NCBI GenBank assembly: GCA_938002085.1
Contig: CALLAT010000074.1
Location: 21,173 to 85,172 of the forward strand
Reading direction: 5' to 3'
Source of the DNA: an uncultured Pseudanabaenaceae cyanobacterium
GTDB lineage: Bacteria > Cyanobacteriota > Cyanobacteriia > PCC-9006 > JAAUQQ01
DNA: 64,000 nucleotides
In this document: positions 1-64,000 of the stretch, piece by piece
Numbering within the stretch: position 1 is the stretch's first letter
How the letters are laid out: each line of letters begins with the position of its first letter
The notes under the pieces: model-generated
The model's database searches: none
Told to the model about the DNA's origin: nothing
The model's input: the letters and a program-made list of their open reading frames with translations, nothing else
Position numbers and translations under genes: made by a program

Positions 1-471
1 ATCGGTCGGTATTCCCCCATTGGGCACAAAATCAATGTCGTAGCGCAGCACCACAGGCCCTTGCTGGGAGAAGTAGTAGGCCCGATCAAAACCAGAGCCC
101 CCATCGAGCTGGTTGTCGCCACTTCCACCAAACAAGCGATCGCTACCAGCGCCACCGTTCAGACTATCGTTGCCCGATCCGCCAAATAGCCAGTCCGAAC
201 CGCCATTGCCAGACAACGTATCGTTGCCACCGAGGCCAAAGATGATGTCAGTGAATGAACCGCCAGAAAGCGTGTCATCGCCACTGGTGCCAATTTGGAA
301 GCCCGGAAAACGAGAGCGCCTGGAAGAACGACGAGAAGGCTGGAGGGCAGAAGAGCCTGACTTTAGAACGGGCTCAGCAAAAACGAGGGACGAGCGTATC
401 AGCTCGAGAGATAGGCCCTCTGAGAGGGATAGCTTGGCGATCGCTGCGGCTGAAAATGCAGAAGCAGTCAT
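1..471 (-). CDS. RTX / hemolysin-type calcium-binding repeat protein, N-terminal part (runs off the window edge)
   Basis: Reverse-strand frame with ATG at 471-469, open to position 1 (157 codons). It is absent from the ORF track because it has no stop in the window. My translation: [15 protein letters not shown]...[71 protein letters not shown]. These are tandem GGxGxDxL nonapeptides. Confidence 0.75.
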
Positions 472-884
472 AAATAATTTCCCTGAGTTGGGTCTTTATC
501 AAGTTCAGAAACCTGACATCCCAACTTTTCTGAGGCATTCCTTATTTCCCGATGTAGACCCCTGATCCTCATGGGCGCTTTATTTTGTTACAGGGCCGAA
601 ATAGAAACTCAGGCAAGGTAAAGCAGTGCGAGCCATGCACCGACCCACCGCGAAGGACAGCGAAATATCAGGAGGCTACCACCGGAATAGCTCACGCTGA
701 GAGATTGGGTGAACATTCGGCCAGGCATTAATTTTGAGGCCTCACCCCAGCCTAAAAGCTGGAATCTCGGTGTTTTAGGAACTACCGAAAGGCCATTGGT
801 CCCAGCTAAATGCCTTGCTCACCCACACTCTGAGCCAGTTGCCGTGAGATAAACTCAGATCTGGCTCAGGACAACCGCACCCCG

Positions 885-2573
885 ATGAACCCAGCTTCCG
901 CCGACAGCTCCACCCCCCAGACTGTTAATCCCAAGACAATCTACGACGCCATCGTCGTCGGCTCCGGCGCCACTGGTGGCATCGCCGCCAAAGAACTCAG
1001 CCAGCGCGGTCTCAAAGTCCTCGTCCTCGAAGCCGGCCGCGATATCTCCCCCAGCGACCTCGCCAATGGCCCCAAGGAAATGGCCAAGCGAGTCTACAAC
1101 CTCCTCACCAAAGAGCAGGGCGTCCAGGCCCAACACCCCGGCTACTGGAAAGCCAACCCTGACCTGTTCACCAACGAAAAGCAAAACCCCTATTCCACAC
1201 CGGAAGGCAAGCCTTTTACGTGGGTGCGTGGTCGCCAAGTGGGGGGCAAAAGCCTCACCTGGGGCGGCATTACCCTGCGCCTCTCCGACTACGAATTTAA
1301 GGCCGCCAGCCGGGATGGCCATGGCATGGACTGGCCCATTAGCTACGACGACTTGGCTCCCTACTACAGCCAATTGGAACAGTTTTTGCAGGTACGGGGC
1401 GATCGCAACAACCTGCCCCAACTTCCCGACGGCGACTACCAACTTCCCCCGGCTGAACTCACCCCAGCAGAGCAGGTGTTAAAGCAACTCGTGGAGGAAA
1501 ACTACGACGATCGCGAACTGATCATCTCCCGTGGCTTCAGCCTCCACAAGCCCACCCCCGAACAGCCCTGGCCTCCCTCATCCAGCCAAGGTGCCGCGCT
1601 CAAAACAGCGATCGACAGCGGCAATGTCACCCTGCAATCCGGCGCAGTGGTCAGCCACCTAATCTTTGATCCAGAAACGCGAAAAGCCAGAGGGGTCGCT
1701 TACGTAGATCGAGAAACCAAACAGCCCCGAGAAGTCTTGGCCAAGACCATCTTCCTCTGTGCCTCCGCGATCGAATCCACCCGCATCCTGCTCCATTCCA
1801 CCGAGCAGCACCAGCCCCATGGCCTCGCCAATGAATCCGACTGCCTGGGTCGCTACCTGATGGACCATGTCTCCACAACTCAATTCTTTCACTGGCCCGA
1901 CTCCCCCATGGCGGAGCAAACCCAGGAAATGTCCGGTAGCCACAGCTTCTTCCTCCCCTGCTTCGTCAACCTAGAAGAACAAACAGAGAACTTTAAGCGG
2001 GGCTATGGCCTCTGGGGTGGGGTGCAGCGCTTTGATATGCCTAGCTTGATCAAAAAAGTCGGTAAGGGTGCGATCGGTTTTCTTATTGCCCATGGCGAAG
2101 TGCTACCCCGCGCTGAAAACCGCATCACCTTAGACAGCGCGACAGATGCCTGGGGCATTCCCATCCCCCATATCGACTGCGCCTGGAGCGACAACGAACT
2201 CAACATGCTGGCCCACATGCATGATCAAATTGAGGCATTGGTCAGCCTGGCGGGGGGACAATGCCTCCGCCTCAATGAGCTATTCCACATTCCGGTGCTG
2301 TCGGAGTACGTCAAGCGCATGGAAAAGACCATGTCTTTTTCTGCTCCACCGGGTTTCTATATTCACGAAGTGGGCGGGGCTCGCATGGGCAGTTCGCCGA
2401 GCAACTCTGTGGTGAATTCCCACAACCAGCTCTGGGAGGCACCCAATGTCTTCGTTACTGATGGAGCCTGCTGGCCCAGCTCAGGCTGGCAAAGCCCCAC
2501 GCTAACGGAGATGGCCGTGACTGCTAGGGCCTGTGACTTTGCTGCGATCGCTCTCCAGCAAGGCAAGCTCTAA
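885..2573 (+). CDS. GMC-family FAD-dependent oxidoreductase
   Basis: 562-aa ORF with ATG at 885. N-terminal Rossmann FAD motif DAIVVGSGATGGIAAKEL...VLVLEAG. The length and the C-terminal HEVGGARMG...VFVTDGACWPS block are typical of glucose-methanol-choline oxidoreductases. Confidence 0.8.
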   Translation: MNPASADSSTPQTVNPKTIYDAIVVGSGATGGIAAKELSQRGLKVLVLEAGRDISPSDLANGPKEMAKRVYNLLTKEQGVQAQHPGYWKANPDLFTNEKQNPYSTPEGKPFTWVRGRQVGGKSLTWGGITLRLSDYEFKAASRDGHGMDWPISYDDLAPYYSQLEQFLQVRGDRNNLPQLPDGDYQLPPAELTPAEQVLKQLVEENYDDRELIISRGFSLHKPTPEQPWPPSSSQGAALKTAIDSGNVTLQSGAVVSHLIFDPETRKARGVAYVDRETKQPREVLAKTIFLCASAIESTRILLHSTEQHQPHGLANESDCLGRYLMDHVSTTQFFHWPDSPMAEQTQEMSGSHSFFLPCFVNLEEQTENFKRGYGLWGGVQRFDMPSLIKKVGKGAIGFLIAHGEVLPRAENRITLDSATDAWGIPIPHIDCAWSDNELNMLAHMHDQIEALVSLAGGQCLRLNELFHIPVLSEYVKRMEKTMSFSAPPGFYIHEVGGARMGSSPSNSVVNSHNQLWEAPNVFVTDGACWPSSGWQSPTLTEMAVTARACDFAAIALQQGKL

Positions 2574-2639
2574 CGCCATTGCTCCGTAACTCAAACATCA
2601 ACCAGCGCAGACATTAATTTTGTACAAGCCGCCGTAGGT

Positions 2640-5600
2640 TTAAGCGGTTTCAACGGCACAGGAAGGTGATTCAGAGGCTTCAGAATCAGCTCCCTCAATT
2701 TGGCGTTGATATTGCTCTAGCTCAAGGGTCAAAGCCAACTCCAATCGCTGGGTTTCGTGCTTCAAACGAGCTTCTAGCTCTGGATAATCAGGGTGCTCGC
2801 TGCGGGCTTCTGTCTCTAGCAATCGGCAAACCTCACTCAGATCGGCGCCCCCTTGATTGCCCACAAAGGACTTGAAATGATGGGCTAGCTGGAACACCTC
2901 CTCATGGCTGTGGGTGGCGATCGCCGCCTCAAGCTCAACCTGATGCCCTGGCCAATCCTGGAGAAAGGCCTGGATACTCTCCACAATTTTGGGAGCCGCT
3001 TTATCCCCATAAAGGGTGTGATAGGTATTAAACAAATACCGCTTCTCCAAGACCGCTGGAGTGACCTCGTTGGATGGAGGCGTTGCAGTGGGACTCAATG
3101 GCTGAGACCCAACAGCCTCCTTACCCTGCGCTGGCGTTAGCCTTTCCTCAACCACTTGCCCAGCCATCCCATGTGATTCAAACCAGTCACGGAATAGGGA
3201 TTCCAACATTTCCAGGCTAATGGGCTTCTGGAGAATTTGATCCATGCCAGACGTTGCGAACTCATCGGAGCCTTCGGCGATCGCAGTCCCCGTCACCCCA
3301 ACAATAAAAGGTTGAGACGAGTCGTCATAAAGCGCTCTAATCTGCTGCACGGCCTTAGGCCCAGTCAATCCAGGCATCTGGAAATCCAGCATCAACAAGT
3401 CATAGGCCACGGCTTTACAGGCTTCTACCGCCTCCAATCCGTTGCTCACGATACAGGCCTGATGGCCCAAATAGGTCAGCATTTCCTGCATGACCCGTTG
3501 GTTACTCAGTTCATCTTCAGCCACCAAAATATTCAACAGAGCCGGTGCCGTTTTAGGTCGGACTGACGTATCTGCATCAGCTCCAGCAGCAGAGGCGATC
3601 GCCACTTTGGCTGCCATCGCAACAGATTCTGAACCCCCATTAGCATCAGCCACAGCACCATCGGCATAGCGGTAGCGAACACCAAGATGCTTGGCCAATG
3701 TCTCGACTAAATCTTGCTCCTGAAATGGCTTACGCACAAAGTCATCACAACCTGCCTCTAAGGCGATCTGATGATCCTCTTCAAAAGCATTTGCAGTTAG
3801 CGCTACGATAACGGGCGGATGCTCCTGGGCCAAGGCTTTAATTTTCCGCGTGGCCGCATACCCATCCATCACAGGCATGCGCATATCCATCCAAATCAGC
3901 GCAGGCGACCAAGTTTGCCATTGTTGAATGGCTTCCTGGCCATTAACAGCTTCCCGTACCTCAAAGCCAAGGTCTAACAGTAAGTCAACCAACAAGAGAC
4001 GATTGACCGCCTTATCTTCAACGACGAGAATTTTAGGCGTCGGCTGGTCAGGCGCTAAGCCCATCACCTGCCTAGCAGGAGCAACCATCTTTTCATTTTG
4101 GGCTTGGGCCGCGCGACCGGCCTGAATCGAGAAGTGGAAGCTAGAACCAACTCCCACCTCACTTTCCACAGAAATATTGCCTCCCATCAACTCAATAAAC
4201 TGCCGACAAATGGTGAGGCCTAATCCTGTACCTTCATGGGAATCTACGCCGGCTTGGGTTTGGGCAAAGGCTTCAAAAATGATGCCCAACTCTTCAGATG
4301 CGATACCCGGTCCTGTATCTTGCACCGAAAAATTGAGCGTGAGATTCCCAGCGCTATCGTCTTCTTCTGAGGAATCCACAGCACAGCTCACCGAAGACTT
4401 CAGTGTCACTGAGCCCTTCTCGGTAAACTTCAGCGCATTACCGAGCAAGTTAATCAAGATCTGCCTTAACTTCCCCTCATCAGCCACAACATACTCAGGT
4501 AAGTCATTGGCCAGTTCAAACTTCAGCGAGATCTGCTTAGAGATTGCAGTATTTTCTAGCATGTCCTCTAAAGTACTGAGGAAAACCGGCAGATGAATGA
4601 GATTGTCTTCTAATTGGGCTTCTCCGGCCTCGATTCGAGACATGGCTAGCACCCCATTAATCAGCGACAGTAAGTGCTCTCCACTTTGGCCAATCGTATT
4701 CAATCTTTGACACTGTTGCTCCGTCAACGATGCATCTCGATTCAACAGTTGGGCCATGCCCAAAATGGCATTCAATGGTGTGCGGAGTTCATGGCTCATA
4801 GTGGCCAGAAAGCGGCTCTTAGCCTGACTTGCAGAGTCTGCAGCCTGGCGAGCGGCCTCAGTCTCACTGAGAAACTTAGCTTGTTGAATTGCTATGCCTA
4901 ACTGAGTTGCAATTTGTCTCGTCAACTCCTTCTCTTTCTCATTCCAAAAACGCGGACCTGAGCATTGATGAATACAAACCAATCCCCAAAGGGTTTCTCC
5001 ATCAAAGAGGGGAGCCACTAAATTGGCCTTAATTTCAAATTTCTGCAGCATCTCCCGATAGCAGCTTTGAGCCTCAGCCTGCTCGACATCATTGATAAAG
5101 TAGATCTGCTCTTGAGTCTTCTGATTTTTATACTTATCGTCAAAAAAACAAGGCTCTTCGATAAACTGATTTAAAGCCGCAGGATAATCTCCCTCCACAT
5201 CTTCGGCCACAACTTTTCCTGCCTTATAGTCTTGACTCGGCAAGAATCTAAAGATCGCGACTCGATCAGCATTTAGTAATCGGCGTAGCTCACTTGTGGT
5301 GGTGGTAAAGATCGTCGTGAGTTCCAGTGAATCTCGGATCTTCTTAATCACCGTATTGAGAATTCTCTGCTGTTCTGCTGCCGAAGCCAGCGCTTCAGAT
5401 TGAAGTTTGACTTTTTCAATTGACTGGCTTTGCTGGAGCGCAACCCCCAGGTGAGTCGCCACTTGAGAGAGGAAAGAAACTTCTGATTCTTCCCAGGTTC
5501 TAACACGCTCATGCTGATAAGCTCCCAGCAATCCCCAGAGTTTCTGGTCCACAAAGAGGGGAGCAATCATATAGGCCTGAACACAGTAATGTTCTAGGAC

Positions 5601-7400
5601 TTCGATATGGCAAGGAGAGAGCTCTGAATTATGGACATCATGAATGACAGAGATTTTCCCATCTCGATATTGAGACCCCTTGGTCTCTTGCATATAGGAG
5701 TCATTCCATCTCTTTCGAGTAGCTAGAATCGTATCCTTCCAGCCCACACTGACAGTGCCAAATTCATCGACAAACTCTCCTCCCCAGTCTGGGTCGAAGC
5801 GAAAGACTGCAACGCGGTCCACTTTCAACAACTGCTGCATCTCTTGGGTGGCAGTCTTGAATAAGTCGCGCATTTCCAGGGGCTTCTGGAGTTTTGCCAG
5901 AATATTCGCGAGGGTCCGTTGCTGATTGGCGATCACGGTCGAATGCTCCAGCTCTACCGTGCGAATACGCACTTGCCGCTCTAGGTTGCTATTGAGCGCC
6001 TGGACCTGTTGATTGAGCTGGAACTGCTTCACTGCCACAGAAAAGCGTTCTCCCAGAGAGCGAATGAGGCGCTGTTCCACATCAGTCCATTTCTGAGCTT
6101 GCCCTTGCATCACTTGCCGCCAAGCATCAAAGGATTGGCGAGGAGCCAACTGGCGCTCATCCGGCGCGTGATAACCAGCCCAGGTAATTTCCTGATCGAT
6201 GGCATCACGGAAAATGGTCAGGCAGCCAATCAAGCTTCCACCATAATGGAGTGGACAAATGAGGAGACCTCGCACATCCGTTTCTTGAAAGTGGGGGGAG
6301 ACCGATCGCAAAAGCGGCTCTTTATACAAGTCTGCGATCGCCCAAACCCTGGGCGACTCCCCGACGACGGAATGGGCCAAGGGATCTTGGGCATAGGTCG
6401 TCTTCATCCAAGCCACAGACCAGGGCTCTAGTTGCTCAGACTCTGCACTCCGATTCAATGTGGACAGCAAATACCGCTGCCAAATTTGATGCTCTTCTAC
6501 GAGACGGAGCTGCCCTCCCACATCACCTGGCAAGAGCGTGGGTTGACTACCCACCTGATACACCGTCGGGGGCTGATGAGCATTGGCTCCAAATAGATAT
6601 AGACGTCCACCCGAACCTTGATACACCGCCACAGTTTCATTCAGGGCTTGTTGCAACTGCACCTGAGCGGGCGTATATAAAAGCGCGGTCACCCGATTAA
6701 GCTCAGCCTCTAAACGGGCCTGTTCTCGCACCTTCTCCAACAGCACAGACTGGGAGATGGCCACAGAGACCTGATCCACCACCAGCTGAATAAAATCCAG
6801 TTCTGCTGCCGATACCGTTCGAGGTTGAGCGTTGTGAGAGATCAGGAGCCCCCACAACTTGCCGACTTTAGGTTGACCCGTCTCTTCTTGGGCAACTGCT
6901 CCAGATTGTTCCAAAACGATGGGAACCACGACGGAAGATTGGACCCCCATAGCCAGTAGGTACTCTAAATGGCAGGGGTCAATCCTACGAGTGCTCAACT
7001 GGGTATAAACCCAAGCAGAGCAGGATTTTTCAGGATCTAACTGGCTCGTAAAAACAGATTTTTTGTCAATTTCAACAATCGTTCGCTGCCGCTGCTGTAA
7101 GAGCAGCTCACGGGTGTAGGGAGGAATATCATCAACGGGAAAATGCAGGCCTTTAAGGGGAGGCAGGTTCTCTGCATTTAGGGCTTCTGCAATCACCCAG
7201 CCATGGCCATCGGGTAAAAACTGATAGATTTCGACGCGATCCGTTGCGAGGTAATCTCGAACTTCCGCCACTGTGGTGGAGAGGATTGCTGGCAGATCGA
7301 GGGAATTTCGAATTCGGTTGGTAATCCGATTCAGCAAAAGTTGTTCCGACGTCCCCGTAGAGGCGGACCGGACGAAATTGGAGAAACTATGCTGATTCAT
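2640..7400 (-). CDS. Multi-GAF phytochrome-like hybrid sensor histidine kinase (GAF-PHY, GAF, GAF, HisKA-HATPase, REC, REC, HPt)
   Basis: 1586-aa ORF with ATG at 7400. Motifs read by eye: phytochrome GAF (HFPVDDIPPYTREL; DPCHLEYLLAMGVQSSVVVPI); PHY tongue (WAG...PRQSF); two further GAFs (DRVAVFRFDPDWGGEFV...SPCHIEVLEHYCVQAYMIAPLF; DRVAIFRF...SCYREMLQKFEIKANLVAPLF); H-box MSHELRTPLNAILG; ATPase boxes GNALKFT, DTGPGI, GTGLGL; two receivers (ILVVEDKAVNR...MDMRMPVMDG; ILVAEDELSNQ...LDFQMPGLTG); HPt-like QLAHHFKSFVGNQG. Confidence 0.9.
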   Translation of the reverse strand: MNQHSFSNFVRSASTGTSEQLLLNRITNRIRNSLDLPAILSTTVAEVRDYLATDRVEIYQFLPDGHGWVIAEALNAENLPPLKGLHFPVDDIPPYTRELLLQQRQRTIVEIDKKSVFTSQLDPEKSCSAWVYTQLSTRRIDPCHLEYLLAMGVQSSVVVPIVLEQSGAVAQEETGQPKVGKLWGLLISHNAQPRTVSAAELDFIQLVVDQVSVAISQSVLLEKVREQARLEAELNRVTALLYTPAQVQLQQALNETVAVYQGSGGRLYLFGANAHQPPTVYQVGSQPTLLPGDVGGQLRLVEEHQIWQRYLLSTLNRSAESEQLEPWSVAWMKTTYAQDPLAHSVVGESPRVWAIADLYKEPLLRSVSPHFQETDVRGLLICPLHYGGSLIGCLTIFRDAIDQEITWAGYHAPDERQLAPRQSFDAWRQVMQGQAQKWTDVEQRLIRSLGERFSVAVKQFQLNQQVQALNSNLERQVRIRTVELEHSTVIANQQRTLANILAKLQKPLEMRDLFKTATQEMQQLLKVDRVAVFRFDPDWGGEFVDEFGTVSVGWKDTILATRKRWNDSYMQETKGSQYRDGKISVIHDVHNSELSPCHIEVLEHYCVQAYMIAPLFVDQKLWGLLGAYQHERVRTWEESEVSFLSQVATHLGVALQQSQSIEKVKLQSEALASAAEQQRILNTVIKKIRDSLELTTIFTTTTSELRRLLNADRVAIFRFLPSQDYKAGKVVAEDVEGDYPAALNQFIEEPCFFDDKYKNQKTQEQIYFINDVEQAEAQSCYREMLQKFEIKANLVAPLFDGETLWGLVCIHQCSGPRFWNEKEKELTRQIATQLGIAIQQAKFLSETEAARQAADSASQAKSRFLATMSHELRTPLNAILGMAQLLNRDASLTEQQCQRLNTIGQSGEHLLSLINGVLAMSRIEAGEAQLEDNLIHLPVFLSTLEDMLENTAISKQISLKFELANDLPEYVVADEGKLRQILINLLGNALKFTEKGSVTLKSSVSCAVDSSEEDDSAGNLTLNFSVQDTGPGIASEELGIIFEAFAQTQAGVDSHEGTGLGLTICRQFIELMGGNISVESEVGVGSSFHFSIQAGRAAQAQNEKMVAPARQVMGLAPDQPTPKILVVEDKAVNRLLLVDLLLDLGFEVREAVNGQEAIQQWQTWSPALIWMDMRMPVMDGYAATRKIKALAQEHPPVIVALTANAFEEDHQIALEAGCDDFVRKPFQEQDLVETLAKHLGVRYRYADGAVADANGGSESVAMAAKVAIASAAGADADTSVRPKTAPALLNILVAEDELSNQRVMQEMLTYLGHQACIVSNGLEAVEACKAVAYDLLMLDFQMPGLTGPKAVQQIRALYDDSSQPFIVGVTGTAIAEGSDEFATSGMDQILQKPISLEMLESLFRDWFESHGMAGQVVEERLTPAQGKEAVGSQPLSPTATPPSNEVTPAVLEKRYLFNTYHTLYGDKAAPKIVESIQAFLQDWPGHQVELEAAIATHSHEEVFQLAHHFKSFVGNQGGADLSEVCRLLETEARSEHPDYPELEARLKHETQRLELALTLELEQYQRQIEGADSEASESPSCAVETA

Positions 7401-8006
7401 AAGTTCTAAAATCGATGGATTGAAAGACTAATCTTCAATCTCACAAAAAAATGGTCTTGTCCTGAATTCCTCGAAGGCGCAGCCGCCTCTCCCTTAGCCC
7501 ATCACAAGAAATGATGACTAAATGCTTTCAACCCGACTCACTTTTACTATTCCCGAACAAGCCAGACAGAGGGCTTAGCCAGCTTATAATTCAGTATCTA
7601 CACGCGTGTTAACGACGAAAAACTAAGTAGAACGGGCGAGAAGAAATTCAGTTCTGAGAGACAACCCAGTATTCAAAAGACATCAAAAGGCAGCATTTCA
7701 TCAGTACTTCAGACTCTCTCTAAATCACTTTTAGTTCGAAGAAAGTGACCGAATCCAGAAGCTTTAATCGCAAATGACAGATGTTAAGGCAACAGGCCTT
7801 TCCCCAAGAAGCCATAACTCAGCAAGCTTGAACAAGAGATAGTTGATCAACAGCCACTCGAACCAGCAATCGACACCTCACGACCGGCTTTTCACCTCGC
7901 CGATCTCCTTAAGACTCGCAACAATATGGCCTAACTGACTCCTAGAGCCCAGTTTGAAATGATACGTTTAGCCCCATTGTGCTTATGCCAGGAAGAGAGT
8001 CTAACG

Positions 8007-9302
8007 ATGCAAATTCGAGGGGTAAAGTGGATTGCTGTGGCGATCGCCACAGCTAGCATCACGGTCATTTGCGCCACAACCTTGCATGTTATTGGCCAAA
8101 ACAAAGTCCAGACAGTCCGCCTGGCCACGGGTAGCAGTAGCGGCGAATACTATGCCTTTGGTCAGGCGATCGCCCAGGTCACCCAACGCCATTACCCCAA
8201 GCTCAACATTGACGTGGTGGAATCCTCTGGATCGGCTCAAAATATGGCGAATGTCGATGCAGGCATCGTGGAACTGGCAATGGTCCAAAGCGACACGCCC
8301 ACCCAACGGAATGTCCAGGCAGTCGCTTCCCTCTATCCCGAGATGTACCACTTCATTGCGGGGAGCAAAAGCCAGATTACCAGCCTCAAAGACATGAGAG
8401 GCAAGCGCATTGCCATCATGCCCGAAGGCAGCGGCTCCCATAGTCTGTTTTGGCCCCTAATAGCTCACTATGGCTTGGCTCCAGAAGACATTACGACCTT
8501 ACCCATGACTGCAACAGAGGCCTATCAAGCCCTGGAGGGCGATCGCGTCGAGGCCCTGTTCCAAGTCATCGGCCTAGGCAACGAAGCCATTGGCAATCTG
8601 CTCCGGTCAGGCAAGGCCAAGCTCGTGCCGATCCAACAAATTGGCTCCCTGCAACTCTCCCAGCCATATCTGGAAACCGTCACGATTCCCCAAGGCGCCT
8701 ATGACGGGGGCAAACCCATCCCCGCCCAAGACCTGCCCGCCGTTAGCGTCAGTGCCTTGCTCATCGCCAATCAAAACGTAGAGCCGGAATTGATTCACAG
8801 CATCACGAAGGTGTTGTATGAGCATCGCAGTGAATTAATTGCCATCAACCCTCGCACAGCCCGCATCCAGCATCCTGAGGCCAGCCGCAATCTGGGTTTT
8901 CCGCTCCATGCGGGAGCCAGCAGCTACCACAACAAAGACAAGCCCAGTTTTTTGATCGAGTACGCTGAACCGATTGGCTTACTCGTTTCCGTTGGTGTTC
9001 TGCTAGCTTCGAGTCTTTGGCAGCTGCGCCAATGGCTGCTCAACCGCCAGAAGGACCGAGCAGACATGTACAACCTGGAGATTCTCAAACTGATTGAATC
9101 AGTCAAACAATCCCAACGAGTCGAAGAGCTAGAAACGATCCAAGACCAGCTCCTAAAAATCTTCAGGCAAGTGGTGGTCGATCTCGATGAAGATCGCATC
9201 TCGCCGGAATCGTTCCAGTCCTTCACGTTTCCCTTTGAGGTCGCACTCTCCAGCATTCGCCACCAGGAATTGCTGCTGACCAATAGCTTCGTCAGGCGCT
9301 GA
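8007..9302 (+). CDS. TAXI-family TRAP-type solute-binding protein with C-terminal membrane anchor and coiled-coil tail
   Basis: The ORF track gives 7959..9302. The first ATG followed by a hydrophobic leader (MQIRGVKWIAVAIATASITVICA) is at 8007. LATGSSSGEYYAFGQAIAQV matches the TAXI signature. The last ~120 aa hold a TM helix (PIGLLVSVGVLLASSLWQL) and a heptad-like region. Confidence 0.7.
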   Translation: MQIRGVKWIAVAIATASITVICATTLHVIGQNKVQTVRLATGSSSGEYYAFGQAIAQVTQRHYPKLNIDVVESSGSAQNMANVDAGIVELAMVQSDTPTQRNVQAVASLYPEMYHFIAGSKSQITSLKDMRGKRIAIMPEGSGSHSLFWPLIAHYGLAPEDITTLPMTATEAYQALEGDRVEALFQVIGLGNEAIGNLLRSGKAKLVPIQQIGSLQLSQPYLETVTIPQGAYDGGKPIPAQDLPAVSVSALLIANQNVEPELIHSITKVLYEHRSELIAINPRTARIQHPEASRNLGFPLHAGASSYHNKDKPSFLIEYAEPIGLLVSVGVLLASSLWQLRQWLLNRQKDRADMYNLEILKLIESVKQSQRVEELETIQDQLLKIFRQVVVDLDEDRISPESFQSFTFPFEVALSSIRHQELLLTNSFVRR

Positions 9303-9800
9303 GGTTTCGCTGGACCTGGATATCAGCGCTTTTCCGCAGGAATTATTTTGAGCCTTAGGCTGTCCGCAAAAGCCAAGCTCTCCAAACTTGTTGCTAATGT
9401 TGCTAATCCTTCTCCCTCCAGCAGAACGCGGGCTCCGTGGCCTCGCGGAATCAGGTCCAGCGAATGTCGAAACCACTCAACGGAGCATAATCGAAGGCGT
9501 ATTTTCTCATCCTCATGACATAAAACAGCTGGAGAACCTACGCGACAGCGACCGAACTTTCTCCAGATAACGATTTGATTGAACTTGACTCCCATGGGGA
9601 TATCAGCATTACTGACATTAACACCAGTCAGATAACCATCAACCCCAACTGGGACAATGCCGGAGGAACCGGAGGAATAGGTTCTATGCTGCTGACCTAA
9701 AATTTTGCCACCCCATTCAAGCGTATCCACATCGAGCTCAAACATTCTGCATTGCCAGCGCTTTGAGAAGCATCATGTCACAAGCTATTTATAACGCTCC

Positions 9801-10376
9801 TCAGATCTCCAATGCCTCCGGTTCAGTCTCGGTCGCTGCACCTGTACCGCCAAAGCCCACAGCGCTACTGGCATAGCTTCCGCCAAAGTTCTCGGCCAGA
9901 TTGTTCACCTGCAAAATGGCAGAGCGCGCATCCCGTTCTTGCAAGGTCGAGAGCGGATGGATAAACACCGAGACAACAAGGCCATTGCTCACCGCATAGC
10001 GCGCATCCAAGGCAGAGTGAAAATTGGCCAGCATCATGGATTGCACTTCCTCAACCGATAGCTCGCTAGTAGGCTTAATCGGCATCATGAGGCGCATGCG
10101 ATCAGCCTCTGCATTCGTTACCACCAGCATGGAGCGCTCTCCCAGGGTGGCTTCCCATTGACCATTTTCCCCTTCCACCGCATCCGCTTGGGACTGCAAA
10201 ATTGCCTCTAGCCGCTCCACCGTCATCACTTCGAGACGCGGCTGCTGGGCAATGGGCTGCTGGGCAATGGCAGGAGAGACTCTCAGTCCAGGTAGAGCCT
10301 CAGCTCCCCCCAGCATTAACCCCAAACTGCCCAGGGCAACCACAGCAAAGGGGCGAATAAAAAAATGGCGTGCCAT
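9801..10376 (-). CDS. Secreted hypothetical protein (possibly a YbjN/T3SS-chaperone-like fold)
   Basis: 191-aa ORF with ATG at 10376. Signal-like leader MARHFFIRPFAVVALGSLGLMLGGAEA. Short tandem duplication AQQPIAQQP. The body (VERLEAILQ...WEATLGERSMLVVTNAEADRMRLMMPI...) weakly recalls YbjN-type domains. The family call is low confidence. Confidence 0.55.
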   Translation of the reverse strand: MARHFFIRPFAVVALGSLGLMLGGAEALPGLRVSPAIAQQPIAQQPRLEVMTVERLEAILQSQADAVEGENGQWEATLGERSMLVVTNAEADRMRLMMPIKPTSELSVEEVQSMMLANFHSALDARYAVSNGLVVSVFIHPLSTLQERDARSAILQVNNLAENFGGSYASSAVGFGGTGAATETEPEALEI

Positions 10377-10506
10377 GAACTGCGCTCACGAATTCTAAAC
10401 TCCAGATACTCGCAGCTTAATTAAGGCATCTGAGAATCCTGTGAGAGGATGGCTCAAACAGACAACGATCAGCAATTTGCCCTGTCTATGACAAGCAGAA
10501 AGGCAA

Positions 10507-10728
10507 CTAACTTTGCTCCACTCGCTCCGGCCGGGCGGTCAGCCCAAAGTGGTTCATGGCGATAAAGATACCTACGGAAAGCACGCCGCCGATCGCCAAG
10601 CCAATCAAAATCAGCGAGAGATAAATCTGCTTCAGCTTCTTGCGATCGGCCTCATTCACCTTGGCAGGAGGAAATGACTGCAATTCATCAGGCCGATTAT
10701 TCGCATTGGGCAGATCATTCAGCGACAT
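10507..10728 (-). CDS. Small single-pass membrane protein (hypothetical)
   Basis: 73-aa ORF with ATG at 10728. One clear TM helix (IYLSLILIGLAIGGVLSVGIFIAM). It lies co-directionally 30 nt downstream of the methyltransferase gene. Confidence 0.5.
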   Translation of the reverse strand: MSLNDLPNANNRPDELQSFPPAKVNEADRKKLKQIYLSLILIGLAIGGVLSVGIFIAMNHFGLTARPERVEQS

Positions 10729-10758
10729 GGGGCGTCCTTTTAAGATATTTGCTGGAGA

Positions 10759-11643
10759 CTATATTTTTTTGAAAGTCTCTAGGGCTGAGAAATAGGAAGT
10801 CTGCACCTGCTCACCGCAACAGTCTCGCAGCCGCTGCTCAAGACCTAACATGAGCTTCTTGCGCTGGCCTGCCTCTAAGAGGATGTAGGGTGACAGCGAC
10901 TGGAGCAGAGCCAAGTAGTCTTCCACAGTATAGGAAAGCTCAACGTCAATGCGCTCAAACCCAAGACTGACAAATCCGCTGCTGGTCCAGCCGTCAAACG
11001 CCACCAGCTTTTGCCCCACATCCCGCAGCTGTTGTTCCTGTTTAGTGCGGTCCACAAAGGTCTCTAGGTTAGAACCATGGGCATCGTAAATGGGCTGGAG
11101 CGATCGCCAAACTGCTTCACTGGGCTGGGGCGGCACATTCCACAACAGCAAAACAGAACCACCTGGCTTGAGCGCTTGGTCGATCTTGGGATACCCCAGC
11201 TCTGGCGAAACCCAATGGAAGGACGTCGCCGCCACGACTCCATCAAAGGCTGCCACCTCCCCAGGCCATTCTTCAAAGGTTTGATTCGCGACCTCCACCT
11301 TGGGGTAAGCAGCACAGCGCGATCGCAAAATCTCACAACCCGCCACGCTAGGCTCCACCGCCGTAACCCTAAAGCCCTGCTCCGCTAGGGGCAATGTTGC
11401 AATGCCCGGTCCACTGCCAATTTCCAGCAGGCGATGACCGGCCTGCAAGCCCGTCATCGCCATCGCCCGCTCAAACAGCTCAGCGGGGTAGCGAGGTCGC
11501 GCCCGGTCATAAGCTTCTGCAACCGGGTCATACCAGCGCCGCCGTTGCTCAAGACTGTGGGAGTCGCTGTAGTACCCCCCTTGGGCGATGGCCTTCGGGC
11601 TATATTTTGGGTCGGGTTCCGAGCTGGGTTGTGGATTAGACAA
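10759..11643 (-). CDS. Class I SAM-dependent methyltransferase
   Basis: 294-aa ORF. Motif I LLEIGSGPGIATLPLA, followed by VTAVEPS. The codon at 11643-11641 is TTG. The first in-frame ATG would cut into the conserved pre-motif-I region, so the exact start is uncertain. Confidence 0.75.
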   Translation of the reverse strand: MSNPQPSSEPDPKYSPKAIAQGGYYSDSHSLEQRRRWYDPVAEAYDRARPRYPAELFERAMAMTGLQAGHRLLEIGSGPGIATLPLAEQGFRVTAVEPSVAGCEILRSRCAAYPKVEVANQTFEEWPGEVAAFDGVVAATSFHWVSPELGYPKIDQALKPGGSVLLLWNVPPQPSEAVWRSLQPIYDAHGSNLETFVDRTKQEQQLRDVGQKLVAFDGWTSSGFVSLGFERIDVELSYTVEDYLALLQSLSPYILLEAGQRKKLMLGLEQRLRDCCGEQVQTSYFSALETFKKI

Positions 11644-11808
11644 GGGCTTGGGAGCGAGGATGAAATTAGAGGATTTCGATTAATTCTAGGGCTGACATGG
11701 CAATGCCATGTCACTACAGCAGCCGGTTTAACAAAACAAAGCGGGCTACGGAATCATTTTCCCGCAACCCGCCTTATCACCAACCCACTATCCCCAAGCT
11801 TCAATCAA

Positions 11809-12273
11809 CTAGGAGAGATAAACAAACCGAACGGGCAATTCCGTTTGGGGCACTTCGATAACTGCTTTAGCGTTGTGCTTGGACCAAGGACGAGAGAAGC
11901 GGCTGACGTAAACCACCATCTCATCCGCCAAAACTTTAACCCGCTCAATGCTAGGCACCTCACGGAAAAACCCTTCGCCAGCAAAGACCGCCAGCACCAT
12001 GGACTTCTCAAAGTCTACGGCAGGGGCATCAGCGATCTCCCCACCATGCTCCGTCCACAGCTGACCCAAAAACTCCGCCGTCTTAACTGCAACGCAGCCA
12101 GCCACGGGCGAAGGAGCGGCCCAGTTCAGGGATTGCTGACGATTTCTGGCTGCGCTCGCGGAACGGGAAAAAGGCGTTACAAACTGAGTACCCGACTCAG
12201 CCACAACCGCTTCAATCGGTTCTGTCAGGGCAACGGCAGAATGATTACGAACGAGCTCTTGAACTTCTGCCAT
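11809..12273 (-). CDS. Hypothetical protein
   Basis: The ORF track gives 11809..12336. The first ATG with a sensible N-terminus (MAEVQELVRNH...) is at 12273. No family recognised. Confidence 0.5.
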   Translation of the reverse strand: MAEVQELVRNHSAVALTEPIEAVVAESGTQFVTPFSRSASAARNRQQSLNWAAPSPVAGCVAVKTAEFLGQLWTEHGGEIADAPAVDFEKSMVLAVFAGEGFFREVPSIERVKVLADEMVVYVSRFSRPWSKHNAKAVIEVPQTELPVRFVYLS

Positions 12274-12695
12274 GACCCTTTCCTCTAAATGGATAAATGC
12301 TTCAAACCCTATCCGGCAGCCCAAGGCAACCATCAATTCATCTAATCACTCGTGCAATTCAGATAAGTTCAGAATGCCCGCAAGGTCATCGAACTCTTCT
12401 ATTGCCTAAGTACATTACAAAGCTTAATAGAAATAGCCCCCAACAAACCGTACACGACGAGCAAATTTGCTTATTAAGACCATAGGCTGACCGCGATTGC
12501 AGACAGGTTTCAAACAGGAGCCGCTATTTATCCGATGACAGATGACTCAATCCAGTCACATTTCGAACAGCAACGGTCAACCTCCATGACAGTATTCAAC
12601 GATTCGTAGACAGCCCCCCATCCTGCGGCAGCAGAAGGATAGATCGCGGTAAAATCCGATCAAGCCACATATCCATTGCAACGAACGCAAGCACC

Positions 12696-13922
12696 ATGAC
12701 CACTGCTGCTCCCGCCCCAACCACTATCCCCATGGAAGACACCCACAACGGTCTTCCCGTCACGATCATCACCGGCTTCCTGGGCAGCGGAAAAACCACC
12801 CTCCTCAACCACATCCTCACCAATCAAGAAGGGGTAAAGGTCGCCGTCCTAGTCAATGAATTTGGCGAAATCGGCATCGACAATGAGCTGATCATCTCCA
12901 CCGACGATGACGACAACAATATGGTGGAGCTGAGCAACGGCTGCATCTGCTGCACCATCAATGGCGAAGTCGAAGAGGCGGTCTACCGTCTCCTAGAGCG
13001 CGATGACAAAATCGACTATCTCGTGGTTGAGACCACGGGCCTGGCCGACCCGTTGCCCGTTGCCCTCACCTTCCTAGGCACTGAGCTGCGCGACCTAACT
13101 CGCCTCGACTCCATCGTCACCATGGTCGATGCCGAGAACTACAGCCTCGACCTATTCAACAGCGAAGCCGCCCGCAACCAGATTCTCTACGCCGATACCC
13201 TGGTCCTCAACAAAGCCGACCTGGTAGACGAAGCAGATTTAGACCTGCTGGAAGTGAAGTTGCGCGACGTCAAAGAAGGGGCTCGCATCCTGCGCACCAC
13301 CCAAAGCCAAGTGCCCCTGCCCCTCGTGCTCAGCGTCGGTCTGTTCGAATCGGACAAGTACTTTGGCAATGAAGACAAGGGCCACGACCATGATCATGAC
13401 CATCACGATCATGGTCACGACCACAGCAACTGCGACCATGACCAAGGTCATTGCGAGCATGAAGAAGAAGCCAAAGATCACAGCAACTGCGACCACGACC
13501 ATGGCAAGTGCGAGCATGAAGGCCATGATCACGGACATGACCATGGGCATAACCACAGTCACGATCACGACCACCATGGCTCTGCCGATCATCTCGCGAT
13601 TGATGGCTTCACTTCACTGTCCTTCCAGAGCGATCGCCCCTTCGCCATCCGCAAGTTCCAATACTTCCTCGACAACAAGCTCTCGGAAAACATCTTCCGC
13701 GCCAAGGGCATCCTCTGGTTTGAAGAGAGTCAGAAGCGCCATGTGTTCCACTTGAGCGGCAAGCGCTTTACGTTAGATGACAGTGAATGGAACGATCGCA
13801 TCAAGAAGAACCAGCTCGTCTTCATCGGTCAAAACATGGACCATGACGCCATCCGTGCCGAGCTAGACAACTGCCTCACCATCCCATCAACCAGCCGCGC
13901 CAAAGGCTTCGCCAAACGGTAA
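12696..13922 (+). CDS. COG0523 (CobW/ZigA/YeiR-like) GTPase metallochaperone with His/Cys-rich insert
   Basis: 408-aa ORF with ATG at 12696. P-loop GFLGSGKTTLLNHIL, CxCC motif NGCICCT, LNKADL (NKxD-like). A 67-aa His-rich stretch lies at aa 229-295, and the C-terminal CobW_C-like region contains DGFTSLSF. Confidence 0.85.
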   Translation: MTTAAPAPTTIPMEDTHNGLPVTIITGFLGSGKTTLLNHILTNQEGVKVAVLVNEFGEIGIDNELIISTDDDDNNMVELSNGCICCTINGEVEEAVYRLLERDDKIDYLVVETTGLADPLPVALTFLGTELRDLTRLDSIVTMVDAENYSLDLFNSEAARNQILYADTLVLNKADLVDEADLDLLEVKLRDVKEGARILRTTQSQVPLPLVLSVGLFESDKYFGNEDKGHDHDHDHHDHGHDHSNCDHDQGHCEHEEEAKDHSNCDHDHGKCEHEGHDHGHDHGHNHSHDHDHHGSADHLAIDGFTSLSFQSDRPFAIRKFQYFLDNKLSENIFRAKGILWFEESQKRHVFHLSGKRFTLDDSEWNDRIKKNQLVFIGQNMDHDAIRAELDNCLTIPSTSRAKGFAKR

Positions 13923-13942
13923 AACTGCCAGGCTTCTAAGCA

Positions 13943-13987
13943 ACGGAGGAATGCAATTTCACCTAGATGGATATTCCATTCCTCCGT
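13943..13987 (+). terminator. Stem-loop downstream of the COG0523 gene (possible terminator)
   Basis: Perfect 11-bp inverted repeat: acggaggaatg (13943-13953) and cattcctccgt (13977-13987), with a 23-nt loop, 21 nt after the stop. There is no clear T-run after it. Confidence 0.35.
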
Positions 13988-14062
13988 CCAATTGCGATCC
14001 GGAGACAGCACTAGGAGAGGCTGGGCAACCTGAAGTCCAAAGACTCTTCCCAGCTAACTCCC

Positions 14063-15997
14063 ATGGCGAAATCTCGCCTTCGCTTGTTACAAGCTAGCCG
14101 CAGCAATACCAAAGCGCATTTAGCTAAGCGCCCCCAGGGAAGGCGGCTATTGAGGAAACTCAAGACACTGGATCGCTTCCTCCAAGCCCGCCTCTCCAGA
14201 CGCCTGGCCATCTGGGTCTTTGCCAGCATCGTACTCATCGAGATCGTCATCCTGCTGCCATCCACCATTCGGTATGAGCATCAACTTCTCAACGAACTCC
14301 AAGAGTCCAGCCTCAATGCGGCCTTTGTCGTGGGGCAATTACTGCCATCCGAGACAACGCCCAGAATGCTACAGCAGTCCCTAGAAAATCTGGGACCTGA
14401 CTTTAGCCTAGGTGGCTGTATCTACAACGATGCTGGCGAACAGGTCGGCCACTTTGGTGAACATCCTCAACTGTCGTTCCCAGAAGCCAAGCAGCAGAAA
14501 ACCCTCAAGCAGGGCGATCGCTATGACATTGCCTGGCAATCTCCAGCCTTTAGGGGCGATCGCTATTGGGTCGTGCTGCGCCAAGATGCCTCCCATCTCC
14601 CCGCAGAAATTCGCGCTTTCATTGGGCGAGTCATCGGCCTGGTCATCATTATTTCCATTGTCGTCACACTCTCGACAATGCTGGCCCTAGAACGCATCGT
14701 CATCACCCCCATCCTGCGGCTCAGACAAGACTTACTAGAGGCAGGCAAAGCAGTCGAGGAGGGGCAGATAGCAGCTCAATGCCTCTCCCATCGCTACCAC
14801 TGCAAGGATGAATTTCAAGACGTGCTCACCGCCTTCGAGCAGATGTACCGGCAGGTGGGGCAGGCGATCGCCTCCCGCAACCACACCGCTCTTTCCTTAG
14901 AGCAACTCAACGAAGCACTTAGCCTCAAAGTTCAACAGCAAGCCCAAACCGAAGCCAACCTCCGGGACATCAACGAAGCCCTCATATTGGCCAAAACCGA
15001 AGCCACCGCCGCCAGTCAGGCCAAAAGTGACTTCCTCGCCAACATCAGCCACGAAATCCGTACCCCCCTCAACGGAATCCTGGGCTATAGCCAAATCCTG
15101 AGTCGCTCCAGCAATCTCACCAAACAAGAGCAGCATGGGGTCGGGGTAATCAACGACTGCGGCCAGCACCTGCTCAGTCTCATTAACGACATCCTCAACC
15201 TAGCCAAAATCGAAGCTCGAAAACTGGAACTAACTCCCAAGCCTGTTCACCTAGATTCATTACTCCAGAAGGTCCTCGACATCACTCAAGCCCAAGCCAG
15301 GCAAAAAGGTATTCAGCTGCTTTACCAAGCAGAATCGCTCCCCCAGAGCGTGAGCGTAGATGCCAAATGCCTGCGCCAGGTATTGCTCAATCTCATCGGC
15401 AACGCGATCAAGTTCACCCAGCAAGGACAAGTCACCGTCAAAGTTCAGACCTTATCCACAGCAACAGAAGCTTCAGCCCAGCTCAAATTTTCCATTACCG
15501 ACACCGGCATTGGCATGGCGGCTCACGATTTAGAGCAACTATTCCAACCCTTCAATCAAGTGGGAGACAAGCTCCACAAAAGCGCAGGCACAGGACTGGG
15601 GCTTGCCATCAGTCAAGACATTATTCAGCTAATGGGCAGCAAAATCCACGTCACCAGCGAAGCAGGAGTCGGAAGTTGCTTCTACTTTGACCTAATCCTT
15701 CCCCTCGCTAACGCTGCTACTGAAGTCTTTGAAATCCAATCCTCATCCAAAGCCCCAAGCCCAGAAGCAACCTCTCTCCCCAATGCAAGGCACCAGGCTC
15801 CTCCTCACGAAATCCTGCAACAATTGCTCAACCAAAGCCTACGAGGCCGAGTAAGGCAACTTCGACAAACCGCGACCAGCATCGCCGACCAAAATCCCGA
15901 GTATCAACCCTTTATCAACGACCTGCTGAACCTAGCCAAACAGTTTGAGCTGGAGCAACTAGAAACCATGCTCAGCCAATATTTAGCCGAATGCTGA
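14063..15997 (+). CDS. Membrane sensor histidine kinase
   Basis: 644-aa ORF with ATG at 14063. Two hydrophobic segments (LAIWVFASIVLIEIVILL; VIGLVIIISIVVTLSTMLAL). H-box ISHEIRTPLNGILGYSQIL. ATPase boxes GNAIKFT, DTGIGM, GTGLGLAIS. No adjacent response regulator. Confidence 0.85.
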   Translation: MAKSRLRLLQASRSNTKAHLAKRPQGRRLLRKLKTLDRFLQARLSRRLAIWVFASIVLIEIVILLPSTIRYEHQLLNELQESSLNAAFVVGQLLPSETTPRMLQQSLENLGPDFSLGGCIYNDAGEQVGHFGEHPQLSFPEAKQQKTLKQGDRYDIAWQSPAFRGDRYWVVLRQDASHLPAEIRAFIGRVIGLVIIISIVVTLSTMLALERIVITPILRLRQDLLEAGKAVEEGQIAAQCLSHRYHCKDEFQDVLTAFEQMYRQVGQAIASRNHTALSLEQLNEALSLKVQQQAQTEANLRDINEALILAKTEATAASQAKSDFLANISHEIRTPLNGILGYSQILSRSSNLTKQEQHGVGVINDCGQHLLSLINDILNLAKIEARKLELTPKPVHLDSLLQKVLDITQAQARQKGIQLLYQAESLPQSVSVDAKCLRQVLLNLIGNAIKFTQQGQVTVKVQTLSTATEASAQLKFSITDTGIGMAAHDLEQLFQPFNQVGDKLHKSAGTGLGLAISQDIIQLMGSKIHVTSEAGVGSCFYFDLILPLANAATEVFEIQSSSKAPSPEATSLPNARHQAPPHEILQQLLNQSLRGRVRQLRQTATSIADQNPEYQPFINDLLNLAKQFELEQLETMLSQYLAEC

Positions 15998-16140
15998 AGC
16001 CTCTCTCACGGCTACTTATACCAGTCGCCCGACCCCAGCCCTCCTCCATCCCCAACTCCAACCCTTGGTAAATGCAGCTTCGCCTCCTAGGATCTAAATC
16101 TAGGCCATCCTTGAACCTTATTCGAGCCCAAAGCTCTTTC

Positions 16141-16587
16141 ATGCGCATCATTCTCCAACGAGTCACCGCTTCCTCCGTCAGCGTCGCAGGCGAGACCATC
16201 GGTAGCATCGGCAAAGGCTACAACCTCCTCCTCGGCATCACCAACAGCGACAGCGAAGCCGAACTGGACTGGCTCATCAAGAAATGCCTCAACCTGCGCC
16301 TATTCCCTGACGACGATGGCAAACCTTGGAGCCAGACCATCCAAGACATCAAGGGTGAGATTTTAATTATCAGCCAATTCACGCTCTACGGCGACTGCCG
16401 TAAAGGACGCAAACCCTCTTTTTCCAGCGCAGCACCACAGGACCAAGCCGAAAGGTTGTATGACCAATTCATTGATCGGCTTAGCTTTTCGGGGGTAAAA
16501 ATCGCAAGCGGTCAATTTGGAGCTGACATGCAAGTGATGATTGAAAACGATGGACCCGTAACCTTGATCTTGGAGCGGGAGGGTTAG
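16141..16587 (+). CDS. dtd: D-aminoacyl-tRNA deacylase
   Basis: The ORF track gives 16072..16587. The ATG at 16141 gives the canonical N-terminus MRIILQRVTASSVSV. SQFTLYGDCRKGRKPSF and the ~148-aa length match Dtd. Confidence 0.85.
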   Translation: MRIILQRVTASSVSVAGETIGSIGKGYNLLLGITNSDSEAELDWLIKKCLNLRLFPDDDGKPWSQTIQDIKGEILIISQFTLYGDCRKGRKPSFSSAAPQDQAERLYDQFIDRLSFSGVKIASGQFGADMQVMIENDGPVTLILEREG

Positions 16588-16599
16588 GCGATGATGCAG

Positions 16600-16880
16600 C
16601 AGCAGCCTCTTCCCCTAACCCCTTCTCTTAAAGGAGACGGGGAAGAATCCAACAGCCCCCCCTCGCACTTCGTGCGGTCCCCCTTGAACCAAGGGGACAT
16701 GGGTTGTCCTACGGTGCGTATAGGATTTCGGCAAGACCCCACAACAACGCCTAAAAATCTGAAATCGCCTAAAGTACTCACCTAAAACAGTGAAGCAAAC
16801 CAGCCTCCTTGCGCAGGGGGATAACCTCTAAGGGGGAGGCGCTTCGTCCCCCTTGAGCGGGGGTTTGGGGGCTGGCCCCC
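16600..16880. repeat. Cluster of short GC-run hairpin repeats in the dtd-ribD spacer
   Basis: Several G/C-run stem-loops: cttcccc...ggggaag (16608-16645), tcccctt-gaacc-aagggga (~16678-16697), aaggggga-ggcgcttcg-tccccctt (~16831-16855). Two of them share the core cttcgt..tcccccttga. Confidence 0.5.
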
Positions 16881-16939
16881 AAGGCTGCCAGCTTTGCTTC
16901 TTCGACTCTTCAAAGCCAAGCAACAGCCAAACCAAAACC

Positions 16940-18034
16940 ATGCCCTCCCAAACCGACCAAGACCGCCAATACATCCAACAATGCCTCACCCTAGCCCGCC
17001 AAGCCGCAGGCCAAACCGCCCCCAACCCCATGGTCGGCTGCATCCTCGTTAAAGACGGCACAGTCATCGGCCAAGGCTACCACCCCAAAGCGGGCCAACC
17101 CCATGCTGAAATCTTCGCCCTCCGCGACGCCGCCGCCCAAGGCCATACCGTTGCAGGCGCAACCGCCTACGTCAGCCTCGAACCTTGCAACCACCAAGGC
17201 CGCACTCCCCCCTGTTCCCAAGCCCTCGTCAAAGCTCAAATTTCCCGCTGCGTCATCGGCATGGTTGACCCCAACCCCAAAGTCGCAGGCAGCGGCATCC
17301 AAACCCTCCGCGATGCAGGCATCGAAGTCACCGTCGGCGTGGAAGAAGCAGCCTGCCAAACACTCAACGAAGCCTTCATCCACCGTATGGTGCATCAGCA
17401 ACCCTTCGGCATCTTCAAATACGCCATGACCCTGGATGGCAAGATCGCCACCCCCAGCGGGCATAGCCAATGGATTACTCAGCCAGAGGCTCGCGATCGC
17501 GTCCACCAGCTCCGCGCCACCTGCGACGCCATTATCGTCGGCGGCAACACCGTCCGAAAAGACAACCCCAACCTAGGCACCCACGGCAAAGCCGACCACA
17601 ACCCCCTGCGCATTGTCATGAGCCGCAGCCTTGACTTGCCAAGGAAAGCTCAACTCTGGGATGTATCCACAACCCAAACCATCGTCTTCACTGGACCAAG
17701 CCACGACCCAGCGATCTCCCAGCACTTGAAAAGCCTTGGCGTCGAAGTCATTGTCTTACCAGATCTCACCCCAAAAGCTGTCAGCAGCAACCTCTACGAT
17801 CGCGGCCTTTCCACAATCCTTTGGGAATGCGGCGGTACTTTGGGAGCACAGGCGATCGCCCAGGGCTGCGTCCAAAAGCTCTGGGCCTTCGTCGCCCCCA
17901 AGCTCATCGGTGGCACCGGCTACAGCCCCATCGCAGACCTGGGCATCGACCGCATGGACCAAGCCTTACAGCTAGACAGAACTCAATGGGAACCCGTCGG
18001 TCAAGACCTGCTCTTCCAAGGCTACTTCACCTGA
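16940..18034 (+). CDS. ribD: Bifunctional riboflavin biosynthesis deaminase/reductase
   Basis: The ORF track gives 16853..18034. The ATG at 16940 gives MPSQTDQDRQYIQQCLTLA. Deaminase zinc motifs HAEIFAL and PCNHQGRTPPC, followed by the reductase half (KYAMTLDGKIAT...IVGGNTV). Confidence 0.9.
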   Translation: MPSQTDQDRQYIQQCLTLARQAAGQTAPNPMVGCILVKDGTVIGQGYHPKAGQPHAEIFALRDAAAQGHTVAGATAYVSLEPCNHQGRTPPCSQALVKAQISRCVIGMVDPNPKVAGSGIQTLRDAGIEVTVGVEEAACQTLNEAFIHRMVHQQPFGIFKYAMTLDGKIATPSGHSQWITQPEARDRVHQLRATCDAIIVGGNTVRKDNPNLGTHGKADHNPLRIVMSRSLDLPRKAQLWDVSTTQTIVFTGPSHDPAISQHLKSLGVEVIVLPDLTPKAVSSNLYDRGLSTILWECGGTLGAQAIAQGCVQKLWAFVAPKLIGGTGYSPIADLGIDRMDQALQLDRTQWEPVGQDLLFQGYFT

Positions 18035-18074
18035 ACTGAGCGCGACCAACGAGCAGGCTAGCTCAGGCCTGGCG

Positions 18075-18124
18075 CTGTGAGCTAAAGCTCACAGCTAAAA
18101 GCTCAAGTCCGTTAAAACGGACTG
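18075..18124. repeat. Double-hairpin dispersed repeat, copy A (family 1)
   Basis: ctgtgagc-taaa-gctcacag and gtccgtt-aa-aacggac hairpins. By manual alignment, 46 of 50 positions match the reverse complement of 42873-42922. It lies between the convergent ribD and lrgB. Confidence 0.7.
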
Positions 18125-18168
18125 AAAGCGGACTGGCCTGATGAGTTTTAGATCCAATCGGAAAAGCT

Positions 18169-18900
18169 TCAAGCCACAATCCCTAACAGCTTTACCAGCA
18201 GCGGCACCAGCAGCGCAGTCATCCCCGCCGAAAGCGCCATGCCCAGTCCCGCAAAGGCCCCCATTTCTGGACTGATTTGGAACGCCCGCGCCGTGCCAAT
18301 GCCATGGGAAGCCACTCCAATAGCAATCCCCCGCACACTGGTATCGCGAATGCCCAGGCGATCGCAAATCCAGCCCCCCGTCACCGCGCCAATAATCCCC
18401 GTCGTCACCACTAGGACCGCCGTCAACGAAGGCAACCCACCAATGGCATCACTCACCCCCATCGCCACCGGAGCCGTGGCAGACTTGGGCGCGAGGGACA
18501 GCTGGCTAATGACACTTCCGCCCAGAAGCTTAGCGATCGCGATCGCACTCAGCGCCGCCGTACAAACTCCCACCGTCACCGCCCCCATCACTGGCAACCA
18601 AATCGCCCGCAGCTTAGACAGCTGACCATAGAGCGGAATCGCCAAAGCCACCGTAGCTGGACCAAGGAGAAAATGAACAAACTGTGCACCCTCAAAATAG
18701 GTCGCGTAGTCCGTATCGCTGAACAGCAAGAACGCAATCAGCAAGCCCACCGCGATCGCCACAGGATTCGCCAGGGGATGCCCACCGGACAGACGATGGA
18801 GCGATCGCGCCACCTGATAGGCCAACAGCGTCAGGGTCAAATGGAGCAGCGGCGACTCCGATAGATAAACCCACAACTCAAACAATTCACTGTCATTCAT
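18169..18900 (-). CDS. lrgB: LrgB/CidB-family membrane protein
   Basis: 243-aa polytopic ORF with ATG at 18900. PKSATAPVAMGVSDAIGGLPSLTAVLVVTTGIIGAV matches the LrgB signature region. Its start overlaps the stop of the upstream LrgA-like gene (ATGA). Confidence 0.8.
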   Translation of the reverse strand: MNDSELFELWVYLSESPLLHLTLTLLAYQVARSLHRLSGGHPLANPVAIAVGLLIAFLLFSDTDYATYFEGAQFVHFLLGPATVALAIPLYGQLSKLRAIWLPVMGAVTVGVCTAALSAIAIAKLLGGSVISQLSLAPKSATAPVAMGVSDAIGGLPSLTAVLVVTTGIIGAVTGGWICDRLGIRDTSVRGIAIGVASHGIGTARAFQISPEMGAFAGLGMALSAGMTALLVPLLVKLLGIVA

Positions 18901-19376
18901 GACTGAACCTCTCCAGTGACAACCAAACCAGCGCGCAGCTTAGACCGCTGAGAACGAGCCTGGAGCTGAAGCAACCGACTCAAACTCCAAGCGGTGATGG
19001 CCAGCGTCACCATCGTGCCCAACACCAGTGCCGTCACCAACGGCAGCCACTCAGCCCCCAAACGCTGAAAGTGGAGGATCACTCCCACCCCCGCTGGAAT
19101 AAACAGCAAAGAGAGATGACTCAGCAACGTCGTTGCCGCCGCATCCAGCTCAGGCCAGGAACGGCCCCGTAGCACCAACGTCCCCAACAAGGCAAACATG
19201 CCCACTACGGGCCCAGGCAACGGCAACCCTGTTACCCGGACCAGGACCTCACCCATCAGTTCAAACACCAACAGCAGCAGCAATGTATTAATCACTTCGT
19301 ACCTCCATGGCTCAGGGATGAGCGACTGGTCGCTTGGAGCCATCATTCCCCAAGCATCCTCTGAAATCCGTTGCAT
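18897..19376 (-). CDS. lrgA: CidA/LrgA-family holin-like membrane protein
   Basis: 159-aa ORF with 4 predicted TM helices. GLPLPGPVVGMFALL and LSLLFIPAGVGVI are typical of LrgA. It is translationally coupled to lrgB. The true start may be internal (MMAPSD...). Confidence 0.75.
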   Translation of the reverse strand: MQRISEDAWGMMAPSDQSLIPEPWRYEVINTLLLLLVFELMGEVLVRVTGLPLPGPVVGMFALLGTLVLRGRSWPELDAAATTLLSHLSLLFIPAGVGVILHFQRLGAEWLPLVTALVLGTMVTLAITAWSLSRLLQLQARSQRSKLRAGLVVTGEVQS

Positions 19377-19632
19377 CAGCTGCGGTTTTACCCCTTAACT
19401 TATAAATCTTTCCTTGGCTTAACCGCTGGCATCCTCTATGGCATGCCCCCAAACTTCAGCCTCACCAAACCTCGGAAAAACGAGCCTGGTATTGCATCCT
19501 AAGCAATTTTGCTTATCGCGGGCCTGTTCCATTGCCCCCAGTCGATCTAGCCTACAGCTCACTTGGGGCCAAGCTCCGCAACACCTCAATCCGATAGATT
19601 TAAAGGCATCCCTTTAGCTCGGTTGCCTCACC

Positions 19633-20094
19633 ATGCCCAGACAGCGCCGCTCTATTCGAACCCTGCAACGCCTGGGAAGCGATAAGTCATTTCGCAGTGG
19701 CATTAGTAGCTTTGAGAGCTTTATCTCTAAAGTGCTGGCGATCGCCATGATCATCGTCATCCTAGTTTCAATTTGGGATCTAGGTTTAGTCCTGTTTGAC
19801 AGCGTGATCCAAAAGCCAGCCCCCTTCCTCAACAAAACGCTCCTCGAAATCTTTGGCCTCTTCCTAACGGTCCTCATTGCCCTGGAGCTACTGCAAAACA
19901 TCACAGCCTACCTGCAAGACCATAAAGTCCAGCTGGAACTGGTCATCGTCACCTCTCTAACCGCCGTGGCTCGCAAGATCATCTTGCTTGACCTAGACAA
20001 GGTCACCGGCACGGAGCTGATTGGCCTTGCCATAGCCGTACTCACGCTTTCCGTCAGCTATGGCATCATCAAGATTACGAGCGACAACCACTGA
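19633..20094 (+). CDS. PsiE-like (phosphate-starvation-inducible E family) membrane protein
   Basis: 153-aa ORF with ATG at 19633 and four hydrophobic segments. LEIFGLFLTVLIALELLQNI...LELVIVTSLTAVARKIILLD resembles the PsiE family. Confidence 0.6.
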   Translation: MPRQRRSIRTLQRLGSDKSFRSGISSFESFISKVLAIAMIIVILVSIWDLGLVLFDSVIQKPAPFLNKTLLEIFGLFLTVLIALELLQNITAYLQDHKVQLELVIVTSLTAVARKIILLDLDKVTGTELIGLAIAVLTLSVSYGIIKITSDNH

Positions 20095-20147
20095 CGGCCC
20101 CCGCAGATTGAACGCCTTAGGCCATCCCGCTGCGCCATGGCGTCGGC

Positions 20148-22031
20148 TTAAAACAGACCTAATGCTTCTTCAGTCTTAACCGAAGTGACATTGCCTGCAG
20201 GTCGCTGCTGCTGATAGCGCAGTAAACCATTGGTTACCACAACCTGATTGATAGCCTTAGCCTGACAGCTCGACAAAATCTCCTGGGCCACCGCAGCGGC
20301 CGTTTGATCAAACTGTTGCTGCGGCATCTGAAGGAGAACTTGATTCTGCAAGTTCACCTGAAGCGTCTGGGTTACTTGGTTTAGAGTCGCATAGGCATGG
20401 GGTTGGGCAGCATTGTTGAAGCTATTCACACATTGCTCATGATTTGTCGTCGTCACAAGGGAGGTTGGCATCGAAGGCTCTTGGGCCTCTTGTCCAGCCC
20501 CACTCACGGCCTGACTTGGCGAATCCGCCTGTATGGCACTACGGCTCACCGCCAAAGGATTAGATCGCGCATCAACTTGCTGACGATTCATCACGTTATT
20601 CAACAATGAGAAGCCAGACCCTAAGGCAAACGTTACCCCAGCGACCATCGCCAGCCCCGTCTTGGTCTTCATGGCTCGCTGCTTAGGCAAAGAACGAATC
20701 TCACGCACCATGCGAACCGGAATGTCCCTGGGAATCGCATTCCGTAGGTGATAAGGCGTTTCTAGATCAACGCTAAAGCGCTCCTTCGCACGACCATAGT
20801 GAAATCGGAGTGCATCGGCAGAAATTTCGACTTTGTGAACCCAACTCCAGGGCACCATCCAAACCTCTAGGCCCTGGCGATTGCTGTTCGCGCTTCCAGA
20901 GGAATCACGACGCTTCGGCTGGGAAAGCGAAATCACTCGCTGATCCGTAAAAATCAAGCCGCAACCGCGATCGCGCTTCCGAACCGGCACCAAATCGATC
21001 AAGCGCTCATTCTCAGCCAGCGTATCTGCTAGATAGTGAGAGAGGGTGCCAATGGTGTAATGCTGACGCTGCTTCGCCAAAGCATGGAGACGGGCATCAT
21101 CCTTCACGGTTTGGGCAAACCAGCTACTCTTCTCCGTAATAAATGCTCGGTATAGATCGTATCCCGTCAGAGCTGCCAAGGTGGGGGATGCGGGCTTACC
21201 CTTCAATGGCTGCGCAGCCATTGAATAGGGCGGCTGTTGTTCTCCAGTGGAAACCTCAAGCCCAGCTAGACGCCGGGACAATTCAGAGGCCTCCAAGCGC
21301 TGGGCAGATAGCAAAGGCTCAACCGGCTCTCCAGGGTCAACCAGCGGCGAAAGACCCACTTCAGTTTCCTGAGGAGAATCGATGCGTGGAAAGTGGTCAA
21401 GGGACAAAGGAACCCAAGGCGCTTCAGCTTGCTGCAGCTCCATTTCCCAAGGATCTTCCAGCTCTAAATCAGCCCCGTCAAGCTCAATGGGGGTCAGCTC
21501 TACGGCTGATGCCTGGAGTTCGACCTCAAGCTCAGGTCCAACCGACGGCACATCCACATTGCTCGAAGCATCTGTGACAGTCGTATTAGCTGCTGTCGAA
21601 ACCACAGCATAGCGATCGCGCTCAGCCTCACAGGCCAAGCGAGAGGCCTCTGCCCCGGTCAGTCCAAAGGCCTCCGGCGTCAGCGATGCTCGGTGGGAGA
21701 AGTAGCGATCTAGATCAATAACACTCATCCAGCCCGGAGCATCAGAGGCCGAAGCCTCAGACTCGCCCGAAGTCTCAGCCTCGGAGCAATAGCCATAGAG
21801 CTTAATCGCCTCTAGGCCAGCCTGATCCGAAGCCTCCAGCTCAGCTTCAATCGTCATCATCGCCAGGAGGGGATCTGGGCAAATAGCCCCAACCAGGTCA
21901 ACGACCAGGGAATCTCCCTCACGCACAACCGCAGCGGTCCAACCGTGGGGTTCAACAGCAGCTTGAATTTGCGCTGTCAGCGCCACCAAAGTCATCGGTC
22001 GGGCCTGAACTGCTAAAGCTTGCCTTGCCAT
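20148..22031 (-). CDS. Hypothetical 627-aa protein (N-terminal orphan module, acidic linker, PH-like core, one TM helix, Q/N-rich C-terminus)
   Basis: Long ORF with ATG at 22031 and no recognisable enzymatic motif. It has one TM helix (TGLAMVAGVTFALGSGFSLL). The N-terminal ~90 aa resemble the module repeated in the 39401..42625 protein. Confidence 0.7.
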   Translation of the reverse strand: MARQALAVQARPMTLVALTAQIQAAVEPHGWTAAVVREGDSLVVDLVGAICPDPLLAMMTIEAELEASDQAGLEAIKLYGYCSEAETSGESEASASDAPGWMSVIDLDRYFSHRASLTPEAFGLTGAEASRLACEAERDRYAVVSTAANTTVTDASSNVDVPSVGPELEVELQASAVELTPIELDGADLELEDPWEMELQQAEAPWVPLSLDHFPRIDSPQETEVGLSPLVDPGEPVEPLLSAQRLEASELSRRLAGLEVSTGEQQPPYSMAAQPLKGKPASPTLAALTGYDLYRAFITEKSSWFAQTVKDDARLHALAKQRQHYTIGTLSHYLADTLAENERLIDLVPVRKRDRGCGLIFTDQRVISLSQPKRRDSSGSANSNRQGLEVWMVPWSWVHKVEISADALRFHYGRAKERFSVDLETPYHLRNAIPRDIPVRMVREIRSLPKQRAMKTKTGLAMVAGVTFALGSGFSLLNNVMNRQQVDARSNPLAVSRSAIQADSPSQAVSGAGQEAQEPSMPTSLVTTTNHEQCVNSFNNAAQPHAYATLNQVTQTLQVNLQNQVLLQMPQQQFDQTAAAVAQEILSSCQAKAINQVVVTNGLLRYQQQRPAGNVTSVKTEEALGLF

Positions 22032-22257
22032 ATTCCGAGCTCACCAGAAACACACCGACTAGCTTGAAAATTGGACATTTCAGGGAAAGACCTCGCTATC
22101 CCCAATCAGCCCATTCATCAAGCTTCATCTATCTCCTAGTAAATCCATGGAACAACCGGAGATTTTTATACATAAGAAAGTACCACCCAGCGGTAATTTG
22201 ACTAGGAAACCTCTGAGAAACTACTCAAATTTGTAAAAAATATTTCTCCCTCACCCT

Positions 22258-23766
22258 CTAGAGGCGGCAAGCTTTTCGATTGGCATCGTTCTGGGGTTGC
22301 TGCCAAGAATAGGCAAAGTGACTCACCGTCTGCACCTGGGCTGAAGTGGATTGCAGTGCCACCATCTGCACTTCCAGGCTGGGACGGTTGCCATAGGACT
22401 TGCCCCAAGAACCAGCTAGGGCGGGCTGAACTTTGACGCCCGCAGGTGAATTATTCAACACTCGCTTGACTTCATCCACAATGCAGCTTGCCAACCCACA
22501 GTCCGCATAGGCCATGGGGTGCCATTCTAAGCGGGACGAAAACCGCTCCCAGGGCTGGAGGCGCGAGTCAAAGCCCTGCTGACCCACCGTTTTATTGGCA
22601 CTGGGAAAAAACACCGCTCCCGCAGGAATTCCACTCTCTTGAGCTGGCTTCGCTGCCGTATTCAAAAAGTCCACGACCCCTTGGTAAGCATGGGCAACAC
22701 TCAACAACCAAAGATCTTGCTGAAGTCGCTGCTGACGCTGCTTAACCGCCTTTTTATCCAGTTTGGGAGGAATACGCCCCTGCCACATCGGGCCACTTTC
22801 ACCAGGATACTTCTTCATCACTTGCTGAAGATCTCCGAGATCCACATAACCGCGATTGAGGAAGCGGCGAATCATTTCACGTCCCTGGTTATTGGTCGCC
22901 CGGCGAACCAAGGCCTCCTTCGAAGCAGGACTGTAGACCAATAGATCTTTGACATTGCCTGCCACAGAAGCAGCACCGCTGCCTCGGGGGTAGCGAATGT
23001 AGTCGAACAAAATGCCATCAGGACGGCGCTCCGCCACTTCCCGCACCAGATTGGAATAGTCGCGAATGGCTTCTCGGTTGTAGGGATCGATAAAGGCTTG
23101 GGGACCGTCAGCCACCAGCTCCAAACTGGTTTGGCCCTTGCCATTCCGGGCCAAGGAAGACCCTCGACTATCGGTGTAGGACTCACCAAAGTTCATGCTG
23201 TACATCCAGGCATAGACTTTGAGGCCTCGCTTCCGCCCCTTCTCAATCGCCTGGGCCAGCAAATCCGTATCGGCATAGTCGCGATCGCCCACCACCGAAG
23301 GCCAGGGCGTGCTGTTGTCATTCAGGGGCAGCAGGGCCTTACCGCTGTAAAACGTCTCTACATAAACTTGGTTGTAGCCTTGATTCACCGCCTGATCCAG
23401 CACCTGTTCCAAGACGCCGGGCTTGATGTCGCAAGGGTAAAGCCGCACCCAGAGGGCCTGGTTTTGAGGCCAATTGCGGCGGCGGCAATCCGCTAGCTCG
23501 TCCCGATGCTCCTTAATCAGACGTTCATAGCGTTTGCGAGACTTGTTATTACCTTCTGCGGTCTCCCTCAAAAGCTCACTCTTGCGGCTCACGGCTTCCG
23601 CTTCTTGCTGACAAGCCAAGGGGTCTCGGTTTTGAGCCGCCGCAGGCTGGACAAAGCCAAAGTTAGCCAAGCCCAAAATTATGCTGAGGGCTAAAGCAGG
23701 TTTGCGAACCTTTTTAGGGCTCCGGGAAGGCTGTCCTTGCAAGGCTGGAAACGGGGTAGATGACAT
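22258..23766 (-). CDS. Glycoside-hydrolase-like family 10 (GHL10/DUF187, YngK-like) protein
   Basis: The ORF track gives 22258..23847 (GTG). The ATG at 23766 gives a leader with a TM/signal segment (KPALALSIILGLANFGFVQPAAA). YNQVYVETFYSGKALLP, GLKVYAWM and DGILFDYIRYP match the GHL10 TIM-barrel family. Confidence 0.7.
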   Translation of the reverse strand: MSSTPFPALQGQPSRSPKKVRKPALALSIILGLANFGFVQPAAAQNRDPLACQQEAEAVSRKSELLRETAEGNNKSRKRYERLIKEHRDELADCRRRNWPQNQALWVRLYPCDIKPGVLEQVLDQAVNQGYNQVYVETFYSGKALLPLNDNSTPWPSVVGDRDYADTDLLAQAIEKGRKRGLKVYAWMYSMNFGESYTDSRGSSLARNGKGQTSLELVADGPQAFIDPYNREAIRDYSNLVREVAERRPDGILFDYIRYPRGSGAASVAGNVKDLLVYSPASKEALVRRATNNQGREMIRRFLNRGYVDLGDLQQVMKKYPGESGPMWQGRIPPKLDKKAVKQRQQRLQQDLWLLSVAHAYQGVVDFLNTAAKPAQESGIPAGAVFFPSANKTVGQQGFDSRLQPWERFSSRLEWHPMAYADCGLASCIVDEVKRVLNNSPAGVKVQPALAGSWGKSYGNRPSLEVQMVALQSTSAQVQTVSHFAYSWQQPQNDANRKACRL

Positions 23767-24085
23767 CAACGACTTTGCCTCAACACAGTGAACAATAGGC
23801 GCAGGGTCCAAGGCGATCGCCTCAGTCCAAGACTTAGTGCCGGTCACATCACTCCGGACCTTTATGACTTACCAGACCTGGAGGTGGCAGACAGTGATGT
23901 GACTCGCAAGCGTCCTAACCAATTAGGTCGTTGCTCAAACCGATTAGCAATGCATTTCGATAGCGAATGGCACACATCCGTACAAAACACAGCCTTAACA
24001 GACATCCAGGGAAAAGATGCTGCTCTATCTCCAATGGAACGCTCGTTTAGATTAGTGAGAATTAAAGCGAACTTTATTCCATAGG

Positions 24086-24116
24086 GAAAGCGGGCAGCCT
24101 GGGCAACCCGCTTTTC
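24086..24116 (-). terminator. Stem-loop ~100 nt downstream of ppc (possible terminator)
   Basis: gaaagcggg (24086-24094) pairs with cccgctttt (24107-24115). It lies in the ppc 3' region. The hairpin is imperfect and has no strong T-run on the minus strand. Confidence 0.3.
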
Positions 24117-24217
24117 CGACATGTGCTTTCTTTTGACCCGAACGGAATGAAAATGTTCCAATTCCCTTGAATCAAGAGGCCTAGGTTCTCTCCTGAGACC
24201 CACTGAATCTTCAGGAA

Positions 24218-27200
24218 TCACCCCGTGTTCCGCATACCCGCTGCAATACCGTTGATGGTGAGTAGAGCACCGCGCAATAGTTCCCCCTTGCTGTAGCGCG
24301 ATCGCGCCATGCCCATGCGGGTCTGGGACTTGTGCTGGCGCAGTCGCTTCAGCAGAGATACCTGCAGGAAGCCCAGGGGCACGATGGTGCCATTGCGCAG
24401 CTGCACTGAGCGCTGGAGGCTGGGGTCACCATCTAGGAGACGCTCATGGCGCGCAATGCTCAGCACTAACTCCCGAGTGAGATTGTATTCATCCTCAATT
24501 TGCTTGAAGACCTTGTAGAGGCGATCGCGATCCTCAGGCTTAGATAGCTCATCCACATAATGCTCAGCAATCTGCATATCCACCTTCGACAGCGTCATCT
24601 CCACCTTGGAAATAACCATCTTAAAGAAGGGCCATTTGTCGTAGAAATAGCGCAGTAGCAGCAGGTTACGTTCAGGGCGCTCATCCACAAAAGACTTAAG
24701 CGCACTGCCCACACCGTACCAAGCCGGTAGCAAGAAGCGGCTTTGAGTCCAGCTAAACACCCAAGGAATGGCCCGCAGGCTACTCAGGTCTTTTTTGCCA
24801 GACTTGCGCCGGGCAGGTCGAGAGCTGATTTGCAGCTGACTAATTTCTTCAATGGGAGTCACCTGGTGGAAAAAGTCCAGTAGGTCAGGCTGCTCATAGA
24901 TCAAAGAGCGATAGTGGTTGCGAGACTGGACCGACAGATTCTCCATAATGTCGTTCCAGGAGGCAATGTCATCAAAACCACTGTGGAGCAGGCTGGCCTG
25001 GATCACCGCCGTGGTGATGGTCTCTAAGTTGTAAAGCGCCAGCTCAGGCAAGGAGTACTTCGAGGCCAGGACTTCGCCCTGCTCAGTAATCTTGATGCGG
25101 CCATCGATACTACGACTGGGCTGGGCCAGGATCGCTTCGTAAGCTGGACCACCGCCACGACCCACGGACCCACCGCGACCGTGGAAAATGCGCAGAGCCA
25201 CGCCGTAGTTATCGGAAATCCGGTGCAGCGCTTTCTGGGCCTTGTGGATTTCCCAGTTACTGCTGAGGAAGCCAGAATCCTTATTGCTATCGGAATAGCC
25301 CAGCATGACTTCCTGCAACGGTAGTCGCTCCGGGAACTCGGCCTTCGGTCGTTCTCCTTCACCCCCATCATTTTCAGCCTCTGCCGCATCAGGCTCCGCC
25401 TTGGCCTGCTCATAGCCATCCTTTAGGAGCGCAGAGTAGAGCGGCATACGGAACAGGTCATCCATCACCTTGGGAGCCCGGCGCAAATCTTCCACTGTTT
25501 CGAACAGCGGCACAATTTGCAATCCGCCTTTGCCCGTCACGGGATCATACAGCCCGGCTTCCTGGGACAGGAGCAGCACCTCCAGCATGTCGCTGACATC
25601 CTGGCACATGCTGATGATGTAGGTCTGGCAGATCTCTGGGCCAAACTCCAGCTGGAGCTGACGCACCACCCGGAAGGTTTCGATGGTTTCCCGAGCGGTG
25701 TCAGAAAACGGCAGTTCTGCGGGGGCGAGGGGTCTGCGGTTAGACAGCTCCTTCACCAACCAATCCACTCGCTCTGCTTCGTCCATTTCCCGATAGGGCT
25801 TGGGCAAGATTTGCAGGTAGCTGGTGATCTCGTCGATGGTGGCAGAATGGCGGGAGCTTTCCTGGCGAATGTCCAGCAGGGCTAGGTTAAAGCCGTAGAT
25901 TTCCACCTGACAAATCAGGGTTTCTAGCTCGTAGCAATTCAGGCCCGTTGCCTCAACGCTGCGTTGGATCAGCCGCAACTCCTCCAAGAATTCAGCTCCG
26001 GAGTGATAGATCATCTCCGATTGGGACTCAGCCAGATCGTGATCCAGCACATCCAGCTTGTGGACGATTTTGTTGCGAGCCAGGGTGTTTTTGAGGCGCT
26101 GCTTAATGTAGGCCAACTTGAGCCGGTAGGGCTCCTGGCGATAGCGAATGGCGAGGTTTTCGTAGACCTCGGGCATGTCAGCCTGCTCATTTTCCAGAGA
26201 TTCAAGCAGCTCTGGCAGCACTTCACTCCAATGGAGGGACTGACTCAGCAGGTTTTGTAGCTGACGCACCGCATTGAGGTACTTATCCAAAACGATGCCG
26301 CGCTGGTAGCAAGCCGTTTGCCAGGTGACCTGGGGGGTTACGGAAGGGTTGCCATCGCGATCGCTGCCCACCCAGGAGCCAAAGCGACAGAAGTTCTGGT
26401 GGGGCACCGTCAAAGATTTAAAAGCATCCCCCAAAGCTCCCTGACAACGCAGGTAGAGCTGGGGAATCACATCAAACAAGACCTCCTGGAAATAATGGAG
26501 GGTGTAATCCACTTCATCAAGGACCGTGGGCTTGAACTGATGTAATTCATCGGTACGCCACCAGAGCCGAATCTCCTCGGTCATTTGACGGCGCAACTGA
26601 TCCACTTCCCAGGACTTCCCAGGGTTGATCACCCCTTGGGATTCAAGCTGATCGAGCTTACGCAAGATGCCCACAATACGCCGCTGCTTATCGCGAATAG
26701 TGTGGCGCACAATTTCCGTGGGGTGAGCCGTAAACACCAAGCGAATATCCAGCTGCTCCAGCATGTTCTGAATTTGCTGGGGGGGGACGTTGAGTTGCTT
26801 CAGTTTGGGAAACAAACTGCGGAAGGTCTCAGGCTGGCTGATGGGAGGGCAATCGCCAGTCTTGTCCTGCTGGCTCATCCAGCTTTCATCAGACTCAAAA
26901 TCTGCCGTATCCCGAGCCGCCTCTGAGATGGGATAGTAGCGATCTAATAAAGATTCATTGTCAGTCGGAGCCTGGGCATCAGCCTGTTCATAAGCATCGC
27001 GATGCTGCTGCTGCTCATAATGCTGCTCAACAATATTGATCAGCTGGAAATACAGCGCAAACGCTCGAGCAGAGCGGATCGCACTATCTAGATCTAGCTT
27101 TTCAACCACATGGAGCAAGTCTTGCTCCACTGCTTCAGCCTGGCCTTCTGGCGAACTGAGGTCCCGAAGCTGAGTCAACAAGTCAATCAGCTCTTGGCCG

Positions 27201-27370
27201 CATTCCTGTCGCAAAACCGCTTCCCACTGGTCCTCCACGAACTTGAGGCGGTGGCGCAGAGCCAGATCATTGGCGGAAGTGGCGTTAGGAGTCACAGAAG
27301 ATTCTGACGGGGTGGAATTAAGCAGGTCGAGGTTAGACGCGCCGTCCGGCGATTGCAGACTGGGGCTCAT
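24218..27370 (-). CDS. ppc: Phosphoenolpyruvate carboxylase
   Basis: 1050-aa ORF with ATG at 27370. Hallmark motifs [32 protein letters not shown], and the C-terminal ...AAGMRNTG. Confidence 0.95.
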
Positions 27371-27580
27371 TACAGCGGACTCTATCTGACGATTACCTAC
27401 TGATTTTACGGGATGGCCTGCGGTGAAAACTGCCGAAGAGGAGAATTCGTAGGATGTCTATGATTAACCCAGGGGAAAGACAAGGCAGGCATATCAGCTC
27501 ATCCCCCCCCTGTCAGCATCGGTTGATACGTCGATTATGAACCAAATCTTTAGCGGTTTAAGGCTTTAACCAGGCTCCGG

Positions 27581-28888
27581 TTAATCCGCAGGAATCGTGG
27601 CAGCTGTAGCAGGCGGTTGTGGCTCTCGATAGAACAGAAACAACACCATTCCCCAGAGGGCCAAGAGCTTTGCGCCATCCGAAATCAACGTTGCCCAAAC
27701 TGCGCCCTGCCAAGAGTAGGTCGGAATCAGCCAGAGATTAAGACCGATGTTCAACAGCGCAGTAGCAACATTCACACCGCTACGCCAGGACTGAAACCCT
27801 GCCCCTGTGAGACTATCCGCAGCGATCGCCTGGACGCCCAACATCAACACGTAAGGCGATAGCCAACGCAAGACCACCACGGTATCGGCATAGGCATCCC
27901 CCAACAAACGAGGCAACAGGGGAGCCAGCCAGATAAAACCAGCCGTTGCCAGGCCCCCATAGGCCAAAACCGCTGGCAGCAAGCGCCTACCCACACTAAA
28001 GCTGCCCCGAATTCCATTGGCGCCATGTTTGAAATACCGCATGTAGGCATTGCCAAACAGCACATGCAAAGGCGTATAGGCTGAAGTCAAAAATCGGCTG
28101 CCCGCCGCATAAAGACCCGTCGCTTCAAAGGTCGCCGCACTGGCCAGCATGGTTTTATCAATATCGCCATTAATCTTCTCAGCGGAATAACTCAAGGAAA
28201 AGAGAACCCCTTCCTTCAAATTATTCAGGGCCAAAGCCGGTCTATATTTCGGCATCCCCAAGCTGGAGCAAACTAATCCCACAGAATAGAGGGCCGTCAC
28301 CACGGAGCTAATGCAATATAGCCAGGCCCAGGTTGTAATCGTTGGACTCCAAACGCCTAGAACCAAAATCAGCGCCGCCATCAACTTGTTCGTTGAATAG
28401 AGAAAGTCGGTCTGGGCGACCTGATAAAGCTTGTCGAAGGAAGATAAAGCATCTCCAGAGATATTCCAAAGCGTCAAACAGAAAATATCGGAGAACAGAA
28501 TCAACGAAACGATCAGAGGAGAGCCATGGTCTGCGAAGAAAATTTGGGAAGCTGCCAGGCAAGCACCAATCAGCAGCGCGCTGGAAATAAAAGCCGTGAG
28601 TAGGGCATTACCCCAATACACCGAGAACAGAGAGCGATCGCGCGAAACGTTCTTAATCAAGATGTCGCCACTGCCAAAACCCGCAAAGGAAATCAGCAAA
28701 GAAGCCATGGCTGAAACACCGATAAACAGGCCATATTCTTCCACCGTCAATGCCCGCGCCACTAAAACGAAGTAGCCCAGCTGCATCCCCAATCCGCCCA
28801 GGCGAGCAATCAGCGTCCAAAAAGTCTTACGGAAGAACTGATGCTGATAAATTTTGGCAAGCCGGTCTTTCAAGAATTGGAGCATCAT
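27581..28888 (-). CDS. wzx: Wzx-type oligosaccharide flippase (MOP superfamily polysaccharide biosynthesis protein)
   Basis: The ORF track gives 27581..28951. The ATG pair at 28888/28885 gives MMLQFLKDRLAKIY. It is a ~435-aa polytopic protein with the typical flippase N-terminus (F..TFWTLIARLGGLGMQLGYFVLVAR). Confidence 0.7.
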   Translation of the reverse strand: MMLQFLKDRLAKIYQHQFFRKTFWTLIARLGGLGMQLGYFVLVARALTVEEYGLFIGVSAMASLLISFAGFGSGDILIKNVSRDRSLFSVYWGNALLTAFISSALLIGACLAASQIFFADHGSPLIVSLILFSDIFCLTLWNISGDALSSFDKLYQVAQTDFLYSTNKLMAALILVLGVWSPTITTWAWLYCISSVVTALYSVGLVCSSLGMPKYRPALALNNLKEGVLFSLSYSAEKINGDIDKTMLASAATFEATGLYAAGSRFLTSAYTPLHVLFGNAYMRYFKHGANGIRGSFSVGRRLLPAVLAYGGLATAGFIWLAPLLPRLLGDAYADTVVVLRWLSPYVLMLGVQAIAADSLTGAGFQSWRSGVNVATALLNIGLNLWLIPTYSWQGAVWATLISDGAKLLALWGMVLFLFYREPQPPATAATIPAD

Positions 28889-29071
28889 CGTGGGGGAAGA
28901 AAGAAAACGGCTGGAAGAACATCTGTAGAAGTCACAGAAAGCTCCAAGCATTAGATGGCTGTTCAGACGTTACAGAGCAGTCCCATAGAGCGAACGAATT
29001 GTAGTGAACTGTTCAAAGCGCTTTAGCATGACCCCAAAGGCTACAAACTAAAGGAGTGACCAAACGAGCTG

Positions 29072-30382
29072 TCAACCCGATCTAATCGGACCATTAGGCC
29101 ACCGAGGGGGAGGGGGATTCGGCGGGCCTATAGGAATCGATTCAAGATTCATTTCCCGAATCTTAAGCGGAAGTGAGAATACGATGGAAGAAAAGACAAG
29201 CCAGAAGAATCCAAAGTTCAACAACGAGCTTTCAGTGAGGTTACAAACAACAATGATGACGAGAAAAGCGATAGGCCAAATTGCCCAGGGTCTTGGATCT
29301 CGATGCAAGCAATAAATTGCCCTAAGCATCGTCAGAATATAAGTAATTAAAAACAATCCTAAGCCAACAAGTCCCACACTTAATGCTGCTTCCAAGAAGC
29401 CATTGTGAGCTTCTGGAACCGGCCATTTTGTGACTTGAATAATGACTCTTGAGGGTCCCTTCAAACCATGCCAGAACCCTCTATAGCCATAACCAAACCA
29501 AGGACGTTCTTGGACCATTCGAACTAAGAGCGCCCAAAAGACAGTCCTGCCTGTTAACGTCAGGTCCTCACCCGTCACCTCAGCGATTAAAACAAGATTA
29601 TTAACAGCCCAAGCGAAAAATCCAGTTGTTGCTGTTACCCCTAAAAAGAACAAGGGCACCAGATATAGCAATTTGAGACGTAGTGTTTTATATCCATAGA
29701 CAAAGCAGCAGGTTAGCAGTGCAGCAAAAGCAACACCTACTGCACCACCAGACTTAGAAAGTACTGTCAGAACTAAAGCAAAAGGAAGTAAGAATTTGAA
29801 TCGCTGCTTGTGAGTTTCAAAAAATTGCAAAAGAAATATCACGGAGCTTAGAGCCATCATTAAGCCGAAGTGGTTCTTATGCACATAGATTCCACGAAAA
29901 GCTCCAGCATGAACCCCTCCCATAATGCCGTAACGGGGAGGAAGAAAGATAAATAGCACGCTGGTCGCGACCATAATAGTGCAAAGCGTAGCAAATATTT
30001 CTAGCTGATCCTCCATTCGGTAACGTGTTGCGAAATAAAGCCCAAAGCCAGAAGCTGAGATAAAGCGAATGCTTTCGACTAATGTTTGATCAGGAAAGAG
30101 AGACCAAAAGAAAGAGAAGCCTACAATGAGAACCAATAAACATAGAAATATATTCTGAGTTAACGCATAAAATAAGCGCTTCCAGCGAAGAAAGAGCAAG
30201 ACATAAGTAATGAAATAAATTAGTAGAAATAACCCCGCATTGAGTGCCTGAGTGCTAGGTGCGACAGAGCCATCCCCTTCACTGGCTCCTCTAGATAACA
30301 CCAGCGGGATAATACCTTCAGAGAAATGCATTAGAGCAGCAATCGTGAAGATTTTTTCTAGTTTTAATAGCAGTTTTTCCAT
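29072..30382 (-). CDS. O-antigen ligase/polymerase (Wzy/WaaL-like) family membrane protein
   Basis: 436-aa ORF with ATG at 30382, more than 10 hydrophobic segments, and a large loop containing HNGFLEAALSVGLVGL (Wzy_C-like). It is markedly AT-richer than its neighbours. Confidence 0.7.
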   Translation of the reverse strand: MEKLLLKLEKIFTIAALMHFSEGIIPLVLSRGASEGDGSVAPSTQALNAGLFLLIYFITYVLLFLRWKRLFYALTQNIFLCLLVLIVGFSFFWSLFPDQTLVESIRFISASGFGLYFATRYRMEDQLEIFATLCTIMVATSVLFIFLPPRYGIMGGVHAGAFRGIYVHKNHFGLMMALSSVIFLLQFFETHKQRFKFLLPFALVLTVLSKSGGAVGVAFAALLTCCFVYGYKTLRLKLLYLVPLFFLGVTATTGFFAWAVNNLVLIAEVTGEDLTLTGRTVFWALLVRMVQERPWFGYGYRGFWHGLKGPSRVIIQVTKWPVPEAHNGFLEAALSVGLVGLGLFLITYILTMLRAIYCLHRDPRPWAIWPIAFLVIIVVCNLTESSLLNFGFFWLVFSSIVFSLPLKIREMNLESIPIGPPNPPPPRWPNGPIRSG

Positions 30383-30432
30383 AATCAGGCTTACTCCAAA
30401 CAGGAGAATCGTTATGCGTTAACAAAGCGATG

Positions 30433-30462
30433 GCCACAGCTGCCTTGCAAGGCGGCTGTGGC
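30433..30462 (-). terminator. Stem-loop between the GNAT gene and the wzy-like gene
   Basis: gccacagctgcc (30433-30444), loop ttgcaa, ggcggctgtggc (30451-30462). The stem is 12 bp with one G-T pair. It lies 8 nt downstream of the GNAT stop on the minus strand. Confidence 0.4.
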
Positions 30463-30469
30463 TGAAGCA

Positions 30470-31450
30470 TTAGCCTTTTTGGGAGTTTAGTGCCAGGGTT
30501 TTAAGCTTGCCTTTCATACCAGGGAAGGACTTGAGCCCCCAGGCCAAAGCCGGTTTGACGGAAGCAGTCATCAACTCTTGAGCTTGAACCTTCAAAGGAG
30601 GTGTCCCTAAGGAGCTAATCAGCCGGGCATGGCTGGCATAGATCCATTTGTAGTCTTCATTGCCAATCAAAAAGTCAAATTCCCGATGACCGGCATTAAA
30701 GCTGGCTTCCAAGGCTTCCAGGAGCAAGAGGCGGCCCGGCGCATAGTTGGAATATTCGTGATCGTAAGAGGCAATCCAAGAGTAAAGGCGACCATCGTGG
30801 AACAGATTAATGTCGATCGCAATGGGCCCCTCTGCAGAGCTCAAGCTAGACACCATTAGCAGGCCACGCTGGGCCAACTCCTCAAACAGGCGTACGTTTT
30901 CCTCATGGGCAAAATCATCGAATTGCCCGGTGCTGCGATATTGCTCAGACTTCCACTGCATGCAGGCTTTAAGGATCTCAGGCCGAGTATCACCGAAGAC
31001 AAACTCCACGGGACCGACCGCTTCCTCGAGCTTGCGACGGCGGCGGCGGGAATCGGCGAAGAACTTCTTCGACTTACGCTTTTTGATGAACTGAAGAAAC
31101 GTCTCCCAGCTGTCAAAGTCCTCCCAAAGAATGGTGGGTGCAGGCTCATAGCTCTCCTCCAGATTGCCTTCAAGCCACTCTTCAGCCCGAATGATGCCAT
31201 GGGAGACCTTGGGCAAGTATTTGAGGTCAGCCGTTTCTTGGACGGGATCTGTATCGGCGATCGCCTGTCCCTCAAAAAAATCCAACATGCGGGATTGAAA
31301 AGGGAAGTCCGTAATGGGAGTCTTCTGATTGACCGTCGGAATTCTCCAAATCTTGCCGTCTAGTTCAAATAGCTTGTTTTCCACCTGCTCATCAGGGAAA
31401 AAAGCTGCCGCAACAGACTCACATAATGCATCACAAGAATAAAAGTTCAT
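30470..31450 (-). CDS. GNAT-fold acyltransferase (BioF2/CelD-like, Acetyltransf_6-type)
   Basis: The ORF track gives 30470..31456 (TTG). An ATG at 31450 gives MNFYSCDAL. The C-terminal half (LLLLEALEASFNAGHREFDFLIGNEDYKWIYA) resembles the CelD/BioF2-like GNAT family found in polysaccharide loci. Confidence 0.6.
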   Translation of the reverse strand: MNFYSCDALCESVAAAFFPDEQVENKLFELDGKIWRIPTVNQKTPITDFPFQSRMLDFFEGQAIADTDPVQETADLKYLPKVSHGIIRAEEWLEGNLEESYEPAPTILWEDFDSWETFLQFIKKRKSKKFFADSRRRRRKLEEAVGPVEFVFGDTRPEILKACMQWKSEQYRSTGQFDDFAHEENVRLFEELAQRGLLMVSSLSSAEGPIAIDINLFHDGRLYSWIASYDHEYSNYAPGRLLLLEALEASFNAGHREFDFLIGNEDYKWIYASHARLISSLGTPPLKVQAQELMTASVKPALAWGLKSFPGMKGKLKTLALNSQKG

Positions 31451-31527
31451 GGTCAATTCAGAAGGAAAGTGAAGGAGAGCGTGAAATAACAGTTAGCAAT
31501 GAAAGCGGCTAGCACAGTTCAAAGGCC

Positions 31528-32718
31528 CTAGGCCTCTTCACGCTTAGTACGAATCCAGCTTTGCTGAGGTCGAACAAGAAAGGAGAGGTAAATCGGCACC
31601 TTCCAGAAAACGTAGAGAGGTACTGCCAACAAGGCGGTTAGGGGCAACTGCTCGCGGCAATATTTAGCCCAAACCATCAAGATAGAAGTCAACAACAAGA
31701 TGCCTTGAACAATCAAAACAATGGCGGGTAGCCACTGGACTTGGGACCACCCCCAGACCAGCGAAATACTGGTCAATCCAGCCCAGAGCAGCACCAGGAG
31801 CGCCAATGGGGGCACGCACAAATCCAAAGTGGCTGCAACTAACTGGGGACGCTTTTGCTGCCAAGCCGCTTTAAGCAAATTGGGTGACTGGGTCACCAAA
31901 GTATTGAGATGACCATGCTCCCAACGCTTACGCTGCTGAGCTGCAGCACCAGACTGACTGGGTAACACCCCCGTGACCCGCCCAGTTCGACAAAGCTTGG
32001 GAGAATGACCTGCCACCAAGAGGTCCAAAGACAACTGCATGTCTTCAACCAGATTGCTATTTGCCAGGGGTAAGCTGCTGAACAGTGGCCAAGGAAAAGC
32101 CATCCCCGTTCCATGCAAAGTCAGGGGCATCCCAAGACGAGCAGCGCCATTGGGACGAATAAAAGTACGCACCGTGAACGCAAAGGAAGAGAGCTGATCT
32201 TTGAGGCTAGGCTTCTCTGGGGGGGCCAAAAGATTCGTAACCTGTACCGGAGACTGAGAGTCATGGGCAATAGAGGTTGCTTCAGCAACAGTTCCCTCAT
32301 GAACCTCACAGTCTGCATCAATAATCATCACCACATCCGGAGGAGCCTCGGCGAGGCAACTCCTCCCAAAGTCCAAGGCATGCCCCTTACCGCGCAACTC
32401 CAAATTGTGACGCTCCACAACGGTGGCCCCCAGCTGCCGACTCAACTCAGCCGTACCATCCGAACAGTTATCTGCAATAACCATCAACTGATCGCCCTCC
32501 TGCAATTGGGGGGTGAGTGTATTGATAGTCTTTTGGATACCTAAAATTTCGTTGTGGGCAGGAACCAAAACGGCCACGCGAGGGCGCTGGAGGTCGGGAT
32601 TTACAGGCTTAGATCGTTCCGGTAATAATGCCGCAAGACATTCCAGAGTGAGCATAGCCACTGCCGGCAATAGGACAAGGGCAGCTATCAGCAAAACGAG
32701 GGTTATTAATGGGGTCAT
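31528..32718 (-). CDS. Family 2 glycosyltransferase, processive-synthase-like (D, DxD, ED, QxxRW; N- and C-terminal TM helices)
   Basis: 396-aa ORF with ATG at 32718. VAVLVPAHNE, IADNCSDGT, IIDADC, VEDMQLS, QQRKRWEHG (QRKRW encoded at 31921-31935). One N-terminal TM helix and about three C-terminal ones. Confidence 0.8.
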   Translation of the reverse strand: MTPLITLVLLIAALVLLPAVAMLTLECLAALLPERSKPVNPDLQRPRVAVLVPAHNEILGIQKTINTLTPQLQEGDQLMVIADNCSDGTAELSRQLGATVVERHNLELRGKGHALDFGRSCLAEAPPDVVMIIDADCEVHEGTVAEATSIAHDSQSPVQVTNLLAPPEKPSLKDQLSSFAFTVRTFIRPNGAARLGMPLTLHGTGMAFPWPLFSSLPLANSNLVEDMQLSLDLLVAGHSPKLCRTGRVTGVLPSQSGAAAQQRKRWEHGHLNTLVTQSPNLLKAAWQQKRPQLVAATLDLCVPPLALLVLLWAGLTSISLVWGWSQVQWLPAIVLIVQGILLLTSILMVWAKYCREQLPLTALLAVPLYVFWKVPIYLSFLVRPQQSWIRTKREEA

Positions 32719-32778
32719 AACAAATTCACTTCACGCGGGATCAGGGGGGGAATCAGCTAGGCTTAGGCAGAATTAGGC

Positions 32779-33489
32779 TTAAGACGGATTTGCTTGCACA
32801 GCCAGAAGTTCAGATACGGTTTGGAAGCGATAGCCTCGTTCTTGCAGTTGGGGGATCAGGCGAGCCGTCGCTTCCACTGTTAGGCTGCGATCGCCTCCTC
32901 CGTCATGGAGTAGAACGATAGAACCGGGCCTGACTTGCGCTAGAACATGGTCAACAACGGCATCTGCACTGACGGCTTGGTAGTCCCGCGGGTCCACATT
33001 CCAGAGAACATTTATTTTTTTGAGTTGTGCCAGCACCCAAGGCAGGCGAATCCGCTTATAGCCATAGGGGGAACGAAAATGGATTCGGTCCGGACTGCCC
33101 AACTTTTGCAGCAGCTGATCGGTCTGATGAATCTCATCGGCGATCGCAGCTTTGGGGGTTGAAACTAAGCGTCGATGGGAGTACGAATGATTCCCAAGCT
33201 CATGGCCCTGGCGCTGTAGAGACTGAACCGTCTCAGAATGTTGCTCCACCTGACGGCCAATCACAAAAAACGTCGCCTTAACCCCAAACTGCTCCAACAC
33301 TTCCATCAATCGATTGGTATAGGGCGGATTAGGACCATCGTCATAGGTCAAAGCCACAACCTTTTGATCGGTCTTGACCTGAGTCACCATCTCACCAAAC
33401 AACTGAAACTTAGATGTCTCGGCCAATTTCTTGAAACCAAAGCCCAGAACCAGCAGGGCAAATAGCAATAGAGCAACAGTCGTCACCAT
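32779..33489 (-). CDS. Polysaccharide deacetylase (NodB homology domain, CE4)
   Basis: The ORF track gives 32779..33522 (TTG). The ATG at 33489 gives MVTTVALLLFALLVLGF (TM anchor). NodB motifs LTYDDGP, HSYSH and VLLHDGG. Confidence 0.85.
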   Translation of the reverse strand: MVTTVALLLFALLVLGFGFKKLAETSKFQLFGEMVTQVKTDQKVVALTYDDGPNPPYTNRLMEVLEQFGVKATFFVIGRQVEQHSETVQSLQRQGHELGNHSYSHRRLVSTPKAAIADEIHQTDQLLQKLGSPDRIHFRSPYGYKRIRLPWVLAQLKKINVLWNVDPRDYQAVSADAVVDHVLAQVRPGSIVLLHDGGGDRSLTVEATARLIPQLQERGYRFQTVSELLAVQANPS

Positions 33490-33546
33490 GGCAAAACAAA
33501 ACTCCAATGAATGATTCAGCAAAGCAGCAGTACCTTCTCGACTAAC

Positions 33547-35718
33547 TTAGGTACTGACGGGAACTTGAGGCTCAGACGGGCTTGATGCGGGCTGAGCTTG
33601 GGGGAAGTAGCCACCATTGACGCCGTTCACCACGAGGCCCAAGATGACCTGCTCATGTTTTTGCAGCAACTCTTGGGCGATCGCACTGTAATTGCGATTG
33701 ATCACCCCCGGCCGCGTAACAAGCAACATGCCATCGCTCATCCTTCCCAAGGGCAAGGCATCTGCCGCCTGCAATAAGGGAGGAGCATCAATGATGATGT
33801 GGTCAAAGTAATCAGCGGTAGCTCGCACCAGTGAGTACATTCTTTTTGAAGCCAGAAGGCGCAGCGGACTTTCCACGGGCGCTCCTGCAACCAAAACCTT
33901 CAAATTTTCAATATCGGGGCTCTGCTGGGGCTGAAATTCAGTCAAGCCTTGGCACAAGATATTACTCAATCCAGGATCGGAGCCCAGCGCCCAAAGGGTT
34001 TGCTGGACCGGATGACGCAAATCGGCATCAATGATGAGAACGCGTCGCCCTTGACGTGCCATAGTGGCAGCCAAATTAGCCGCCACCATAGACTTGCCTT
34101 CTGCAGCTACCGCACTGGTCACCACAATGGTCTTCAATGCACGACGGGCACTGAGAAAGCGAATATTCTCTTGGATCATCCAGTAGGCTTCATTCAAGAA
34201 TGAAGCCTCTCCATCATCCAAAAAGTGCTTAAACTGCTGAAGCTCCAGATCTCTTTGCGAGAAACGACGGGAAAGGTTGCCAGTCGGAATCACACCTAAC
34301 AGAGGATAGTCAAATGACCCCTTAATATCCCTCAAGGTTTTGAGTGAGCCATCGCGCAATTCTGCAATCACAATCGCCAGGCTCGCCAACAGCAACCCCA
34401 TCATCATTCCGGTGCCAACAAACATGACCTTGCCAGTGCTGCCCTTGCTATCCGGCAGAATCGCAGGTTGAGCAATCTCAGCATTCCTAGAAGTCTTGTT
34501 CTCTGCCAGCTGAACATCTTGGAATTTTTGCAGCAGGGACTGATAGTTTTTGCGTGCCACGTCGACATTCCGTAGCAGCTGAGCTTGAGTGGCCTCTAAC
34601 TGAGGCAATAGGCTGGCTCGATTGGCATACTCAACGTTTGCTTGCTGCAAGGTCGCAAGCTGTTCACTGAGCTTGAGCCGACTAATCTCAAGACCGATAT
34701 AGGACTCCAGCAAAGTTTCCCGAGTCCCTCGGTCTTCCAATAACCCTTTAGGAACAGAAACCTGAGCCCCAACAAACTGTTCTAACTGAGAAGCAATCGT
34801 CGCCTCTAGCAAGCCCTGCTCATACCTCAAAGAGCTCACGCTGGGATGATTGGGTAAGTAAATCTTTTGCGCTTCCGCCAGTTCCTGCTCCAGAGTGGCC
34901 AATTCGTCCAGCGCACCTCGAATTTCCGGCGACTTACTGAGTGTGCTTACTGCAACGGTTTGACCGAAACTCAGCTGAAAGTTGCTCTGGAGCTGCTGAG
35001 CCTGGTTACTCACCCCATTTAATTCTGCCGCAACCCCAACCATCTGGTCTTTCAGCCCCGCTAACCCCTTGCCCAACAGCTCAGCTTCTTGGGAGAGATC
35101 AACAATATTATGGGCTTCCTTAAATTGCCGCAGATCAGATTCTGCCTGGAGTAACTTAGCCTCTCCCCCAGGCAATTGACTCGCGACAAAAGCACTGGCG
35201 TTGCGGGTCTCAGTGGCTTGTTTATCAAGGGTGTCTTTGAGATATACAGCCATTAAGGCGTCTACAACATCCTTGGCCTGCTGAGCATCTTTAGCCTTGT
35301 AGGTGATGTTGATAACATCTGTCAAACCGACAATCTCAACAGACAGATCCTTACGAAAATCCTTCACAGCGAGAGGCTTTCCCTTATCTGTGATGAGACC
35401 CACCTCTTCAATCACGCGTTCCAGGGGGAGGTGAGAGATCAGTAACTCTCTCTCGGTCCCGAGAGGACTCTGGGTTTCCAAAAGTGATTTCAACTGATCC
35501 GCTTCTGAACCAACCCCTGCCAAAGAAGTACTGCGATCCAAGCCCCTAAACAGCATTTTGCCTTCGGCACTGTAGACTCTCGGCAACTTTGTCGAGAGTC
35601 CAACAAACGCGGCAAGAGTTAAAACGAATACAATCCCCCCCAGAGGCCAACGGCGCTTCAGAGCGGTGAGATACCCCTTGAGGTCAATATCTATACTGTC
35701 TCGACTTTCAATCGCCAT
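33547..35718 (-). CDS. wzc: Wzc/GumC-type polysaccharide co-polymerase fused to a BY-kinase-like P-loop ATPase
   Basis: 723-aa ORF with ATG at 35718. N-terminal Wzz-like region with a TM helix (WPLGGIVFVLTLAAFVGL), a long coiled-coil periplasmic region, then a second TM helix. Walker A VTSAVAAEGKS, A' VLIIDADLR, B HIIIDAPP. Confidence 0.85.
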   Translation of the reverse strand: MAIESRDSIDIDLKGYLTALKRRWPLGGIVFVLTLAAFVGLSTKLPRVYSAEGKMLFRGLDRSTSLAGVGSEADQLKSLLETQSPLGTERELLISHLPLERVIEEVGLITDKGKPLAVKDFRKDLSVEIVGLTDVINITYKAKDAQQAKDVVDALMAVYLKDTLDKQATETRNASAFVASQLPGGEAKLLQAESDLRQFKEAHNIVDLSQEAELLGKGLAGLKDQMVGVAAELNGVSNQAQQLQSNFQLSFGQTVAVSTLSKSPEIRGALDELATLEQELAEAQKIYLPNHPSVSSLRYEQGLLEATIASQLEQFVGAQVSVPKGLLEDRGTRETLLESYIGLEISRLKLSEQLATLQQANVEYANRASLLPQLEATQAQLLRNVDVARKNYQSLLQKFQDVQLAENKTSRNAEIAQPAILPDSKGSTGKVMFVGTGMMMGLLLASLAIVIAELRDGSLKTLRDIKGSFDYPLLGVIPTGNLSRRFSQRDLELQQFKHFLDDGEASFLNEAYWMIQENIRFLSARRALKTIVVTSAVAAEGKSMVAANLAATMARQGRRVLIIDADLRHPVQQTLWALGSDPGLSNILCQGLTEFQPQQSPDIENLKVLVAGAPVESPLRLLASKRMYSLVRATADYFDHIIIDAPPLLQAADALPLGRMSDGMLLVTRPGVINRNYSAIAQELLQKHEQVILGLVVNGVNGGYFPQAQPASSPSEPQVPVST

Positions 35719-36120
35719 TTAAGTACATACACTGAAGGACAAAGCCTAAGGAGGTAGCATCAAGTGACACGAAAACCTTCTGGTTTATCTATGCATTATT
35801 GCCAGATAGATCCCGGAAGAATTGACCACCAAAGGAAGATCAAATTTCGAATAATAAGTAGAGGAAAAAGAGCATATAACCCATCTCTATTATTTTCAAA
35901 ACAAACTATTCATCAATCATTTTTCAAAATTTTTGATCATTTCAAAAATCCTACAGCTAGAATTTTCACTGATACGACCAAGTAAAATTTAGAGCTATAC
36001 AATCCATAGAAAAACTCATGCAAATCGATTTAGAGATAGCGTTAAACCGACTTTAAAGAGAGCACTTTTTTCAATCAGTACAAGCCCAAATGCTTTCTTT
36101 GAAAGAATTTTGACGAGAAA

Positions 36121-36147
36121 CATAAATTCTAGAAAGTAGAATTTATG
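36121..36147. promoter_or_regulatory. Perfect 11-bp inverted repeat in the AT-rich divergent control region (candidate operator)
   Basis: cataaattcta-gaaag-tagaatttatg. It lies between the divergent wzc (start 35718) and GH9 (start 36426) genes. Confidence 0.35.
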
Positions 36148-36425
36148 AGGCTCTCGATATTTTCAACTCTAGGAACAAAATTTGATACAACTTCGCAGAT
36201 TTATCCTTTCAAAGAAAGATTTTAATTATTCAGTCCAATCACAGGCCAGCCTAATTCCGTAGTCTTCTTAATTTTCCGGAAACCAAACAATAGATGTCAC
36301 AATTCAGGCTCTTCTTACTTAATGAATAGATAGTCCATGAACAAAAACCTGATCTACTGTCTTGAAATAGAAGAATAAACCAACCGCAAATCTCTGACAG
36401 AAGGCTTAGAGAAAGGAATCTTAGA

Positions 36426-38390
36426 ATGAGACTGCTAAAACAATTGTGGAAACGTCCTCGTCAAGTTGTTTGGCTCCTCAGCTTAATGTTATTGCTCCCG
36501 CTCAGCTTTTGCCTTTTGCCTCAATTACGATCTGCTAGCTCTAACCTGTCCAACTCAAGCCGTGGGGTTAATGAGCAAATTCTGGTCGATCAGTTTGGCT
36601 GGCGATCGCAATCCACGAAAGTCGCTCTGTTCGCCAATCCTCGCGAAGGGCAAAACAAGTCTCGGCATTATCGTCCCGGCCAAACTTTTGAACTACGCCA
36701 GGCCCATGACGACACCCCGGTATACCAAGGGGAATTAGTGGCCTGGCAAGGCGGAAAAACGGATGAATCATCCGGCGATCAGGTCTGGTCTGCGGATTTC
36801 TCTAGCATTGAGACAGCGGGGGAGTACTACATTTACGATCCCCAAACCCAGCAGCGCTCCTATCCTTTTAGAATCCAAGACAATCCCTACAGCCAAGTAC
36901 TCAGCGCTGCAACCAAAGCCTTCTACTACCAGCGATGCGGCACAGCCATAACTGCACAGCAGGGGGGCAACTGGAGCCACCCTCCCTGTCATCTTGGTCG
37001 GCGACAAGACCTAAAAGCAGCTCGCTATGGCAGTGGCAAAGAACCCCGAGATGTTCATGGTGGCTGGCATGATGCCGGAGATTTCAATAAATATCTGCCT
37101 TTCACCGCCAAAACCCTGTGGCACCTCTTTGATGCCTATGAGCAAAATCCCCAGGCGTTTAACGACCAGCAAAATATTCCCGAAAGCGGCAATGGCGTCC
37201 CCGATCTTCTAGATGAAGTGAAGTGGGAATTAGACTGGATGCTGCGCATGCAGCTAGAGGATGGCTCGGTGGCCAACCGGGTGGCCACTGCGGGTGAGGG
37301 AGACCCCATGCCCCACGAGGATCGAGCAGCACGTTACTACACCGAGCCTACGACCTGGGCTACCTCTGCCTTTATTACTGGAGCAGCTAATGGAGCCAGG
37401 CTCTTTGCTCCCTTTGAAGCGACCTATCCGGGCTATAGCGATCGCCTCATCGCCGCCGCAGAGCAAGCCTGGCAATTCCTAGACCGTCATCCCGAACATT
37501 GGCCTAGCGATGGCATCGACCATGGCAAAAAGCCCCCGCTCAGCCCAGCCTCCCAAGCCAATGAAGAAGGCAATGACGGGATGTTGAGGCTCTGGGCCGC
37601 CGCAGAACTGTATCGGGCGACGGGCAATGCAACCTATGGTAAAGCCTTTGAAACCAGGGCCGGTTTTCCAACATCAGCTCTGGCGGTCGAAGAACCTGAC
37701 AACAGCTTGTCCTTAGAGTCATTCGATCCTTATCAACATCTAGCCTTCATTACCTATGCTCGGACAGAGCATAAGTCTCCCCGTCGCCAGGCGATTCTCC
37801 AGCAGCTCCAAGCATCACTGCAATCCACCCTCAGCCAAATCAACAATTTGGATCCCCAAGGGGTGGATCCCTATCGGGCCTACATCGACGACTATCACTG
37901 GGGTTCGAACCAAAGCAAGGCAAGCTGGGGGCTGATGTTTCTCCTCGCGAAAGAATTAAAGCTCAAGGCATTTGAAGAAGACTTCCACCACAGCAATGCC
38001 GAAGAATATTTGCATTATTTCCATGGCAGAAACCCCCTGGGCTGGGTTTACCTCAGCAACATGGGCAAGAAGGGAGCCAATGCAGGCGCAGAGAAAAGTG
38101 TCATGCACCTCTATCACGGCTGGTTCCCCCCCCAAAGCCCCTACGATGGGGCGGATTCTAAATATGGACCCGCTCCTGGTTTTGTCACCGGCGGTCCGAA
38201 CCAGTACTACAGTGCCAAACAGGTCTCTCCTCCCTACGGTGAACCAGTTCAGAAAGCCTTCAAAGATTGGAATGTAGACAAGCAAGGTTTAGGGGTCCAA
38301 TCCCAGGCTCCCTGGGAAATAACCGAGCCCGCCATCTATTACCAAGCTGCCTATGTGAACCTGCTCTCCTACTTTGCCCAGGCCCAGTAA
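36426..38390 (+). CDS. Glycoside hydrolase family 9 (endoglucanase-type) with N-terminal Ig-like (CelD_N) domain
   Basis: 654-aa ORF with ATG at 36426. Signal/anchor VVWLLSLMLLLPLSFCLL. CelD_N-like ILVDQFGWRSQSTKVALF...ADFSSIETAGEYYIY. GH9 catalytic signature DVHGGWHDAGDFNKY. C-terminal WEITEPAIYYQAAYV. Confidence 0.85.
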   Translation: MRLLKQLWKRPRQVVWLLSLMLLLPLSFCLLPQLRSASSNLSNSSRGVNEQILVDQFGWRSQSTKVALFANPREGQNKSRHYRPGQTFELRQAHDDTPVYQGELVAWQGGKTDESSGDQVWSADFSSIETAGEYYIYDPQTQQRSYPFRIQDNPYSQVLSAATKAFYYQRCGTAITAQQGGNWSHPPCHLGRRQDLKAARYGSGKEPRDVHGGWHDAGDFNKYLPFTAKTLWHLFDAYEQNPQAFNDQQNIPESGNGVPDLLDEVKWELDWMLRMQLEDGSVANRVATAGEGDPMPHEDRAARYYTEPTTWATSAFITGAANGARLFAPFEATYPGYSDRLIAAAEQAWQFLDRHPEHWPSDGIDHGKKPPLSPASQANEEGNDGMLRLWAAAELYRATGNATYGKAFETRAGFPTSALAVEEPDNSLSLESFDPYQHLAFITYARTEHKSPRRQAILQQLQASLQSTLSQINNLDPQGVDPYRAYIDDYHWGSNQSKASWGLMFLLAKELKLKAFEEDFHHSNAEEYLHYFHGRNPLGWVYLSNMGKKGANAGAEKSVMHLYHGWFPPQSPYDGADSKYGPAPGFVTGGPNQYYSAKQVSPPYGEPVQKAFKDWNVDKQGLGVQSQAPWEITEPAIYYQAAYVNLLSYFAQAQ

Positions 38391-38478
38391 TATTGGGCTC
38401 CCAGTCACTCAGTGAGTCCCTGAGAATTCAGAACGCGACTCCCAGAACGCGACTCACTGGGCTACAAGCTTGGGGCTA

Positions 38479-38781
38479 TCAACCTTCGTCTTCGGGCTGA
38501 TCGTTGAGCAAAGGCAAGCGATCGCCCCGAAACAGCTCTTCACTGGCGCTGCCCAGCTGGGTCAACCCCGCGATGGCAAAGCGAGACAAGACTAGCCCGC
38601 CCAACAACGGTAGGGTGAACGCACTCACCGAAAGCGCGATCGCTTCTTGGGACAAACGAGGAACAGCAGTAGCCTCAACGACGGGCGTCTTTTCAGGCTC
38701 ACGGAAAGAATTGGAAGCAGGCCAAGCCATGGCGTTTATAGAAACAGAAGGATCCCGATTAAAGTTACTCTCCCAGCGCAT
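38479..38781 (-). CDS. Small hypothetical membrane protein
   Basis: 100-aa ORF with one hydrophobic helix (LSVSAFTLPLLGGLVLSRFAIAGL) and an acidic C-terminus. Competing plus-strand ORFs (38504..38857, 38647..38958) look less protein-like. Start uncertain. Confidence 0.4.
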   Translation of the reverse strand: MRWESNFNRDPSVSINAMAWPASNSFREPEKTPVVEATAVPRLSQEAIALSVSAFTLPLLGGLVLSRFAIAGLTQLGSASEELFRGDRLPLLNDQPEDEG

Positions 38782-39285
38782 TCATCACAGCCAGCTGGGT
38801 TATCAGCACTCTATTCTTCACCAGTCTATCGATTTGCCGCAGCTCCGGCTCGTATAGCCATCTGGCATCCATCTGGCCTAGCTCTAGTGAGCCAAGCCAG
38901 ATGGATGCCCAGGTCCCAAACTATCTCCTCACCCAAATCTCAAGGAAGTCCTGAATGAGACCGAAGCGAGGGCTGAGCACCACCCCAGATTGATTTACCA
39001 GCCAACATTCACCAATGGGCCTTTCTAAGGTAAGCTCATGCGGAATTGCAGTTGTATGAACCGATGCATCGGCAACCTGGTTAGGTCGGAAATATTGATA
39101 GACATCATCAATGGACTGACTTAGCGGTTGTATTCGAAGTCTTCATTGACAGACCACCAGGAATCACACCCTTAACATTTATTATCTTTTACGAAGACGG
39201 TATGTGATCTAAGGGAACAAGTTTGAGTGGCGGTTGCGCGCTCTGTCACAGCTAGATACACCTTTTCCAAGGATTATGGTCCAAC

Positions 39286-39332
39286 CTGTCCAATTCAACC
39301 GTGAGATTAACTCACATCGTTGAATTGGACAG
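39286..39332. promoter_or_regulatory. 14-bp perfect inverted repeat with nested palindrome upstream of the 1074-aa ORF
   Basis: ctgtccaattcaac (39286-39299) and gttgaattggacag (39319-39332) flank gtgag-attaa-ctcac (39301-39315). A third half-site, cccaattcaatcc, is at 39343-39355. It lies 46-115 nt upstream of the ATG at 39401. Confidence 0.4.
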
Positions 39333-39400
39333 GCAACGACCTCCCAATTCAATCCTTGAACATCAACCTCGACTCGCCTAAGCCTTCTTTTGTCTAAAGC

Positions 39401-42400
39401 ATGGTCCAGTCAACCCTGAGCAAACCCAAACAGAAACAGTCCAGCTCTCTCTCCAGTTGGTTTTACCAACTGCTAGACCAGCCTGGGCTAAAGGTAAAAA
39501 CCCAACAGCGGGGGAATGCGCTTCATCTCTTGCTCGAAGGGAAGGTCTGCCCCGAGAAGATTCCGACCTTGACCCAGCTGGTTCAGCAGCTTCAGGCCTC
39601 TCCGGCGGATGATCGCCTGGCCCAAGCTCCTGCTCCGATTTACCGTCTCCTTGTCTATGGACGTCAAAAGGGAGAGAGCAAGCCCCGCTGGAGTCAATCC
39701 CTTCAGCTCAACCAGCTGGAGCGTCACCAGGGATTACTCGAACAGCAGCTAGAGGATCAAGCGCTATCCATCGATGGCGTCACTCAAAATGGCAATAGCC
39801 AGGTCACGGCCAACCAGCCAGATCTCAGCCAGACCTCAGCAAGCCAGACGTCCTCCTTAATCCTGTCCAACCGAGCTTTAGCCCAGCAGGGCGATCCAAA
39901 GGCGATCGCCCGCTACCTCAGTGAAGAGCTCAATAGCCTCGGCGTCTCCGTACGCGTTGCCATCAAAGCAGCTAACCCCGAGATTCAGCCCGCCGTCTCC
40001 CTGGGCGATAGCAAACGCCTCTGGGTGCTGTGCGAAGCCCCCTACAGCCTAGATGCCACAGCCACAGCCGATCTTCTCGCCAGCCGATTGCGAGGATTAG
40101 AACTCGACGGCTTCCAGGACGCGGCGGTCTTCAGTCAGGTCAAAGGAGAACTCAAACCAGACTGGTCCTTGCGGGTCGACCTGACCCCTCCCAGTGAGCT
40201 CCAGCACCAATGGAGCCGTTGGGGAGATGAAGAAGCGATCGCCCTATGGCTCAACGGTCAACTCAAGCCCCAAGGCATTGAGCTGAAAATCCAGCTCCAG
40301 GGCAAAACCCTGCATCTCTTCTGCCGACCCACGACTCCCAAACGCACCCTCCCGACGGTCCTAGACTTCAGAGACAAGCTCGCCCCTCTCCTGATTGACT
40401 TGGCTCCCCAGGGCATCCATGGCGTATCTGTATATGGCTTGGATTCAACGGCGCCTCTCCCCCCTCTACTCTCCTCAGAAACCGCAGTCTCACAACATCC
40501 CAGATACCTGGCCACACCTGATTCCCATCCCGTAAAAGGGGACTTACAGGACCTGGCCTGGGTGGACTGGATCAATCTACCCGCCTCGGAATACCCTGAG
40601 CTCGCCCCCACAACCCTGGCCCTAGCCGAACAAGGCGACCTTGCGGCCCTCAGCTTCCTCCTCACCCGACTGATCAACCCGGACATCGACGAACAGCTCC
40701 AAACGGGTGGCATTCGAGTCCAGCTCCTTCGTCGGAGCGACTTGCTACACGTTATGTGTGACGCACCTCGCTGTCCTCGGCGTAAGGACATTACGCGGCC
40801 CATCTCTAAATACATTCGTCGCTTGAGACTGCCCAAGGTGGCAGGTCTGCGCGTCTACGGTCGCCGCGCTGGCCAAGCTCAACCTCGCTGGCAATATGGT
40901 CGAGACTTCGTGCCCCGCCAGGACACCGGCGTGGAGCTGGCTCCCCGTTTCAAGGTCACTGAAGCCACCGGGGGCGATCTCCTCACCCAAGACGATGCGA
41001 TCGCCCAAAGCATCGGTAGTCATCGGTCCCCCTGGAGCTTTGCCCCAGGCATTGCTTTACCCAATTGGCACATTGGTCCCCTAGTCCAGCCCTGGCTCGA
41101 TCGCCTCCACCAAGGCTTGGTCAACTCTCAGTTCTTCGTACCCCAGCCAGAGTCAAGTCTTCAGCTCAATTCCAAGCCCAATTTAAGCCAGGCAGTCAGT
41201 CCTGCTTCGGAAACCCTCAAAACGGCGGCGAACAAGACCTTTGGGGTCGCCCCAACTAAGCTGGCGCTGATCTGGGCTGCCCTCGGCTTAGTCGTGACTG
41301 GGAGTGCCGACTTAGTCCTCGGCCAGGTGCTCACCCTCACCGCTCCCCCCAGGGAAGCAGTGGATTTGGCATCGAGCCCCAATGCCCTGGGCGAGGTACT
41401 GCTGGGCGATCGCAGCAGTGGTTCCGACAATGCCAGCGGCAATCTCGGAGGCAATGGCGATGGCTTTTTGGATAACGCCAGCCTGGACAGTTTCAACGCG
41501 GGTCCAAAGCCCAGTGACTCCCCGGCGATCGCGGCCCTCATGGAGCAATATCCCAGTTTCAACAATCCCCTGTTCAACGAAAAGCTCGCCCTCTATCGCC
41601 AGCGCGTCGCCGAAGAAGGTCCGCCTGATGTTTTGATTCTGGGGAGCTCCAGGGCTTTACGAGGCGTGGATCCTGCCGCCTTAGCAGCCGGTCTAGGCAA
41701 AATTGGCAAACCCGATCTGAAAATTTTCAACTTCAGCATTAACGGCTCCACGGCCCAGGTCGTCGAACTGCAATTGCTGATGATTTTGGAGCCGGAGCAC
41801 CTTCCCGGCATCATTCTCTGGGCTGATGGAGCCCGTGCTTTCAACAGCGGCCGATCCGACCGGACCTATGAAGCGATCGCCGAGTCAGAAGCCTACCGCC
41901 GCCTGCTGCAAAACACCCTGCCCGCCCTCTTTAGCCCCGGCGGAACCCTTGTCGCCACCCAACTCCAAGAACGCCGCCCCATCACCAGCCTGCTCAACAT
42001 CCAGGGTCTAGACAACGCCCTAGACAACGGCTTCAGTCGCCTCTCCGCCGTGCACAGTCGCCGGGCACAGCTCAAACATGGCCTGGGCAAGCTCTACGCC
42101 CGCAGCGCCTCCGGCCTGCAGCCCGCACCGGATCCAGAGGGAGAAGCGACCCTGGGCTACGCCCTAGATGTGCCGGAAGGAGAAGGCTTCATCGACTTTG
42201 ACGGCTTTATGCCGCTGTCCTTGCGCTTCAACCCCGCCACTTACTATCAAAACTACTCCCGCGTCACGGGCGAGTACGACAAGGATTACCAGGGCTTCCG
42301 CATGGAAGGCGACCAAACCCGTTCCCTGGAGACCGTCATTCAGATCACCCGGCAATATGGCGTGCCCCTAGTTTTTGTGAACCTGCCCCTGACAGAGGAA

Positions 42401-42625
42401 TATTTGGACCCCGTGCGATCGCGCTACGAGTCCCTCTTCCAAAAGAACATGTTCCGGCGTATGACCCAGCGCCAGCTCATCTTCCGCGACCTCTCCCAGC
42501 TCTGGCCCAAGACCGTCGATAACTTTTCCGACCCCAGCCACCTCAACCGCTACGGCGCTCGCCGCGTCTCTTCTCATCTCGCGGAAGATCCCATGATTCC
42601 CTGGCCCAGCCTGCCCCGCCGCTAG
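39401..42625 (+). CDS. 1074-aa membrane protein: four copies of an orphan ~80-90-aa module, one TM helix, C-terminal DUF1574/SGNH-hydrolase-like domain
   Basis: Long ORF with ATG at 39401. Internal repeats at aa ~20-97, 163-256, 275-346 and 411-497. TM helix LALIWAALGLVVTGSADLVLGQVL (aa ~621-645). The C-terminal domain has VLILGSSRALRGVD and FSDPSHLNRYG (GDS-like Ser block and DxxH block). Confidence 0.8.
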   Translation: MVQSTLSKPKQKQSSSLSSWFYQLLDQPGLKVKTQQRGNALHLLLEGKVCPEKIPTLTQLVQQLQASPADDRLAQAPAPIYRLLVYGRQKGESKPRWSQSLQLNQLERHQGLLEQQLEDQALSIDGVTQNGNSQVTANQPDLSQTSASQTSSLILSNRALAQQGDPKAIARYLSEELNSLGVSVRVAIKAANPEIQPAVSLGDSKRLWVLCEAPYSLDATATADLLASRLRGLELDGFQDAAVFSQVKGELKPDWSLRVDLTPPSELQHQWSRWGDEEAIALWLNGQLKPQGIELKIQLQGKTLHLFCRPTTPKRTLPTVLDFRDKLAPLLIDLAPQGIHGVSVYGLDSTAPLPPLLSSETAVSQHPRYLATPDSHPVKGDLQDLAWVDWINLPASEYPELAPTTLALAEQGDLAALSFLLTRLINPDIDEQLQTGGIRVQLLRRSDLLHVMCDAPRCPRRKDITRPISKYIRRLRLPKVAGLRVYGRRAGQAQPRWQYGRDFVPRQDTGVELAPRFKVTEATGGDLLTQDDAIAQSIGSHRSPWSFAPGIALPNWHIGPLVQPWLDRLHQGLVNSQFFVPQPESSLQLNSKPNLSQAVSPASETLKTAANKTFGVAPTKLALIWAALGLVVTGSADLVLGQVLTLTAPPREAVDLASSPNALGEVLLGDRSSGSDNASGNLGGNGDGFLDNASLDSFNAGPKPSDSPAIAALMEQYPSFNNPLFNEKLALYRQRVAEEGPPDVLILGSSRALRGVDPAALAAGLGKIGKPDLKIFNFSINGSTAQVVELQLLMILEPEHLPGIILWADGARAFNSGRSDRTYEAIAESEAYRRLLQNTLPALFSPGGTLVATQLQERRPITSLLNIQGLDNALDNGFSRLSAVHSRRAQLKHGLGKLYARSASGLQPAPDPEGEATLGYALDVPEGEGFIDFDGFMPLSLRFNPATYYQNYSRVTGEYDKDYQGFRMEGDQTRSLETVIQITRQYGVPLVFVNLPLTEEYLDPVRSRYESLFQKNMFRRMTQRQLIFRDLSQLWPKTVDNFSDPSHLNRYGARRVSSHLAEDPMIPWPSLPRR

Positions 42626-42665
42626 CCCCCTTGGGCAAGAAGATAAAATTAGGCCATCAGGCATC

Positions 42666-42709
42666 AAAAACGACTGTGAACATGGCATTACATGTTCACA
42701 GTCGTTTTT
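42666..42709 (+). terminator. Rho-independent terminator (perfect 19-bp stem)
   Basis: aaaaacgactgtgaacatg (42666-42684), loop gcatta, catgttcacagtcgttttt (42691-42709). It starts 41 nt after the stop at 42625. A/T runs on both sides make it potentially bidirectional. Confidence 0.85.
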
Positions 42710-42754
42710 GAGTTTGGTTCAATGTCCGTTCCTTGGCCTGATTGCAAGTGGGCT

Positions 42755-42970
42755 GGCTACCACCTGAGTTCGACGGCTCGCAAAAGCACTGGCGAAGCAA
42801 GCTAGGAATAAATTCCCAGCCTAAGAGCGAAAGCCCACTAAAGTGGGCTGCAACCCTCGCTGGTGGGCTGTTCAGTCCGTTTTAACGGACTTGAGCTTTG
42901 AGCCGTGAACTTTAGCTCACGGCGGCAGAGCCAAGCCAGCCCTAAATTTGTCGAACTCAGGTTGGCTACC
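42755..42970. mobile_element. MITE-like non-coding element with 13-bp terminal inverted repeats and three internal hairpins (contains family-1 repeat copy B)
   Basis: acctgagttcgac (42762-42774) and gtcgaactcaggt (42950-42962). Internal hairpins gcccac-taaa-gtgggc, gtccgtt-tt-aacggac and gccgtga...tcacggc. No ORF. 42873-42922 is the inverted copy of 18075-18124. Confidence 0.5.
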
Positions 42971-43061
42971 CGTCCGGCTCATCATGGGGCATGATATGTA
43001 ACGGCTTGTTAACTCGCGGCTTGCAGGTTAGCTAGCAGTCACTTATCCAATTTTGGCGTCC

Positions 43062-44066
43062 ATGGCAACTCCCCGCGTCCTCTCCGGCATTCAGCCCACA
43101 GGTAATATCCACCTTGGCAACTACCTTGGCGCGATTCGCAACTGGGTGGACCTCCAGGACAAGTACGACTGCTTCCTCTTCATGGCTGACCTCCATGCCA
43201 TCACAGTGCCCTACGAGCCCAAACAGCTCAAAGACAACGTGCGCAAAGTCGCCGCAACCTACATTGCCTGCGGCATTGACCCCCAGAAATCCACCATCTT
43301 TGTTCAATCCCAGCTCAGCGCCCACAGCGAACTGGCCTGGCTGTTCAACTGCATCACGCCCCTGAATTGGCTGGAACGGATGATTCAGTTCAAGGAAAAA
43401 GCTGTCAAACAGGGCGAAAACGTCAGCGTTGGCCTCCAGGGCTACCCCATTCTCCAAGCCGCAGATATTTTGCTCTACGAGCCCGACCTCGTGCCCGTCG
43501 GCGAAGACCAGAAGCAGCACCTTGAATTAACTCGCGACATTGCCGCTCGCCTCAACTTCCAGTTTGGAAACGAAGAGAACCCCGTGCTTAAAGTGCCTGA
43601 GCCCATGATTCTCAAGGCTGGTGCGAGGGTCATGAGCCTGACCGATGGCACCAAGAAAATGTCCAAGTCCGACCCATCGGAGCTAAGCCGCATTGACCTG
43701 ACTGATCCACCAGAGCTACTGCGCAAGAAGGTCAAGAAGTGCAAGAGTGATCCCCATCGCGGTTTGGAATTTGACAACCCCGAGCGCCCTGAGTGCAACA
43801 ATCTACTCAACCTCTACATGATTTTGTCGGGCCAAGAGAAAGAAGCTGTGGCCCAGGAATGCGCCGACATGGGCTGGGGCCAATTCAAGCCCCTTCTCGC
43901 GGACACCTTGGTCGAAGCCCTAGCCCCCATCCAGGCTAAATACGCAGAAGTGATGGAGGACTCGGCCTACTTAGATAGCGTCTTAGCCGAGGGCAGAGAG
44001 AAGGCCAATGCCGTCGCTGGCACCACCCTAGCCAATGTCAAAACAGCCATGGGATTCACGCTGTAA
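43062..44066 (+). CDS. trpS: Tryptophan--tRNA ligase
   Basis: The ORF track gives 43053..44066 (TTG). The ATG at 43062 gives MATPRVLSGIQPTGNIHLGNYLGA (HIGH-type motif). KMSKS is present (GTKKMSKSD). Confidence 0.95.
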   Translation: MATPRVLSGIQPTGNIHLGNYLGAIRNWVDLQDKYDCFLFMADLHAITVPYEPKQLKDNVRKVAATYIACGIDPQKSTIFVQSQLSAHSELAWLFNCITPLNWLERMIQFKEKAVKQGENVSVGLQGYPILQAADILLYEPDLVPVGEDQKQHLELTRDIAARLNFQFGNEENPVLKVPEPMILKAGARVMSLTDGTKKMSKSDPSELSRIDLTDPPELLRKKVKKCKSDPHRGLEFDNPERPECNNLLNLYMILSGQEKEAVAQECADMGWGQFKPLLADTLVEALAPIQAKYAEVMEDSAYLDSVLAEGREKANAVAGTTLANVKTAMGFTL

Positions 44067-44450
44067 CCCAGAAATTCAGCTTTAGCGATCGCGCCAAAAG
44101 AGGAATCCCCTCTCCCTAAGATCTAGGCATACCCTGCTGGAAAATCCCCAGCCTCACCCCTAAAAACCAGAGCCCAGGCGAAGTGATTTTTCTGACAACT
44201 GCCCCATAGGGATGCCTAGTCGCGAAAGAAGCCGGTAGAATTGGCTTAACCTCGTTAGAGCCCTCAACTCAACAACGGGGATCACATTCCATTTCTTGAG
44301 CCCAAAAACAAGTTGGCAACTGGAGTCCTGGTCTCGCCATCTGTTGATCAGCTAGGTAACCTGCGCTGAGGATCAATGCCCTATTTGATCCCAAGCTCCC
44401 AGTTACATCAGCTTTGACTCGCAACTTACGGATGAGCTTCCTAATCTCCC

Positions 44451-45392
44451 ATGGCCTTAACTAAATTACGCAGCGCAATCGAGTCCAGTGAATTTGTCCT
44501 CACAGCCGAAGTGGCTCCCCCCAAAGGCGGGAACCCGATTCATATGGTGGAGATTGCCAAGCGCCTCCAGGGACGAGTCCATGCGGTAAATGTTACTGAT
44601 GGCAGCCGTGCTGTGATGCGTATGTCCTCTCTAGCAGCGACCGCAATCCTTCAACAGAATGGCGTGGAGCCGGTTTGTCAGGTAACGGGGCGCGATCGCA
44701 ACCGCATCGGCATCCAAGCGGACCTACTCGGAGCCCATGCCCTCGGTATCCACAACATCCTGGCCCTCACCGGCGACCCTGTGAAAGCTGGGGACAACCC
44801 CGATGCCAAAGCCGTATTTGAACTGGAATCCATCCGCATTCTCAAGCTAATCGCCAAACTCAACGGCGGCAGCGACTGGAACGAGAAGCCCCTCACCGAT
44901 GGCGCGACCGAACTGCTGGCCGGAGCCGCAGTCGATCCCCAGCTAAAGAGCTGGTCTTCGCTACAAAAGCGCTTTGAACGCAAGGTTGAATCCGGAGCCC
45001 AATTCTTCCAAAGCCAGATGATCACTGACTTTGATCGTCTCGAAGAATTCATGACCAAAGTGGCCAATCCCAGCGGCAAGCCGATCCTGGCAGGGATCTT
45101 CTTACTAAAGTCAGCCAAAAATGCAGCCTTTATCAATCGCTACGTTCCTGGCGTCAATATCCCCGACCACATCATCGACCGTCTTGCCAAGGCAGACGAT
45201 CCTTTGGCTGAAGGCATCAACATTGCCGCAGAACAGGTTAAACTAGCCCAGCAAATCTGCCAGGGGGTCCATTTGATGGCAATCAAACGGGAAGACCTTA
45301 TTCCCGAGATCCTTAACCAGGCAGGCATTGCCCCTTTAGCAGATAGCTCCGAGCGCTCAAGTCTGCCCCAGGGCATTGCCATGACGGCATAG
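44451..45392 (+). CDS. metF: Methylenetetrahydrofolate reductase
   Basis: 313-aa ORF with ATG at 44451. VLTAEVAPPKG, VNVTDGSRA, CQVTGRDRNR and ILALTGDP resemble the MTHFR TIM-barrel family. Confidence 0.8.
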   Translation: MALTKLRSAIESSEFVLTAEVAPPKGGNPIHMVEIAKRLQGRVHAVNVTDGSRAVMRMSSLAATAILQQNGVEPVCQVTGRDRNRIGIQADLLGAHALGIHNILALTGDPVKAGDNPDAKAVFELESIRILKLIAKLNGGSDWNEKPLTDGATELLAGAAVDPQLKSWSSLQKRFERKVESGAQFFQSQMITDFDRLEEFMTKVANPSGKPILAGIFLLKSAKNAAFINRYVPGVNIPDHIIDRLAKADDPLAEGINIAAEQVKLAQQICQGVHLMAIKREDLIPEILNQAGIAPLADSSERSSLPQGIAMTA

Positions 45393-46270
45393 CAATATTC
45401 ACCCACCCGATGGAGATTTCGGGGTCTATGACCTGCACTGCCTCTCAGCAGTGTCCCAATGGTTCTAGGCCATACCCACCCACTATGGTCCACAGTCCCA
45501 CCGACGATCTCTTTAACACTCAGCACTGGGAGCATTGGGCCATGCTATTTATCTTGGCCCTGGGACTCGTCGTGGGCTACGGGCAAGCCGTGGCGGAAGA
45601 TAAACGTCGCGCCCAACGCCGCCGGGGTGGGCCAGTGGGGAAAGCAGTGCCGGGCAGGTGTAGGCGATCGCGCCGCAAGCTTCGAGTGGAATCGCCTGGT
45701 CGTCACAATGCCCAGCCAAGGCAGGCGATCGCTCCGAATCAAAGATTCAACTCCCCAGGCACTTCAACTCGCAAGAAACAGACGACGCTTCCTCGCCCTA
45801 ATCCCAGGTCTGCCCACAGTCCCCCTCCGGCTCGTACCTTAATTGGGCAATCCCGTAGGTTCCCCTAGCCTTAGAGGGGTCTTTCTGGCTGTCGCCACAT
45901 CACTTAGTACATCCATAAACTGTCAAACCTAGATATGGCAGGCAGCGATGTGGATAGCAACGTCCTAACAAGTCAGGCCGTTGCTACATATCTCAAGAAG
46001 CTTAAAGCCTCAGATTTTCTCTCAAATCCATGCTCCCTAGCAAAAGTGTTAGCCCTACCAACGACTCTCCCAAATCTCTTGAGCAGTCCTAGCTGACACA
46101 ATACTTTACGGCAGAGAGACGCCAGCCAAAGGCAGTTCTATCGAGGCTTTTGTCGTTTCAGATACCATTGAAATTTACGATTCTTAACTGATATTTACCT
46201 CTCAATCGATTTACCTTAGAGTAACTAAAAGGCTTTTAAAATCAGGCTTATCCTCAACAGGATTTTTAAT

Positions 46271-46987
46271 ATGAGCGTTAATCTTGCAACCCAACTTCGG
46301 GAAGGTACTAAAACCTCTCACACCATGGCTGAGAACGTGGGCTTTGTCCGCTGTTTTCTACGCGGGGTCGTGGAGAAGAATTCTTATCGTAAACTCGTAG
46401 CGGATCTGTACTTCGTCTACTCCGCGATGGAAGAGGAGTTTGACCGCCTGAAGGACCACCCCGTGGTTTCCAAGATTTACTTCCCTCTGCTGCACCGCAA
46501 AGCTTCTCTCGAGAAAGATTTGCAGTACTACTTCGGTAGTGATTGGAAGAGCAATGTTAAAGCCTCCAAGCCTGCCCAGAAATATGTGGACCGCATTCAC
46601 CAAGTTGCCCAGGAATCTCCTGAGCTGTTGGTCGCTCACTCCTACACTCGTTACCTCGGCGATCTGTCCGGCGGTCAAATCCTGAAGAAGATTGCCGTCA
46701 ACGCAATGAACCTAAACGACGGCGTAGGTACTGCGTTCTATGAATTTCCTGAAATCGATGACGAGAAGGCATTCAAGGACATGTATCGCGCTGCGATGAA
46801 TGATCTGCCCATTGAGCAGGAAGCTGCTGACCGCATTGTTGAAGAAGCAAACGATGCATTCGGTCGCAACATGGAAATGTTCAAGGAGCTGGAAGGCAAC
46901 TTGATCAAGGCCATTGGCGTGATGGTGTTCAACAGCCTCAACCGCCGCCGCAGCAAGGGCAGCACCATGGCTCCCAATGCTGGCTAG
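46271..46987 (+). CDS. ho1: Heme oxygenase 1
   Basis: 238-aa ORF with ATG at 46271. N-terminus LATQLREGTKTSHTMAENVGFVRCFLRG (proximal His helix) and SYTRYLGDLSGGQILKKIA are classical heme oxygenase motifs. Confidence 0.92.
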   Translation: MSVNLATQLREGTKTSHTMAENVGFVRCFLRGVVEKNSYRKLVADLYFVYSAMEEEFDRLKDHPVVSKIYFPLLHRKASLEKDLQYYFGSDWKSNVKASKPAQKYVDRIHQVAQESPELLVAHSYTRYLGDLSGGQILKKIAVNAMNLNDGVGTAFYEFPEIDDEKAFKDMYRAAMNDLPIEQEAADRIVEEANDAFGRNMEMFKELEGNLIKAIGVMVFNSLNRRRSKGSTMAPNAG

Positions 46988-47013
46988 TCATCGGTAGTTA
47001 ATCTGTAATAAAA

Positions 47014-47050
47014 AAGGCCAGGGTGCAATCAATGCACCTTGGCCTTTTTT
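47014..47050 (+). terminator. Rho-independent terminator of ho1
   Basis: aaggccagggtgca (47014-47027), loop atcaa, tgcaccttggcctt (47033-47046), running into tttttt (47045-47050). It starts 27 nt after the stop. Confidence 0.85.
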
Positions 47051-47085
47051 ACAGGCGTTTCTTTTAGGTCGGTGGATGAGGATCC

Positions 47086-47166
47086 CCGAATTTTGCCGTA
47101 GGGGTAGGGGATCCCTACCCTGGCTGTGCCAAAACCAAGACAGGGCGGGGAAACCCGGCCCCTACG
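47086..47166. repeat. Nested-palindrome dispersed repeat, copy A (family 2)
   Basis: ccgaattttgccgtaggggtaggggatccctaccctg...cagggcggggaaacccggcccctacg. The outer arms cgtagggg/cccctacg and the inner gggtaggg/ccctaccc can pair. Both arms match the reverse complement of 51835-51922, while the centre is variable. Confidence 0.65.
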
Positions 47167-47219
47167 TGACGATTAACAATGCAAGGGGTTTGGGCATTGT
47201 TAATGTCGTCCTCTTTTGA

Positions 47220-47948
47220 TTAGGTAGTTAGGCCATGCTCTAGGGCAAAGCGGACCAGCTCGGTACGGCTGTTAGTTCCAGTTTTGCTGAACAGGCGGCT
47301 GACGTATTTTTCGACATTGCGCACGCTAGTTTCGAGCTGCTTGGCAATTTCCTTGTTCATCAAGCCTTGGGCGACCAAGTCTAAGACGCTCTTTTCCCTG
47401 GGGGTCAGGTCAATTTGAATTGGGGAGGGCTTTTGGATAATGCCGTTGCCGCTGCGCTGGCCCAAGACTGCTCGGCGTAGCTCTTCGATTTGACGAGCGA
47501 GGTCGGCAATTTCAGGATTGTCACTGGTACCACTGCCTCCAGCAGCCCCACCTCGGGCGGCGCTGACAGTTGCAGCGCGACGCTTGAGCAAGTTCGTTAC
47601 GACAGAGACTAGCTCATCGGGATCAAAGGGCTTGGGCAAATAGGCATCGCAGCCCGCATCAAAGCCCTGGATGCGATCGGTGGTCATTCCCTTGGCGGTG
47701 AGGAAAATAACGGGTAACGCCTTGAAGCGATCGTCACCGCGCATTTGGGCCAAGAACTGATAGCCATCCACCCGAGGCATCATGACGTCCGAGACGACCA
47801 AATCTGGGGTGAATTGCTGAAGCTTTTCCCAGCCTTCTTCGGCATTGCTAGCCGCTTCTACCGTAAAGCCAGTGTCTTCTAAGTAGGCTTGGACGGCTTC
47901 GCGCATGCCCGGTTCATCATCTACCAACAGGATATGTCCAGAAGCCAT
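47220..47948 (-). CDS. NarL/LuxR-type response regulator (REC + HTH_LuxR)
   Basis: The ORF track gives 47220..47954 (GTG). The ATG at 47948 gives MASGHILLVDDEPG. Receiver domain has DLVVSDVMMPRVDG and KPF. C-terminal LTPREKSVLDLVAQGLMNKEIAKQL...TVEKYVSRLFSK. There is a long Gly/Ala-rich linker. Confidence 0.88.
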   Translation of the reverse strand: MASGHILLVDDEPGMREAVQAYLEDTGFTVEAASNAEEGWEKLQQFTPDLVVSDVMMPRVDGYQFLAQMRGDDRFKALPVIFLTAKGMTTDRIQGFDAGCDAYLPKPFDPDELVSVVTNLLKRRAATVSAARGGAAGGSGTSDNPEIADLARQIEELRRAVLGQRSGNGIIQKPSPIQIDLTPREKSVLDLVAQGLMNKEIAKQLETSVRNVEKYVSRLFSKTGTNSRTELVRFALEHGLTT

Positions 47949-48036
47949 AGCCACTCTTCGTTCATTTGTTGTTCTCTGTAGAACAGTTTACCGGGGTGGG
48001 TGGGTTAAACCTTAGGTAGGTTAATTTTCGACAAGA

Positions 48037-48071
48037 TGCAAAAGCTCAGCCTCGTCGCTAGGCTGAGCTTT
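48037..48071 (-). terminator. Rho-independent terminator downstream of the 48150..48536 gene
   Basis: aaagctcagcc (48041-48051) pairs with ggctgagcttt (48061-48071). On the minus strand the hairpin is followed by tttgc. Confidence 0.65.
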
Positions 48072-48149
48072 ATAAGGTTATTCAGTATGCGATCGCCACC
48101 CTTAGCTTGACTTTAATAGTGGGCGATCGCACTCATGCCAGCCTCAATC

Positions 48150-48536
48150 TCACGGCAGCTCTATGCCACTACTGAGGAGATTCCAACATTTATCACTCTC
48201 CGGGGAGACGAAACCTGCTTCTTCTAGGACTGCCTTGCTGTATTTACGCCTGAGGCCCTTCTCAATCTTGCACTCTCCGCGAATATAGTCATCCAGCGTT
48301 TTCTCGATGCAATTGCTCAATGGCTTGTTCGTGCCCTTGTATTTGCTTTGGCATTTTGCGCTTTGCTGGGTTGTGCGCTCCACAAGCTCAGCCATCTTGG
48401 CTTGTTCTTCGGCCCAAAGCTTTCTCACCTTGGCGCTTTGAGCCAAGCTAGCCGGAGCGGCTGTCCCCAATAGTAATGTGGCGAACGTTGTGATCAATAG
48501 CCCTGAGCGAAGCAGCTTAGAACCAGAAATAGTCAT
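48150..48536 (-). CDS. Small secreted Cys-containing hypothetical protein
   Basis: 128-aa ORF with ATG at 48536. Signal peptide LLITTFATLLLGTAAPASLAQS. Four Cys in the mature part. Confidence 0.6.
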   Translation of the reverse strand: MTISGSKLLRSGLLITTFATLLLGTAAPASLAQSAKVRKLWAEEQAKMAELVERTTQQSAKCQSKYKGTNKPLSNCIEKTLDDYIRGECKIEKGLRRKYSKAVLEEAGFVSPESDKCWNLLSSGIELP

Positions 48537-48679
48537 GAATCTGATACTCCATTAACTCTCAAACAGGAGTCGTAATGCCTGACTCCCCAAAATCCGACTA
48601 CTGAGCCAAATAGAGCTGTTTCGGTAATCGGTTGAAAGTTGGTGAATTTTACTGAGCTATTTCGTTCGAGAGATCGCGA

Positions 48680-49099
48680 TTAATCGTCAAGACTGACGTT
48701 TTTCCGATTGCTTTTCAATTGGCTCCGCTTGGCTTTGCTGTCTAGTCGACGCCGCTTGGAGGCTTTGCTGGGCTTGGTGGCTTTGCGGGGCTTTTGGATA
48801 GCGATCGCTTTCTGGATCAATTCCACCAAACGATTCACTGCCTCCTCCCGGTTAGCCTCCTGGGTGCGGTGCTCCTGGGCCTTGAGCACGATGACCCCAT
48901 CCTTCGTCAGGCGCTTATCGCTGATGGCCAAGAGCTTGCGCTTGTAATAATCCGGCAGAGAGGAAGCCGCAATATCAAATCGAAGGTGAATCGCCGTGGA
49001 TACCTTATTGACGTTTTGTCCGCCTGAACCGCCCGATCGCACCGCAGACAATTCGATGTCGCGCTCTTGAATGGAAACAGTGTTAGAAATTCGTAGCAT
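48680..49099 (-). CDS. arfB: Alternative ribosome-rescue factor ArfB (GGQ peptidyl-tRNA hydrolase, YaeJ-like)
   Basis: 139-aa ORF with ATG at 49099. GGQ motif RSGGSGGQNVNKVSTAIHLRFDI and a basic C-terminal tail KPRKATKPSKASKRRRLDSKAKRSQLKSNRK. Confidence 0.88.
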   Translation of the reverse strand: MLRISNTVSIQERDIELSAVRSGGSGGQNVNKVSTAIHLRFDIAASSLPDYYKRKLLAISDKRLTKDGVIVLKAQEHRTQEANREEAVNRLVELIQKAIAIQKPRKATKPSKASKRRRLDSKAKRSQLKSNRKNVSLDD

Positions 49100-49187
49100 G
49101 ACTTCAGTTTAGCCTGAGCTCTCATTTAGACTTTTGCAGTAGTCGGGCTATGGCCTGTCCTCACGACAAATCCATCAGAGGCTCAAA

Positions 49188-49559
49188 ATGTCATCATCTG
49201 CCAAGGAAAAGAAAAAAGCGATCGCTGCTCTGATCCGCACAGCCATGCTGGAAGACGGCCCCATGGTCATGGCGCTCTACGACTACGAGCTGGCTGGCGC
49301 TGTGGATGAACTCTACGCCAGCCTGATTGAGGACAAAGAAGAATTCCTCTTCGCCATCACCGAAAACCGGGGCCATGTGGCTATGGTGCTGATTACCATC
49401 GATAAAACGGTTTACAAGAACGAAGCAGCTCGGGACCAGCTTAAAGCTCTCTGGCCAGACACCTACGCCATCAACCTGGAGCAAATGATTCCCATGGTGG
49501 CCAAGGATCTATGCGATGGCTATCTCTTCCAGACTGGAGTGAAAACCCAGAAGAAGTAA
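49188..49559 (+). CDS. Hypothetical protein
   Basis: 123-aa ORF with ATG at 49188 and protein-like composition. No family recognised. Confidence 0.5.
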   Translation: MSSSAKEKKKAIAALIRTAMLEDGPMVMALYDYELAGAVDELYASLIEDKEEFLFAITENRGHVAMVLITIDKTVYKNEAARDQLKALWPDTYAINLEQMIPMVAKDLCDGYLFQTGVKTQKK

Positions 49560-49644
49560 CGAACAGATAGCAACAATGCTTAAATTCTCAGGCTAAGGAA
49601 AAATCAGAGCGATAGGGTTAAGGCAACCTATCTATGAGGCTGCT

Positions 49645-50598
49645 ATGGAATCAACCCATCGCATGGCCCGAATCCAGCTCAATGCCGATGCCAATCCCTG
49701 TATCGGCCGCGTCCACTACGCCCCAGGGAAATCGGCCTGGATCAGCCTCATGGTTATAGGAGCCGTCCTTGGCGGCGCGTTGAATTTTAGCTGGGCGGCT
49801 TTTGGGCTCTTTGCCAGCACCAGCATGCTCACCCTTTGCCTCGGTCACTCTGCAGGAATGCATCGCCGCCTAATTCACAACAGCTTTGACTGTCCTCGCT
49901 GGCTGGAATATCTGTTGGTCTATTGCGGCACCTTGATTGGCATGGCCGGTCCTTTTTCCATTATTGAGACCCATGAGTTGCGCGACTGGGCCCAGCGTCA
50001 GCCCGTTTGCCATGATTATTTCGCTAGCCGCCAGCCGCTGCTCAAGGATGCCTTTTGGATTTTGCACTGCGATATTCGCCTCCAGCATTCCCCTCGGGTG
50101 GTTTACGAGGAGCGAATTCGGGGCGATCGCTTCTACCATTTCCTCGAAAAGACCCGCCATTGGCAACAGCTTCCCTGGGCAATTCTCTTCTACGCCTTAG
50201 GTGGCTGGAGCTGGGTGTTTTGGGGCATTTGTGCCAGGGTCAGCGTCTGTATGATTGGCCATTGGCTCGTGGGGTATTTTGCCCATCGTTTTGGCGATAG
50301 CACCTGGCATATTGAAGGCGCGGGCTGCCAAGGCTATAACGTCACCGCCCTGGGCAGTCTGCTGGGTCTACTGAGCGTTGGCGAATGCTGGCACAACAAT
50401 CACCATGCTTTCCCCGACTCAGCCCAGTTGGGCCTGAGCTGGGATCAACCTGACCCTAGCTGGTGGTTCATCTGCAGTTTGAAAAAGCTCGGCCTGGCTT
50501 GGAACTTGCAGACTGCTGCCAATCAGCCGCCTCGCCCAGAACGAGTCCGGCTGGAGCAGCCAAAATCTCAGGTCGCCTTCTTGCAGCAAAAGTTGTGA
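49645..50598 (+). CDS. Membrane fatty-acid-desaturase-like protein (acyl-CoA/acyl-lipid delta-9 desaturase family) with degenerate second His box
   Basis: 317-aa ORF with ATG at 49645. Box 1 HRRLIH (aa 73-78) and box 3 HNNHHAFP (aa 250-257) are present. HELRD (aa 110-114) sits where HRxHH is expected. PRWLEYLLVYCGTL aligns with the desaturase core. Confidence 0.7.
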   Translation: MESTHRMARIQLNADANPCIGRVHYAPGKSAWISLMVIGAVLGGALNFSWAAFGLFASTSMLTLCLGHSAGMHRRLIHNSFDCPRWLEYLLVYCGTLIGMAGPFSIIETHELRDWAQRQPVCHDYFASRQPLLKDAFWILHCDIRLQHSPRVVYEERIRGDRFYHFLEKTRHWQQLPWAILFYALGGWSWVFWGICARVSVCMIGHWLVGYFAHRFGDSTWHIEGAGCQGYNVTALGSLLGLLSVGECWHNNHHAFPDSAQLGLSWDQPDPSWWFICSLKKLGLAWNLQTAANQPPRPERVRLEQPKSQVAFLQQKL

Positions 50599-50896
50599 AG
50601 ATCAAGCGCTAGAAGCATTAGCCGAGAATACTCCCAGATTTGGGTAGGGAATTTACACCATTCTCAATACGGCAGCAAAACTCAGATCGTTTTAAGATCA
50701 AGGTTCAGGTCTCATAAAACGCTTGGAACCGACCCAACAATCCACCGTCCCAAAGGGGGAGTTGTCCTGGGCCAAAGTCGGTTTATCCCAGAGCACTCTC
50801 GTTGGATCAAGCACCTGAGCAAACTCCCTCCATTTCCCAGCGACTCAAGCTCAACAGCCTGGACTCACCAACTCCCCCCTAGGGAATTCCAGACCT

Positions 50897-51787
50897 ATGA
50901 ACGATCTTCTAATTGGCCTTCTCAGCGGCGCAATTCTCGCTAGCGGCACCTTCACCTTGCGAAGCTGGCGGCGGAAGAATCGTCTCAAGCAGCCTTGGCT
51001 AAACCACCCCGATCAGTCCGAGCAGCTCCTCCAGGAAAAGTTGGAGCTGAGTCAACAGCTAGAGCAGCAGCAAAGCCGCATCCAAGACCTCCATCAGGAG
51101 CTGAGCGAGCAGCAGCAAAAACTCCAGACTCAACAGCAACAGTTAAGCCAAAGGCAACAGCAACTCGCCACTGAGAAATCCCGCTGTCAGCAACTCACCC
51201 AAGAGCGTGACAAGGCCTGGAAAGAAGCAGAACAGATTCTCGACTCAGATCAGGCAGAGGCCCAACAGCGCCTAGCTAGGCTCAAAGCCCTGGAGCAAGA
51301 ACGCGACGATTTAACGGAGCAAATCCAGCAGCTCGAACAAGACCTCTCTAACACCAAAGGCCGACTGGCCGCCCAAACCCACAGTTTGGAAGAGGCCCAG
51401 GCTAGGCTACAAACAGGCACCATCGGCGCAGAGCGATTTTCCCAGGCGATCGCCAAGCTCCTCCCCAACATCACCTTCCTGCGGGACTCCATGGAAGTCA
51501 TGCTCCAAGAGCCGGCCCAGCGCCTCAATGCCCTCCTCGGTAGCCTGCGTGCCCTCAGCGACGGCAGCCTGAGCCAAAACCACAAGAACAACGGCATCAA
51601 AGTCATGAAGGTCCATGCCACGGATGGCAAATGGTCTGAATTCCATGTGCCCAACGCCAGCATGATGCGGGTTTATTTTCATAAATCGAAAGCGGGCGAT
51701 CGCTACCAAGTCCTAGTCACCGAAAAGAAAGACCCCAAAACCCAAGGCAAAAACCACGCCTGGCTCAAAAGCCAAAGCGTCAGTTAG
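50897..51787 (+). CDS. Membrane-anchored Gln-rich coiled-coil protein with a small C-terminal RelE/Gp49-like-looking domain
   Basis: 296-aa ORF with ATG at 50897. N-terminal hydrophobic segment LLIGLLSGAILASGTFTL, then ~170 aa of heptad-rich Q/E/L sequence. C-terminus KVMKVHATDGKWSEFHVPNASMMRVYFHKSKAGDRYQVLVTEKKDPKTQGKNHAWLK. Confidence 0.7.
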   Translation: MNDLLIGLLSGAILASGTFTLRSWRRKNRLKQPWLNHPDQSEQLLQEKLELSQQLEQQQSRIQDLHQELSEQQQKLQTQQQQLSQRQQQLATEKSRCQQLTQERDKAWKEAEQILDSDQAEAQQRLARLKALEQERDDLTEQIQQLEQDLSNTKGRLAAQTHSLEEAQARLQTGTIGAERFSQAIAKLLPNITFLRDSMEVMLQEPAQRLNALLGSLRALSDGSLSQNHKNNGIKVMKVHATDGKWSEFHVPNASMMRVYFHKSKAGDRYQVLVTEKKDPKTQGKNHAWLKSQSVS

Positions 51788-51834
51788 GAACAAGAATTTA
51801 TCAATATCTGAATTTCGTTCATAGAGAATTGTCC

Positions 51835-51922
51835 CGTAGGGGCTGGGTTTCCCCGCCCCTGGCCAGGTTTAGGCCAGCAGGCAGGCAGGGTAGGGAAACC
51901 CTACCCCTACGGTAGAATTCGG
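51835..51922. repeat. Nested-palindrome dispersed repeat, copy B (family 2, inverted relative to copy A)
   Basis: cgtaggggctgggtttccccgcccctg...cagggtagggaaaccctacccctacggtagaattcgg. The reverse complement shares both arms with 47086-47166. Confidence 0.65.
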
Positions 51923-51967
51923 TTTGATGGCCTTTGCGTCGTTTGGTGAAGGTATTGATCTATCAAC

Positions 51968-53233
51968 CTAATTCCCCGGCACCAAAACCGTTAGGGCATT
52001 GGGCAAACATTCAACCTCAATCGGCGTCATACCAATCAACTCCCCATCCAACACCACCTTCTGGGGCGGCTCCGCCACAATCTGAATCCGGTCCGTACGC
52101 AGATGATTGATATTTGGATTGGTTGTGCCCTGGCGCAGTAGCGTTGCCCCCAGCGTGCTCAGCATCGCCGTCACCGCCTGAAACTTAGTCTCTGCCGTAG
52201 CAATGGTGACATCCAGCAAGCCATCATCAAAAGGCACCTCGCCCATGCCCTGGGCCAAGATCGAGGTGGGAGGCGCAGCGTTAGCGACGGTAATAGCCCC
52301 AGCATCCACAGGATAGCTTTCACCATTCATGATCAGTTGAGCAGTAAACAGCTCCTGCTCACTCAACTGGTTCCAGCCCGCCATCAAATAAGCCAACGCC
52401 CCCCACTGGTCCTTAAATTCTCGGCTGGCCTTCTCCACCGTCTCCGCCTCAAAGCCAATCCCCGCCAGTAAAATCATCGGCTTACCATTGCACCGGGCCG
52501 CATCGACCTGCTTAGTATGGCCGCCTAGTATTACGCGGCAAGCCGCTCGAATCGGCGTCACCGGCCCGGTAATGCCCAGGGCTAAACCAAAGGCATTCGC
52601 AGTGCCTCGGGGAATGATTCCCAGGGGGATATTGCTGCCCATTAAGCAACCCGCTACAGCAGAGACTGTGCCATCGCCACCCGAGGCAATGACTAAATCC
52701 GCTTGTCCCGCGATCGCCAACTGAGTCAATTGCTCCGCCCCCTCCTCCACCGTCGTCAGATGGATCTTGAGATTGAAATGGGGTCCCAACAACTCTCGAA
52801 TCAGCGTCAGCTCTTCCTCGGCATCCCCTTGACCCGACACGGGATTAAAAATCAAATGGGCCTGACGCATCCTCGCCAAACCCTCCAGAATTAGCTCCGC
52901 CGTCCCCAGATTGGTCGCCAAAGGGACATTATGTAAATCGCAGAGCCTCAACAACAGCTCAGCAGTGGGGTCGGGCTGCTGATTTGGGTTGCGCCAATAG
53001 AGAACAGCCTGGACCTCTCCCCCCACAATTTCGGCTCCCAGCTGCACATCACCGCCCTGGTCTTGGGATAGATAGCGGTGGATTTTTAGGTCAGGGAGAC
53101 CCAAAAGGCGATCGCAAGTTCCAGCAGTCGCCACCAAACGAAAGCGAGCAAAAACAGGCTGATAGCGGCGGACAAAGGCAACGAGGTCATCCTTTTGGGC
53201 ATCTGAAGCGATAAGGGCGATCGTTGCGGACAT
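51968..53233 (-). CDS. Fusion of a methylglyoxal-synthase-like domain and a DAGK/YegS-type lipid kinase domain
   Basis: The ORF track gives 51968..53266. The ATG at 53233 gives MSATIALIASDAQKDDLVAF. MGS-like: LVATAGTCDRL...QGGDVQLGAEIVGGEVQAVLYWRNP. Kinase: LIFNPVSGQGDAEEEL...VIASGGDGTVSAVAG...GIIPRGTANAF. Confidence 0.8.
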   Translation of the reverse strand: MSATIALIASDAQKDDLVAFVRRYQPVFARFRLVATAGTCDRLLGLPDLKIHRYLSQDQGGDVQLGAEIVGGEVQAVLYWRNPNQQPDPTAELLLRLCDLHNVPLATNLGTAELILEGLARMRQAHLIFNPVSGQGDAEEELTLIRELLGPHFNLKIHLTTVEEGAEQLTQLAIAGQADLVIASGGDGTVSAVAGCLMGSNIPLGIIPRGTANAFGLALGITGPVTPIRAACRVILGGHTKQVDAARCNGKPMILLAGIGFEAETVEKASREFKDQWGALAYLMAGWNQLSEQELFTAQLIMNGESYPVDAGAITVANAAPPTSILAQGMGEVPFDDGLLDVTIATAETKFQAVTAMLSTLGATLLRQGTTNPNINHLRTDRIQIVAEPPQKVVLDGELIGMTPIEVECLPNALTVLVPGN

Positions 53234-53367
53234 AAACAGAGACCTGAAAAAGACCAAAGACTTCAAAAGAAGTCGCTACACTGGTACAAGTTTACCTTCC
53301 TCAATCCAATGCCCTCGGGGCTTACCTCACCTCTATCGGCGGGGACATTGTCGAGTTTCCACTGCCC

Positions 53368-55092
53368 ATGCCGGTCCCAGAGCAACCCACTTCAGCGGAT
53401 AGCAATGCTATTCCACCCAGCCCCTCGAATGGCAATGACTCAGATACTGTCGCCGCAGAGGAAGCAACGGCAGATAGCAATGTCAGTCTGCCCCTGGAAG
53501 TCATTATCGATTTAGCGGCGCATTTACAAACCCAAGGCATTGAACTCGCAGCACCGAGCCCTCCGCCTCAGCTCAAACTGGACCTGCTAGGCGAGGGAGC
53601 GACCCTCTCTGTTACAACCAGCAAGCTTGAAGCAGATTTAGATAGTGAAGGCTCAGCAGGGGGGGATGAGGATGATGAGATCGCCCCCCTAATCGAACCC
53701 AGCAGCAATCTTACAGAGCAATCAGAAGACCCCGAAGCCGAGTCAGCAGATCTCGCGGAAGAGGAAGACTTCGAAGACGACACCGCCGAGCTCCTCCCCG
53801 GCATTACCCTTACCCCAGAACAGCAGCAAGCCCTACAAACCCTCGAAACCTTCCTCGAAAGCGGCGACAAAATCCACCTGCTCACAGGCTACGCGGGCAC
53901 CGGCAAAACCACCCTGCTCCAAGCCCTGCTCATCCACCTGCAAAACAACGGCGACAAACGCCCCATCGTCTTCACCGCCCTGAGTAACAAGGCCACCAAA
54001 GTCCTCGCCACCATGGCAGAGCATTGGGATCTTAAGGTGGACTGCCTCACCTGTTGCCGCCTCCTAGGCCTCCAACCCAAGATCGACAAGGAAACTGGCC
54101 AGCAAAAATTCACCGCAGATCGCAAGGGCAAACGCTTAATCAACCGCTATCGCCTCGTGGTGGTGGACGAATGCTCCATGATCAACCAGGAGATGTGGGA
54201 GCTACTGGTCAAAGCCGTTTCCCGTTTAGACGACAAGACGCAGCTGTTATTCGTTGGGGATGAGGCTCAGCTGCCCCCCGTGGGCGAGACGGCCTCGCCC
54301 TGTTTTGAGCAAATCTATGACCGCACGGCCCTGACGGAGGTGGTGCGCTACGGCGGCGCCATTGGTTTACTGGCGGAGGATGTACGCCGCAACCTGGACC
54401 GGCCGATGATGCCCCGGTGGGAAAGCGATCGCAGCGAGGACAACACCCAAGGCACCTTCATCCTGCCGTCCCAACAATGGGACAAGCTACTCCTGCGAGC
54501 CTTCACCAGCGACTCCTATGGCCAGGACCCAGACCAAGTGCGCGTCCTGGCCTACACCAACCGCCGCGTCCAGCAACTCAACCAGCGCATCCGCGCCGCC
54601 ATCTACGGCTCCGACGCCGCCCAGTTTGTTGTCGGGGAGCGCCTGATGGCCAATAGCCCCTGCCTGATTGATGACAACCAAATCATTTTGCAAACCTCGG
54701 AGGAATGCAAGGTCTTGGATGCCTACATCGACCAGAGCGATGACCCCGTGATGCTGGAACGCTGGCAGGTTTGGAAGATGGAGATTGTCACCGAAGCTGG
54801 GCTGTACCGAGAGCTTCGCGTCCTCCACGGTAATGAGAAAAAACGCTTTGACAAGGCTTTGAAGGGACTGGCAGATAGCAAAAGCTGGAAAGCTTTTTGG
54901 GAGTTAAAGCAATATTTCCATGAGCTTAACTACGCCTACAGCCTCACCGTTCACAAGAGCCAGGGGTCAACCTTCCAAGATGTCTTTGTAGACTTGCGAA
55001 ACCTGATGATTAATCGAAAGATAACGGAGCGAAATCAACTCTGTTACGTGGCTTTTACTAGGGCAGCCAACAGGCTCTTTCTATACCAGTAA
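53368..55092 (+). CDS. SF1B RecD/Dda-like DNA helicase with ~150-aa acidic N-terminal extension
   Basis: 574-aa ORF with ATG at 53368. Walker A LTGYAGTGKTTLL, Walker B LVVVDECSMI, FVGDEAQLPPV, and the C-terminal YSLTVHKSQGSTF...CYVAFTRA (UvrD_C_2-like). Confidence 0.85.
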   Translation: MPVPEQPTSADSNAIPPSPSNGNDSDTVAAEEATADSNVSLPLEVIIDLAAHLQTQGIELAAPSPPPQLKLDLLGEGATLSVTTSKLEADLDSEGSAGGDEDDEIAPLIEPSSNLTEQSEDPEAESADLAEEEDFEDDTAELLPGITLTPEQQQALQTLETFLESGDKIHLLTGYAGTGKTTLLQALLIHLQNNGDKRPIVFTALSNKATKVLATMAEHWDLKVDCLTCCRLLGLQPKIDKETGQQKFTADRKGKRLINRYRLVVVDECSMINQEMWELLVKAVSRLDDKTQLLFVGDEAQLPPVGETASPCFEQIYDRTALTEVVRYGGAIGLLAEDVRRNLDRPMMPRWESDRSEDNTQGTFILPSQQWDKLLLRAFTSDSYGQDPDQVRVLAYTNRRVQQLNQRIRAAIYGSDAAQFVVGERLMANSPCLIDDNQIILQTSEECKVLDAYIDQSDDPVMLERWQVWKMEIVTEAGLYRELRVLHGNEKKRFDKALKGLADSKSWKAFWELKQYFHELNYAYSLTVHKSQGSTFQDVFVDLRNLMINRKITERNQLCYVAFTRAANRLFLYQ

Positions 55093-55335
55093 GCAGTGAT
55101 TACCCCCTCAAGAGCCAACTCATTTGAGTAACAATTAAAACAGGAAAGCGACAATTTTCAATCGATACGCAGAGAGCATCCAAAGGAGTTGCCTAAGCAA
55201 TCCCAGTCATTCTCCTCAGACTAAGTCTGATTTAGTGCCCCCAACTTCCATTCGTTGAGCCTGTAGGAGTGAACCGCCCGCCCGAAGGGAATCGAAGGGC
55301 AGCCATTAGAATTTGGTATTAGCCTGCGTAAGAAA

Positions 55336-55364
55336 GCCCCAACTCGTGCGATGCGAGTTGGGGC
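55336..55364 (-). terminator. Stem-loop terminator downstream of the fasciclin gene
   Basis: gccccaactcg (55336-55346) pairs with cgagttggggc (55354-55364). On the minus strand the hairpin is followed by tttctta. Confidence 0.6.
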
Positions 55365-55478
55365 TAGTTGTCATGGAGTGAAGAACCGCTAATTTCGCCT
55401 TCCTACAGACTCGGCCTGGGCCGTTCAGACTGTAGAGGAGGACTCAAACAAGCGTGGGTTATCTGCTGAGCAGGCTGC

Positions 55479-56291
55479 CTACCAAAGACCACGAACAGGC
55501 TCAGAGACAGGTTCAGAAGAGAACTCAGGCTCCTCTACAGCATTATTCAGCATTGGTGCTTCCGCAGTGGCAGCAGGCTCGATGGGCTCGACAGCCTGAA
55601 ACACTGCAGCTTCGGATTCAGCAGCAGCCATGTCATCGGCAGCCATGTCATCGGCAGCCATGTCATCAGCAACCATATCGTCAGCAGCCATAGGCTCTGC
55701 ATCGTCAGCAGCCAAGCGATTTGCCAGTTCGGTCGCCACAGATTCAGGCACCAGCACCTGATCGATCACATGGATAACGCCATTGCTACCCTGCACATCA
55801 GCCCGGAGGACCTGGGCATCGTTAACCATCACGCCGTCAGTGGAAACATCAACCATCAAGTTTCCAGCCAAGGTCTCAACATCACCTGTGCTCAGGTCAG
55901 ATGACAGCACTCCACCTTCAACAACGTGATAGACCAAAACTTGAGTCAACAAATCCTTGTTCTCAGGCTCCAGCAGAGCTTCTAAGACACCTGCAGGCAA
56001 GGCGTCAAAGGCTTCGTCAATGGGAGCAAAGACCGTTAGGGGGCCTTCACCAGAAAGCGCATCCACGAGGTCAGCAGCCTGAAGGGCGGTGACGAGGGTA
56101 TCAAAGGCTCCTGCACTGGTTGCAATATCAACAATGGAAGGCGCGCCTTGGGCAACTTGCTCGGTTACGGCACCGGCTTCAGTGGCTTCAATTTGAGCAT
56201 GGGACGCAGAAGAGAGACCTGTACCCAATGCGATGCTTGCACCACACAAGCTAATCGCGAGAAATTTCAAACCGTTGAGTGAAGAAGTCAT
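55479..56291 (-). CDS. Secreted fasciclin (FAS1) domain protein with acidic Met/Asp-repeat C-terminal tail
   Basis: 270-aa ORF with ATG at 56291. Signal peptide [21 protein letters not shown]1 motifs [30 protein letters not shown] and [12 protein letters not shown]. The tail reads [25 protein letters not shown]. Confidence 0.88.
55624..55692. repeat. 15-nt tandem repeat (about 4.5 units) inside the fasciclin gene
   Basis: Units gcagccatgtcatcg / gcagccatgtcatcg / gcagccatgtcatca / gcaaccatatcgtca / gcagccata... They encode (A/V)ADDM repeats on the minus strand. Confidence 0.85.
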
Positions 56292-56922
56292 ATCGATTTC
56301 GCTGCTGTGTGTTTTCGTAACTGGAGCGATACTATCAGCAATCCAATCGAAAAATCTCTTAATAACTACACATATATGAATTTCAAAACATCCGGAACAA
56401 GCATTTTTGCTTTTCGTCCTGGCGATGTTTTAAGGAATAAATTCCTATTTTCGTCTATTCAGAAACTTTTATTGGAAGTACACGTCTCCCACCGGGTTTA
56501 GCAGAACTGACAAAATCGTTAAATCTGACACTTATGGCAAAGGCTTATTTGTTGAGAGATTTGCAAGGAATATCACAGGCCAACAGCTGTAGCTGCCAAA
56601 AGCCAATGATCTCTCTAATCTCATGGAAAATGCGACAGCATTCAGCGTAGCCCCCCAAGAATCATCAACTATTTCCCAAGCCAGTCCTCCGGTGAAAGAC
56701 CCGTTTGGCGTTACGAGCCACATCAATATAGAGGTGCCTCCTTTAAAGCCTCGTAAAGCTGCCTAACATTATGCTGCGATCGCTTGCTCCCCCTATTCTT
56801 GGCTTTGTAACATCAGCGACAGAATAAGAAGTGCATTGCTCAACCGCATCAGTCCCTTGCTGCTGTTTTCTTCCAGCAACAGTCGACCGGCGCAATGCCC
56901 GCTTCAACCCAGAGGTTTTGCC

Positions 56923-57165
56923 ATGGCTGTCGCCCAATCCCGTCTAACATCCCCCCATCCCGTTCGAGAAGGTCAGAGTTACCAGTACCATTGGTGCTCT
57001 CGCCAAGAATTAGCTGCGGGACGATGGGTCAGCCTCATCAAGCTGCCTAGCCCCATGAGTGACGACGAGGCATTACTCCTTTGTGAGGAAGAGGGCGACC
57101 GCTGGCTTGTCTGGGTTCCTAACCATGGCGAAGCCATTATCGATACCCACAGCTTTGCCTGCTGA
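56923..57165 (+). CDS. Small hypothetical protein (80 aa)
   Basis: The ORF track gives 56836..57165. The ATG at 56923 gives MAVAQSRLTSPHPVREGQSYQYHWCS... A strong terminator follows. No family recognised. Confidence 0.5.
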   Translation: MAVAQSRLTSPHPVREGQSYQYHWCSRQELAAGRWVSLIKLPSPMSDDEALLLCEEEGDRWLVWVPNHGEAIIDTHSFAC

Positions 57166-57193
57166 AGCCCATTTAAGGTTACGAACAGCAAAA

Positions 57194-57228
57194 AGCCAGG
57201 AAGACTTGATTGTCTTCCTGGCTTTTTT
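57194..57228. terminator. Bidirectional rho-independent terminator between convergent genes
   Basis: agccaggaagac (57194-57205), loop ttgatt, gtcttcctggct (57212-57223). The 12-bp stem is perfect, with aaaa upstream and ttttt downstream. Confidence 0.85.
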
Positions 57229-57272
57229 AATAGATGGGAGGCAGCAGCCAACCAAACTGGACGCCCATTACT

Positions 57273-59222
57273 CTATTCGCCATCCCCTTGGGGCTGACTG
57301 ACTGGCTGGGCATTCGATTGATTGCGCAATACTGGCTTAGCACCACCTCCAGTGGCAGGTTTACGCCTGCCAAATTTTCCGCCCTGGAAGTCACCGCTTT
57401 TAAAGCTAGGGCGACTCGATCGCCCACCGGCAAACTTTCGCTCCCCGCCGAATTTGCGATCGCTAAACTTACCGCCGGAAGGACGCTCATCAAAGCGCCT
57501 CGCCTTGCGATAGCGCTCACCACCGGAATAGGACGGAGCCGATGAAGTAGAACCGGCATCACCCTCTCGCAACGCAGGCTTAGGAATAAACCGCTTGCCC
57601 CCAGAGGACTGACCTCCAAACTTTTTGCCACCAAATTTCTGGCCGCCGAACTTATTGCCGCCAAACTTGGGCGCACCAAATTTCTTACCCCCCAATCGCG
57701 GCTTGCCATGAGATAAGCGGGGTTGAGGGGTGCGAGAACCACCACGAGAATCGCTACGGCCATAGCGCTGCTGAGGTCTTGGGCTAGGGCTGTGGCGAGG
57801 CTCAGGCTGATCCCACCAGCGACCTTCCATGGAAGATTCACTCGATTCGGAGGGTGTAAACCGTGACTCGCGGTTGTCTCGGCTGTCCCGCTGCTGGGGC
57901 TTGAAGGAATCTCTCCCTCGCCTCTGATCTGACCCCGTTCTTAAGCGCGGAGAGGCATTAGAGCTGGAGCGGTCCCTCGATTGTCCTCCTGCCAACTTAG
58001 GCTTTTCGCCTGAGGCGGTTCGAGGGGAGGGAGTCGGCGAGTAGTTAAAGGAGGGAGCATCTTGCCGCTTGGCTTCAAACCGAGACCCATTCGCCCTAGC
58101 TCGCAGGGGACCCATTTCATTGGGACCGGGACGGAAATTGCTGCCGCTGTCCTTACGGCCCTTGAAGGCAGCACCTTTGGCACCGCGCTCGGGCTTACCG
58201 CCTCGGGCAAACTTGCGCTCGCCCCCATCTCGGCCCCCTCTTTGGTCTCGGCCGCCGCGTCCATCCCGTCCACTTCTGCCATCTCGCCCATCCCGTCCGG
58301 GGCGCTCATGTCGCCCACCCTCTGAGGCCTGCCCCTTCTTGGAGAAATCGACTGCGGGTGTGGAAACCTTGCGACGGAAGAAGGCCGCATGGAGCGATCG
58401 CTTGGGTTTCGCATCCCCTGCTTCAGCGGTTGCTCCCTCAGCATCCGTCGCTTCCACCGCAGCAACCGTCTCAACCACAGGCGCATCTAACCTAGCCTGG
58501 GTCACTTGCCGATGCTGCTGCTTGAGATTACTTTCTGCGGCTTCAATCAGCACCACAGCTTGGGTGACAAATTCTTCAATCGTCTGAACCAAGATGGGCT
58601 GGCCACTGGTCTCCTCCTTTTGGACAAAGTAAGGGGGCTGCTGCAACCGCGCCTTGGCAAAGCCAAATTTAATCGCTTCCAGGGCTTCAGTTGTTTTAGC
58701 AACCCAGTCCGCATCGACTCCCGGCTTGGGGACAGACTGCCACAGGCCAGGCGCCACTTGGGTGGACTCGCTCAAACGCTCCAGGGACTGCTTCAGCTTC
58801 GTGATGCGGTTCTCTAAGCTAATTAAGGTGGTGCGAGTCAGCTCTAGCTCGGCGGTATCTTGGATCGCTTCTAGAGTCGTTAGGGTAATGCTGGTGCTGC
58901 GGGCCGCTTTGGTGGCCCCGCTGTCGAAGCCCGCATTGGAAAGCATTAGGGCGCGATCGCCCTTCACGTCCTTCATCACCTGTTTCAAGGCAAATACATC
59001 GGCCTTGGTGACCGGCGTATCCCAATGGCGACAGTCAATAATGCAGCGCGTCTTCACGCCGTACTGCTCGGCTTGCAGCCAAACATCAATACGGTGGTCG
59101 CCTCGGTTTCCCTCCACCGTCTTTTCCACTGCGACCTGACAGTCCAGCACCTCAAAGGGGAGTGCTGCGGCCTGTTTATAAGCTTTCCAATCCACGGGTC
59201 TCGTTCCTGCGCTGCTTGCCAT
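57273..59222 (-). CDS. Mrr_cat/PD-(D/E)xK restriction-endonuclease-like N-terminal domain fused to a helical linker and a ~380-aa Arg/Gly/Lys/Ser-rich low-complexity tail
   Basis: 649-aa ORF with ATG at 59222. N-terminus HRIDVWLQAEQYGVKTRCIIDCRHWDTPVTKADVFALKQVMKDVKGDRALMLSNAGFDSGA matches the Mrr_cat layout. The tail holds GRDGRDGRSGRDGRGGRDQRGGRDGG and KFGAPKFGGNKFGGQKFGGKKFGG repeats. Confidence 0.8.
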   Translation of the reverse strand: MASSAGTRPVDWKAYKQAAALPFEVLDCQVAVEKTVEGNRGDHRIDVWLQAEQYGVKTRCIIDCRHWDTPVTKADVFALKQVMKDVKGDRALMLSNAGFDSGATKAARSTSITLTTLEAIQDTAELELTRTTLISLENRITKLKQSLERLSESTQVAPGLWQSVPKPGVDADWVAKTTEALEAIKFGFAKARLQQPPYFVQKEETSGQPILVQTIEEFVTQAVVLIEAAESNLKQQHRQVTQARLDAPVVETVAAVEATDAEGATAEAGDAKPKRSLHAAFFRRKVSTPAVDFSKKGQASEGGRHERPGRDGRDGRSGRDGRGGRDQRGGRDGGERKFARGGKPERGAKGAAFKGRKDSGSNFRPGPNEMGPLRARANGSRFEAKRQDAPSFNYSPTPSPRTASGEKPKLAGGQSRDRSSSNASPRLRTGSDQRRGRDSFKPQQRDSRDNRESRFTPSESSESSMEGRWWDQPEPRHSPSPRPQQRYGRSDSRGGSRTPQPRLSHGKPRLGGKKFGAPKFGGNKFGGQKFGGKKFGGQSSGGKRFIPKPALREGDAGSTSSAPSYSGGERYRKARRFDERPSGGKFSDRKFGGERKFAGGRSSRPSFKSGDFQGGKFGRRKPATGGGAKPVLRNQSNAQPVSQPQGDGE

Positions 59223-59431
59223 CGCTAGCGTTGGGGGCGCTCTCGTGGCTTCTATTTATTCAGACTATCACCCCCCCTTGGGGAAGCAGCAACCGAGGCT
59301 TTTAATGAAGTAACTGTTATAAAAACAGCACCTTAATATACGAATGTCACCGAATCCACGAAGCTACGGCAGGGATTGAGCGGCTCAAATTAGAACGGTT
59401 TGCCACTCGGCAGAGTTGCGACTGGGTGTGG

Positions 59432-62131
59432 CTACTGGTTCAGTCCCAAGACTTCACTCGGCATCTGCAAATTTAGAGCTTGATAGGGTTCAGACTCGCC
59501 ATCGAGCCGGATTCCAGGGGCCGACAGAACCACATCATTTACGTACAGGGAATAGTCCCCTTGGGTCAGGGATTCCAAGTAATAGACCCCAGCCCCGTTG
59601 GTCACCGAAAGCTGACGTTGCCCCGAATCCTGATGAACGGCTTCTACCTTGGCTCCGCCTAGGGGCTGGCCCTGCTCGTCTCGCACCACGCCCGTCACGG
59701 TGTAAGACAGGCTCAACGGGATTTTAAGCTGGGTGTATTGGCCAGGAACCACCGTCACGGCATAGGCCGTTTCCGAGGCGGTCCAGTCTAGGGGGAGTCC
59801 CGCAGGGTCTAGATCCAAACGATAGCTAGCGGGCTCTAGGGGCACTGAAACGCCATCTCCCCCAGCGATGGATCGAAAACGATGGAGGCCGCGATGGTTA
59901 AGGCTGAATAGCTCATCAGCACCGGCGAGATGTAAAGGCTCATCACTGTCCTGCTGGCCATTGCCGTTTTGATCCAGAAAGGGCTGAACGAGGAGGCCCC
60001 CCTGCTGGCGCAGTTGCTCCTGACGGGGATCTCCAGGGGAGAGTTTGCGGTGGCTATTAGGTTGTACTCGCAACCGAGGGGTTAGGTTGACCGTGAAGCG
60101 ATCGCTGTTAGAAACGGCGGAAATGCCCTCGTAGCGCAGCCGCAGATCCAAACCGGGGATGATGGCAGTACCCAGTTGGGCGATAGCCCCCTGCCCCTGG
60201 GACCCCAAACCATAGCCCAGGCGAACGTTCCACAGCGACCGGCCATCCCCGACCTTCTGGCCGGAGCGATAGTGCCAACCAACACTGGCCAAATTCTCAG
60301 GGCTGTCATTCACCTCACGGGTTTCGTAGTCCAATTGCAGCTCGTGGCCTTGGTTCGACCGGCGATCGCCCAATTGATAGCTCAGGGCAGAAGTCGTCGC
60401 CGTATCATTGCCGCGATGGTCAAAGCTGAGGGCATTCCAGCGCGACGAAACGGACCAATTGGCCTTGAGATTGGTATCAACCAGGGCCGAGGCATAGGTG
60501 CTCAGTTCCCCCAGTTGGAAGGCAACCCTCGCGCCCGCATTGAGAGCCCCGTCGCGGCTGTTGCCTCCCGTGGTGAGGGTCAAAAATTTGTTGGTGCGCC
60601 ATTGGGCCTTGTAGCGCTGGGAAAAGCGATCGCCGCTTAGATTCAGCCGGAAGCGATCGTTGGGGCGCCAGCTCGCCCGGGCCGTCGCGTCCCAGTCGGA
60701 GTCGGCTTCCAAGCTGGCTAATGCTGCCAGAGATATATCTAGTTGATCAGTGGGCTGATAGAAGCCATCCAATAGAGCCCTTGGGCGATCGTCATGGACC
60801 AGCCCCGCCCCCAGCGTCAGCCGTTCGCCCAGGCCTCGCCGATAGGCAATACCGCCTTGGAAGCCATCAAACGAGCCCCATAAATCCGACTCCCGCTCCT
60901 GCTGTCGGTCAAAGCCTCCCGACAGAATCAGTGCCTGGCCTCCAGCGGGAAGCTGCCCCGGCATCACCGTAAAACTCGCTCGCCGCACCACCGGCTCTGC
61001 CGTGAGTTGCCCATCGGGATAGAGCAACAGCTGATAGCCACTGCCCGGCACCTGCTCAAAGCGATAGAGCCCGGAGGAATCCACCAGCACTTCATCCACC
61101 ACAGCCCGACCCAGCCCTTGGGTGAGCTGAACCAGAGTGCCAGGCTCCGCCTCTCCAGCAATCTCGCGGCCCACGCTCTCCGCCTGAAGGCGCTGCTGGG
61201 GGCTAAATCCCCCTGTGGCTGAGCTATCCGGCGCTTCAAAGCCCCAGCGACGAATCGTCGTCAAGCCCCAATAGTCATCCGTCGCTGCACTGGACCAAAA
61301 CGTCTGCTGAGATCCGGCGGCCCAATCCTGGGCTTCGCCCTGGCGCAGATACTGGGCTTCCTCTAGCTGCCAACTGCGGCGCTCCCCCAGCTCCGGCTGG
61401 TCCAGTTGCACATACCAAGCCCCGCCTAGGGCTGAGCCGATCGCCGTCAGCTCTCCCTCCACCTTCGTCTCCGATGCTCCTCCAGACTGCCGCCGCCCCT
61501 GCACATCAATCGACTGGGCCACCGCTGCGATTCCCCAGGGAGCAGGCGTCACCCTGGGCAAGCCTTCTAAAACCACAGGGGTCTCGTTCCCTGGGGCGCG
61601 TTTGCTGGCCACCGCCTCCCAGGGCAGCGTCAGTTCCAAAGCATAGTTTTCTAAATCGAACGCCACCTCAACGCCAAGCTGCTCCCGCAACTGAGCCACG
61701 GAGAAGGCTAAGCCCATCTCGCCATCAGTGGTGAGTTGACCAGGCTCGATGCGCTTGACCAGGGCCAGCGATCGCAATTCAATCCCCCCATCTTCCAGGG
61801 GCTGCATCATCATCTGCAAAGCCCTGGCGAGGCCATCTAGCGGCAAGAGCCATTGCTCTAGGTCTTGGGCTTGGCGGCCGTCCTCTGCTCCCAAAACAAG
61901 GAGGGTTTCACCTGTTTTAGACGAGAGCGTTGCCTGGGTGCGATCGCGCACCACTAGGCCCACAGGCATGAGCGAAAAGATCGCCGACTCCCCAACCTCC
62001 GCAGACAATGCCGGAGCTTCACTGGCTTCAAGAGCGGGCAGTTCCGTCGCCTGAGCCACCTCGGCGATCGCGAATCCTGAGCCGCTAACGAATAAGAGGC
62101 TACAGCTAAGTTGTGTGAGCAAGAATTTCAC
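59432..62131 (-). CDS. Putative outer-membrane fimbrial usher-like protein (FimD/PapC-like layout)
   Basis: 899-aa ORF with a GTG start at 62131, 14 nt after the chaperone stop, and a signal peptide. NTD-like LAFSVAQLREQLGVEVAFDLENYALELTLPWEAV. Plug-like REIAGEAEPGTLVQLTQGLGRAVVDEVLVDSSGLYRFEQVP. A long amphipathic beta-strand region. CTD-like YRLDLDPAGLPLDW...VTGVVRDEQGQPLGGAKVEAV...GVYYLESLTQGDYSLYV. Confidence 0.6.
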   Translation of the reverse strand: MKFLLTQLSCSLLFVSGSGFAIAEVAQATELPALEASEAPALSAEVGESAIFSLMPVGLVVRDRTQATLSSKTGETLLVLGAEDGRQAQDLEQWLLPLDGLARALQMMMQPLEDGGIELRSLALVKRIEPGQLTTDGEMGLAFSVAQLREQLGVEVAFDLENYALELTLPWEAVASKRAPGNETPVVLEGLPRVTPAPWGIAAVAQSIDVQGRRQSGGASETKVEGELTAIGSALGGAWYVQLDQPELGERRSWQLEEAQYLRQGEAQDWAAGSQQTFWSSAATDDYWGLTTIRRWGFEAPDSSATGGFSPQQRLQAESVGREIAGEAEPGTLVQLTQGLGRAVVDEVLVDSSGLYRFEQVPGSGYQLLLYPDGQLTAEPVVRRASFTVMPGQLPAGGQALILSGGFDRQQERESDLWGSFDGFQGGIAYRRGLGERLTLGAGLVHDDRPRALLDGFYQPTDQLDISLAALASLEADSDWDATARASWRPNDRFRLNLSGDRFSQRYKAQWRTNKFLTLTTGGNSRDGALNAGARVAFQLGELSTYASALVDTNLKANWSVSSRWNALSFDHRGNDTATTSALSYQLGDRRSNQGHELQLDYETREVNDSPENLASVGWHYRSGQKVGDGRSLWNVRLGYGLGSQGQGAIAQLGTAIIPGLDLRLRYEGISAVSNSDRFTVNLTPRLRVQPNSHRKLSPGDPRQEQLRQQGGLLVQPFLDQNGNGQQDSDEPLHLAGADELFSLNHRGLHRFRSIAGGDGVSVPLEPASYRLDLDPAGLPLDWTASETAYAVTVVPGQYTQLKIPLSLSYTVTGVVRDEQGQPLGGAKVEAVHQDSGQRQLSVTNGAGVYYLESLTQGDYSLYVNDVVLSAPGIRLDGESEPYQALNLQMPSEVLGLNQ

Positions 62132-62145
62132 AGCAGAACGGTGGC

Positions 62146-63024
62146 TTAAGGCTTTTGTACAGCAGAATCAGTCGATGCCAAATCCTTTGACCCAGAGCGC
62201 ACCGGAATCTCAACCTCCACAGCAAAGGGCTGCTGTTGCCCCTGCCAAGCTAACGTTCCGGTGAGCTGATATGGGCCAGGTTGAAATGGGTCGAGGCCCT
62301 CTAGGGAAAGCGGAATAAAGCGCTCATTTCCCGCCAACACCGTCATGGACTGCACCTCTCCAGCGGCAACTTCCGCTCCGGAACGGCTCAACTGCCACTG
62401 GCCCACTGGACGCGCCATGGCTCCGCCATCGTTTTGCACCTGCAACTGAAGCTGCTGCTTCTCTAAATTCCAACTTGCCGAGGCCACATCTAGCGCCGCC
62501 GCTGCATCACCGTTCTGCACATACAGCGTTGCCCCCACCCGCGTAATGATCCCCACGCCCTGCTGACCACTCGCCGTCGCCTGCAACGGCTCAGCAAACA
62601 GCACCGCCCGATACTCTGCCTCAGGCAAATCCGGTGCAAACCTCACCACATAACGCACTCGGCGACGCTGCCCCGGAGCCAGCACCAGCTCGCGGGGGGC
62701 AAATTGCAAATAGGGCACCAAATTGGCAGCATCCTCAACTTCCGCTGCCTCAGGCTCAATCGTGACCAAGCCCCCCTCAGGGGCATAGGTAAAGGGCTCG
62801 GCATAGAGGCGCACGCGCTGCTCCTCGCTGCCACCATTAATCAAATTAATAAATCCACTGGACTGACCACGCTGGGCTGACTCCTGCAAAATCAGCGGCG
62901 ATAGGCCCACCTGGGCGTTACTCGGCTTAGACGAAGCCAGCATAGCCACCCCAGCCGCGCAAACAGCGAAAGCGGACATCGTACTAAGTCGAAGAGAACG
63001 CCTAAGGAATGGGGTCGCAGCCAT
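62146..63024 (-). CDS. Putative periplasmic PapD-like pilus chaperone (divergent)
   Basis: 292-aa ORF with ATG at 63024 and a signal peptide (MSAFAVCAAGVAMLASSKPSNA). Two-domain beta pattern: VGLSPLILQE...GFINLINGGSEEQRVRLYAEP...LQFAPRELVLAPGQRRRVRYVVRFAPDLPEAEYRAVLFAEPL...ITRVGATLYVQ, then LQLQVQNDGGAMARPVGQWQL. Confidence 0.55.
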   Translation of the reverse strand: MAATPFLRRSLRLSTMSAFAVCAAGVAMLASSKPSNAQVGLSPLILQESAQRGQSSGFINLINGGSEEQRVRLYAEPFTYAPEGGLVTIEPEAAEVEDAANLVPYLQFAPRELVLAPGQRRRVRYVVRFAPDLPEAEYRAVLFAEPLQATASGQQGVGIITRVGATLYVQNGDAAAALDVASASWNLEKQQLQLQVQNDGGAMARPVGQWQLSRSGAEVAAGEVQSMTVLAGNERFIPLSLEGLDPFQPGPYQLTGTLAWQGQQQPFAVEVEIPVRSGSKDLASTDSAVQKP

Positions 63025-63267
63025 GGCAGCTTGAAGAGGTTAAGGGCAAAGACGATAGGCAAGGCTAGAGCAGCCTATATATGGTCATACCTAGCATTCC
63101 CATCTCCGTAGAATAATCAGCGCTTTGACTCAGCCTTTCTACAGTTCCCGAGCCATAAAAAATACGGAAAGGTCCCCCATCGGACCTCCCCGCATATACC
63201 GTCAATTTCATCACTGGGCACAACCGCTGCCCATGCAAACAATCAGTTGTGGGCAGTGATGAAACTC

Positions 63268-63296
63268 GCAAGCTTCCGAACCAATAGGAAGCTTGC
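63268..63296 (-). terminator. Perfect 10-bp stem-loop just downstream of the subunit gene (candidate attenuator/partial terminator)
   Basis: gcaagcttcc (63268-63277), loop gaaccaata, ggaagcttgc (63287-63296). It lies 28 nt after the subunit stop (63324) and upstream of the chaperone start (63024). Confidence 0.45.
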
Positions 63297-63323
63297 TAAA
63301 TTCCCTCAAACAACCTCTAAGCC

Positions 63324-63839
63324 TTAGTTAGGAACAATGCTTAGATCGACAGTAAAGTCATAGAAGCCAGCGGGCAGAGGACCACCTGGAGAAAACACAT
63401 CCAAAGCAACATTTGTCTGATCAAAGATTTGGCCATTAGCCAAGCCAGTAGAACCAAAACCGTTGCAAGGACCGTTGGCAGGGAATGAGCCAAATGTATT
63501 GCTGGTCATCTCAACAAAGCACTCAAGACCATTGAGACCGACAGGGTTAGAACCTGCAGCAGAAACTCCTTCAAAACGCAGTTCCACAGGGGAATTACAA
63601 GAGATGGCGCTCACAACAGCACTACTTCCGCCACCACCAGGAAAGTTGGGATTGGAGGATAGCGCGAAACCATCGGAAGCCAACACACCAGGAGTTACAG
63701 TAGCTTGATCACAGTTAGTATCGATGGAACCAGAGAAGTCCACAGGTACGGGAACAGGCTGGGCAGAAGAAGGCAATTGACAAAGAGCAGCACCGCTTAG
63801 AGCGAATGCAGCAACGGCTAACACACGAGAAAAACGCAT
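63324..63839 (-). CDS. Putative secreted fimbrial/SCPU-like fibre subunit
   Basis: The ORF track gives 63324..63866 (TTG). The ATG at 63839 gives MRFSRVLAVAAFALSGAALCQLPSSAQP (signal peptide). The ~145-aa Gly/Ser/Asn-rich mature part has 4 Cys. The C-terminal strand PLPAGFYDFTVDLSIVPN resembles the aGxYxxtvtvtv ending of pilin and spore-coat-U subunits. Confidence 0.45.
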   Translation of the reverse strand: MRFSRVLAVAAFALSGAALCQLPSSAQPVPVPVDFSGSIDTNCDQATVTPGVLASDGFALSSNPNFPGGGGSSAVVSAISCNSPVELRFEGVSAAGSNPVGLNGLECFVEMTSNTFGSFPANGPCNGFGSTGLANGQIFDQTNVALDVFSPGGPLPAGFYDFTVDLSIVPN

Positions 63840-64000
63840 AGAGAAAAGTCTTGGGAAGACTGGCAAAGAAAAATTAGAGATGGACTCCGTAACACCGGGA
63901 AAGATGCCGCAGAGATGCCCATGTCTCTAGATCTAGATTGCCCACCCTACTTACGCCATTTCTCCGAGGGGATACGGAATCTAATTATCACTGAGGTCCG

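Follow-up and report, generated by a model that had tools for sequence, protein, structure and literature searches.

A predicted knotless phytochrome module at the head of a 1586-aa hybrid histidine kinase from a Pseudanabaenaceae-like cyanobacterium

The locus described here raises the question of whether a long hybrid kinase, encoded in a ~63%-complete Pseudanabaenaceae-like MAG, is headed by a genuine knotless phytochrome, and whether such a module belongs to a known photoreceptor family. A sequence-only reading had placed a knotless GAF-PHY module at the head of a 1586-aa hybrid kinase in the window, i.e., the whole 64-kb stretch of DNA analyzed. The open reading frame and the Pfam domains agree with this assignment, and script placement on the translation of the open reading frame showed every motif and coordinate of that reading to be exact. 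The gene is as follows:

2640..7400, minus strand: whole gene, 1586 aa, with the domain order GAF-PHY-GAF(CBCR)-GAF(CBCR-like)-HisKA-HATPase-REC-REC-HPt

Pfam domains of the protein comprise GAF (E 7e-64) and PHY, followed by HisKA, HATPase_c, two Response_reg, and Hpt. A PHY HMM match, which had been proposed as a check, was obtained with PF00360 at 47 bits against a curated gathering cut-off of 27 (E 2.4e-12); the match covers aa 364-457 and profile positions 79-178 of 183, i.e., the C-terminal half of the model only. The encoded protein is very probably (with a probability of roughly 0.86) a soluble multi-colour photoreceptor kinase, the N-terminal 470 residues of which constitute the photosensory module of a knotless phytochrome of Group II (Cph2 / All2699 / SyB-Cph1-type).

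The earlier claim that the protein leaves no room for an N-terminal PAS domain or knot is corroborated by the surrounding sequence. The GAF helix begins at ~aa 22, and an in-frame TAG stop is located at 7428-7430, 9 codons upstream of the ATG. No PAS-sized frame is present in the 558-bp spacer at 7401-7958, in which the minus-strand stop-to-stop ORFs are at most 37 aa, and no Pfam match to PAS_2 is found in the 1586-aa protein at E<=1. A hidden upstream PAS, overlooked through a frameshift or a wrong start, is ruled out by this stop and these short frames. Furthermore, a canonical Group I Cph1/BphP phytochrome, i.e., a PAS-GAF-PHY protein with PAS_2 threaded through the knot lasso, is rejected because the protein has neither PAS_2 nor room for one; its NCBIfam BphP equivalog score is 129 bits against a cut-off of 1040.

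The similarity to knotless phytochromes extends over the whole module. Each of the best phmmer matches in the PDB is a knotless phytochrome (8w26, E 6e-74; 6ozb/6oza, ~1e-46; 2lb5, 1e-44; 4bwi, 5e-40), and the alignment with Cph2 forms one stretch across GAF and PHY, from aa 22-459 to Cph2 residues 10-420. The AF2 model of the protein (pLDDT 75, pTM 0.65) retrieves 8w26 (E 8e-30), 4bwi (E 7e-27), and 6ozb (TM 0.88) as its first Foldseek matches. None of the observations conflicts with this homology. The features of the first domain are as follows:

6735..7337, minus strand: GAF1, predicted phytochrome-type bilin-binding domain, aa ~22-222 (PDB phmmer, conservation, Foldseek)
7104..7145, minus strand: DIP block HFPVDDIPPYTREL, aa 86-99 (script placement; alignment to All2699)
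6972..6974, minus strand: Cys143 codon TGC, predicted bilin thioether attachment site (alignment and homologue conservation)
6858..6914, minus strand: GAF1 loop of ~20 residues, aa 162-181, between the β-strand VVVPI and LWGLL (alignment gaps)

In the PDB search, the matches to 6ozb, 6oza, 2lb5, and 2k2n span aa 13-220 of the 1586-aa protein. The pocket of GAF1 comprises Tyr59, the DIP motif (Asp91), Arg138, Cys143-His144, Tyr147, and His189, of which Cys143 and the following His144 are placed by script within DPCHLEYLLAMGVQSSVVVPI (aa 141-161). Alignment of Cys143 with the canonical GAF cysteine had also been proposed as a check, and the expected position was found: Cys143-His144 is aligned to Cys129-His130 of Cph2 and Cys138-His139 of All2699, and Cys143 additionally to Cys138 of SyB-Cph1. 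Y59, D91, and H189 pair with Y55, D87, and H169 of All2699 in the alignment; Asp91 corresponds to Asp87 of All2699 and Asp207 of Cph1 on the basis of published equivalences (PMC6696110). From the alignment end-points (query 23-164 to Cph1 140-280), assuming that the last 22 residues are gap-free, and from the published Cph2 / All2699 / Cph1 equivalences, Cys143 would correspond to Cys259 of Cph1. The position is occupied by Cys in 120/120 homologues, and Y59, D91, C143, Y147, S156, H189, W407, S423, F424, and W427 are invariant in the same set, with H144, G409, and R421 each present in 119/120. The loop at aa 162-181 has ~20 residues as against ~5 at the same position in All2699, SyB-Cph1, and Cph2, and is exactly 20 residues long in 93/120 homologues; it is, as judged from these alignments, a clade-specific 15-aa insertion. 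Residues 167-178 within it are modelled by AF2 with pLDDT <50.

The second half of the module provides the PHY domain and its tongue:

5991..6683, minus strand: PHY domain, aa ~240-470 (Pfam PF00360, Cph2 alignment to aa 459, AF2 and Foldseek)
6105..6209, minus strand: PHY tongue, aa ~398-432, with W407-A-G, P420-R-Q-S-F, and W427-R-Q (Cph2 alignment, conservation)

The tongue is aligned without gaps to WAG...PRLSF..WEE of Cph2, with WAG at aa 407-409 (nt 6182-6174, minus strand) and PRQSFDAW at aa 420-427 (nt 6143-6120, minus strand). The third tongue motif, WxE in Cph2, reads W-R-Q here; Trp427 is invariant in the 120 homologues, and the Glu position is occupied by Gln429, with Gln in 94/120 homologues and Glu in 22/120. 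The WxQ tongue is apparently a conservative, clade-level variant. AF2 models the tongue at aa 404-430 with pLDDT <50, and its secondary structure shows a long helix (aa 440-479) that closes the PHY domain and runs on to the next GAF. We infer bilin binding and photochemistry of the GAF-PHY module from these sequence relationships. Since the N-terminal 470 aa appear to be a genuine PAS-less red/far-red phytochrome module of the Cph2 / All2699 / SyB-Cph1 type, the knotless module of this kinase is, by prediction, an ordinary member of that well-studied red/far-red family.

Two CBCR-type GAFs between PHY and the kinase (aa ~505-660 and ~685-845) are left out of the sequence-only account of the knotless module, the same reading having listed them as findings of their own:

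5421..5888, minus strand: GAF3, red/green-type CBCR GAF with Cys597-His, aa ~505-660 (PDB phmmer)
4866..5348, minus strand: GAF4, CBCR-like GAF, aa ~685-845 (PDB phmmer)

GAF3, which is conserved among orthologues, matches AnPixJg2 (3w2z/5zoh) and NpR6012g4 (6bhn) in the PDB with E ~1e-47, and GAF4 matches 6oap and 6bhn with E 5e-32 and 5e-31, respectively. GAF4 carries EPCF (Cys751) at the DXCF position, and its Cys780 is followed by Tyr, not His; remoter orthologues have a true DxCF, and Cys-Tyr is retained in 13/15 orthologues. The photosensory region thus also contains two CBCR GAFs, and the kinase therefore probably integrates more than red/far-red light. A bolder proposal is that the protein is a three-chromophore colour integrator, in which the knotless red/far-red module acts together with a CBCR of the red/green type and with a GAF of DXCF descent that has a conserved Tyr after the canonical Cys in place of the near-universal His. 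This proposal is considered unlikely. Should the "Cys-Tyr" GAF represent a CBCR subtype not yet characterised in its spectra or chemistry, and should the GAF1 loop of the clade and its WxQ tongue tune the phytochrome module, the family would count as a variant, no longer as a routine case.

The output side, for which a histidine kinase, two receivers, and an HPt domain had been read from the sequence, is upheld by the Pfam domains and by conserved phospho-acceptor residues:

4623..4823, minus strand: HisKA / DHp, H-box SHELRTP, His870 (Pfam, motif inspection, orthologues)
4122..4481, minus strand: HATPase_c catalytic domain with N, G1, and G2 boxes present (Pfam, motifs)
3696..4031, minus strand: receiver 1, aa 1124-1235, Asp1172 (Pfam, motifs, orthologues)
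3201..3530, minus strand: receiver 2, aa ~1291-1400, Asp1338 (second Response_reg stretch in Pfam; motifs)
2739..2975, minus strand: HPt, aa 1476-1554, His1507 (Pfam PF01627, 31.7 bits against a cut-off of 24.6)

In REC1, D1172 is accompanied by the Thr of ALTANA and the Lys of VRKPF, and in REC2, D1338 by the Thr of VGVTGT and the Lys of LQKPI. H870, D1172, D1338, and H1507 are conserved in full-length orthologues, and the HPt His is aligned in 14 orthologues. The protein is a one-chain hybrid histidine kinase with HPt, having the residue set of a multistep phosphorelay, and phosphotransfer is predicted. No response regulator is found beside the kinase gene at its flanks, where a TAXI/NMT1_3 binding protein is encoded divergently and a GMC oxidoreductase convergently; the TAXI / GMC synteny is present, by ORF size and position, in two related MAG contigs (L006 and L008).

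A mechanism may be drawn, step by step, from characterised relatives. GAF1 would autocatalytically bind phycocyanobilin, supplied by the heme oxygenase and PcyA of the cell, at Cys143, and red and far-red light would interconvert the 15Z Pr and 15E Pfr states. The PHY tongue (WAG / PRQSF / W427) would close the pocket, and upon its refolding Arg421 or Ser423 would alternately pair with Asp91. In All2699g1-g2, PCB is bound, Pr and Pfr absorb at 638 and 705 nm, and the tongue motifs touch the chromophore (PMC6696110). A shift of the helix that leaves the PHY domain (aa 440-479) may then be transmitted along a helical spine, through the two CBCR GAFs adding colour inputs, to the DHp, such that light would set the level of His870 autophosphorylation. 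The phosphoryl group would be relayed within the protein from His870 to Asp1172 (REC1) and His1507 (HPt), and from there to an unlinked response regulator, with REC2 (Asp1338) serving perhaps as a second acceptor or phosphate sink.

The pigment supply bears on a different reading, in which the photocycle or chromophore is non-canonical (for instance an adduct with PEB or PVB, a cycle that is blue-shifted or runs between orange and far-red, or a bathy behaviour with Pfr stable in the dark) and not a plain red/far-red switch with a Pr dark state. Two PcyA paralogues are encoded in the genome (322 and 305 bits against an equivalog cut-off of 206), together with PebA and PebB, indicating that phycoerythrobilin is also made. 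PEB in place of PCB in GAF1 would yield a fluorescent, non-switching adduct. All2699g1 can bind PEB (6ozb), the isolated All2699g1 has shifted maxima (685 nm as against 705 nm with PHY; PMC6696110), and both the 15-aa loop insertion and the WxQ tongue are traits of the clade itself. However, all pocket residues equal those of ordinary Pr/Pfr knotless phytochromes, which in the literature are almost exclusively Pr/Pfr, and a conserved second Cys is missing: Cys127, considered as a second functional GAF1 cysteine, was rejected, being Cys in only 2/120 homologues and Gly in 103. A non-canonical cycle is accordingly regarded as improbable. A heme oxygenase (PF01126) is matched at 46280-46888 of the window, ~39 kb from the kinase gene, and is therefore not co-transcribed with it, so that an operon link between the kinase and its chromophore supply is rejected. 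With this heme oxygenase and the two PcyA, the host has the enzymes required for making the chromophore, in keeping with the knotless phytochrome assignment.

It is more improbable still that the GAF-PHY module has kept the phytochrome fold without light sensing, acting only in dimerisation or as a scaffold while the CBCR GAFs or a non-bilin ligand provide the sensing. The change of the WxE Glu to Gln would fit such a loss, as would Arg138 (the equivalent of Cph1 Arg254), which the three nearest orthologues replace by Ser; yet the alignment places Thr at this position in Cph2, which is itself photoactive. Moreover, Cys-His, the DIP Asp, Tyr59, Tyr147, His189, W(A)G, and the Arg, Ser, and Phe of PRxSF are invariant or nearly so across the 120 homologues, the pattern predicted by selection for bilin photochemistry. 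Identity with the far-red photoacclimation regulator RfpA, the FaRLiP master regulator and likewise a PCB-binding knotless red/far-red phytochrome histidine kinase, has a negligible probability and orthology is ruled out by domain order and gene neighbourhood, since RfpA is GAF-PHY-PAS-HK and its gene belongs to an rfpB-rfpA-rfpC operon within the FaRLiP cluster (PMC4658448), whereas the present protein has two CBCR GAFs in place of the PAS, plus REC-REC-HPt, and TAXI-type binding protein and GMC oxidoreductase genes as conserved neighbours.

The ordinary knotless red/far-red module is thus retained as the preferred reading, and the 1586-aa kinase probably gives the organism red/far-red sensing plus extra colours via an ArcB-style phosphorelay. 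Within what is assembled of the ~63%-complete genome, no second phytochrome with a PHY domain is found. The sensor layout of the kinase recurs in 14 further cluster representatives with a length of 1400 aa or more, extending through HPt in 13 of the 14, and the few named relatives carry in public records only the name "GAF domain-containing protein"; the main gain is better annotation. Sensors that join a knotless module to CBCRs are common and have been described before, and structural and spectroscopic characterisation exists for knotless phytochromes that are followed by CBCR GAFs and a kinase output (All2699, SyB-Cph1, Cph2, RfpA). As a further candidate scaffold, a small fragment of the protein, either GAF alone or GAF-PHY, could be of use in optogenetics or for fluorescent proteins.

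Among the known systems, SyB-Cph1 of Synechococcus sp. JA-2-3B'a (8w26 for GAF-PHY; 2k2n/2lb5 for GAF) is the best match in both sequence (E 6e-74) and structure (E 8e-30). It likewise has a knotless GAF-PHY at the head of a histidine kinase, the solved constructs spanning GAF and GAF-PHY only, and its tongue reads PLxSF...WRE as compared with PRQSF...WRQ here. Cph2 of Synechocystis sp. PCC 6803 (4bwi) is the founding knotless phytochrome; it is only ~26-27% identical, has a tongue of equal length with WAG and PRxSF, carries Cys129 at the position of Cys143, and likewise has a two-Cys (DXCF) CBCR GAF following its knotless module, although its output is GGDEF/EAL (c-di-GMP) and not a kinase. 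On the output side, ArcB, BarA, and TorS similarly carry HisKA-HATPase-REC...HPt with His, Asp, and His acceptors on one chain, but they have periplasmic or membrane sensors in contrast to the cytoplasmic photosensory GAF input, and in the present kinase REC1 and HPt are separated by an additional receiver; its partial NCBIfam matches to these three (360-436 bits) fall far under the equivalog cut-offs (677-890), and membership in any of them is rejected. All2699 of Nostoc sp. PCC 7120 (GAF1-PHY/GAF2-GAF3(CBCR)-HK; 6oza/6ozb) also combines a knotless GAF-PHY with a CBCR GAF and then a kinase. Its GAF1 is 45-46% identical (TM 0.88 in Foldseek) and has the pocket Tyr, Asp, Cys-His, and His in common with the present protein, as well as the tongue motifs, whereas the present protein adds a second CBCR-like GAF, two receivers and an HPt, and the 15-aa insertion in the GAF1 loop.

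The evidence supports a knotless (Group II) phytochrome module as the photosensory N-terminus of the hybrid histidine kinase. The sequence-only reading, which placed a knotless module atop the kinase, is upheld by Pfam domains, PDB matches, residue alignment, and the lack of a PAS domain. The protein is encoded by one long ORF, in which the following were matched, by Pfam unless otherwise indicated.

2640..7400 (-): hybrid kinase, 1586 aa
four stretches: GAF (E 7e-64)
aa 364-457: PHY (PF00360; 47 bits vs gathering cut-off 27; E 2.4e-12)
aa ~505-660, 5421-5888 (-): GAF3 (phmmer vs PDB, E about 1e-47 to AnPixJg2 and NpR6012g4)
aa ~685-845, 4866-5348 (-): GAF4, CBCR-like (phmmer vs PDB, E 5e-32 to 6oap)
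aa 860-926: HisKA
aa 974-1093: HATPase_c
two stretches, best aa 1124-1235: Response_reg
aa 1476-1554: Hpt

The PHY match thus exceeds its gathering cut-off, and the proposed output side of kinase, two receivers, and HPt is matched throughout, with the phospho-acceptors His870, Asp1172, Asp1338, and His1507 all present and conserved among orthologues. A script check bore out each claimed motif and coordinate: HFPVDDIPPYTREL (aa 86-99), DPCHLEYLLAMGVQSSVVVPI (aa 141-161, in which Cys143, encoded by TGC at 6974-6972, directly precedes His144), and, in the PHY-domain tongue, WAG at aa 407-409 (6182-6174) and PRQSFDAW at aa 420-427 (6143-6120). In NCBIfam, the hybrid-kinase equivalogs TorS, BarA, and ArcB give partial, sub-threshold matches, placing the protein outside these families, and the BphP equivalog scores 129 bits against a cut-off of 1040, placing it outside that family as well.

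No Pfam match to PAS_2 occurs in the 1586-aa protein, even at E<=1. The earliest possible start is the ATG at 7400, preceded at a distance of nine codons by an in-frame TAG (7428-7430), and, in the stop-to-stop ORF list, the minus-strand frames of the 558-bp spacer to the next gene are all <=37 aa; therefore, neither a wrongly called start nor a frameshift conceals a PAS there, and the predicted absence of an N-terminal PAS or knot holds. Canonical Cph1/BphP identity is ruled out because there is no PAS.

When aa 1-481 were queried by phmmer against all PDB chains, the top matches were knotless phytochromes, i.e., 8w26 (SyB-Cph1 GAF-PHY, E 6e-74), 6ozb/6oza (All2699 GAF1 with PEB or PCB, E about 1e-46), 2lb5/2k2n (SyB-Cph1 GAF), and 4bwi (Synechocystis Cph2, E 5e-40, a single stretch over aa 22-459), and GAF-only matches to plant phytochromes, bacteriophytochromes, and Cph1 ranked lower (~1e-23 to 1e-16). 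In the alignments, Tyr59 corresponds to All2699 Tyr55, and Cys143-His144 to All2699 Cys138-His139 and Cph2 Cys129-His130, which puts Cys143 at the chromophore cysteine of these knotless phytochromes; Asp91 of the DIP motif aligns with All2699 Asp87 and Cph1 Asp207, and His189 with All2699 His169 and Cph1 His290 (All2699/Cph1 equivalences from PMC6696110). The Cph1 match pairs query 23-164 with chain 140-280, so that Cys143 would fall on Cph1 Cys259, provided that the last 22 aligned residues are ungapped. The tongue aligns with that of Cph2 without gaps (tWAGyhapderqlaPRqSFdaWrq / hWAGkrgidrrnilPRlSFeaWee), and differs from the Cph2 signature solely where WxE has Glu (Gln429 here).

With an alignment of 37 sequences as input, AlphaFold2 modelled aa 1-480 at a mean pLDDT of 75.3 and a pTM of 0.65; confidence is low in the tongue (aa 404-430) and an inserted GAF1 loop, and a long PHY exit helix covers aa 440-479. 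Foldseek against the PDB ranked 8w26 first (E 8e-30, TM 0.67 on target), followed by 4bwi (E 7e-27, TM 0.69), All2699g1 (TM 0.88), and PAS-GAF-PHY phytochromes; this ranking identifies the stretch from GAF1 to the Pfam PHY match as the N-terminal half of PHY, as in Cph2.

Among 5.8 billion proteins, a word-indexed search yielded 428 relatives, and conservation was assessed in the best 120 of these. Tyr59, Asp90, Asp91, Pro93, Arg97, Asp141, Cys143, Tyr147, Ser156, and His189 are invariant, as are Trp407, Ser423, Phe424, and Trp427 of the tongue, and His144, Gly409, and Arg421 each occur in 119. At the WxE position, the Gln of the query is shared by 94 of the 120 and Glu occurs in 22, a conservative variant at clade level. 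Cys127, 16 residues ahead of Cys143, is Cys in just 2/120, and a two-Cys photocycle in GAF1 is thus without support. Between the strand VVVPI and LWGLL, GAF1 carries a loop of ~20 residues (aa 162-181, 6858-6914 (-)), whereas All2699, SyB-Cph1, and Cph2 have ~5; the loop, of low model confidence, is variable in sequence and identical in length in 93/120. Arg138 (aa 138-139, 6984-6989 (-)), assigned from the aligned YRPVD context as the probable equivalent of Cph1 Arg254, is retained in 116/120; it is Ser in the three nearest orthologues, and Cph2 has Thr.

The assembly (3.96 Mb, 176 contigs) is roughly 63% complete. The kinase gene is its only PHY match, and the sole heme oxygenase found in it lies ~39 kb away, not in the same operon. 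The surroundings and the bilin genes are as follows.

1-471 (-): partial edge-of-window ORF with RTX calcium-binding nonapeptide repeats (PF00353, E 2e-17)
7959-9302 (+): divergent upstream gene, 447-aa NMT1_3/TAXI-type solute-binding protein without a permease nearby; similar-sized ORF at this position in related MAGs
9323-9745 (-), 9801-10376 (-), 11434-12288 (+): ORFs of 140, 191, and 284 aa without a Pfam match at E<=0.001; 186-aa ORFs similarly placed in related MAGs may be counterparts of the 191-aa ORF
46280-46888 (+): heme oxygenase (PF01126, E 7e-88)
G000 (own genome) C85:24284-25787, C88:18571-19239, C112:3877-4563: PebB next to PebA, plus two separate PcyA paralogues

These four ferredoxin-dependent bilin reductases all exceed their equivalog cut-offs. 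On one side of the kinase gene lies the divergent TAXI/NMT1_3 binding protein and on the other a convergent GMC oxidoreductase, with no adjoining response regulator. The nearest orthologues (79-82% identical) occur in three uncultured Pseudanabaenaceae MAGs, in two of which the flanking ORFs agree in size and position. A module homologue (E<=1e-30) is found in 14 of 31 related cyanobacterial genomes, own included, among them 3 of the 4 other genomes of the genus. Identity with the FaRLiP regulator RfpA is ruled out by differing domains and a differing gene neighbourhood.

By analogy with All2699, Cph2, SyB-Cph1, and RfpA, the knotless module most likely carries phycocyanobilin on Cys143 and alternates between Pr and Pfr; the tongue would refold, and the signal would pass through the PHY exit helix. 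GAF3, with W..D.Y.QE and Cys597-His, is by sequence a clear red/green-type cyanobacteriochrome, making it probable that the protein holds at least two bilins. GAF4 carries EPCF (Cys751) at the DXCF position, 29 residues ahead of Cys780, a spacing presumably close to that of the two TePixJ cysteines, and Cys780 is followed by Tyr in place of the near-universal His. Among the query and 14 other cluster representatives >=1400 aa, this Cys-Tyr is kept in 13/15, and remoter orthologues have a true DxCF; the conserved Cys-Tyr, which lies outside the GAF-PHY finding, is the gene's most unusual feature. Given its two CBCR GAFs, the kinase probably integrates several colours, and its REC-REC-HPt tail points to an ArcB-like His-Asp-His relay ending on an unlinked regulator.

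The family, architecture, and mechanism of such knotless kinases are already described, and public data include same-layout orthologues under labels no more specific than GAF-domain protein or, from JGI, bacteriophytochrome-type kinase. The layout [knotless GAF]-[PHY]-[green/blue or red/green GAF] is normal according to a survey of CBCR architectures (preprint 10.1101/2022.09.22.509050), and All2699 is arranged as GAF1-PHY-GAF3(CBCR)-HK.

Follow-up and report, generated by a model that had tools for sequence, protein, structure and literature searches.

A three-part protein of Pseudanabaenaceae cyanobacteria combines an Mrr-type nuclease fold, a remodelled active site and a polycationic disordered tail

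Introduction

The window analysed here, a stretch of 64 000 nucleotides from an uncultured cyanobacterium of the family Pseudanabaenaceae, carries on its reverse strand a reading frame whose N-terminal part had been likened in a first-pass annotation to Mrr-type PD-(D/E)xK nucleases, and whose C-terminal part had been described there as an RGG/KFGG-rich, low-complexity tail. This combination raises the question of how a nuclease fold came to carry such a tail, and of what the resulting protein does. The protein consists of three parts, an Mrr-type domain and a helical/beta-hairpin domain that both come from a stand-alone family, followed by a tail of ~380 aa. The tail was acquired by a single small lineage, which was traced to Pseudanabaenaceae cyanobacteria. 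Here the gene sits on the chromosome in a syntenic position, purifying selection on it is strong, and five core residues have changed together. Our current working hypothesis, tentative at a probability of about 0.45, is that this is a domesticated accessory nuclease which is tethered to nucleic acid by its basic disordered tail and acts as a nucleic-acid-associated housekeeping or stress factor.

Results

Gene, reading frame and 3' end

The gene comprises 649 aa in the list of open reading frames, and the positions previously assigned to it, including those of D46, D63-C64-R65 and the RDG/RGG and KFGG blocks, were all correct (Table 1). The start codon is ambiguous by nine codons between an ATG at 59222 and a GTG at 59195, both of which are conserved, the latter giving a product of 640 aa instead of 649. 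The stem (16 bp) of the terminator-like hairpin past the stop codon is kept among the window, L001 and L002 while its loop sequence varies, and its 93-nt context folds at -40.6 kcal/mol; the consensus terminator scan passed over this hairpin owing to its stem and loop limits. A consensus scan for promoters gave none, and there were no Rfam matches or tRNAs in the window.

The DNA encoding the tail is GC-rich and repetitive and contains long open reading frames in three other frames, and all of the sequences are from metagenome assemblies; the tail might accordingly be taken for an annotation artefact, be it repeat DNA open by chance, a pseudogene with a frameshift or a low-complexity region that is not translated. 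This explanation is effectively refuted. In the annotated frame dN/dS is ~0.2 at dS values of 0.9–1.9, the frame remains open through several indels in all six orthologues, with whole-codon gaps only in a protein-guided alignment, the tail contains invariant peptide islands, and the conserved terminator is located past the stop codon and not ahead of the tail. From the selection on the frame, its openness in all orthologues and the position of the terminator we conclude that the tail is translated and has been kept. The overlapping reading frames 57227..57841, 57941..58486 and 58069..58587 are, as had been supposed, shadows, being other frames of constrained coding sequence, and we found no support for any of them as a gene.

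Table 1. Positions, in the window, of the coding sequence, its domains, residues and tail motifs, and of the terminator-like hairpin
Feature	Position	Strand	Basis or remark
Whole coding sequence	57273..59222	(-)	Stop codon 57273-57275; ORF list; full-length orthologue clusters
Mrr-type PD-(D/E)xK nuclease-fold domain, aa 10-116	58875..59195	(-)	Pfam, AF2 model, Foldseek
E24, helix 1; Arg in family	59151..59153	(-)	Alignment; one of five coordinated changes
D46, first catalytic-motif Asp, beta-strand 2; retained	59085..59087	(-)	Strand E33-44 of model
D63-C64-R65, end of beta-strand 3, at family's E-C-K position	59028..59036	(-)	Alignment
N96 and D100, after beta-strand 4; Glu and Gln in family	58923..58937	(-)	Alignment
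Family-specific middle domain, aa 117-246	58485..58874	(-)	AF2 pLDDT 95-98; profile positions 1-230 also matched by tail-less family
Short acidic Ala/Glu/Thr linker, aa 247-270	58413..58484	(-)	Variable among orthologues
Polycationic intrinsically disordered tail, aa 271-649 (379 aa)	57276..58412	(-)	Composition, charge-hydropathy, dN/dS
Conserved island 1, tail start: AKPKRSLHAAFFRRKVSTPAV	58350..58412	(-)	Near-invariant in six sequences
RDG/RGG repeat block, aa 308-333	58224..58301	(-)	Least conserved tail segment; large indels
Conserved island 2: NFRPGPNEMGP	58107..58139	(-)	Orthologue alignment
Conserved island 3: TASGEKPKLAG	57987..58019	(-)	Orthologue alignment
Conserved island 4: ESSMEGRWWDQPE	57801..57839	(-)	Only Trp pair in tail
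KFGG tandem repeats, aa 514-537	57612..57683	(-)	Copy number differs among orthologues
Conserved island 5: KRFIPKPALR	57567..57596	(-)	K543, F545, P547, P549, L551 and R552 invariant
Intrinsic-terminator-like hairpin and T-run	57190..57228	(-)	45 nt past stop

The nuclease fold and its tail-less parent family

Both profile and structure place the N-terminus in the PD-(D/E)xK (Mrr_cat) fold, as had been proposed. The Pfam family Mrr_cat (PF04471) matches aa 11-121 above its gathering threshold (E = 6e-11; 42.9 bits against a cutoff of 21), over positions 5-112 of the 115 in the profile. An AF2 model of the folded N-terminal part, built with 75 aligned family members, reached a pLDDT of 97.1 and a pTM of 0.84 (with the six close orthologues only, the nuclease domain had given pLDDT 30-45, and the final model is that from the 75-sequence alignment). 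Its core has an alpha-beta-beta-beta-alpha-beta topology (H3-16, E20-28, E33-44, E47-56, H64-77, E81-86), and its top match in Foldseek is 1Y88 (AF1548; 1.3e-7), then MspJI, AspBHI and EcoT38I; RPB5-type domains are also among the matches. A phmmer search of PDB sequences with aa 1-260 gave no match, and a profile search of the same sequences gave spurious coiled-coil and repeat matches only. Pfam, NCBIfam and PADLOC detected no domain for reading DNA modification (winged helix, SRA or similar), and PADLOC found no significant match to a catalogued anti-phage defence system, its single match (PDC-S02, E = 0.0028, over 74 residues of the nuclease core) not being significant. The Pfam family NA-iREase1 scores 13 bits, below threshold; we rejected membership of it as a sign of inactivity, because canonical E-x-K relatives score higher (18-25 bits).

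The segment that follows the fold had been described as a helical linker, which it is not: aa 117-246 form a well-folded domain of 130 aa (pLDDT >95) with three long helices and two beta-hairpins in the AF2 model. No PDB match was found for this domain by fold or sequence, the fold search giving nothing below E = 0.2. Since it is common to the whole tail-less parent family, the ancestral unit had two domains. The true linker is the short stretch between this domain and the tail, with a net charge of -6 (calculated for the block aa 241-270), poorly conserved columns and a pLDDT of <40 in the six-orthologue AF2 model.

An exhaustive HMMER search with a profile of aa 10-289 gave 1536 matches, of which the best 150 were inspected. 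The top matches are proteins of 226-256 aa that cover profile positions 1-230 with E-values of 1e-31 to 6e-53. They define a widespread family of stand-alone proteins of ~235 aa, exemplified by WP_051441399.1 (Agrobacterium pAlCFBP5473) and WP_004150874.1 (Klebsiella), which has the same two-domain core as the window protein at 25-37 % identity and shares with it H43, D46, C64, W67 and K73. The parent proteins either end at ~235 aa or continue in acidic helical extensions to ~350 aa, whereas the window protein continues in a basic tail, and none of the best 150 of the 1536 family members carries a polycationic tail. Their annotation label is 'restriction endonuclease', their PADLOC matches are weak only, and the family is not among the catalogued defence systems. 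Their genes lie in accessory, variable parts of plasmids, ICEs and chromosomes, with IS elements, an integrase, toxin genes, a HigB/HigA-like pair and a QueC-like gene as neighbours. The family has a canonical E-C-K motif and accessory or mobile contexts, in contrast to the tail-bearing clade with D-C-R at a syntenic chromosomal locus.

A remodelled active site

The position of D46 is Asp in 153 of the 155 aligned sequences (a set that includes the window protein) and a gap in the other two. The next motif is altered. Glu is found at the D63 position in 142/155 sequences and Lys at the R65 position in 146/155, and among the 155 Asp and Arg occur together only in the six tail-bearing proteins. 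The first-pass annotation had remarked on D-C-R at the position of the catalytic Lys; this is confirmed, but the change is not an isolated one, being part of a coordinated replacement of R/E/K/E/Q by E/D/R/N/D at five near-invariant positions. Elsewhere in the alignment the E24 position is predominantly Arg (103/155, with Glu in 11/155), the N96 position Glu (119/155) and the D100 position Gln (146/155), while Glu, Asn and Asp, respectively, are invariant within the tail clade; the combination E-D-R-N-D is unique to that clade and invariant inside it. Over a ten-residue signature the window protein (E-H-D-D-C-R-W-K-N-D) differs at 5/10 positions from the family (R-H-D-E-C-K-W-K-E-Q), whose form is present in 68/155 sequences, with single-residue variants in most others; D46, H43, C64, W67 and K73 are retained despite the changes. 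Of the canonical triad D...(D/E)-x-K, D46 is present and Arg65 stands where the family has Lys. With D46 in place but D63-C64-R65 carrying Arg for Lys, we regard the protein as a member of the fold and family with a non-canonical site.

Judged from its sequence, the nuclease module may still be an active enzyme, as the exchanges of Glu for Asp and Lys for Arg are chemically conservative, D46, H43, C64, W67 and K73 are retained, and a Glu is new in helix 1. In many PD-(D/E)xK enzymes helix 1 bears a catalytic Glu, and the active site is often assisted by an acidic side chain of that first helix (PMC3424549). One explanation takes this further and sees a still active restriction or defence nuclease, type IV-like (solitary, Mrr-family), whose tail would stand in for the missing DNA-recognition domain and keep the enzyme at the nucleoid or at incoming DNA, and for which D-x-R would be a functional variant of the catalytic motif. 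The Glu gained in helix 1, the retained metal-ligand Asp, the conservative nature of the remaining substitutions, the Mrr_cat match above the Pfam cutoff, the modification-dependent restriction enzymes among the structural neighbours (MspJI, AspBHI, EcoT38I) and the accessory, defence-like neighbourhoods of the relatives are all consistent with this explanation. We nevertheless consider it doubtful. Five near-invariant positions have been replaced together, the Mrr_cat score has fallen to 43 bits from the 61-66 of the nearest tail-less relatives, catalogued defence systems give only a weak domain-level match, and arginine is nowhere mentioned in a review of active-site variants (PMC3424549); moreover, the stable, syntenic and vertically inherited locus, with dN/dS of 0.06-0.14, is unlike fast-turnover defence genes.

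Distribution, synteny and selection

The tail-bearing form is known only from the window protein and five protein clusters, which are full-length and 61-94 % identical; three of the tail-bearing loci were traced to Pseudanabaenaceae MAGs, and the source MAGs are CALECT01, CALIGI01 and CALLPZ01. In four genomes, and down to 67 % identity, the gene shares a chromosomal locus with genes for a fasciclin, a RecD-like helicase and DAGK. The dN/dS ratio is 0.06-0.14 for the N-terminal 260 aa and 0.19-0.23 for the tail, with dS up to ~1.9. The gene neighbourhood provided no clue to function, and no partner genes are co-located.

The first-pass annotation knew of no such tail fused to a restriction-endonuclease fold, and no other protein with this fusion was found by profile and peptide-pattern searches or among the best 150 of the 1536 family matches. 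There were no further relatives in a search with a profile of the tail only or when the peptide patterns MEGRWWD, HAAFFRRK, DWKAYK and IDCRHWD were sought in metagenomic and viral contigs, tblastn against phage genomes gave no match, and the literature yielded nothing useful on disordered regions in Mrr_cat proteins or on iREase. From these sequence comparisons, and within the limits of the search tools, we take it that the tail is not a mobile module present on other proteins.

Composition and conservation of the tail

The tail is nearly free of hydrophobic residues, as first described (ILVMWC 4.5 %), and consists largely of G (17 %), R (15 %), S (12 %), P (9 %), K (8 %) and F (6 %); it has a net charge of +52 and a pI of 11.6 and falls in the disordered field of a charge-hydropathy plot. 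Among the 23 ORFs of the window that start with ATG and reach 300 aa or more, the protein is a strong outlier: its lowest ILVMWC fraction per 300-aa stretch is 0.037, where the next lowest is 0.16 and the median 0.25, and its maximum net charge is +43 vs at most +6 for the others. What is conserved is charge (+45 to +55 across the six orthologues), the G/R/K/S/P/F composition, the (K/R)FG motifs and five short islands, of which island 4 includes an M-E-G-R-W-W-D that is invariant in the six sequences. The label 'eukaryote-style RGG' goes too far: the sequence is rich in Gly, Arg and Phe and contains RGG and FGG tripeptides, but the RGG-type motifs, four in the window protein and clustered at aa 322-342, vary from two to ten copies among orthologues and lie in the least conserved segment. 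Tandem Repeats Finder reported the KFGG array with a period of 15 and 3.5 copies (57616-57668), as well as a weaker RDG periodicity; the orthologue P0001 has one KFGG unit more.

A polycationic tail could instead bind polyphosphate, acidic proteins or membranes, which counts against our main reading. In such a case the tail might localize the nuclease, or regulate it by sequestration, through polyphosphate granules, anionic membranes or acidic proteins such as the nearby helicase. The range of tail charge would suit any of these ligands, an acidic linker directly precedes the tail, and the N-terminal extension of the syntenic RecD-like helicase is acidic, with a net charge of -34 in the window. 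However, this charge is poorly conserved among orthologous loci (-34, -35, -18 and -15), for which reason we rejected the helicase as a charge-complementary partner, and the helicase gene is on the opposite strand with another gene between. An amphipathic membrane anchor like segment A of RNase E, in island 1 or elsewhere, was likewise rejected: no tail segment is more amphipathic than shuffled tails (maximum muH 0.74; mean of the shuffled tails 0.80), and there is thus no sign of an anchor. As the tail is fused to the fold of a nucleic-acid enzyme, nucleic acid is the simplest ligand, and we regard the other ligands as very improbable.

Discussion

Under our working hypothesis of a domesticated nuclease tethered to nucleic acid, the tail would bind polyanions strongly, multivalently and without sequence specificity, the most likely ligand being RNA or DNA, and its five islands may mediate docking or self-association, as is the case in the non-catalytic tails of RNase E and RhlE. 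Such binding would tether the folded N-terminal module to nucleic acid, where the module would exert an altered, probably attenuated or re-specified, phosphodiesterase chemistry or merely grip its substrate.

Comparison with known nucleases defines what is unusual about this module. With type IV nucleases of the Mrr_cat (PF04471) family, MspJI, AspBHI, EcoT38I and AF1548 (1Y88), it has in common the fold and its topology, the first Asp and the position of the strand-3 motif. Mrr-type enzymes, however, have an N-terminal winged-helix, SRA or other DNA-recognition domain, which the window protein lacks, and E/Q-x-K in place of its D-x-R and four further core changes. Unlike these enzymes, the window protein has a helical domain and a 380-aa basic tail after the fold and is encoded by a syntenic, strongly constrained chromosomal gene.

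PD-(D/E)xK folds have also been reused for binding, as in NA-iREase1, the C-terminal domain of RPB5 and the RAP domain, and the site of the window protein is likewise non-canonical. RAP domains are RNA-binding PD-(D/E)xK folds (PMC8190603). A catalytically dead fold could similarly serve here as a gripping or oligomerization module in a nucleoid-associated protein, an RNA chaperone or the scaffold of a ribonucleoprotein condensate, the islands recruiting partner enzymes. The remodelled active site, the reuse of inactive restriction-endonuclease folds for binding (RPB5 fold matches, NA-iREase1, RAP), a tail with the layout of the RNase E and RhlE scaffold tails, and a tail whose charge and composition are kept while its sequence drifts all fit such a role. 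Yet unlike the inactive binding modules the window protein still has acidic or basic residues at all catalytic positions; the former catalytic positions are all invariant, with chemically competent side chains, the NA-iREase1 score is lower than those of E-x-K relatives (13 bits vs 18-25), and there are no co-located partner genes. We therefore regard complete loss of catalysis as unlikely.

The tail has parallels among bacterial RNA enzymes. The basic disordered C-terminal extensions of the DEAD-box helicase RhlE provide most of its RNA affinity and drive clustering (PMC11260450), and in RNase E the tails are disordered scaffolds that carry conserved microdomains (PMC4435900). RhlE1/RhlE2, RNase E (in its non-catalytic region) and the window protein each have a long, basic, fast-evolving and clade-specific disordered C-terminal extension with short conserved microdomains; their catalytic modules (a RecA-like helicase and RNase E/G), however, are unrelated to PD-(D/E)xK, and there is no sequence similarity to the window protein. 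The likeness is one of functional analogy and not of membership. Eukaryotic RGG/GAR and FG domains (nucleolin, fibrillarin, FUS-type) are similarly rich in Gly, Arg and Phe, with RGG and FGG motifs and few aliphatic residues, whereas in the window tail RGG motifs are few and not conserved, and Lys, Ser and Pro stand out no less than Arg and Gly. No homology to these domains was detected, and the resemblance is at most one of convergent composition; the layout of the tail is no closer to eukaryotic GAR domains than to the tails of bacterial RNase E and RhlE.

It is tempting to extend the parallel with RNase E. The domesticated nuclease could form the core of a membraneless nucleic-acid body, with the tail condensing with RNA or DNA, the islands (MEGRWWDQPE, KPKRSLHAAFFRRK) recruiting clients and the D-x-R site giving a new, regulated processing of RNA or DNA. 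Such a scaffold would play a part comparable to that of RNase E in BR-bodies, with a PD-(D/E)xK fold as its base; we consider this extension quite improbable.

The tail clade is tiny and uncultured and its function is predicted from sequence and model, which limits the impact of these findings. If our working hypothesis is correct, they describe a clean natural case of a mobile defence-type nuclease becoming a resident cellular factor, its gene fixed at a chromosomal locus, its catalytic centre rewritten at five positions and a long charged tail gained de novo. A PD-(D/E)xK enzyme would then join the few bacterial proteins, such as RNase E and RhlE, whose disordered basic tails organize nucleic-acid metabolism. 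The tail-less relative P0006 (E-x-K) and the tailed D-x-R form make a tractable pair in which the contribution of the tail can be studied.

Reading frame and translation

The ORF encodes 649 aa, and all the residue and nucleotide coordinates that the first-pass annotation gave for it were reproduced, with D46 and D63-C64-R65 in place. ATG 59222 and GTG 59195 are both candidate start codons and both are conserved. In five orthologue clusters (61–94 % identity) the frame is open to the same C-terminus despite many indels, and all three parts of the protein are under constraint, with dN/dS (Nei–Gojobori; dS up to ~1.9) of 0.19–0.23 for the tail and 0.06–0.14 for the N-terminal 260 aa. The gene has its own terminator, a hairpin and T-run whose loop differs in sequence between the three genomes (see table). 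The open frame in the orthologues, the dN/dS values and the conserved hairpin and T-run after the stop argue that the tail is translated, and an artefact is essentially excluded as its explanation; the alternative-frame ORFs that overlap it are thus its shadows, as had been proposed. A perfect palindrome (CTGTT-TTTAT-AACAG) lies upstream of the gene; two compared loci, L001 and L002, share it with the window, L003 keeps most of it, and it is a possible operator or promoter element.

Features of the tail-bearing protein, its neighbourhood and a plasmid locus of the parent family
Feature	Position	Strand	Remarks
Tail-bearing ORF	57273..59222	-	
Helix 1	aa 24		family R, tail clade E
Strand 3	aa 63		family E, tail clade D
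Strand 3	aa 65		family K, tail clade R
After strand 4	aa 96		family E, tail clade N
After strand 4	aa 100		family Q, tail clade D
RDG/RGG block	aa 308-333; 58224-58301	-	most indel-rich tail segment
KFGG block	aa 514-537; 57612-57683	-	period 15, 3.5 copies (Tandem Repeats Finder)
Hairpin (16 bp) + T-run	57190-57228		45 nt past stop; conserved in three genomes
Palindrome	59314-59328	-	in conserved block 59302-59332; ~100 nt 5' of start codon
Hybrid sensor kinase	2640-7400	-	1586 aa
RecD/Pif1-like SF1 helicase	53368-55092	+	AAA_30, UvrD_C_2
Fasciclin-domain protein	55479-56291	-	signal-peptide-like N-terminus
Region with ~100-nt insertion	56292-56700	- (view)	between small ORF and fasciclin gene
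Small ORF	56836-57165	+	convergent; 109 aa from TTG or ~80 aa from internal Met
Plasmid locus (L010)	4206-6705		Agrobacterium larrymoorei pAlCFBP5473

Nuclease and middle domains

Residues 11–121 match the Pfam profile Mrr_cat above cutoff (E = 6e-11). An alignment of six close orthologues gave a poor AlphaFold model of the N-terminal part, and one of 75 relatives was used instead; the resulting model of aa 10–250 (pLDDT 97.1, pTM 0.84) had AF1548/1Y88 as its best PDB match (Foldseek, 1.3e-7); next came MspJI, AspBHI and EcoT38I, through their Mrr-like catalytic domains, and then Can2, Cdn1, Cap4 and FokI, and among viral models it matched phage 'restriction endonucleases'. The PD-(D/E)xK fold proposed for the N-terminus is thus confirmed. 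The supposed helical linker (aa 117–246) instead forms a compact domain in the model, with three long helices and two beta-hairpins, for which fold and sequence searches found no PDB counterpart.

When 1.84 billion representatives were searched exhaustively with an N-terminal profile (HMMER), 1536 relatives came back, and the ancestry that they reveal is a two-domain one: the best matches after the orthologues are 226–256 aa long, align over profile positions 1–230 and then end, and, among the best 150 of the 1536, a minority reach ~340–350 aa via acidic helical extensions. Databases annotate this parent family as 'restriction endonuclease'; it has no catalogued defence-system match, PADLOC giving weak core-level hits (PDC-S02 and the Mrr-like domain of ZorD), and the NCBIfam search gave no match. 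Family genes with readable context are solitary, in variable neighbourhoods: one adjoins a HigB/HigA-like pair, one lies near a second Mrr_cat gene, others are surrounded by hypothetical genes, one on an Agrobacterium conjugative plasmid follows PfkB-kinase and QueC-like genes and has an IS3 element and an integrase next to it, and one in a Klebsiella integrative-element region is flanked by IS elements and a SymE toxin gene. On the Agrobacterium plasmid the family gene overlaps the end of the QueC-like (7-cyano-7-deazaguanine synthase) gene, and the three genes look like an operon that may be an uncharacterized deazaguanine-linked defence or modification module. In another member, P0063 (463 aa, NCBI source), the Mrr_cat domain, with canonical E-C-K, is joined with a complete AAA_35 ATPase domain (E = 1e-98), which indicates that the same nuclease core also serves as effector of an NTPase-type conflict system.

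The tail

The tail (aa 271–649) is rich in G (17 %), R (15 %), S (12 %), P (9 %), K (8 %) and F (6 %), with just 4.5 % I/L/V/M/W/C, a net charge of +52 and a pI of 11.6, and a charge–hydropathy plot puts it far inside the disordered field. Among 23 long ORFs of the window the protein stands apart in lowest aliphatic fraction per 300 aa (0.037 versus at least 0.16 elsewhere) and in net charge (+43 versus at most +6). The RDG periodicity is weaker than the KFGG array (Tandem Repeats Finder); in that array the window and the tail-bearing orthologue P0001 are one unit apart. Whether homologues conserve the tail had been raised as a check, and six orthologues do share its general properties, with these ranges: 336–395 aa, net charge +45 to +55, pI 11.5–11.9, G 14–19 %, R 11–15 %, K 8–10 %, ILVMWC 4–7 %, with 4–9 (K/R)(F/L)G and 2–10 RGG-type motifs per tail. 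Five short islands (AKPKRSLHAAFFRRKVSTP, FRPGPNEMGP, SGEKPKL, MEGRWWDQPE and KRFIPKPALR) are almost invariant among orthologues, and none is amphipathic above shuffled controls.

The tail is lineage-specific. Full-protein and tail-profile word-index searches (8000 candidates scored each) and scans for peptide patterns in metagenome and viral contigs found no tail relatives outside the clade; negatives from the word-index search should be read with caution, a query of aa 10–290 having missed 84–96 %-identical orthologues that the full-length query found in the same database. Both components are already known: the Mrr_cat fold on the one hand and, on the other, tails of basic disordered sequence on nucleic-acid enzymes of bacteria. 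Very large databases yielded no other case in which the two are combined with a rewrite of five core residues, the family survey covering the best 150 of 1536 matches to this Mrr_cat subfamily.

We propose that the tail would bind polyanions multivalently, nucleic acid being the simplest ligand because the tail extends a nucleic-acid enzyme fold; a ligand of another kind is a minor rival. The islands would be candidate docking or self-association motifs. Direct precedent exists in RhlE helicases, whose basic disordered C-terminal extensions account for the greater part of their affinity for RNA and bring about clustering (PMC11260450), and in RNase E tails, disordered scaffolds bearing conserved microdomains (PMC4435900). 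Our favoured reading, at somewhat less than even odds (about 0.45), is of a domesticated accessory nuclease held on nucleic acid by its basic disordered tail. It would exemplify the domestication of a nuclease together with a disordered tail that grew de novo, in a form limited to a tiny, uncultured clade.

Rewritten active site

At ten positions the family signature R-H-D-E-C-K-W-K-E-Q is exact in 68 of 155 aligned sequences, most others differing at one site, and all six tail-bearing proteins read E-H-D-D-C-R-W-K-N-D. The five replacements are invariant across the tail-bearing clade and, as a combination, confined to it among the 155; elsewhere in the aligned family K to R occurs only in the member P0074, and E to D alone in a few. 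The earlier observation of D-C-R at the catalytic Lys holds as to Arg65, which is one of five replacements and not a single change. The Mrr_cat bit score is 43 in the window protein versus 61–66 in its nearest tail-less relatives. A canonical PD-(D/E)xK site has a strand-2 Asp, a strand-3 Glu-x-Lys and often a helix-1 Glu, and arginine is absent altogether from a review of active-site variants (PMC3424549). Since the substitutions leave the carboxylate and cationic character in place and helix 1 gains a Glu, the sequence would fit a 're-tuned' as well as a 'dead' nuclease. The main rivals are two narrower versions of the favoured domesticated nuclease: in one it is still active in restriction or defence, in the other it is a dead scaffold.

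The locus

Three tail-bearing loci come from uncultured Pseudanabaenaceae MAGs and the rest from metagenome assemblies. The window is an ordinary stretch of cyanobacterial chromosome that encodes PEP carboxylase, glycosyl hydrolases and a hybrid kinase of the phytochrome class. A large secreted-type protein is encoded upstream of the tail gene; downstream lie genes for a fasciclin protein, a RecD-like helicase and DAGK, and this downstream order is retained in L001, L002 and the 67 %-identical locus L012. Because of this stable order and the low dN/dS, the tail gene looks like a vertically inherited resident, unlike the parent family in its accessory settings.

Several neighbouring features deserve mention. 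The hybrid kinase (PHY and multiple GAF domains, HisKA/HATPase, two receiver domains and Hpt) is a phytochrome/cyanobacteriochrome-class photoreceptor, which fits a cyanobacterial origin. The helicase gene stays in synteny with the basic-tailed one in L001, L002 and L012, and its product has an acidic low-complexity N-terminal extension of ~145 aa (net -34); a charge-complementary partnership with the basic tail is only a loose idea, because the acidity varies among orthologues (-35, -18 and -15). The fasciclin protein ends in an acidic repeat, (A)ADDM x5, a second low-complexity extension in the neighbourhood. Well-conserved non-coding blocks border the ~100-nt insertion relative to L001 and L002. 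The small ORF, without a Pfam match, ends near the shared hairpin terminator; its conservation in L001 and L002 follows a codon-like pattern, and it probably represents a genuine gene for a small conserved hypothetical protein.

Follow-up and report, generated by a model that had tools for sequence, protein, structure and literature searches.

Chaperone-usher (CU) machines build adhesive surface fibres in Gram-negative bacteria, and archaic sigma fimbriae are known in Cyanobacteria (PMC4654587). In Synechocystis sp. PCC 6803, the CU proteins CccS, CccP and UshA (slr1667, slr1668 and slr0019) have been described and studied genetically (PMC4390875, bioRxiv 10.1101/130278, PMC6755745), so the statement in the original prediction that CU fibres are functionally uncharacterised in cyanobacteria does not hold. 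CccS is also called AdhA and CccP is also called ChpA, and syntenic clusters occur in Nodularia and other cyanobacteria. Proteins of the Synechocystis type are defined by significant matches to PF05229, PF00345 and PF00577 (PMC4390875, PMC5853447).

The window, a stretch of 64,000 nucleotides from an uncultured Pseudanabaenaceae cyanobacterium, contains three neighbouring minus-strand genes which, judging from sequence and structural models, probably encode a non-classical CU assembly system. The three ORFs are intact and as originally described, and the peptides quoted for them (PLPAGFYDFTVDLSIVPN, LQFAPRELVLAPGQRRRVRYV, LPEAEYRAVLF, RVGATLYVQ, SVAQLREQLGVEV, ENYALELTLPWEAV, IAGEAEPGTLVQLTQG, SSGLYRFEQVP, YRLDLDPAGLPLDW and VTGVVRDEQGQPLGGAKVEAV) were found in the translations. 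The proposed order of subunit, hairpin, PapD-like chaperone and usher is supported by folds, synteny and conserved homologues of all three proteins. It resembles the order in fim and pap operons, where the major subunit is followed by a hairpin, the chaperone and the usher. The window system belongs to the same phylum and pathway type as that of Synechocystis, which likewise comprises a small secreted subunit (about 175 aa), a periplasmic chaperone and an usher. However, the proposed HMM searches placed no CU family at threshold: PF00577, PF13954, PF13953, PF00345, PF02753, PF05229 and PF00419 all stayed below it in every family member tested, with sub-threshold matches in some members, and Pfam and NCBIfam found no domain in the 171/180-aa and 292-aa window proteins. 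The system is very divergent, and the standard domain databases miss it. Since the window family lacks matches to PF05229, PF00345 and PF00577, it represents a lineage separate from, and more divergent than, the Synechocystis type, the two being set apart by the Pfam matches reported for the latter and not by sequence comparison. As predicted from sequence and models, the window cluster is a CU-type system of a divergent clade apart from the Pfam-detectable CccS/CccP/UshA type. The Synechocystis genes have mutant phenotypes in motility and adhesion, whereas the window family is known from computation alone.

The chaperone and usher were modelled with AF2, fold matches were sought with Foldseek, and profiles were compared with hhalign. 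The largest gene, which starts 14 nt from the chaperone stop, encodes the putative usher.

59432..62131, minus strand: outer-membrane usher, 899 aa, with signal peptide and disordered linker at aa 1-49 (AF2, Foldseek)
61628..61975, minus strand: N-terminal periplasmic domain, aa 53-168 (AF2 secondary structure; within full-length FimD alignments)
61244..61537, minus strand: barrel strands 1-6, aa 199-296, ahead of the inserted domain (AF2 model)
60980..61201, minus strand: plug or middle domain, aa 311-384, forming a six-strand beta-sandwich insert of the barrel (AF2 model)
60065..60937, minus strand: remaining barrel strands, aa 399-689, about 18-20 by DSSP (AF2 model)
59750..60043, minus strand: C-terminal domain 1, aa 697-794, with an invariant RLDLDPAG motif (AF2 model; family alignment)
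59477..59737, minus strand: C-terminal domain 2, aa 799-885, transthyretin-like (Pfam CarboxypepD_reg, E 9.5e-15)

The template-free usher model (pLDDT 76.9, pTM 0.63) retrieved only FimD and PapC at Foldseek ranks 1-15 (E 1.4e-25 to 1e-11), the best over about 920 columns; they come first because it is these ushers whose structures have been solved. By DSSP, an N-terminal domain is followed by six barrel strands, an inserted plug, about 18-20 further strands and two C-terminal beta-sandwiches, so that the topology of the modelled protein is the usher plan. The claim that the protein follows FimD and PapC section by section is borne out, at the level of the model, by a full-length structural match and usher topology. 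The segment proposed as plug (IAGEAEPG...YRFEQVP) indeed forms the beta-sandwich inserted after the sixth barrel strand, and is the one segment that hhalign pairs with the FimD plug (25% probability and E 7.5e-4 over 55 columns, the strongest pairing in the segment matrix); Big_6 gave weak matches to the plug in 19 of 28 members. When segments were compared with those of eight E. coli ushers by hhalign, the cognate segment was best in five of six rows, including the N-terminal domain, where the match was weak, and C-terminal domain 2 paired with FimD CTD2 at 21.6% probability. The CarboxypepD_reg match in this last domain is the sole Pfam/NCBIfam domain of the protein; CooC_C, the C-terminal domain of the CS1 pilus usher, remained sub-threshold (E 0.0025) and matched weakly in 12 of 28 members. 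When the usher family was aligned with classical ushers over the whole length, hhalign gave no significant similarity (3% probability), and usher homology therefore rests on predicted structure.

The gene upstream encodes the putative chaperone, whose true start may be M16 (277 aa), as in P0055 and P0056.

62146..63024, minus strand: periplasmic chaperone, 292 aa, with a signal peptide ending SNA before QVGLSP (AF2 fold, Foldseek, profiles, synteny)
62512..62910, minus strand: chaperone domain 1, aa 39-171 (AF2 secondary structure, pLDDT; family alignment)
62206..62493, minus strand: chaperone domain 2, aa 178-273, with invariant R235 and Y252 (AF2 model; family alignment)

Its model (pLDDT 74.7) has two beta-sandwich domains, and the top Foldseek matches were CsuC (6.9e-11), CfaA, EcpB, FimC and Caf1M, in agreement with the PapD-like, two-Ig-domain protein originally proposed. 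The model also matched a WxL-interacting protein (WxLIP) of Gram-positive bacteria (E 1.1e-10, about level with CsuC) and ciliary Ig proteins. TM-scores of the chaperone and usher models were 0.4-0.6 with large rmsd in whole-protein superposition, as expected for multi-domain proteins, at an identity of 10-13%. Against the PDB, the chaperone profile matched EcpB best (E 0.033), and hhalign gave 37% probability for EcpB and 24% for classical E. coli chaperones. Domain 1 contains a kinked strand with invariant P110, an F1 strand with invariant R139, a disordered, low-confidence F1-G1 loop (149-161) and then the G1 strand R162-VGATLYV. In the alignment with EcpB, P110 falls on Pro60, R139 on Arg89 and the R162 strand on Ala111-Ile117; in EcpB these are the hallmark proline, the carboxylate-anchor arginine and the G1 donor residues (PMC4654587). 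We propose that R235 and Y252 of domain 2 are equivalent to CsuC Arg174 and Tyr196. The canonical Arg8/Lys112 anchor pair, which the original prediction could not place, was not found in the window chaperone, because the protein matches the non-classical (archaic/alternative) pattern.

The third gene encodes a small pilin-like protein.

63324..63839, minus strand: fibre subunit, 171-aa precursor, about 145 aa mature (ORF; matches database protein P0068)
63762..63839, minus strand: subunit signal peptide, MRFSRVLAVAAFALSGAALCQLPSSA followed by QP, read from the sequence, with its position conserved in the family alignment and a putative cleavage site
63714..63761, minus strand: N-terminal extension QPVPVPVDFSGSIDTN, then Cys17, a candidate donor strand (family alignment)
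63327..63368, minus strand: C-terminal strand GFYDFTVDLSIVPN, a candidate F strand, with G158 and Y160 invariant (family alignment)

The precursor has 171 aa if translated from the ATG at 63839, and 180 aa if translated from an alternative TTG at 63866 (63866..63324, minus strand). After the predicted cleavage between SSA and QP, the mature protein has 145 aa and four cysteines. The N-terminal extension has alternating hydrophobics around invariant G37, with F35 nearly invariant and C43 invariant, and its core h-x-h-x-G-x-h is present in 96 of 131 subunits; we infer that it is the donor strand. At the other end, a GxYxFxV motif lies at most eight residues from the C-terminus in 119 of the 131, mostly two or three residues, and the terminal carboxylate of this strand is a candidate for the point at which the chaperone would anchor. 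The strand aligns with the Caf1 C-terminal strand LAAGKYTDAVTVTVS. The cysteine pair C17/C55 (mature numbering) is conserved, with about a third of the subunit paralogues lacking it. In related loci, 137 homologous small ORFs, collected by iterative profile, adjoin chaperone/usher genes; the sub-threshold matches of the family are all to CU subunits (SCPU in 5 of 66 members, Fimbrial in one and Caf1 in one), and Caf1 is the only PDB match of the subunit profile (E 0.027). Upstream, 134 nt separate the subunit ORF from the end of the window (161 nt if counted from its ATG), so that part of the cluster may be cut off. L002, the closest relative, has an extra gene upstream for a 305-aa two-domain subunit.

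The subunit and chaperone genes are separated by a structured spacer.

63025..63323, minus strand: structured 299-nt spacer, subunit to chaperone (folding against shuffles; terminator scan)
about 63268..63296, minus strand: spacer hairpin 1
about 63204..63266, minus strand: spacer hairpin 2, long
63195..63162, minus strand: terminator-like hairpin, 14-pair stem and T-run (terminator scan)

The minimum free energy of the spacer is -126.4 kcal/mol, compared with -92.9 +/- 4.9 in shuffles (z -6.85), and none of 200 shuffles did as well. The terminator-like hairpin, which is kept in L002 and L003, is followed by a conserved leader of about 130 nt, and no Rfam match for the spacer was found. By loose criteria, 31 of 58 junctions between subunit and chaperone genes have a hairpin with T-run, compared with 5 of 48 between two subunit genes. 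With such a strong terminator, the subunit could be transcribed separately. Simple co-transcription of all three genes, as in the proposed operon, is uncertain because of this hairpin.

Relatives of the usher number 253 among the species-representative genomes of the genome collection, and the system is conserved across hundreds of species of cyanobacteria. In 79 related loci, nearly all cyanobacterial, one to three subunit genes stand together with chaperone and usher; the order of subunit(s), chaperone and usher is found again in most of them, as is a chaperone gene immediately before that of the usher in the same orientation, and no other consistently linked gene family was found across the 79. 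Many chaperone and usher residues are invariant across orthologues about 40% identical, and the spacer is conserved too. A few related loci (L011, L014 and L055) have split chaperone or usher ORFs.

Among described CU pili, the archaic (sigma) systems compared were Acinetobacter Csu (CsuA/B-CsuC-CsuD), Pseudomonas CupE and SCPU-domain subunits. Of the CU clades, sigma is the one already known from Cyanobacteria. By structure the window chaperone matches CsuC best; it shares the non-classical F1-strand arginine and has no recognisable Arg8/Lys112 pair. The window subunit has a donor-strand-like N-terminus and a cysteine pair spaced like CsuA/B Cys16/Cys62, described as invariant in archaic pilins (PMC4654587), and its family matches SCPU weakly. 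In contrast to archaic systems, the SCPU, PapD_N and Usher models of Pfam stay below threshold in all window-family members tested, CTD2 of the usher is recognisable as a CarboxypepD_reg domain, and the cysteine pair is missing in about a third of the subunit paralogues. For the alternative (alpha) systems, represented by the E. coli common pilus (EcpA-EcpB-EcpC) and by CFA/I and CS1 (CfaA/CfaC, CooC), EcpB is the best PDB sequence-profile match, and its Pro60, Arg89 and G1 residues pair with residues that are invariant in the window chaperone; CfaA ranks high among the fold matches, and the usher C-terminus weakly matches CooC_C. However, the Ecp values are marginal (E 0.033; hhalign probability 37%), and the EcpC usher shows no significant profile similarity to the window usher family except for a short C-terminal stretch. 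With classical FimC/FimD and PapD/PapC, the window usher has its overall architecture in common, and its plug and CTD2 give weak cognate profile matches; the differences are the missing Arg8/Lys112 pair, the lack of Pfam matches and the identity of 10-13%. Beyond CU systems, WxLIP (DUF916/DUF3324) of Gram-positive bacteria has the two-Ig-domain fold in common with the window chaperone, but acts at the peptidoglycan surface of monoderm bacteria without an usher, whereas the window chaperone has an outer-membrane usher and pilin-like proteins encoded next to it. By sequence profile, more remote relatives of the chaperone family match EfmWxLIP1 (E 2e-7), and 10 of 47 of these relatives match the WxLIP_PGBD Pfam model; the core members do not match the WxLIP Pfam models.

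The machine might secrete something other than a long pilus, such as an amorphous coat or capsule (Caf1-like) or single displayed adhesins, the role put forward for AdhA/CccS of Synechocystis. We consider this unlikely, even though the only PDB sequence matches of the subunit profile are to the capsule-forming subunit Caf1, the window holds a single small subunit gene, and a preprint on Synechocystis (10.1101/130278) proposes adhesin secretion and not a secondary filament. The conserved donor-strand-like N-terminal extension implies polymerisation, Caf1 itself is a donor-strand polymer, and relatives with two or three subunit paralogues and a two-domain subunit show a pattern typical of tipped fibres.

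It is very improbable that the CU likeness is superficial, with the 899-aa protein an unrelated barrel (a porin, SusC/TonB-type transporter or polysaccharide exporter) and the 292-aa protein a generic periplasmic Ig-domain protein. CarboxypepD_reg also occurs in SusC/RagA proteins, no usher HMM matches, and Ig-like folds are common, as the WxLIP and ciliary Ig matches illustrate. However, TonB-dependent receptors, OprD-type porins and AlgE reach Foldseek E-values of only 1e-5 to 1e-4 against 1e-25 for ushers; CarboxypepD_reg is C-terminal here, in the place of usher CTD2, and N-terminal in the SusC model (positions 2-39); the sandwich inserted after strand 6 and the flanking periplasmic domains are usher-specific; and the barrel gene is consistently linked with chaperone-like and pilin-like genes. 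Strong divergence from curated families, the terminator inside the cluster and the split ORFs of some relatives would fit a decaying or inactive CU operon, which we regard as the least credible reading, since the window ORFs are intact, many residues are invariant despite about 40% identity, the relatives are numerous, and the spacer is conserved as well.

For a fibre-building CU system, we infer all steps of binding and assembly, and the fibre itself, by analogy with Csu, Ecp, Fim and Pap, starting from the predicted folds, motifs, synteny and RNA structure described above. Subunit, chaperone and usher would be exported by Sec, and the two-Ig-domain chaperone would bind the unfolded subunit in the periplasm, its G1 strand (R162-VGATLYV) filling the groove of the subunit's missing strand and R139, probably with Y252 and R235, anchoring the subunit's C-terminal carboxylate (...DLSIVPN). 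The complex would dock on the usher N-terminal domain, and the plug would leave the barrel. By donor-strand exchange, the N-terminal extension of the next subunit (VPVPVDFSGSI) would displace the chaperone strand, and the lengthening polymer would pass through the barrel, with the last chaperone-subunit complex kept in place by the two C-terminal domains. Owing to the terminator-like hairpin downstream of the subunit gene, subunit mRNA probably exceeds chaperone and usher mRNA. A thin adhesive fibre would most likely result, and its tip would probably be the two-domain subunit seen in close relatives, with its gene just past the window end.

The original prediction placed a subunit gene, a chaperone gene and an usher gene in the same direction on the minus strand, and all three are present in the ORF list at those positions; every peptide it quoted was found in their translations.

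Genes of the predicted chaperone-usher (CU) cluster
63866..63324, minus strand: subunit ORF, 180 aa from a TTG start; the ATG at 63839 gives 171 aa, corresponding to database protein P0068
63024..62146, minus strand: chaperone ORF, 292 aa
62131..59432, minus strand: usher ORF, 899 aa, starting 14 nt past the chaperone stop

Cleavage of the subunit, inferred between SSA and QP, leaves 145 aa with four cysteines, in agreement with the mature product of ~145 aa with two potential disulfides that had been expected. We consider it likely that the three genes encode a CU-type machine. The most likely function is CU assembly of a surface polymer linked by donor strands, with a non-classical (archaic/alternative-like) chaperone chemistry; a long fibre as the product, as opposed to a coat or an adhesin on display, is held with less confidence. 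The evidence is computational throughout, with predicted folds and statistically weak hallmark alignments. Curated HMMs gave no match above threshold to the known CU families, and the predicted structures gave usher and CU chaperone folds.

The usher was modelled by AF2 without templates from a 28-sequence alignment (pLDDT 76.9, pTM 0.63), giving the following order of segments.

Segments of the 899-aa usher in the AF2 model
aa 1-49: signal peptide and disordered linker
aa 53-168: N-terminal domain, mixed alpha/beta
aa 199-296: first six beta-strands
aa 311-384: plug, a six-strand sandwich
aa 399-689: further strands, ~18-20 by DSSP (count inexact)
aa 697-794: first C-terminal beta-sandwich
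aa 799-885: second C-terminal beta-sandwich

In this model the 899-aa protein follows the usher plan, with the plug inserted after barrel strand 6. Its earlier assignment as an usher is thus supported by the modelled topology (6 + ~18-20 strands, usher barrels having about 24) and by a Foldseek search of the PDB, in which ranks 1-15 were FimD and PapC (E 1.4e-25 to 1e-11), with structural alignments to FimD of up to ~920 columns over the full length of that protein. The next-best matches were Ig-repeat surface proteins, and OprD-type porins, AlgE and TonB-dependent receptors reached only 1e-5 to 1e-4. The TM-scores of the whole model, 0.4-0.5, and its large rmsd reflect five domains that orient freely.

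At the sequence level the usher is hardly recognizable. Its only Pfam domain is a C-terminal CarboxypepD_reg (aa 811-865, E 9.5e-15), and the homologues are labelled "carboxypeptidase regulatory-like domain-containing protein" in their sources. Among 28 aligned homologues no match to Usher (PF00577), PapC_N (PF13954) or PapC_C (PF13953) was found at E <= 1. A sub-threshold match to CooC_C, a domain from the C-terminus of the CS1 pilus usher, was present in the window protein (E 0.0025) and recurred weakly in 12 of the 28 homologues scanned singly. NCBIfam gave nothing useful for the three proteins, the match of TIGR04056 to the usher (E 0.14) being confined to the CarboxypepD_reg region. Searches of the PDB with the single sequence and with the profile returned no usher, only an Ig/TTR domain of NOMO2 (E 0.17). 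Whole-length hhalign comparison of the usher profile with single FimD, with single EcpC and with a profile of eight E. coli ushers was not significant; the sole alignment obtained against the eight ushers covers the plug region, the same region that the original prediction had paired with FimD by eye. When the window usher family and the E. coli ushers were each cut into six segments at boundaries taken from the model, the cognate segment scored best in five of six rows, a collinear but weak signal, with plug against plug at 25% probability (E 7.5e-4) and the second C-terminal domain at 22%; the one non-cognate row was an 11-column chance motif. The plug pairing made by eye therefore recurs in both comparisons, at the weak level of 25% probability by segment.

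A TonB-dependent transporter of the SusC type, which also carries CarboxypepD_reg, was considered and rejected, since that domain is C-terminal here and not N-terminal as in the SusC type, where it goes together with a TonB-dependent plug and a 22-strand barrel. The TonB-dependent receptor fold was likewise rejected on the Foldseek values of the usher model, E ~1e-5 against 1e-25 for ushers.

The AF2 model of the chaperone (pLDDT 74.7) consists of two beta-sandwich domains, aa 39-171 and 178-273. Its top Foldseek matches were CsuC (6.9e-11), CfaA, EcpB, FimC and Caf1M, CU chaperones made up most of the top 50, and an Enterococcus WxL-interacting protein scored about as well as CsuC. The model thus agrees with the proposal of a PapD-like protein with a second Ig-like domain. 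Pfam found nothing in the 292-aa protein, and neither PapD_N (PF00345) nor PapD_C (PF02753) matched any of 14 homologues at E <= 1; two JGI homologues carry the name "P pilus assembly chaperone PapD". The best PDB match of the family profile was EcpB (5dfk), at a weak E of 0.033, and hhalign probabilities were also weak, 37% for EcpB and 24% for a profile built from nine E. coli chaperones of the classical type.

Residue correspondences between EcpB and the window chaperone are exact, though the profile scores are weak. The EcpB donor residues are Ala111, Ala113, Ala115 and Ile117 (PMC4654587), and these four fixed the offset between the chain index and the numbering of that paper at 15. P110, invariant in the family, aligns with EcpB Pro60, a proline that kinks strand D1 and that alone is invariant throughout the CU superfamily (PMC4654587), in an alignment that is statistically weak; in the AF2 model it lies at the break between strand segments 106-109 and 112-115. 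In non-classical CU chaperones a conserved F1-strand arginine (CsuC/EcpB Arg89) binds the C-terminal carboxylate of the subunit (PMC4654587). The invariant R139, in strand 136-147, was aligned with EcpB Arg89 by HMMER and hhalign alike, both times with weak statistics. In the alignment, EcpB Ala111-Ile117 and the Arg116-Val123 strand fall on the last part of the F1-G1 loop and on R162-VGATLYV (strand 163-171), and the F1-G1 loop itself (aa 149-161) is the sole internal segment of low confidence in the model. In domain 2, R235 and Y252 are invariant and are candidates for the Tyr/Arg pair of that domain (CsuC Arg174/Tyr196; EcpB Arg148/Tyr169). The canonical Arg8/Lys112 pair had been sought by eye in vain, which would be accounted for by a chaperone of the non-classical kind, as the P110/R139 pattern indicates; R52 and R162 are also invariant, and the hhalign match to the classical profile (24%) is too weak to place Arg8/Lys112. 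We rejected a lipoprotein nature of the chaperone, as FAVC is a poor lipobox and its Cys is not kept in more distant homologues.

Database homologues of the subunit are few. An iterative profile search of the related loci recovered 137 small subunit-like ORFs, nearly all adjoining chaperone or usher genes. A signal peptide is common to the family and is followed by an N-terminal extension with the consensus QSVDVPFxGxV, in which hydrophobic residues alternate round an invariant Gly (core in 96 of 131). Directly after the extension comes a Cys, with a second one ~37 residues on, a pair that is invariant as C43/C81 in subunit alignment A4. The C-terminal strand GxYxYxVTLTxxP, found in 119 of 131, stops 2-3 residues short of the terminus. 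In archaic pilins a conserved cysteine pair links strands A and B; a disordered donor strand precedes Cys16, which is bonded to Cys62 (PMC4654587). By sequence, the subunit family resembles this layout, with an N-terminal extension and then a cysteine pair. Exactly two Cys after the signal peptide (median spacing 37) occur in 82 of 131 sequences and none in 44. By sequence, the Cys-free subunits (e.g. L044:3758-4234, in one of the related loci) appear as a second paralogue class beside the two-Cys class of the window subunit; genes of both classes are often neighbours within a cluster and may encode major and minor subunits. Pfam gave nothing above threshold in the window subunit. Among 66 subunits, SCPU (PF05229) matched five (best E 0.008), DUF4402 two, and Fimbrial and Caf1 one each, all sub-threshold, and the only PDB match of the subunit profile was Caf1 (E 0.027-0.15), where the aligned part is the C-terminal strand. 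These sub-threshold matches would all point to CU subunits. The subunit is probably a pilin whose Ig-like fold is incomplete; its N-terminus would supply the donor strand, and its C-terminus an F strand ending at the carboxylate anchor.

A hairpin had also been predicted between the subunit and chaperone genes. The terminator scan indeed found a 14-pair stem followed by TTTTTTAT at 63195..63162, and folding of the entire 299-nt spacer gives a series of three stem-loops, with an MFE of -126.4 kcal/mol, against -92.9 +/- 4.9 for dinucleotide shuffles (z = -6.85). Rfam contained no family for the spacer (scan of 59000-64000), and the sigma-70 promoter scan gave no sites. The closest relative, L002, and the related locus L003 both keep the terminator-like hairpin and, ahead of it, the long one. 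The ~130 nt from the terminator to the chaperone start (63025..63160, minus strand) are ~95% identical in both, more conserved than the coding DNA, whose proteins are ~80% identical; this stretch may act as a promoter inside the cluster or as a leader with a regulatory role. Across the related loci, a hairpin with a T-run was found at 31 of 58 subunit-chaperone, 5 of 48 subunit-subunit and 19 of 57 chaperone-usher junctions, counts obtained by loose criteria over gaps of unequal length and without a shuffle control. The hairpin sequences at subunit-chaperone junctions vary between lineages. In fim and pap operons, attenuation holds subunit mRNA in excess. The spacer hairpin could be read as attenuation of this kind, keeping subunit mRNA in excess; it is just as possible that the conserved leader has a promoter of its own, and co-transcription of all three genes is therefore uncertain.

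Usher relatives number 53 in a large protein collection, from Nostoc, Calothrix, Moorena, Leptothoe, Gloeotrichia, Nodularia, a Synechococcus MAG and Methylococcales (~33% identity), and 253 among the species-representative genomes of a genome collection. The nearest are from uncultured Pseudanabaenaceae MAGs (81% and 79% identity), and the best 79 of the 253 loci are cyanobacterial, except two labelled "uncultured bacterium". In most of these 79 loci the usher gene is immediately preceded, on the same strand, by the chaperone gene, and this in turn by 1-3 subunit genes; in some loci a subunit gene stands between chaperone and usher. Consistent linkage was seen for no other gene family; a DnaJ-domain protein came nearest, in 22 of the 79 loci. 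Convergent pairs of usher genes within ~7 kb were observed in L062 and in the Rivularia MAG loci L004, L010 and L014, the Rivularia loci having further chaperone and/or subunit genes beside the second usher. These pairs indicate that a single genome can carry paralogous clusters, as is the case for fimbrial operons of enterobacteria.

In L002 a further ORF of 305 aa (L002:3190-4107, plus strand) lies upstream of the subunit gene; it reads as two tandem pilin-like modules, each with a GxYxY-type end strand, ...PDSYLYKVELVFTP and then ...PAGTYNYVVTLTLTP. A tip subunit is its likely role, and similar ORFs occur in L013 (284 aa) and L012 (318 aa). The window stops 134 nt upstream of the subunit ORF, so an equivalent of this putative tip subunit may sit just past 64000; for the gene content upstream of the window subunit we extrapolate from L002.

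The profile of the chaperone family, searched exhaustively, gave 78 cluster representatives at E <= 1e-30, rising to 438 at <= 1e-10 and to 3145 at <= 1e-3. The full-length proteins of the 1e-27 to 1e-17 tier were taken as a distant set (P0151-P0220, alignment A5); they are unnamed or "hypothetical protein" in their sources. Scanned singly, 4 of 47 matched PapD_N (best E 4e-4) and 10 of 47 WxLIP_PGBD (best E 3e-5), and as a profile the set matched EfmWxLIP1 (E 2e-7) and EcpB (E 0.003). One member, P0171, follows a 1105-aa usher-like protein at L083:1383-8032 (GCA_030429585.1), which has a CarboxypepD_reg/SdrD_B C-terminus and shares its C-terminal domains with the window usher. Small ORFs near P0171 end in PGLYSGTFTITATII or PGTYSGSFTITATII, with the pattern PGxYSGxFTITATII, which is typical of CU pilin termini. 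By the profile results and the P0171 locus, the window family belongs, as a single branch, to a wider and poorly annotated group of usher-linked chaperones. The profile matches further suggest that CU chaperones and Gram-positive WxL-interacting proteins share ancestry, which gives a lead on the evolution of assembly chaperones.

CU systems are already known in cyanobacteria. Archaic sigma fimbriae are listed for Cyanobacteria (PMC4654587), and Synechocystis CccS/CccP/UshA (slr1667/slr1668/slr0019) were put in the CU pathway by their SCPU, PapD_N and Usher Pfam domains (PMC4390875). Synechocystis CU mutants have been the subject of motility, adhesion and flocculation studies (10.1101/130278; PMC6755745), and a similar annotated CU cluster occurs in Nodularia (PMC5853447). 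The original prediction is therefore supported in its structural reading, and its claim of novelty for cyanobacteria needs narrowing. In contrast to CccS/CccP/UshA, the window family is without the matches to PF05229, PF00345 and PF00577 that define them, and it is on this ground of domain content a different, more divergent lineage. Our literature search found no description of this CU family. The gene cluster of the cyanobacterial tubular (CT) pilus of Microcystis was rejected as unrelated in content, on the grounds of a helix-turn-helix at the C-terminus of its pilin, of neighbours that are glycosyl- and methyl-transferases, and of the lack of a chaperone (PMC12397347).

Tentatively, with the odds somewhat against the proposal as a whole, we suggest that a CU family which the curated models for ushers, chaperones and pilins do not see, and which several hundred cyanobacterial species and some Methylococcales carry, may build a so far unassigned cyanobacterial surface fibre, and that its chaperones bridge PapD-like and Gram-positive WxL-interacting proteins, hinting at a common origin. 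Adhesion, aggregation, mat and bloom formation and symbiosis in cyanobacteria rest on surface structures, and type IV pili dominate thinking about them. A widespread unannotated second fibre pathway, if true, would be a candidate for unexplained fibres and adhesion phenotypes, among genes now labelled "carboxypeptidase regulatory-like domain protein" or "hypothetical". Culturable carriers of the family include Nostoc, Calothrix, Leptolyngbya PCC 7375 and Moorena. The family widens usher sequence space and shows HMM-based censuses to undercount CU systems outside Proteobacteria.

Downstream of the usher, 209 nt away on the same strand, lies a 649-aa ORF (57273..59222, minus strand) with an N-terminal Mrr_cat restriction-endonuclease-like domain (aa 11-121, E 6e-11), followed by ~400 aa of Arg/Gly/Ser/Lys-rich low complexity with repeats such as GGKKFGAPKFGGNKFGGQKFGGKKFGG. 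The related locus L001 has an ORF at the same place, and elsewhere it is outside the conserved cluster. A secreted 270-aa protein (55479..56291, minus strand) has a Pfam Fasciclin domain (E 4.6e-34) and a C-terminal run of AADDM repeats, and is predicted to be another cell-surface or adhesion protein, ~3 kb from the cluster. Farther away are a GH9 cellulase with a CelD_N Ig-like domain (36426..38390, plus strand), PEP carboxylase (24218..27370) and a 1586-aa phytochrome/GAF hybrid histidine kinase (2640..7400), an ordinary chromosomal context that is consistent with a cyanobacterium.
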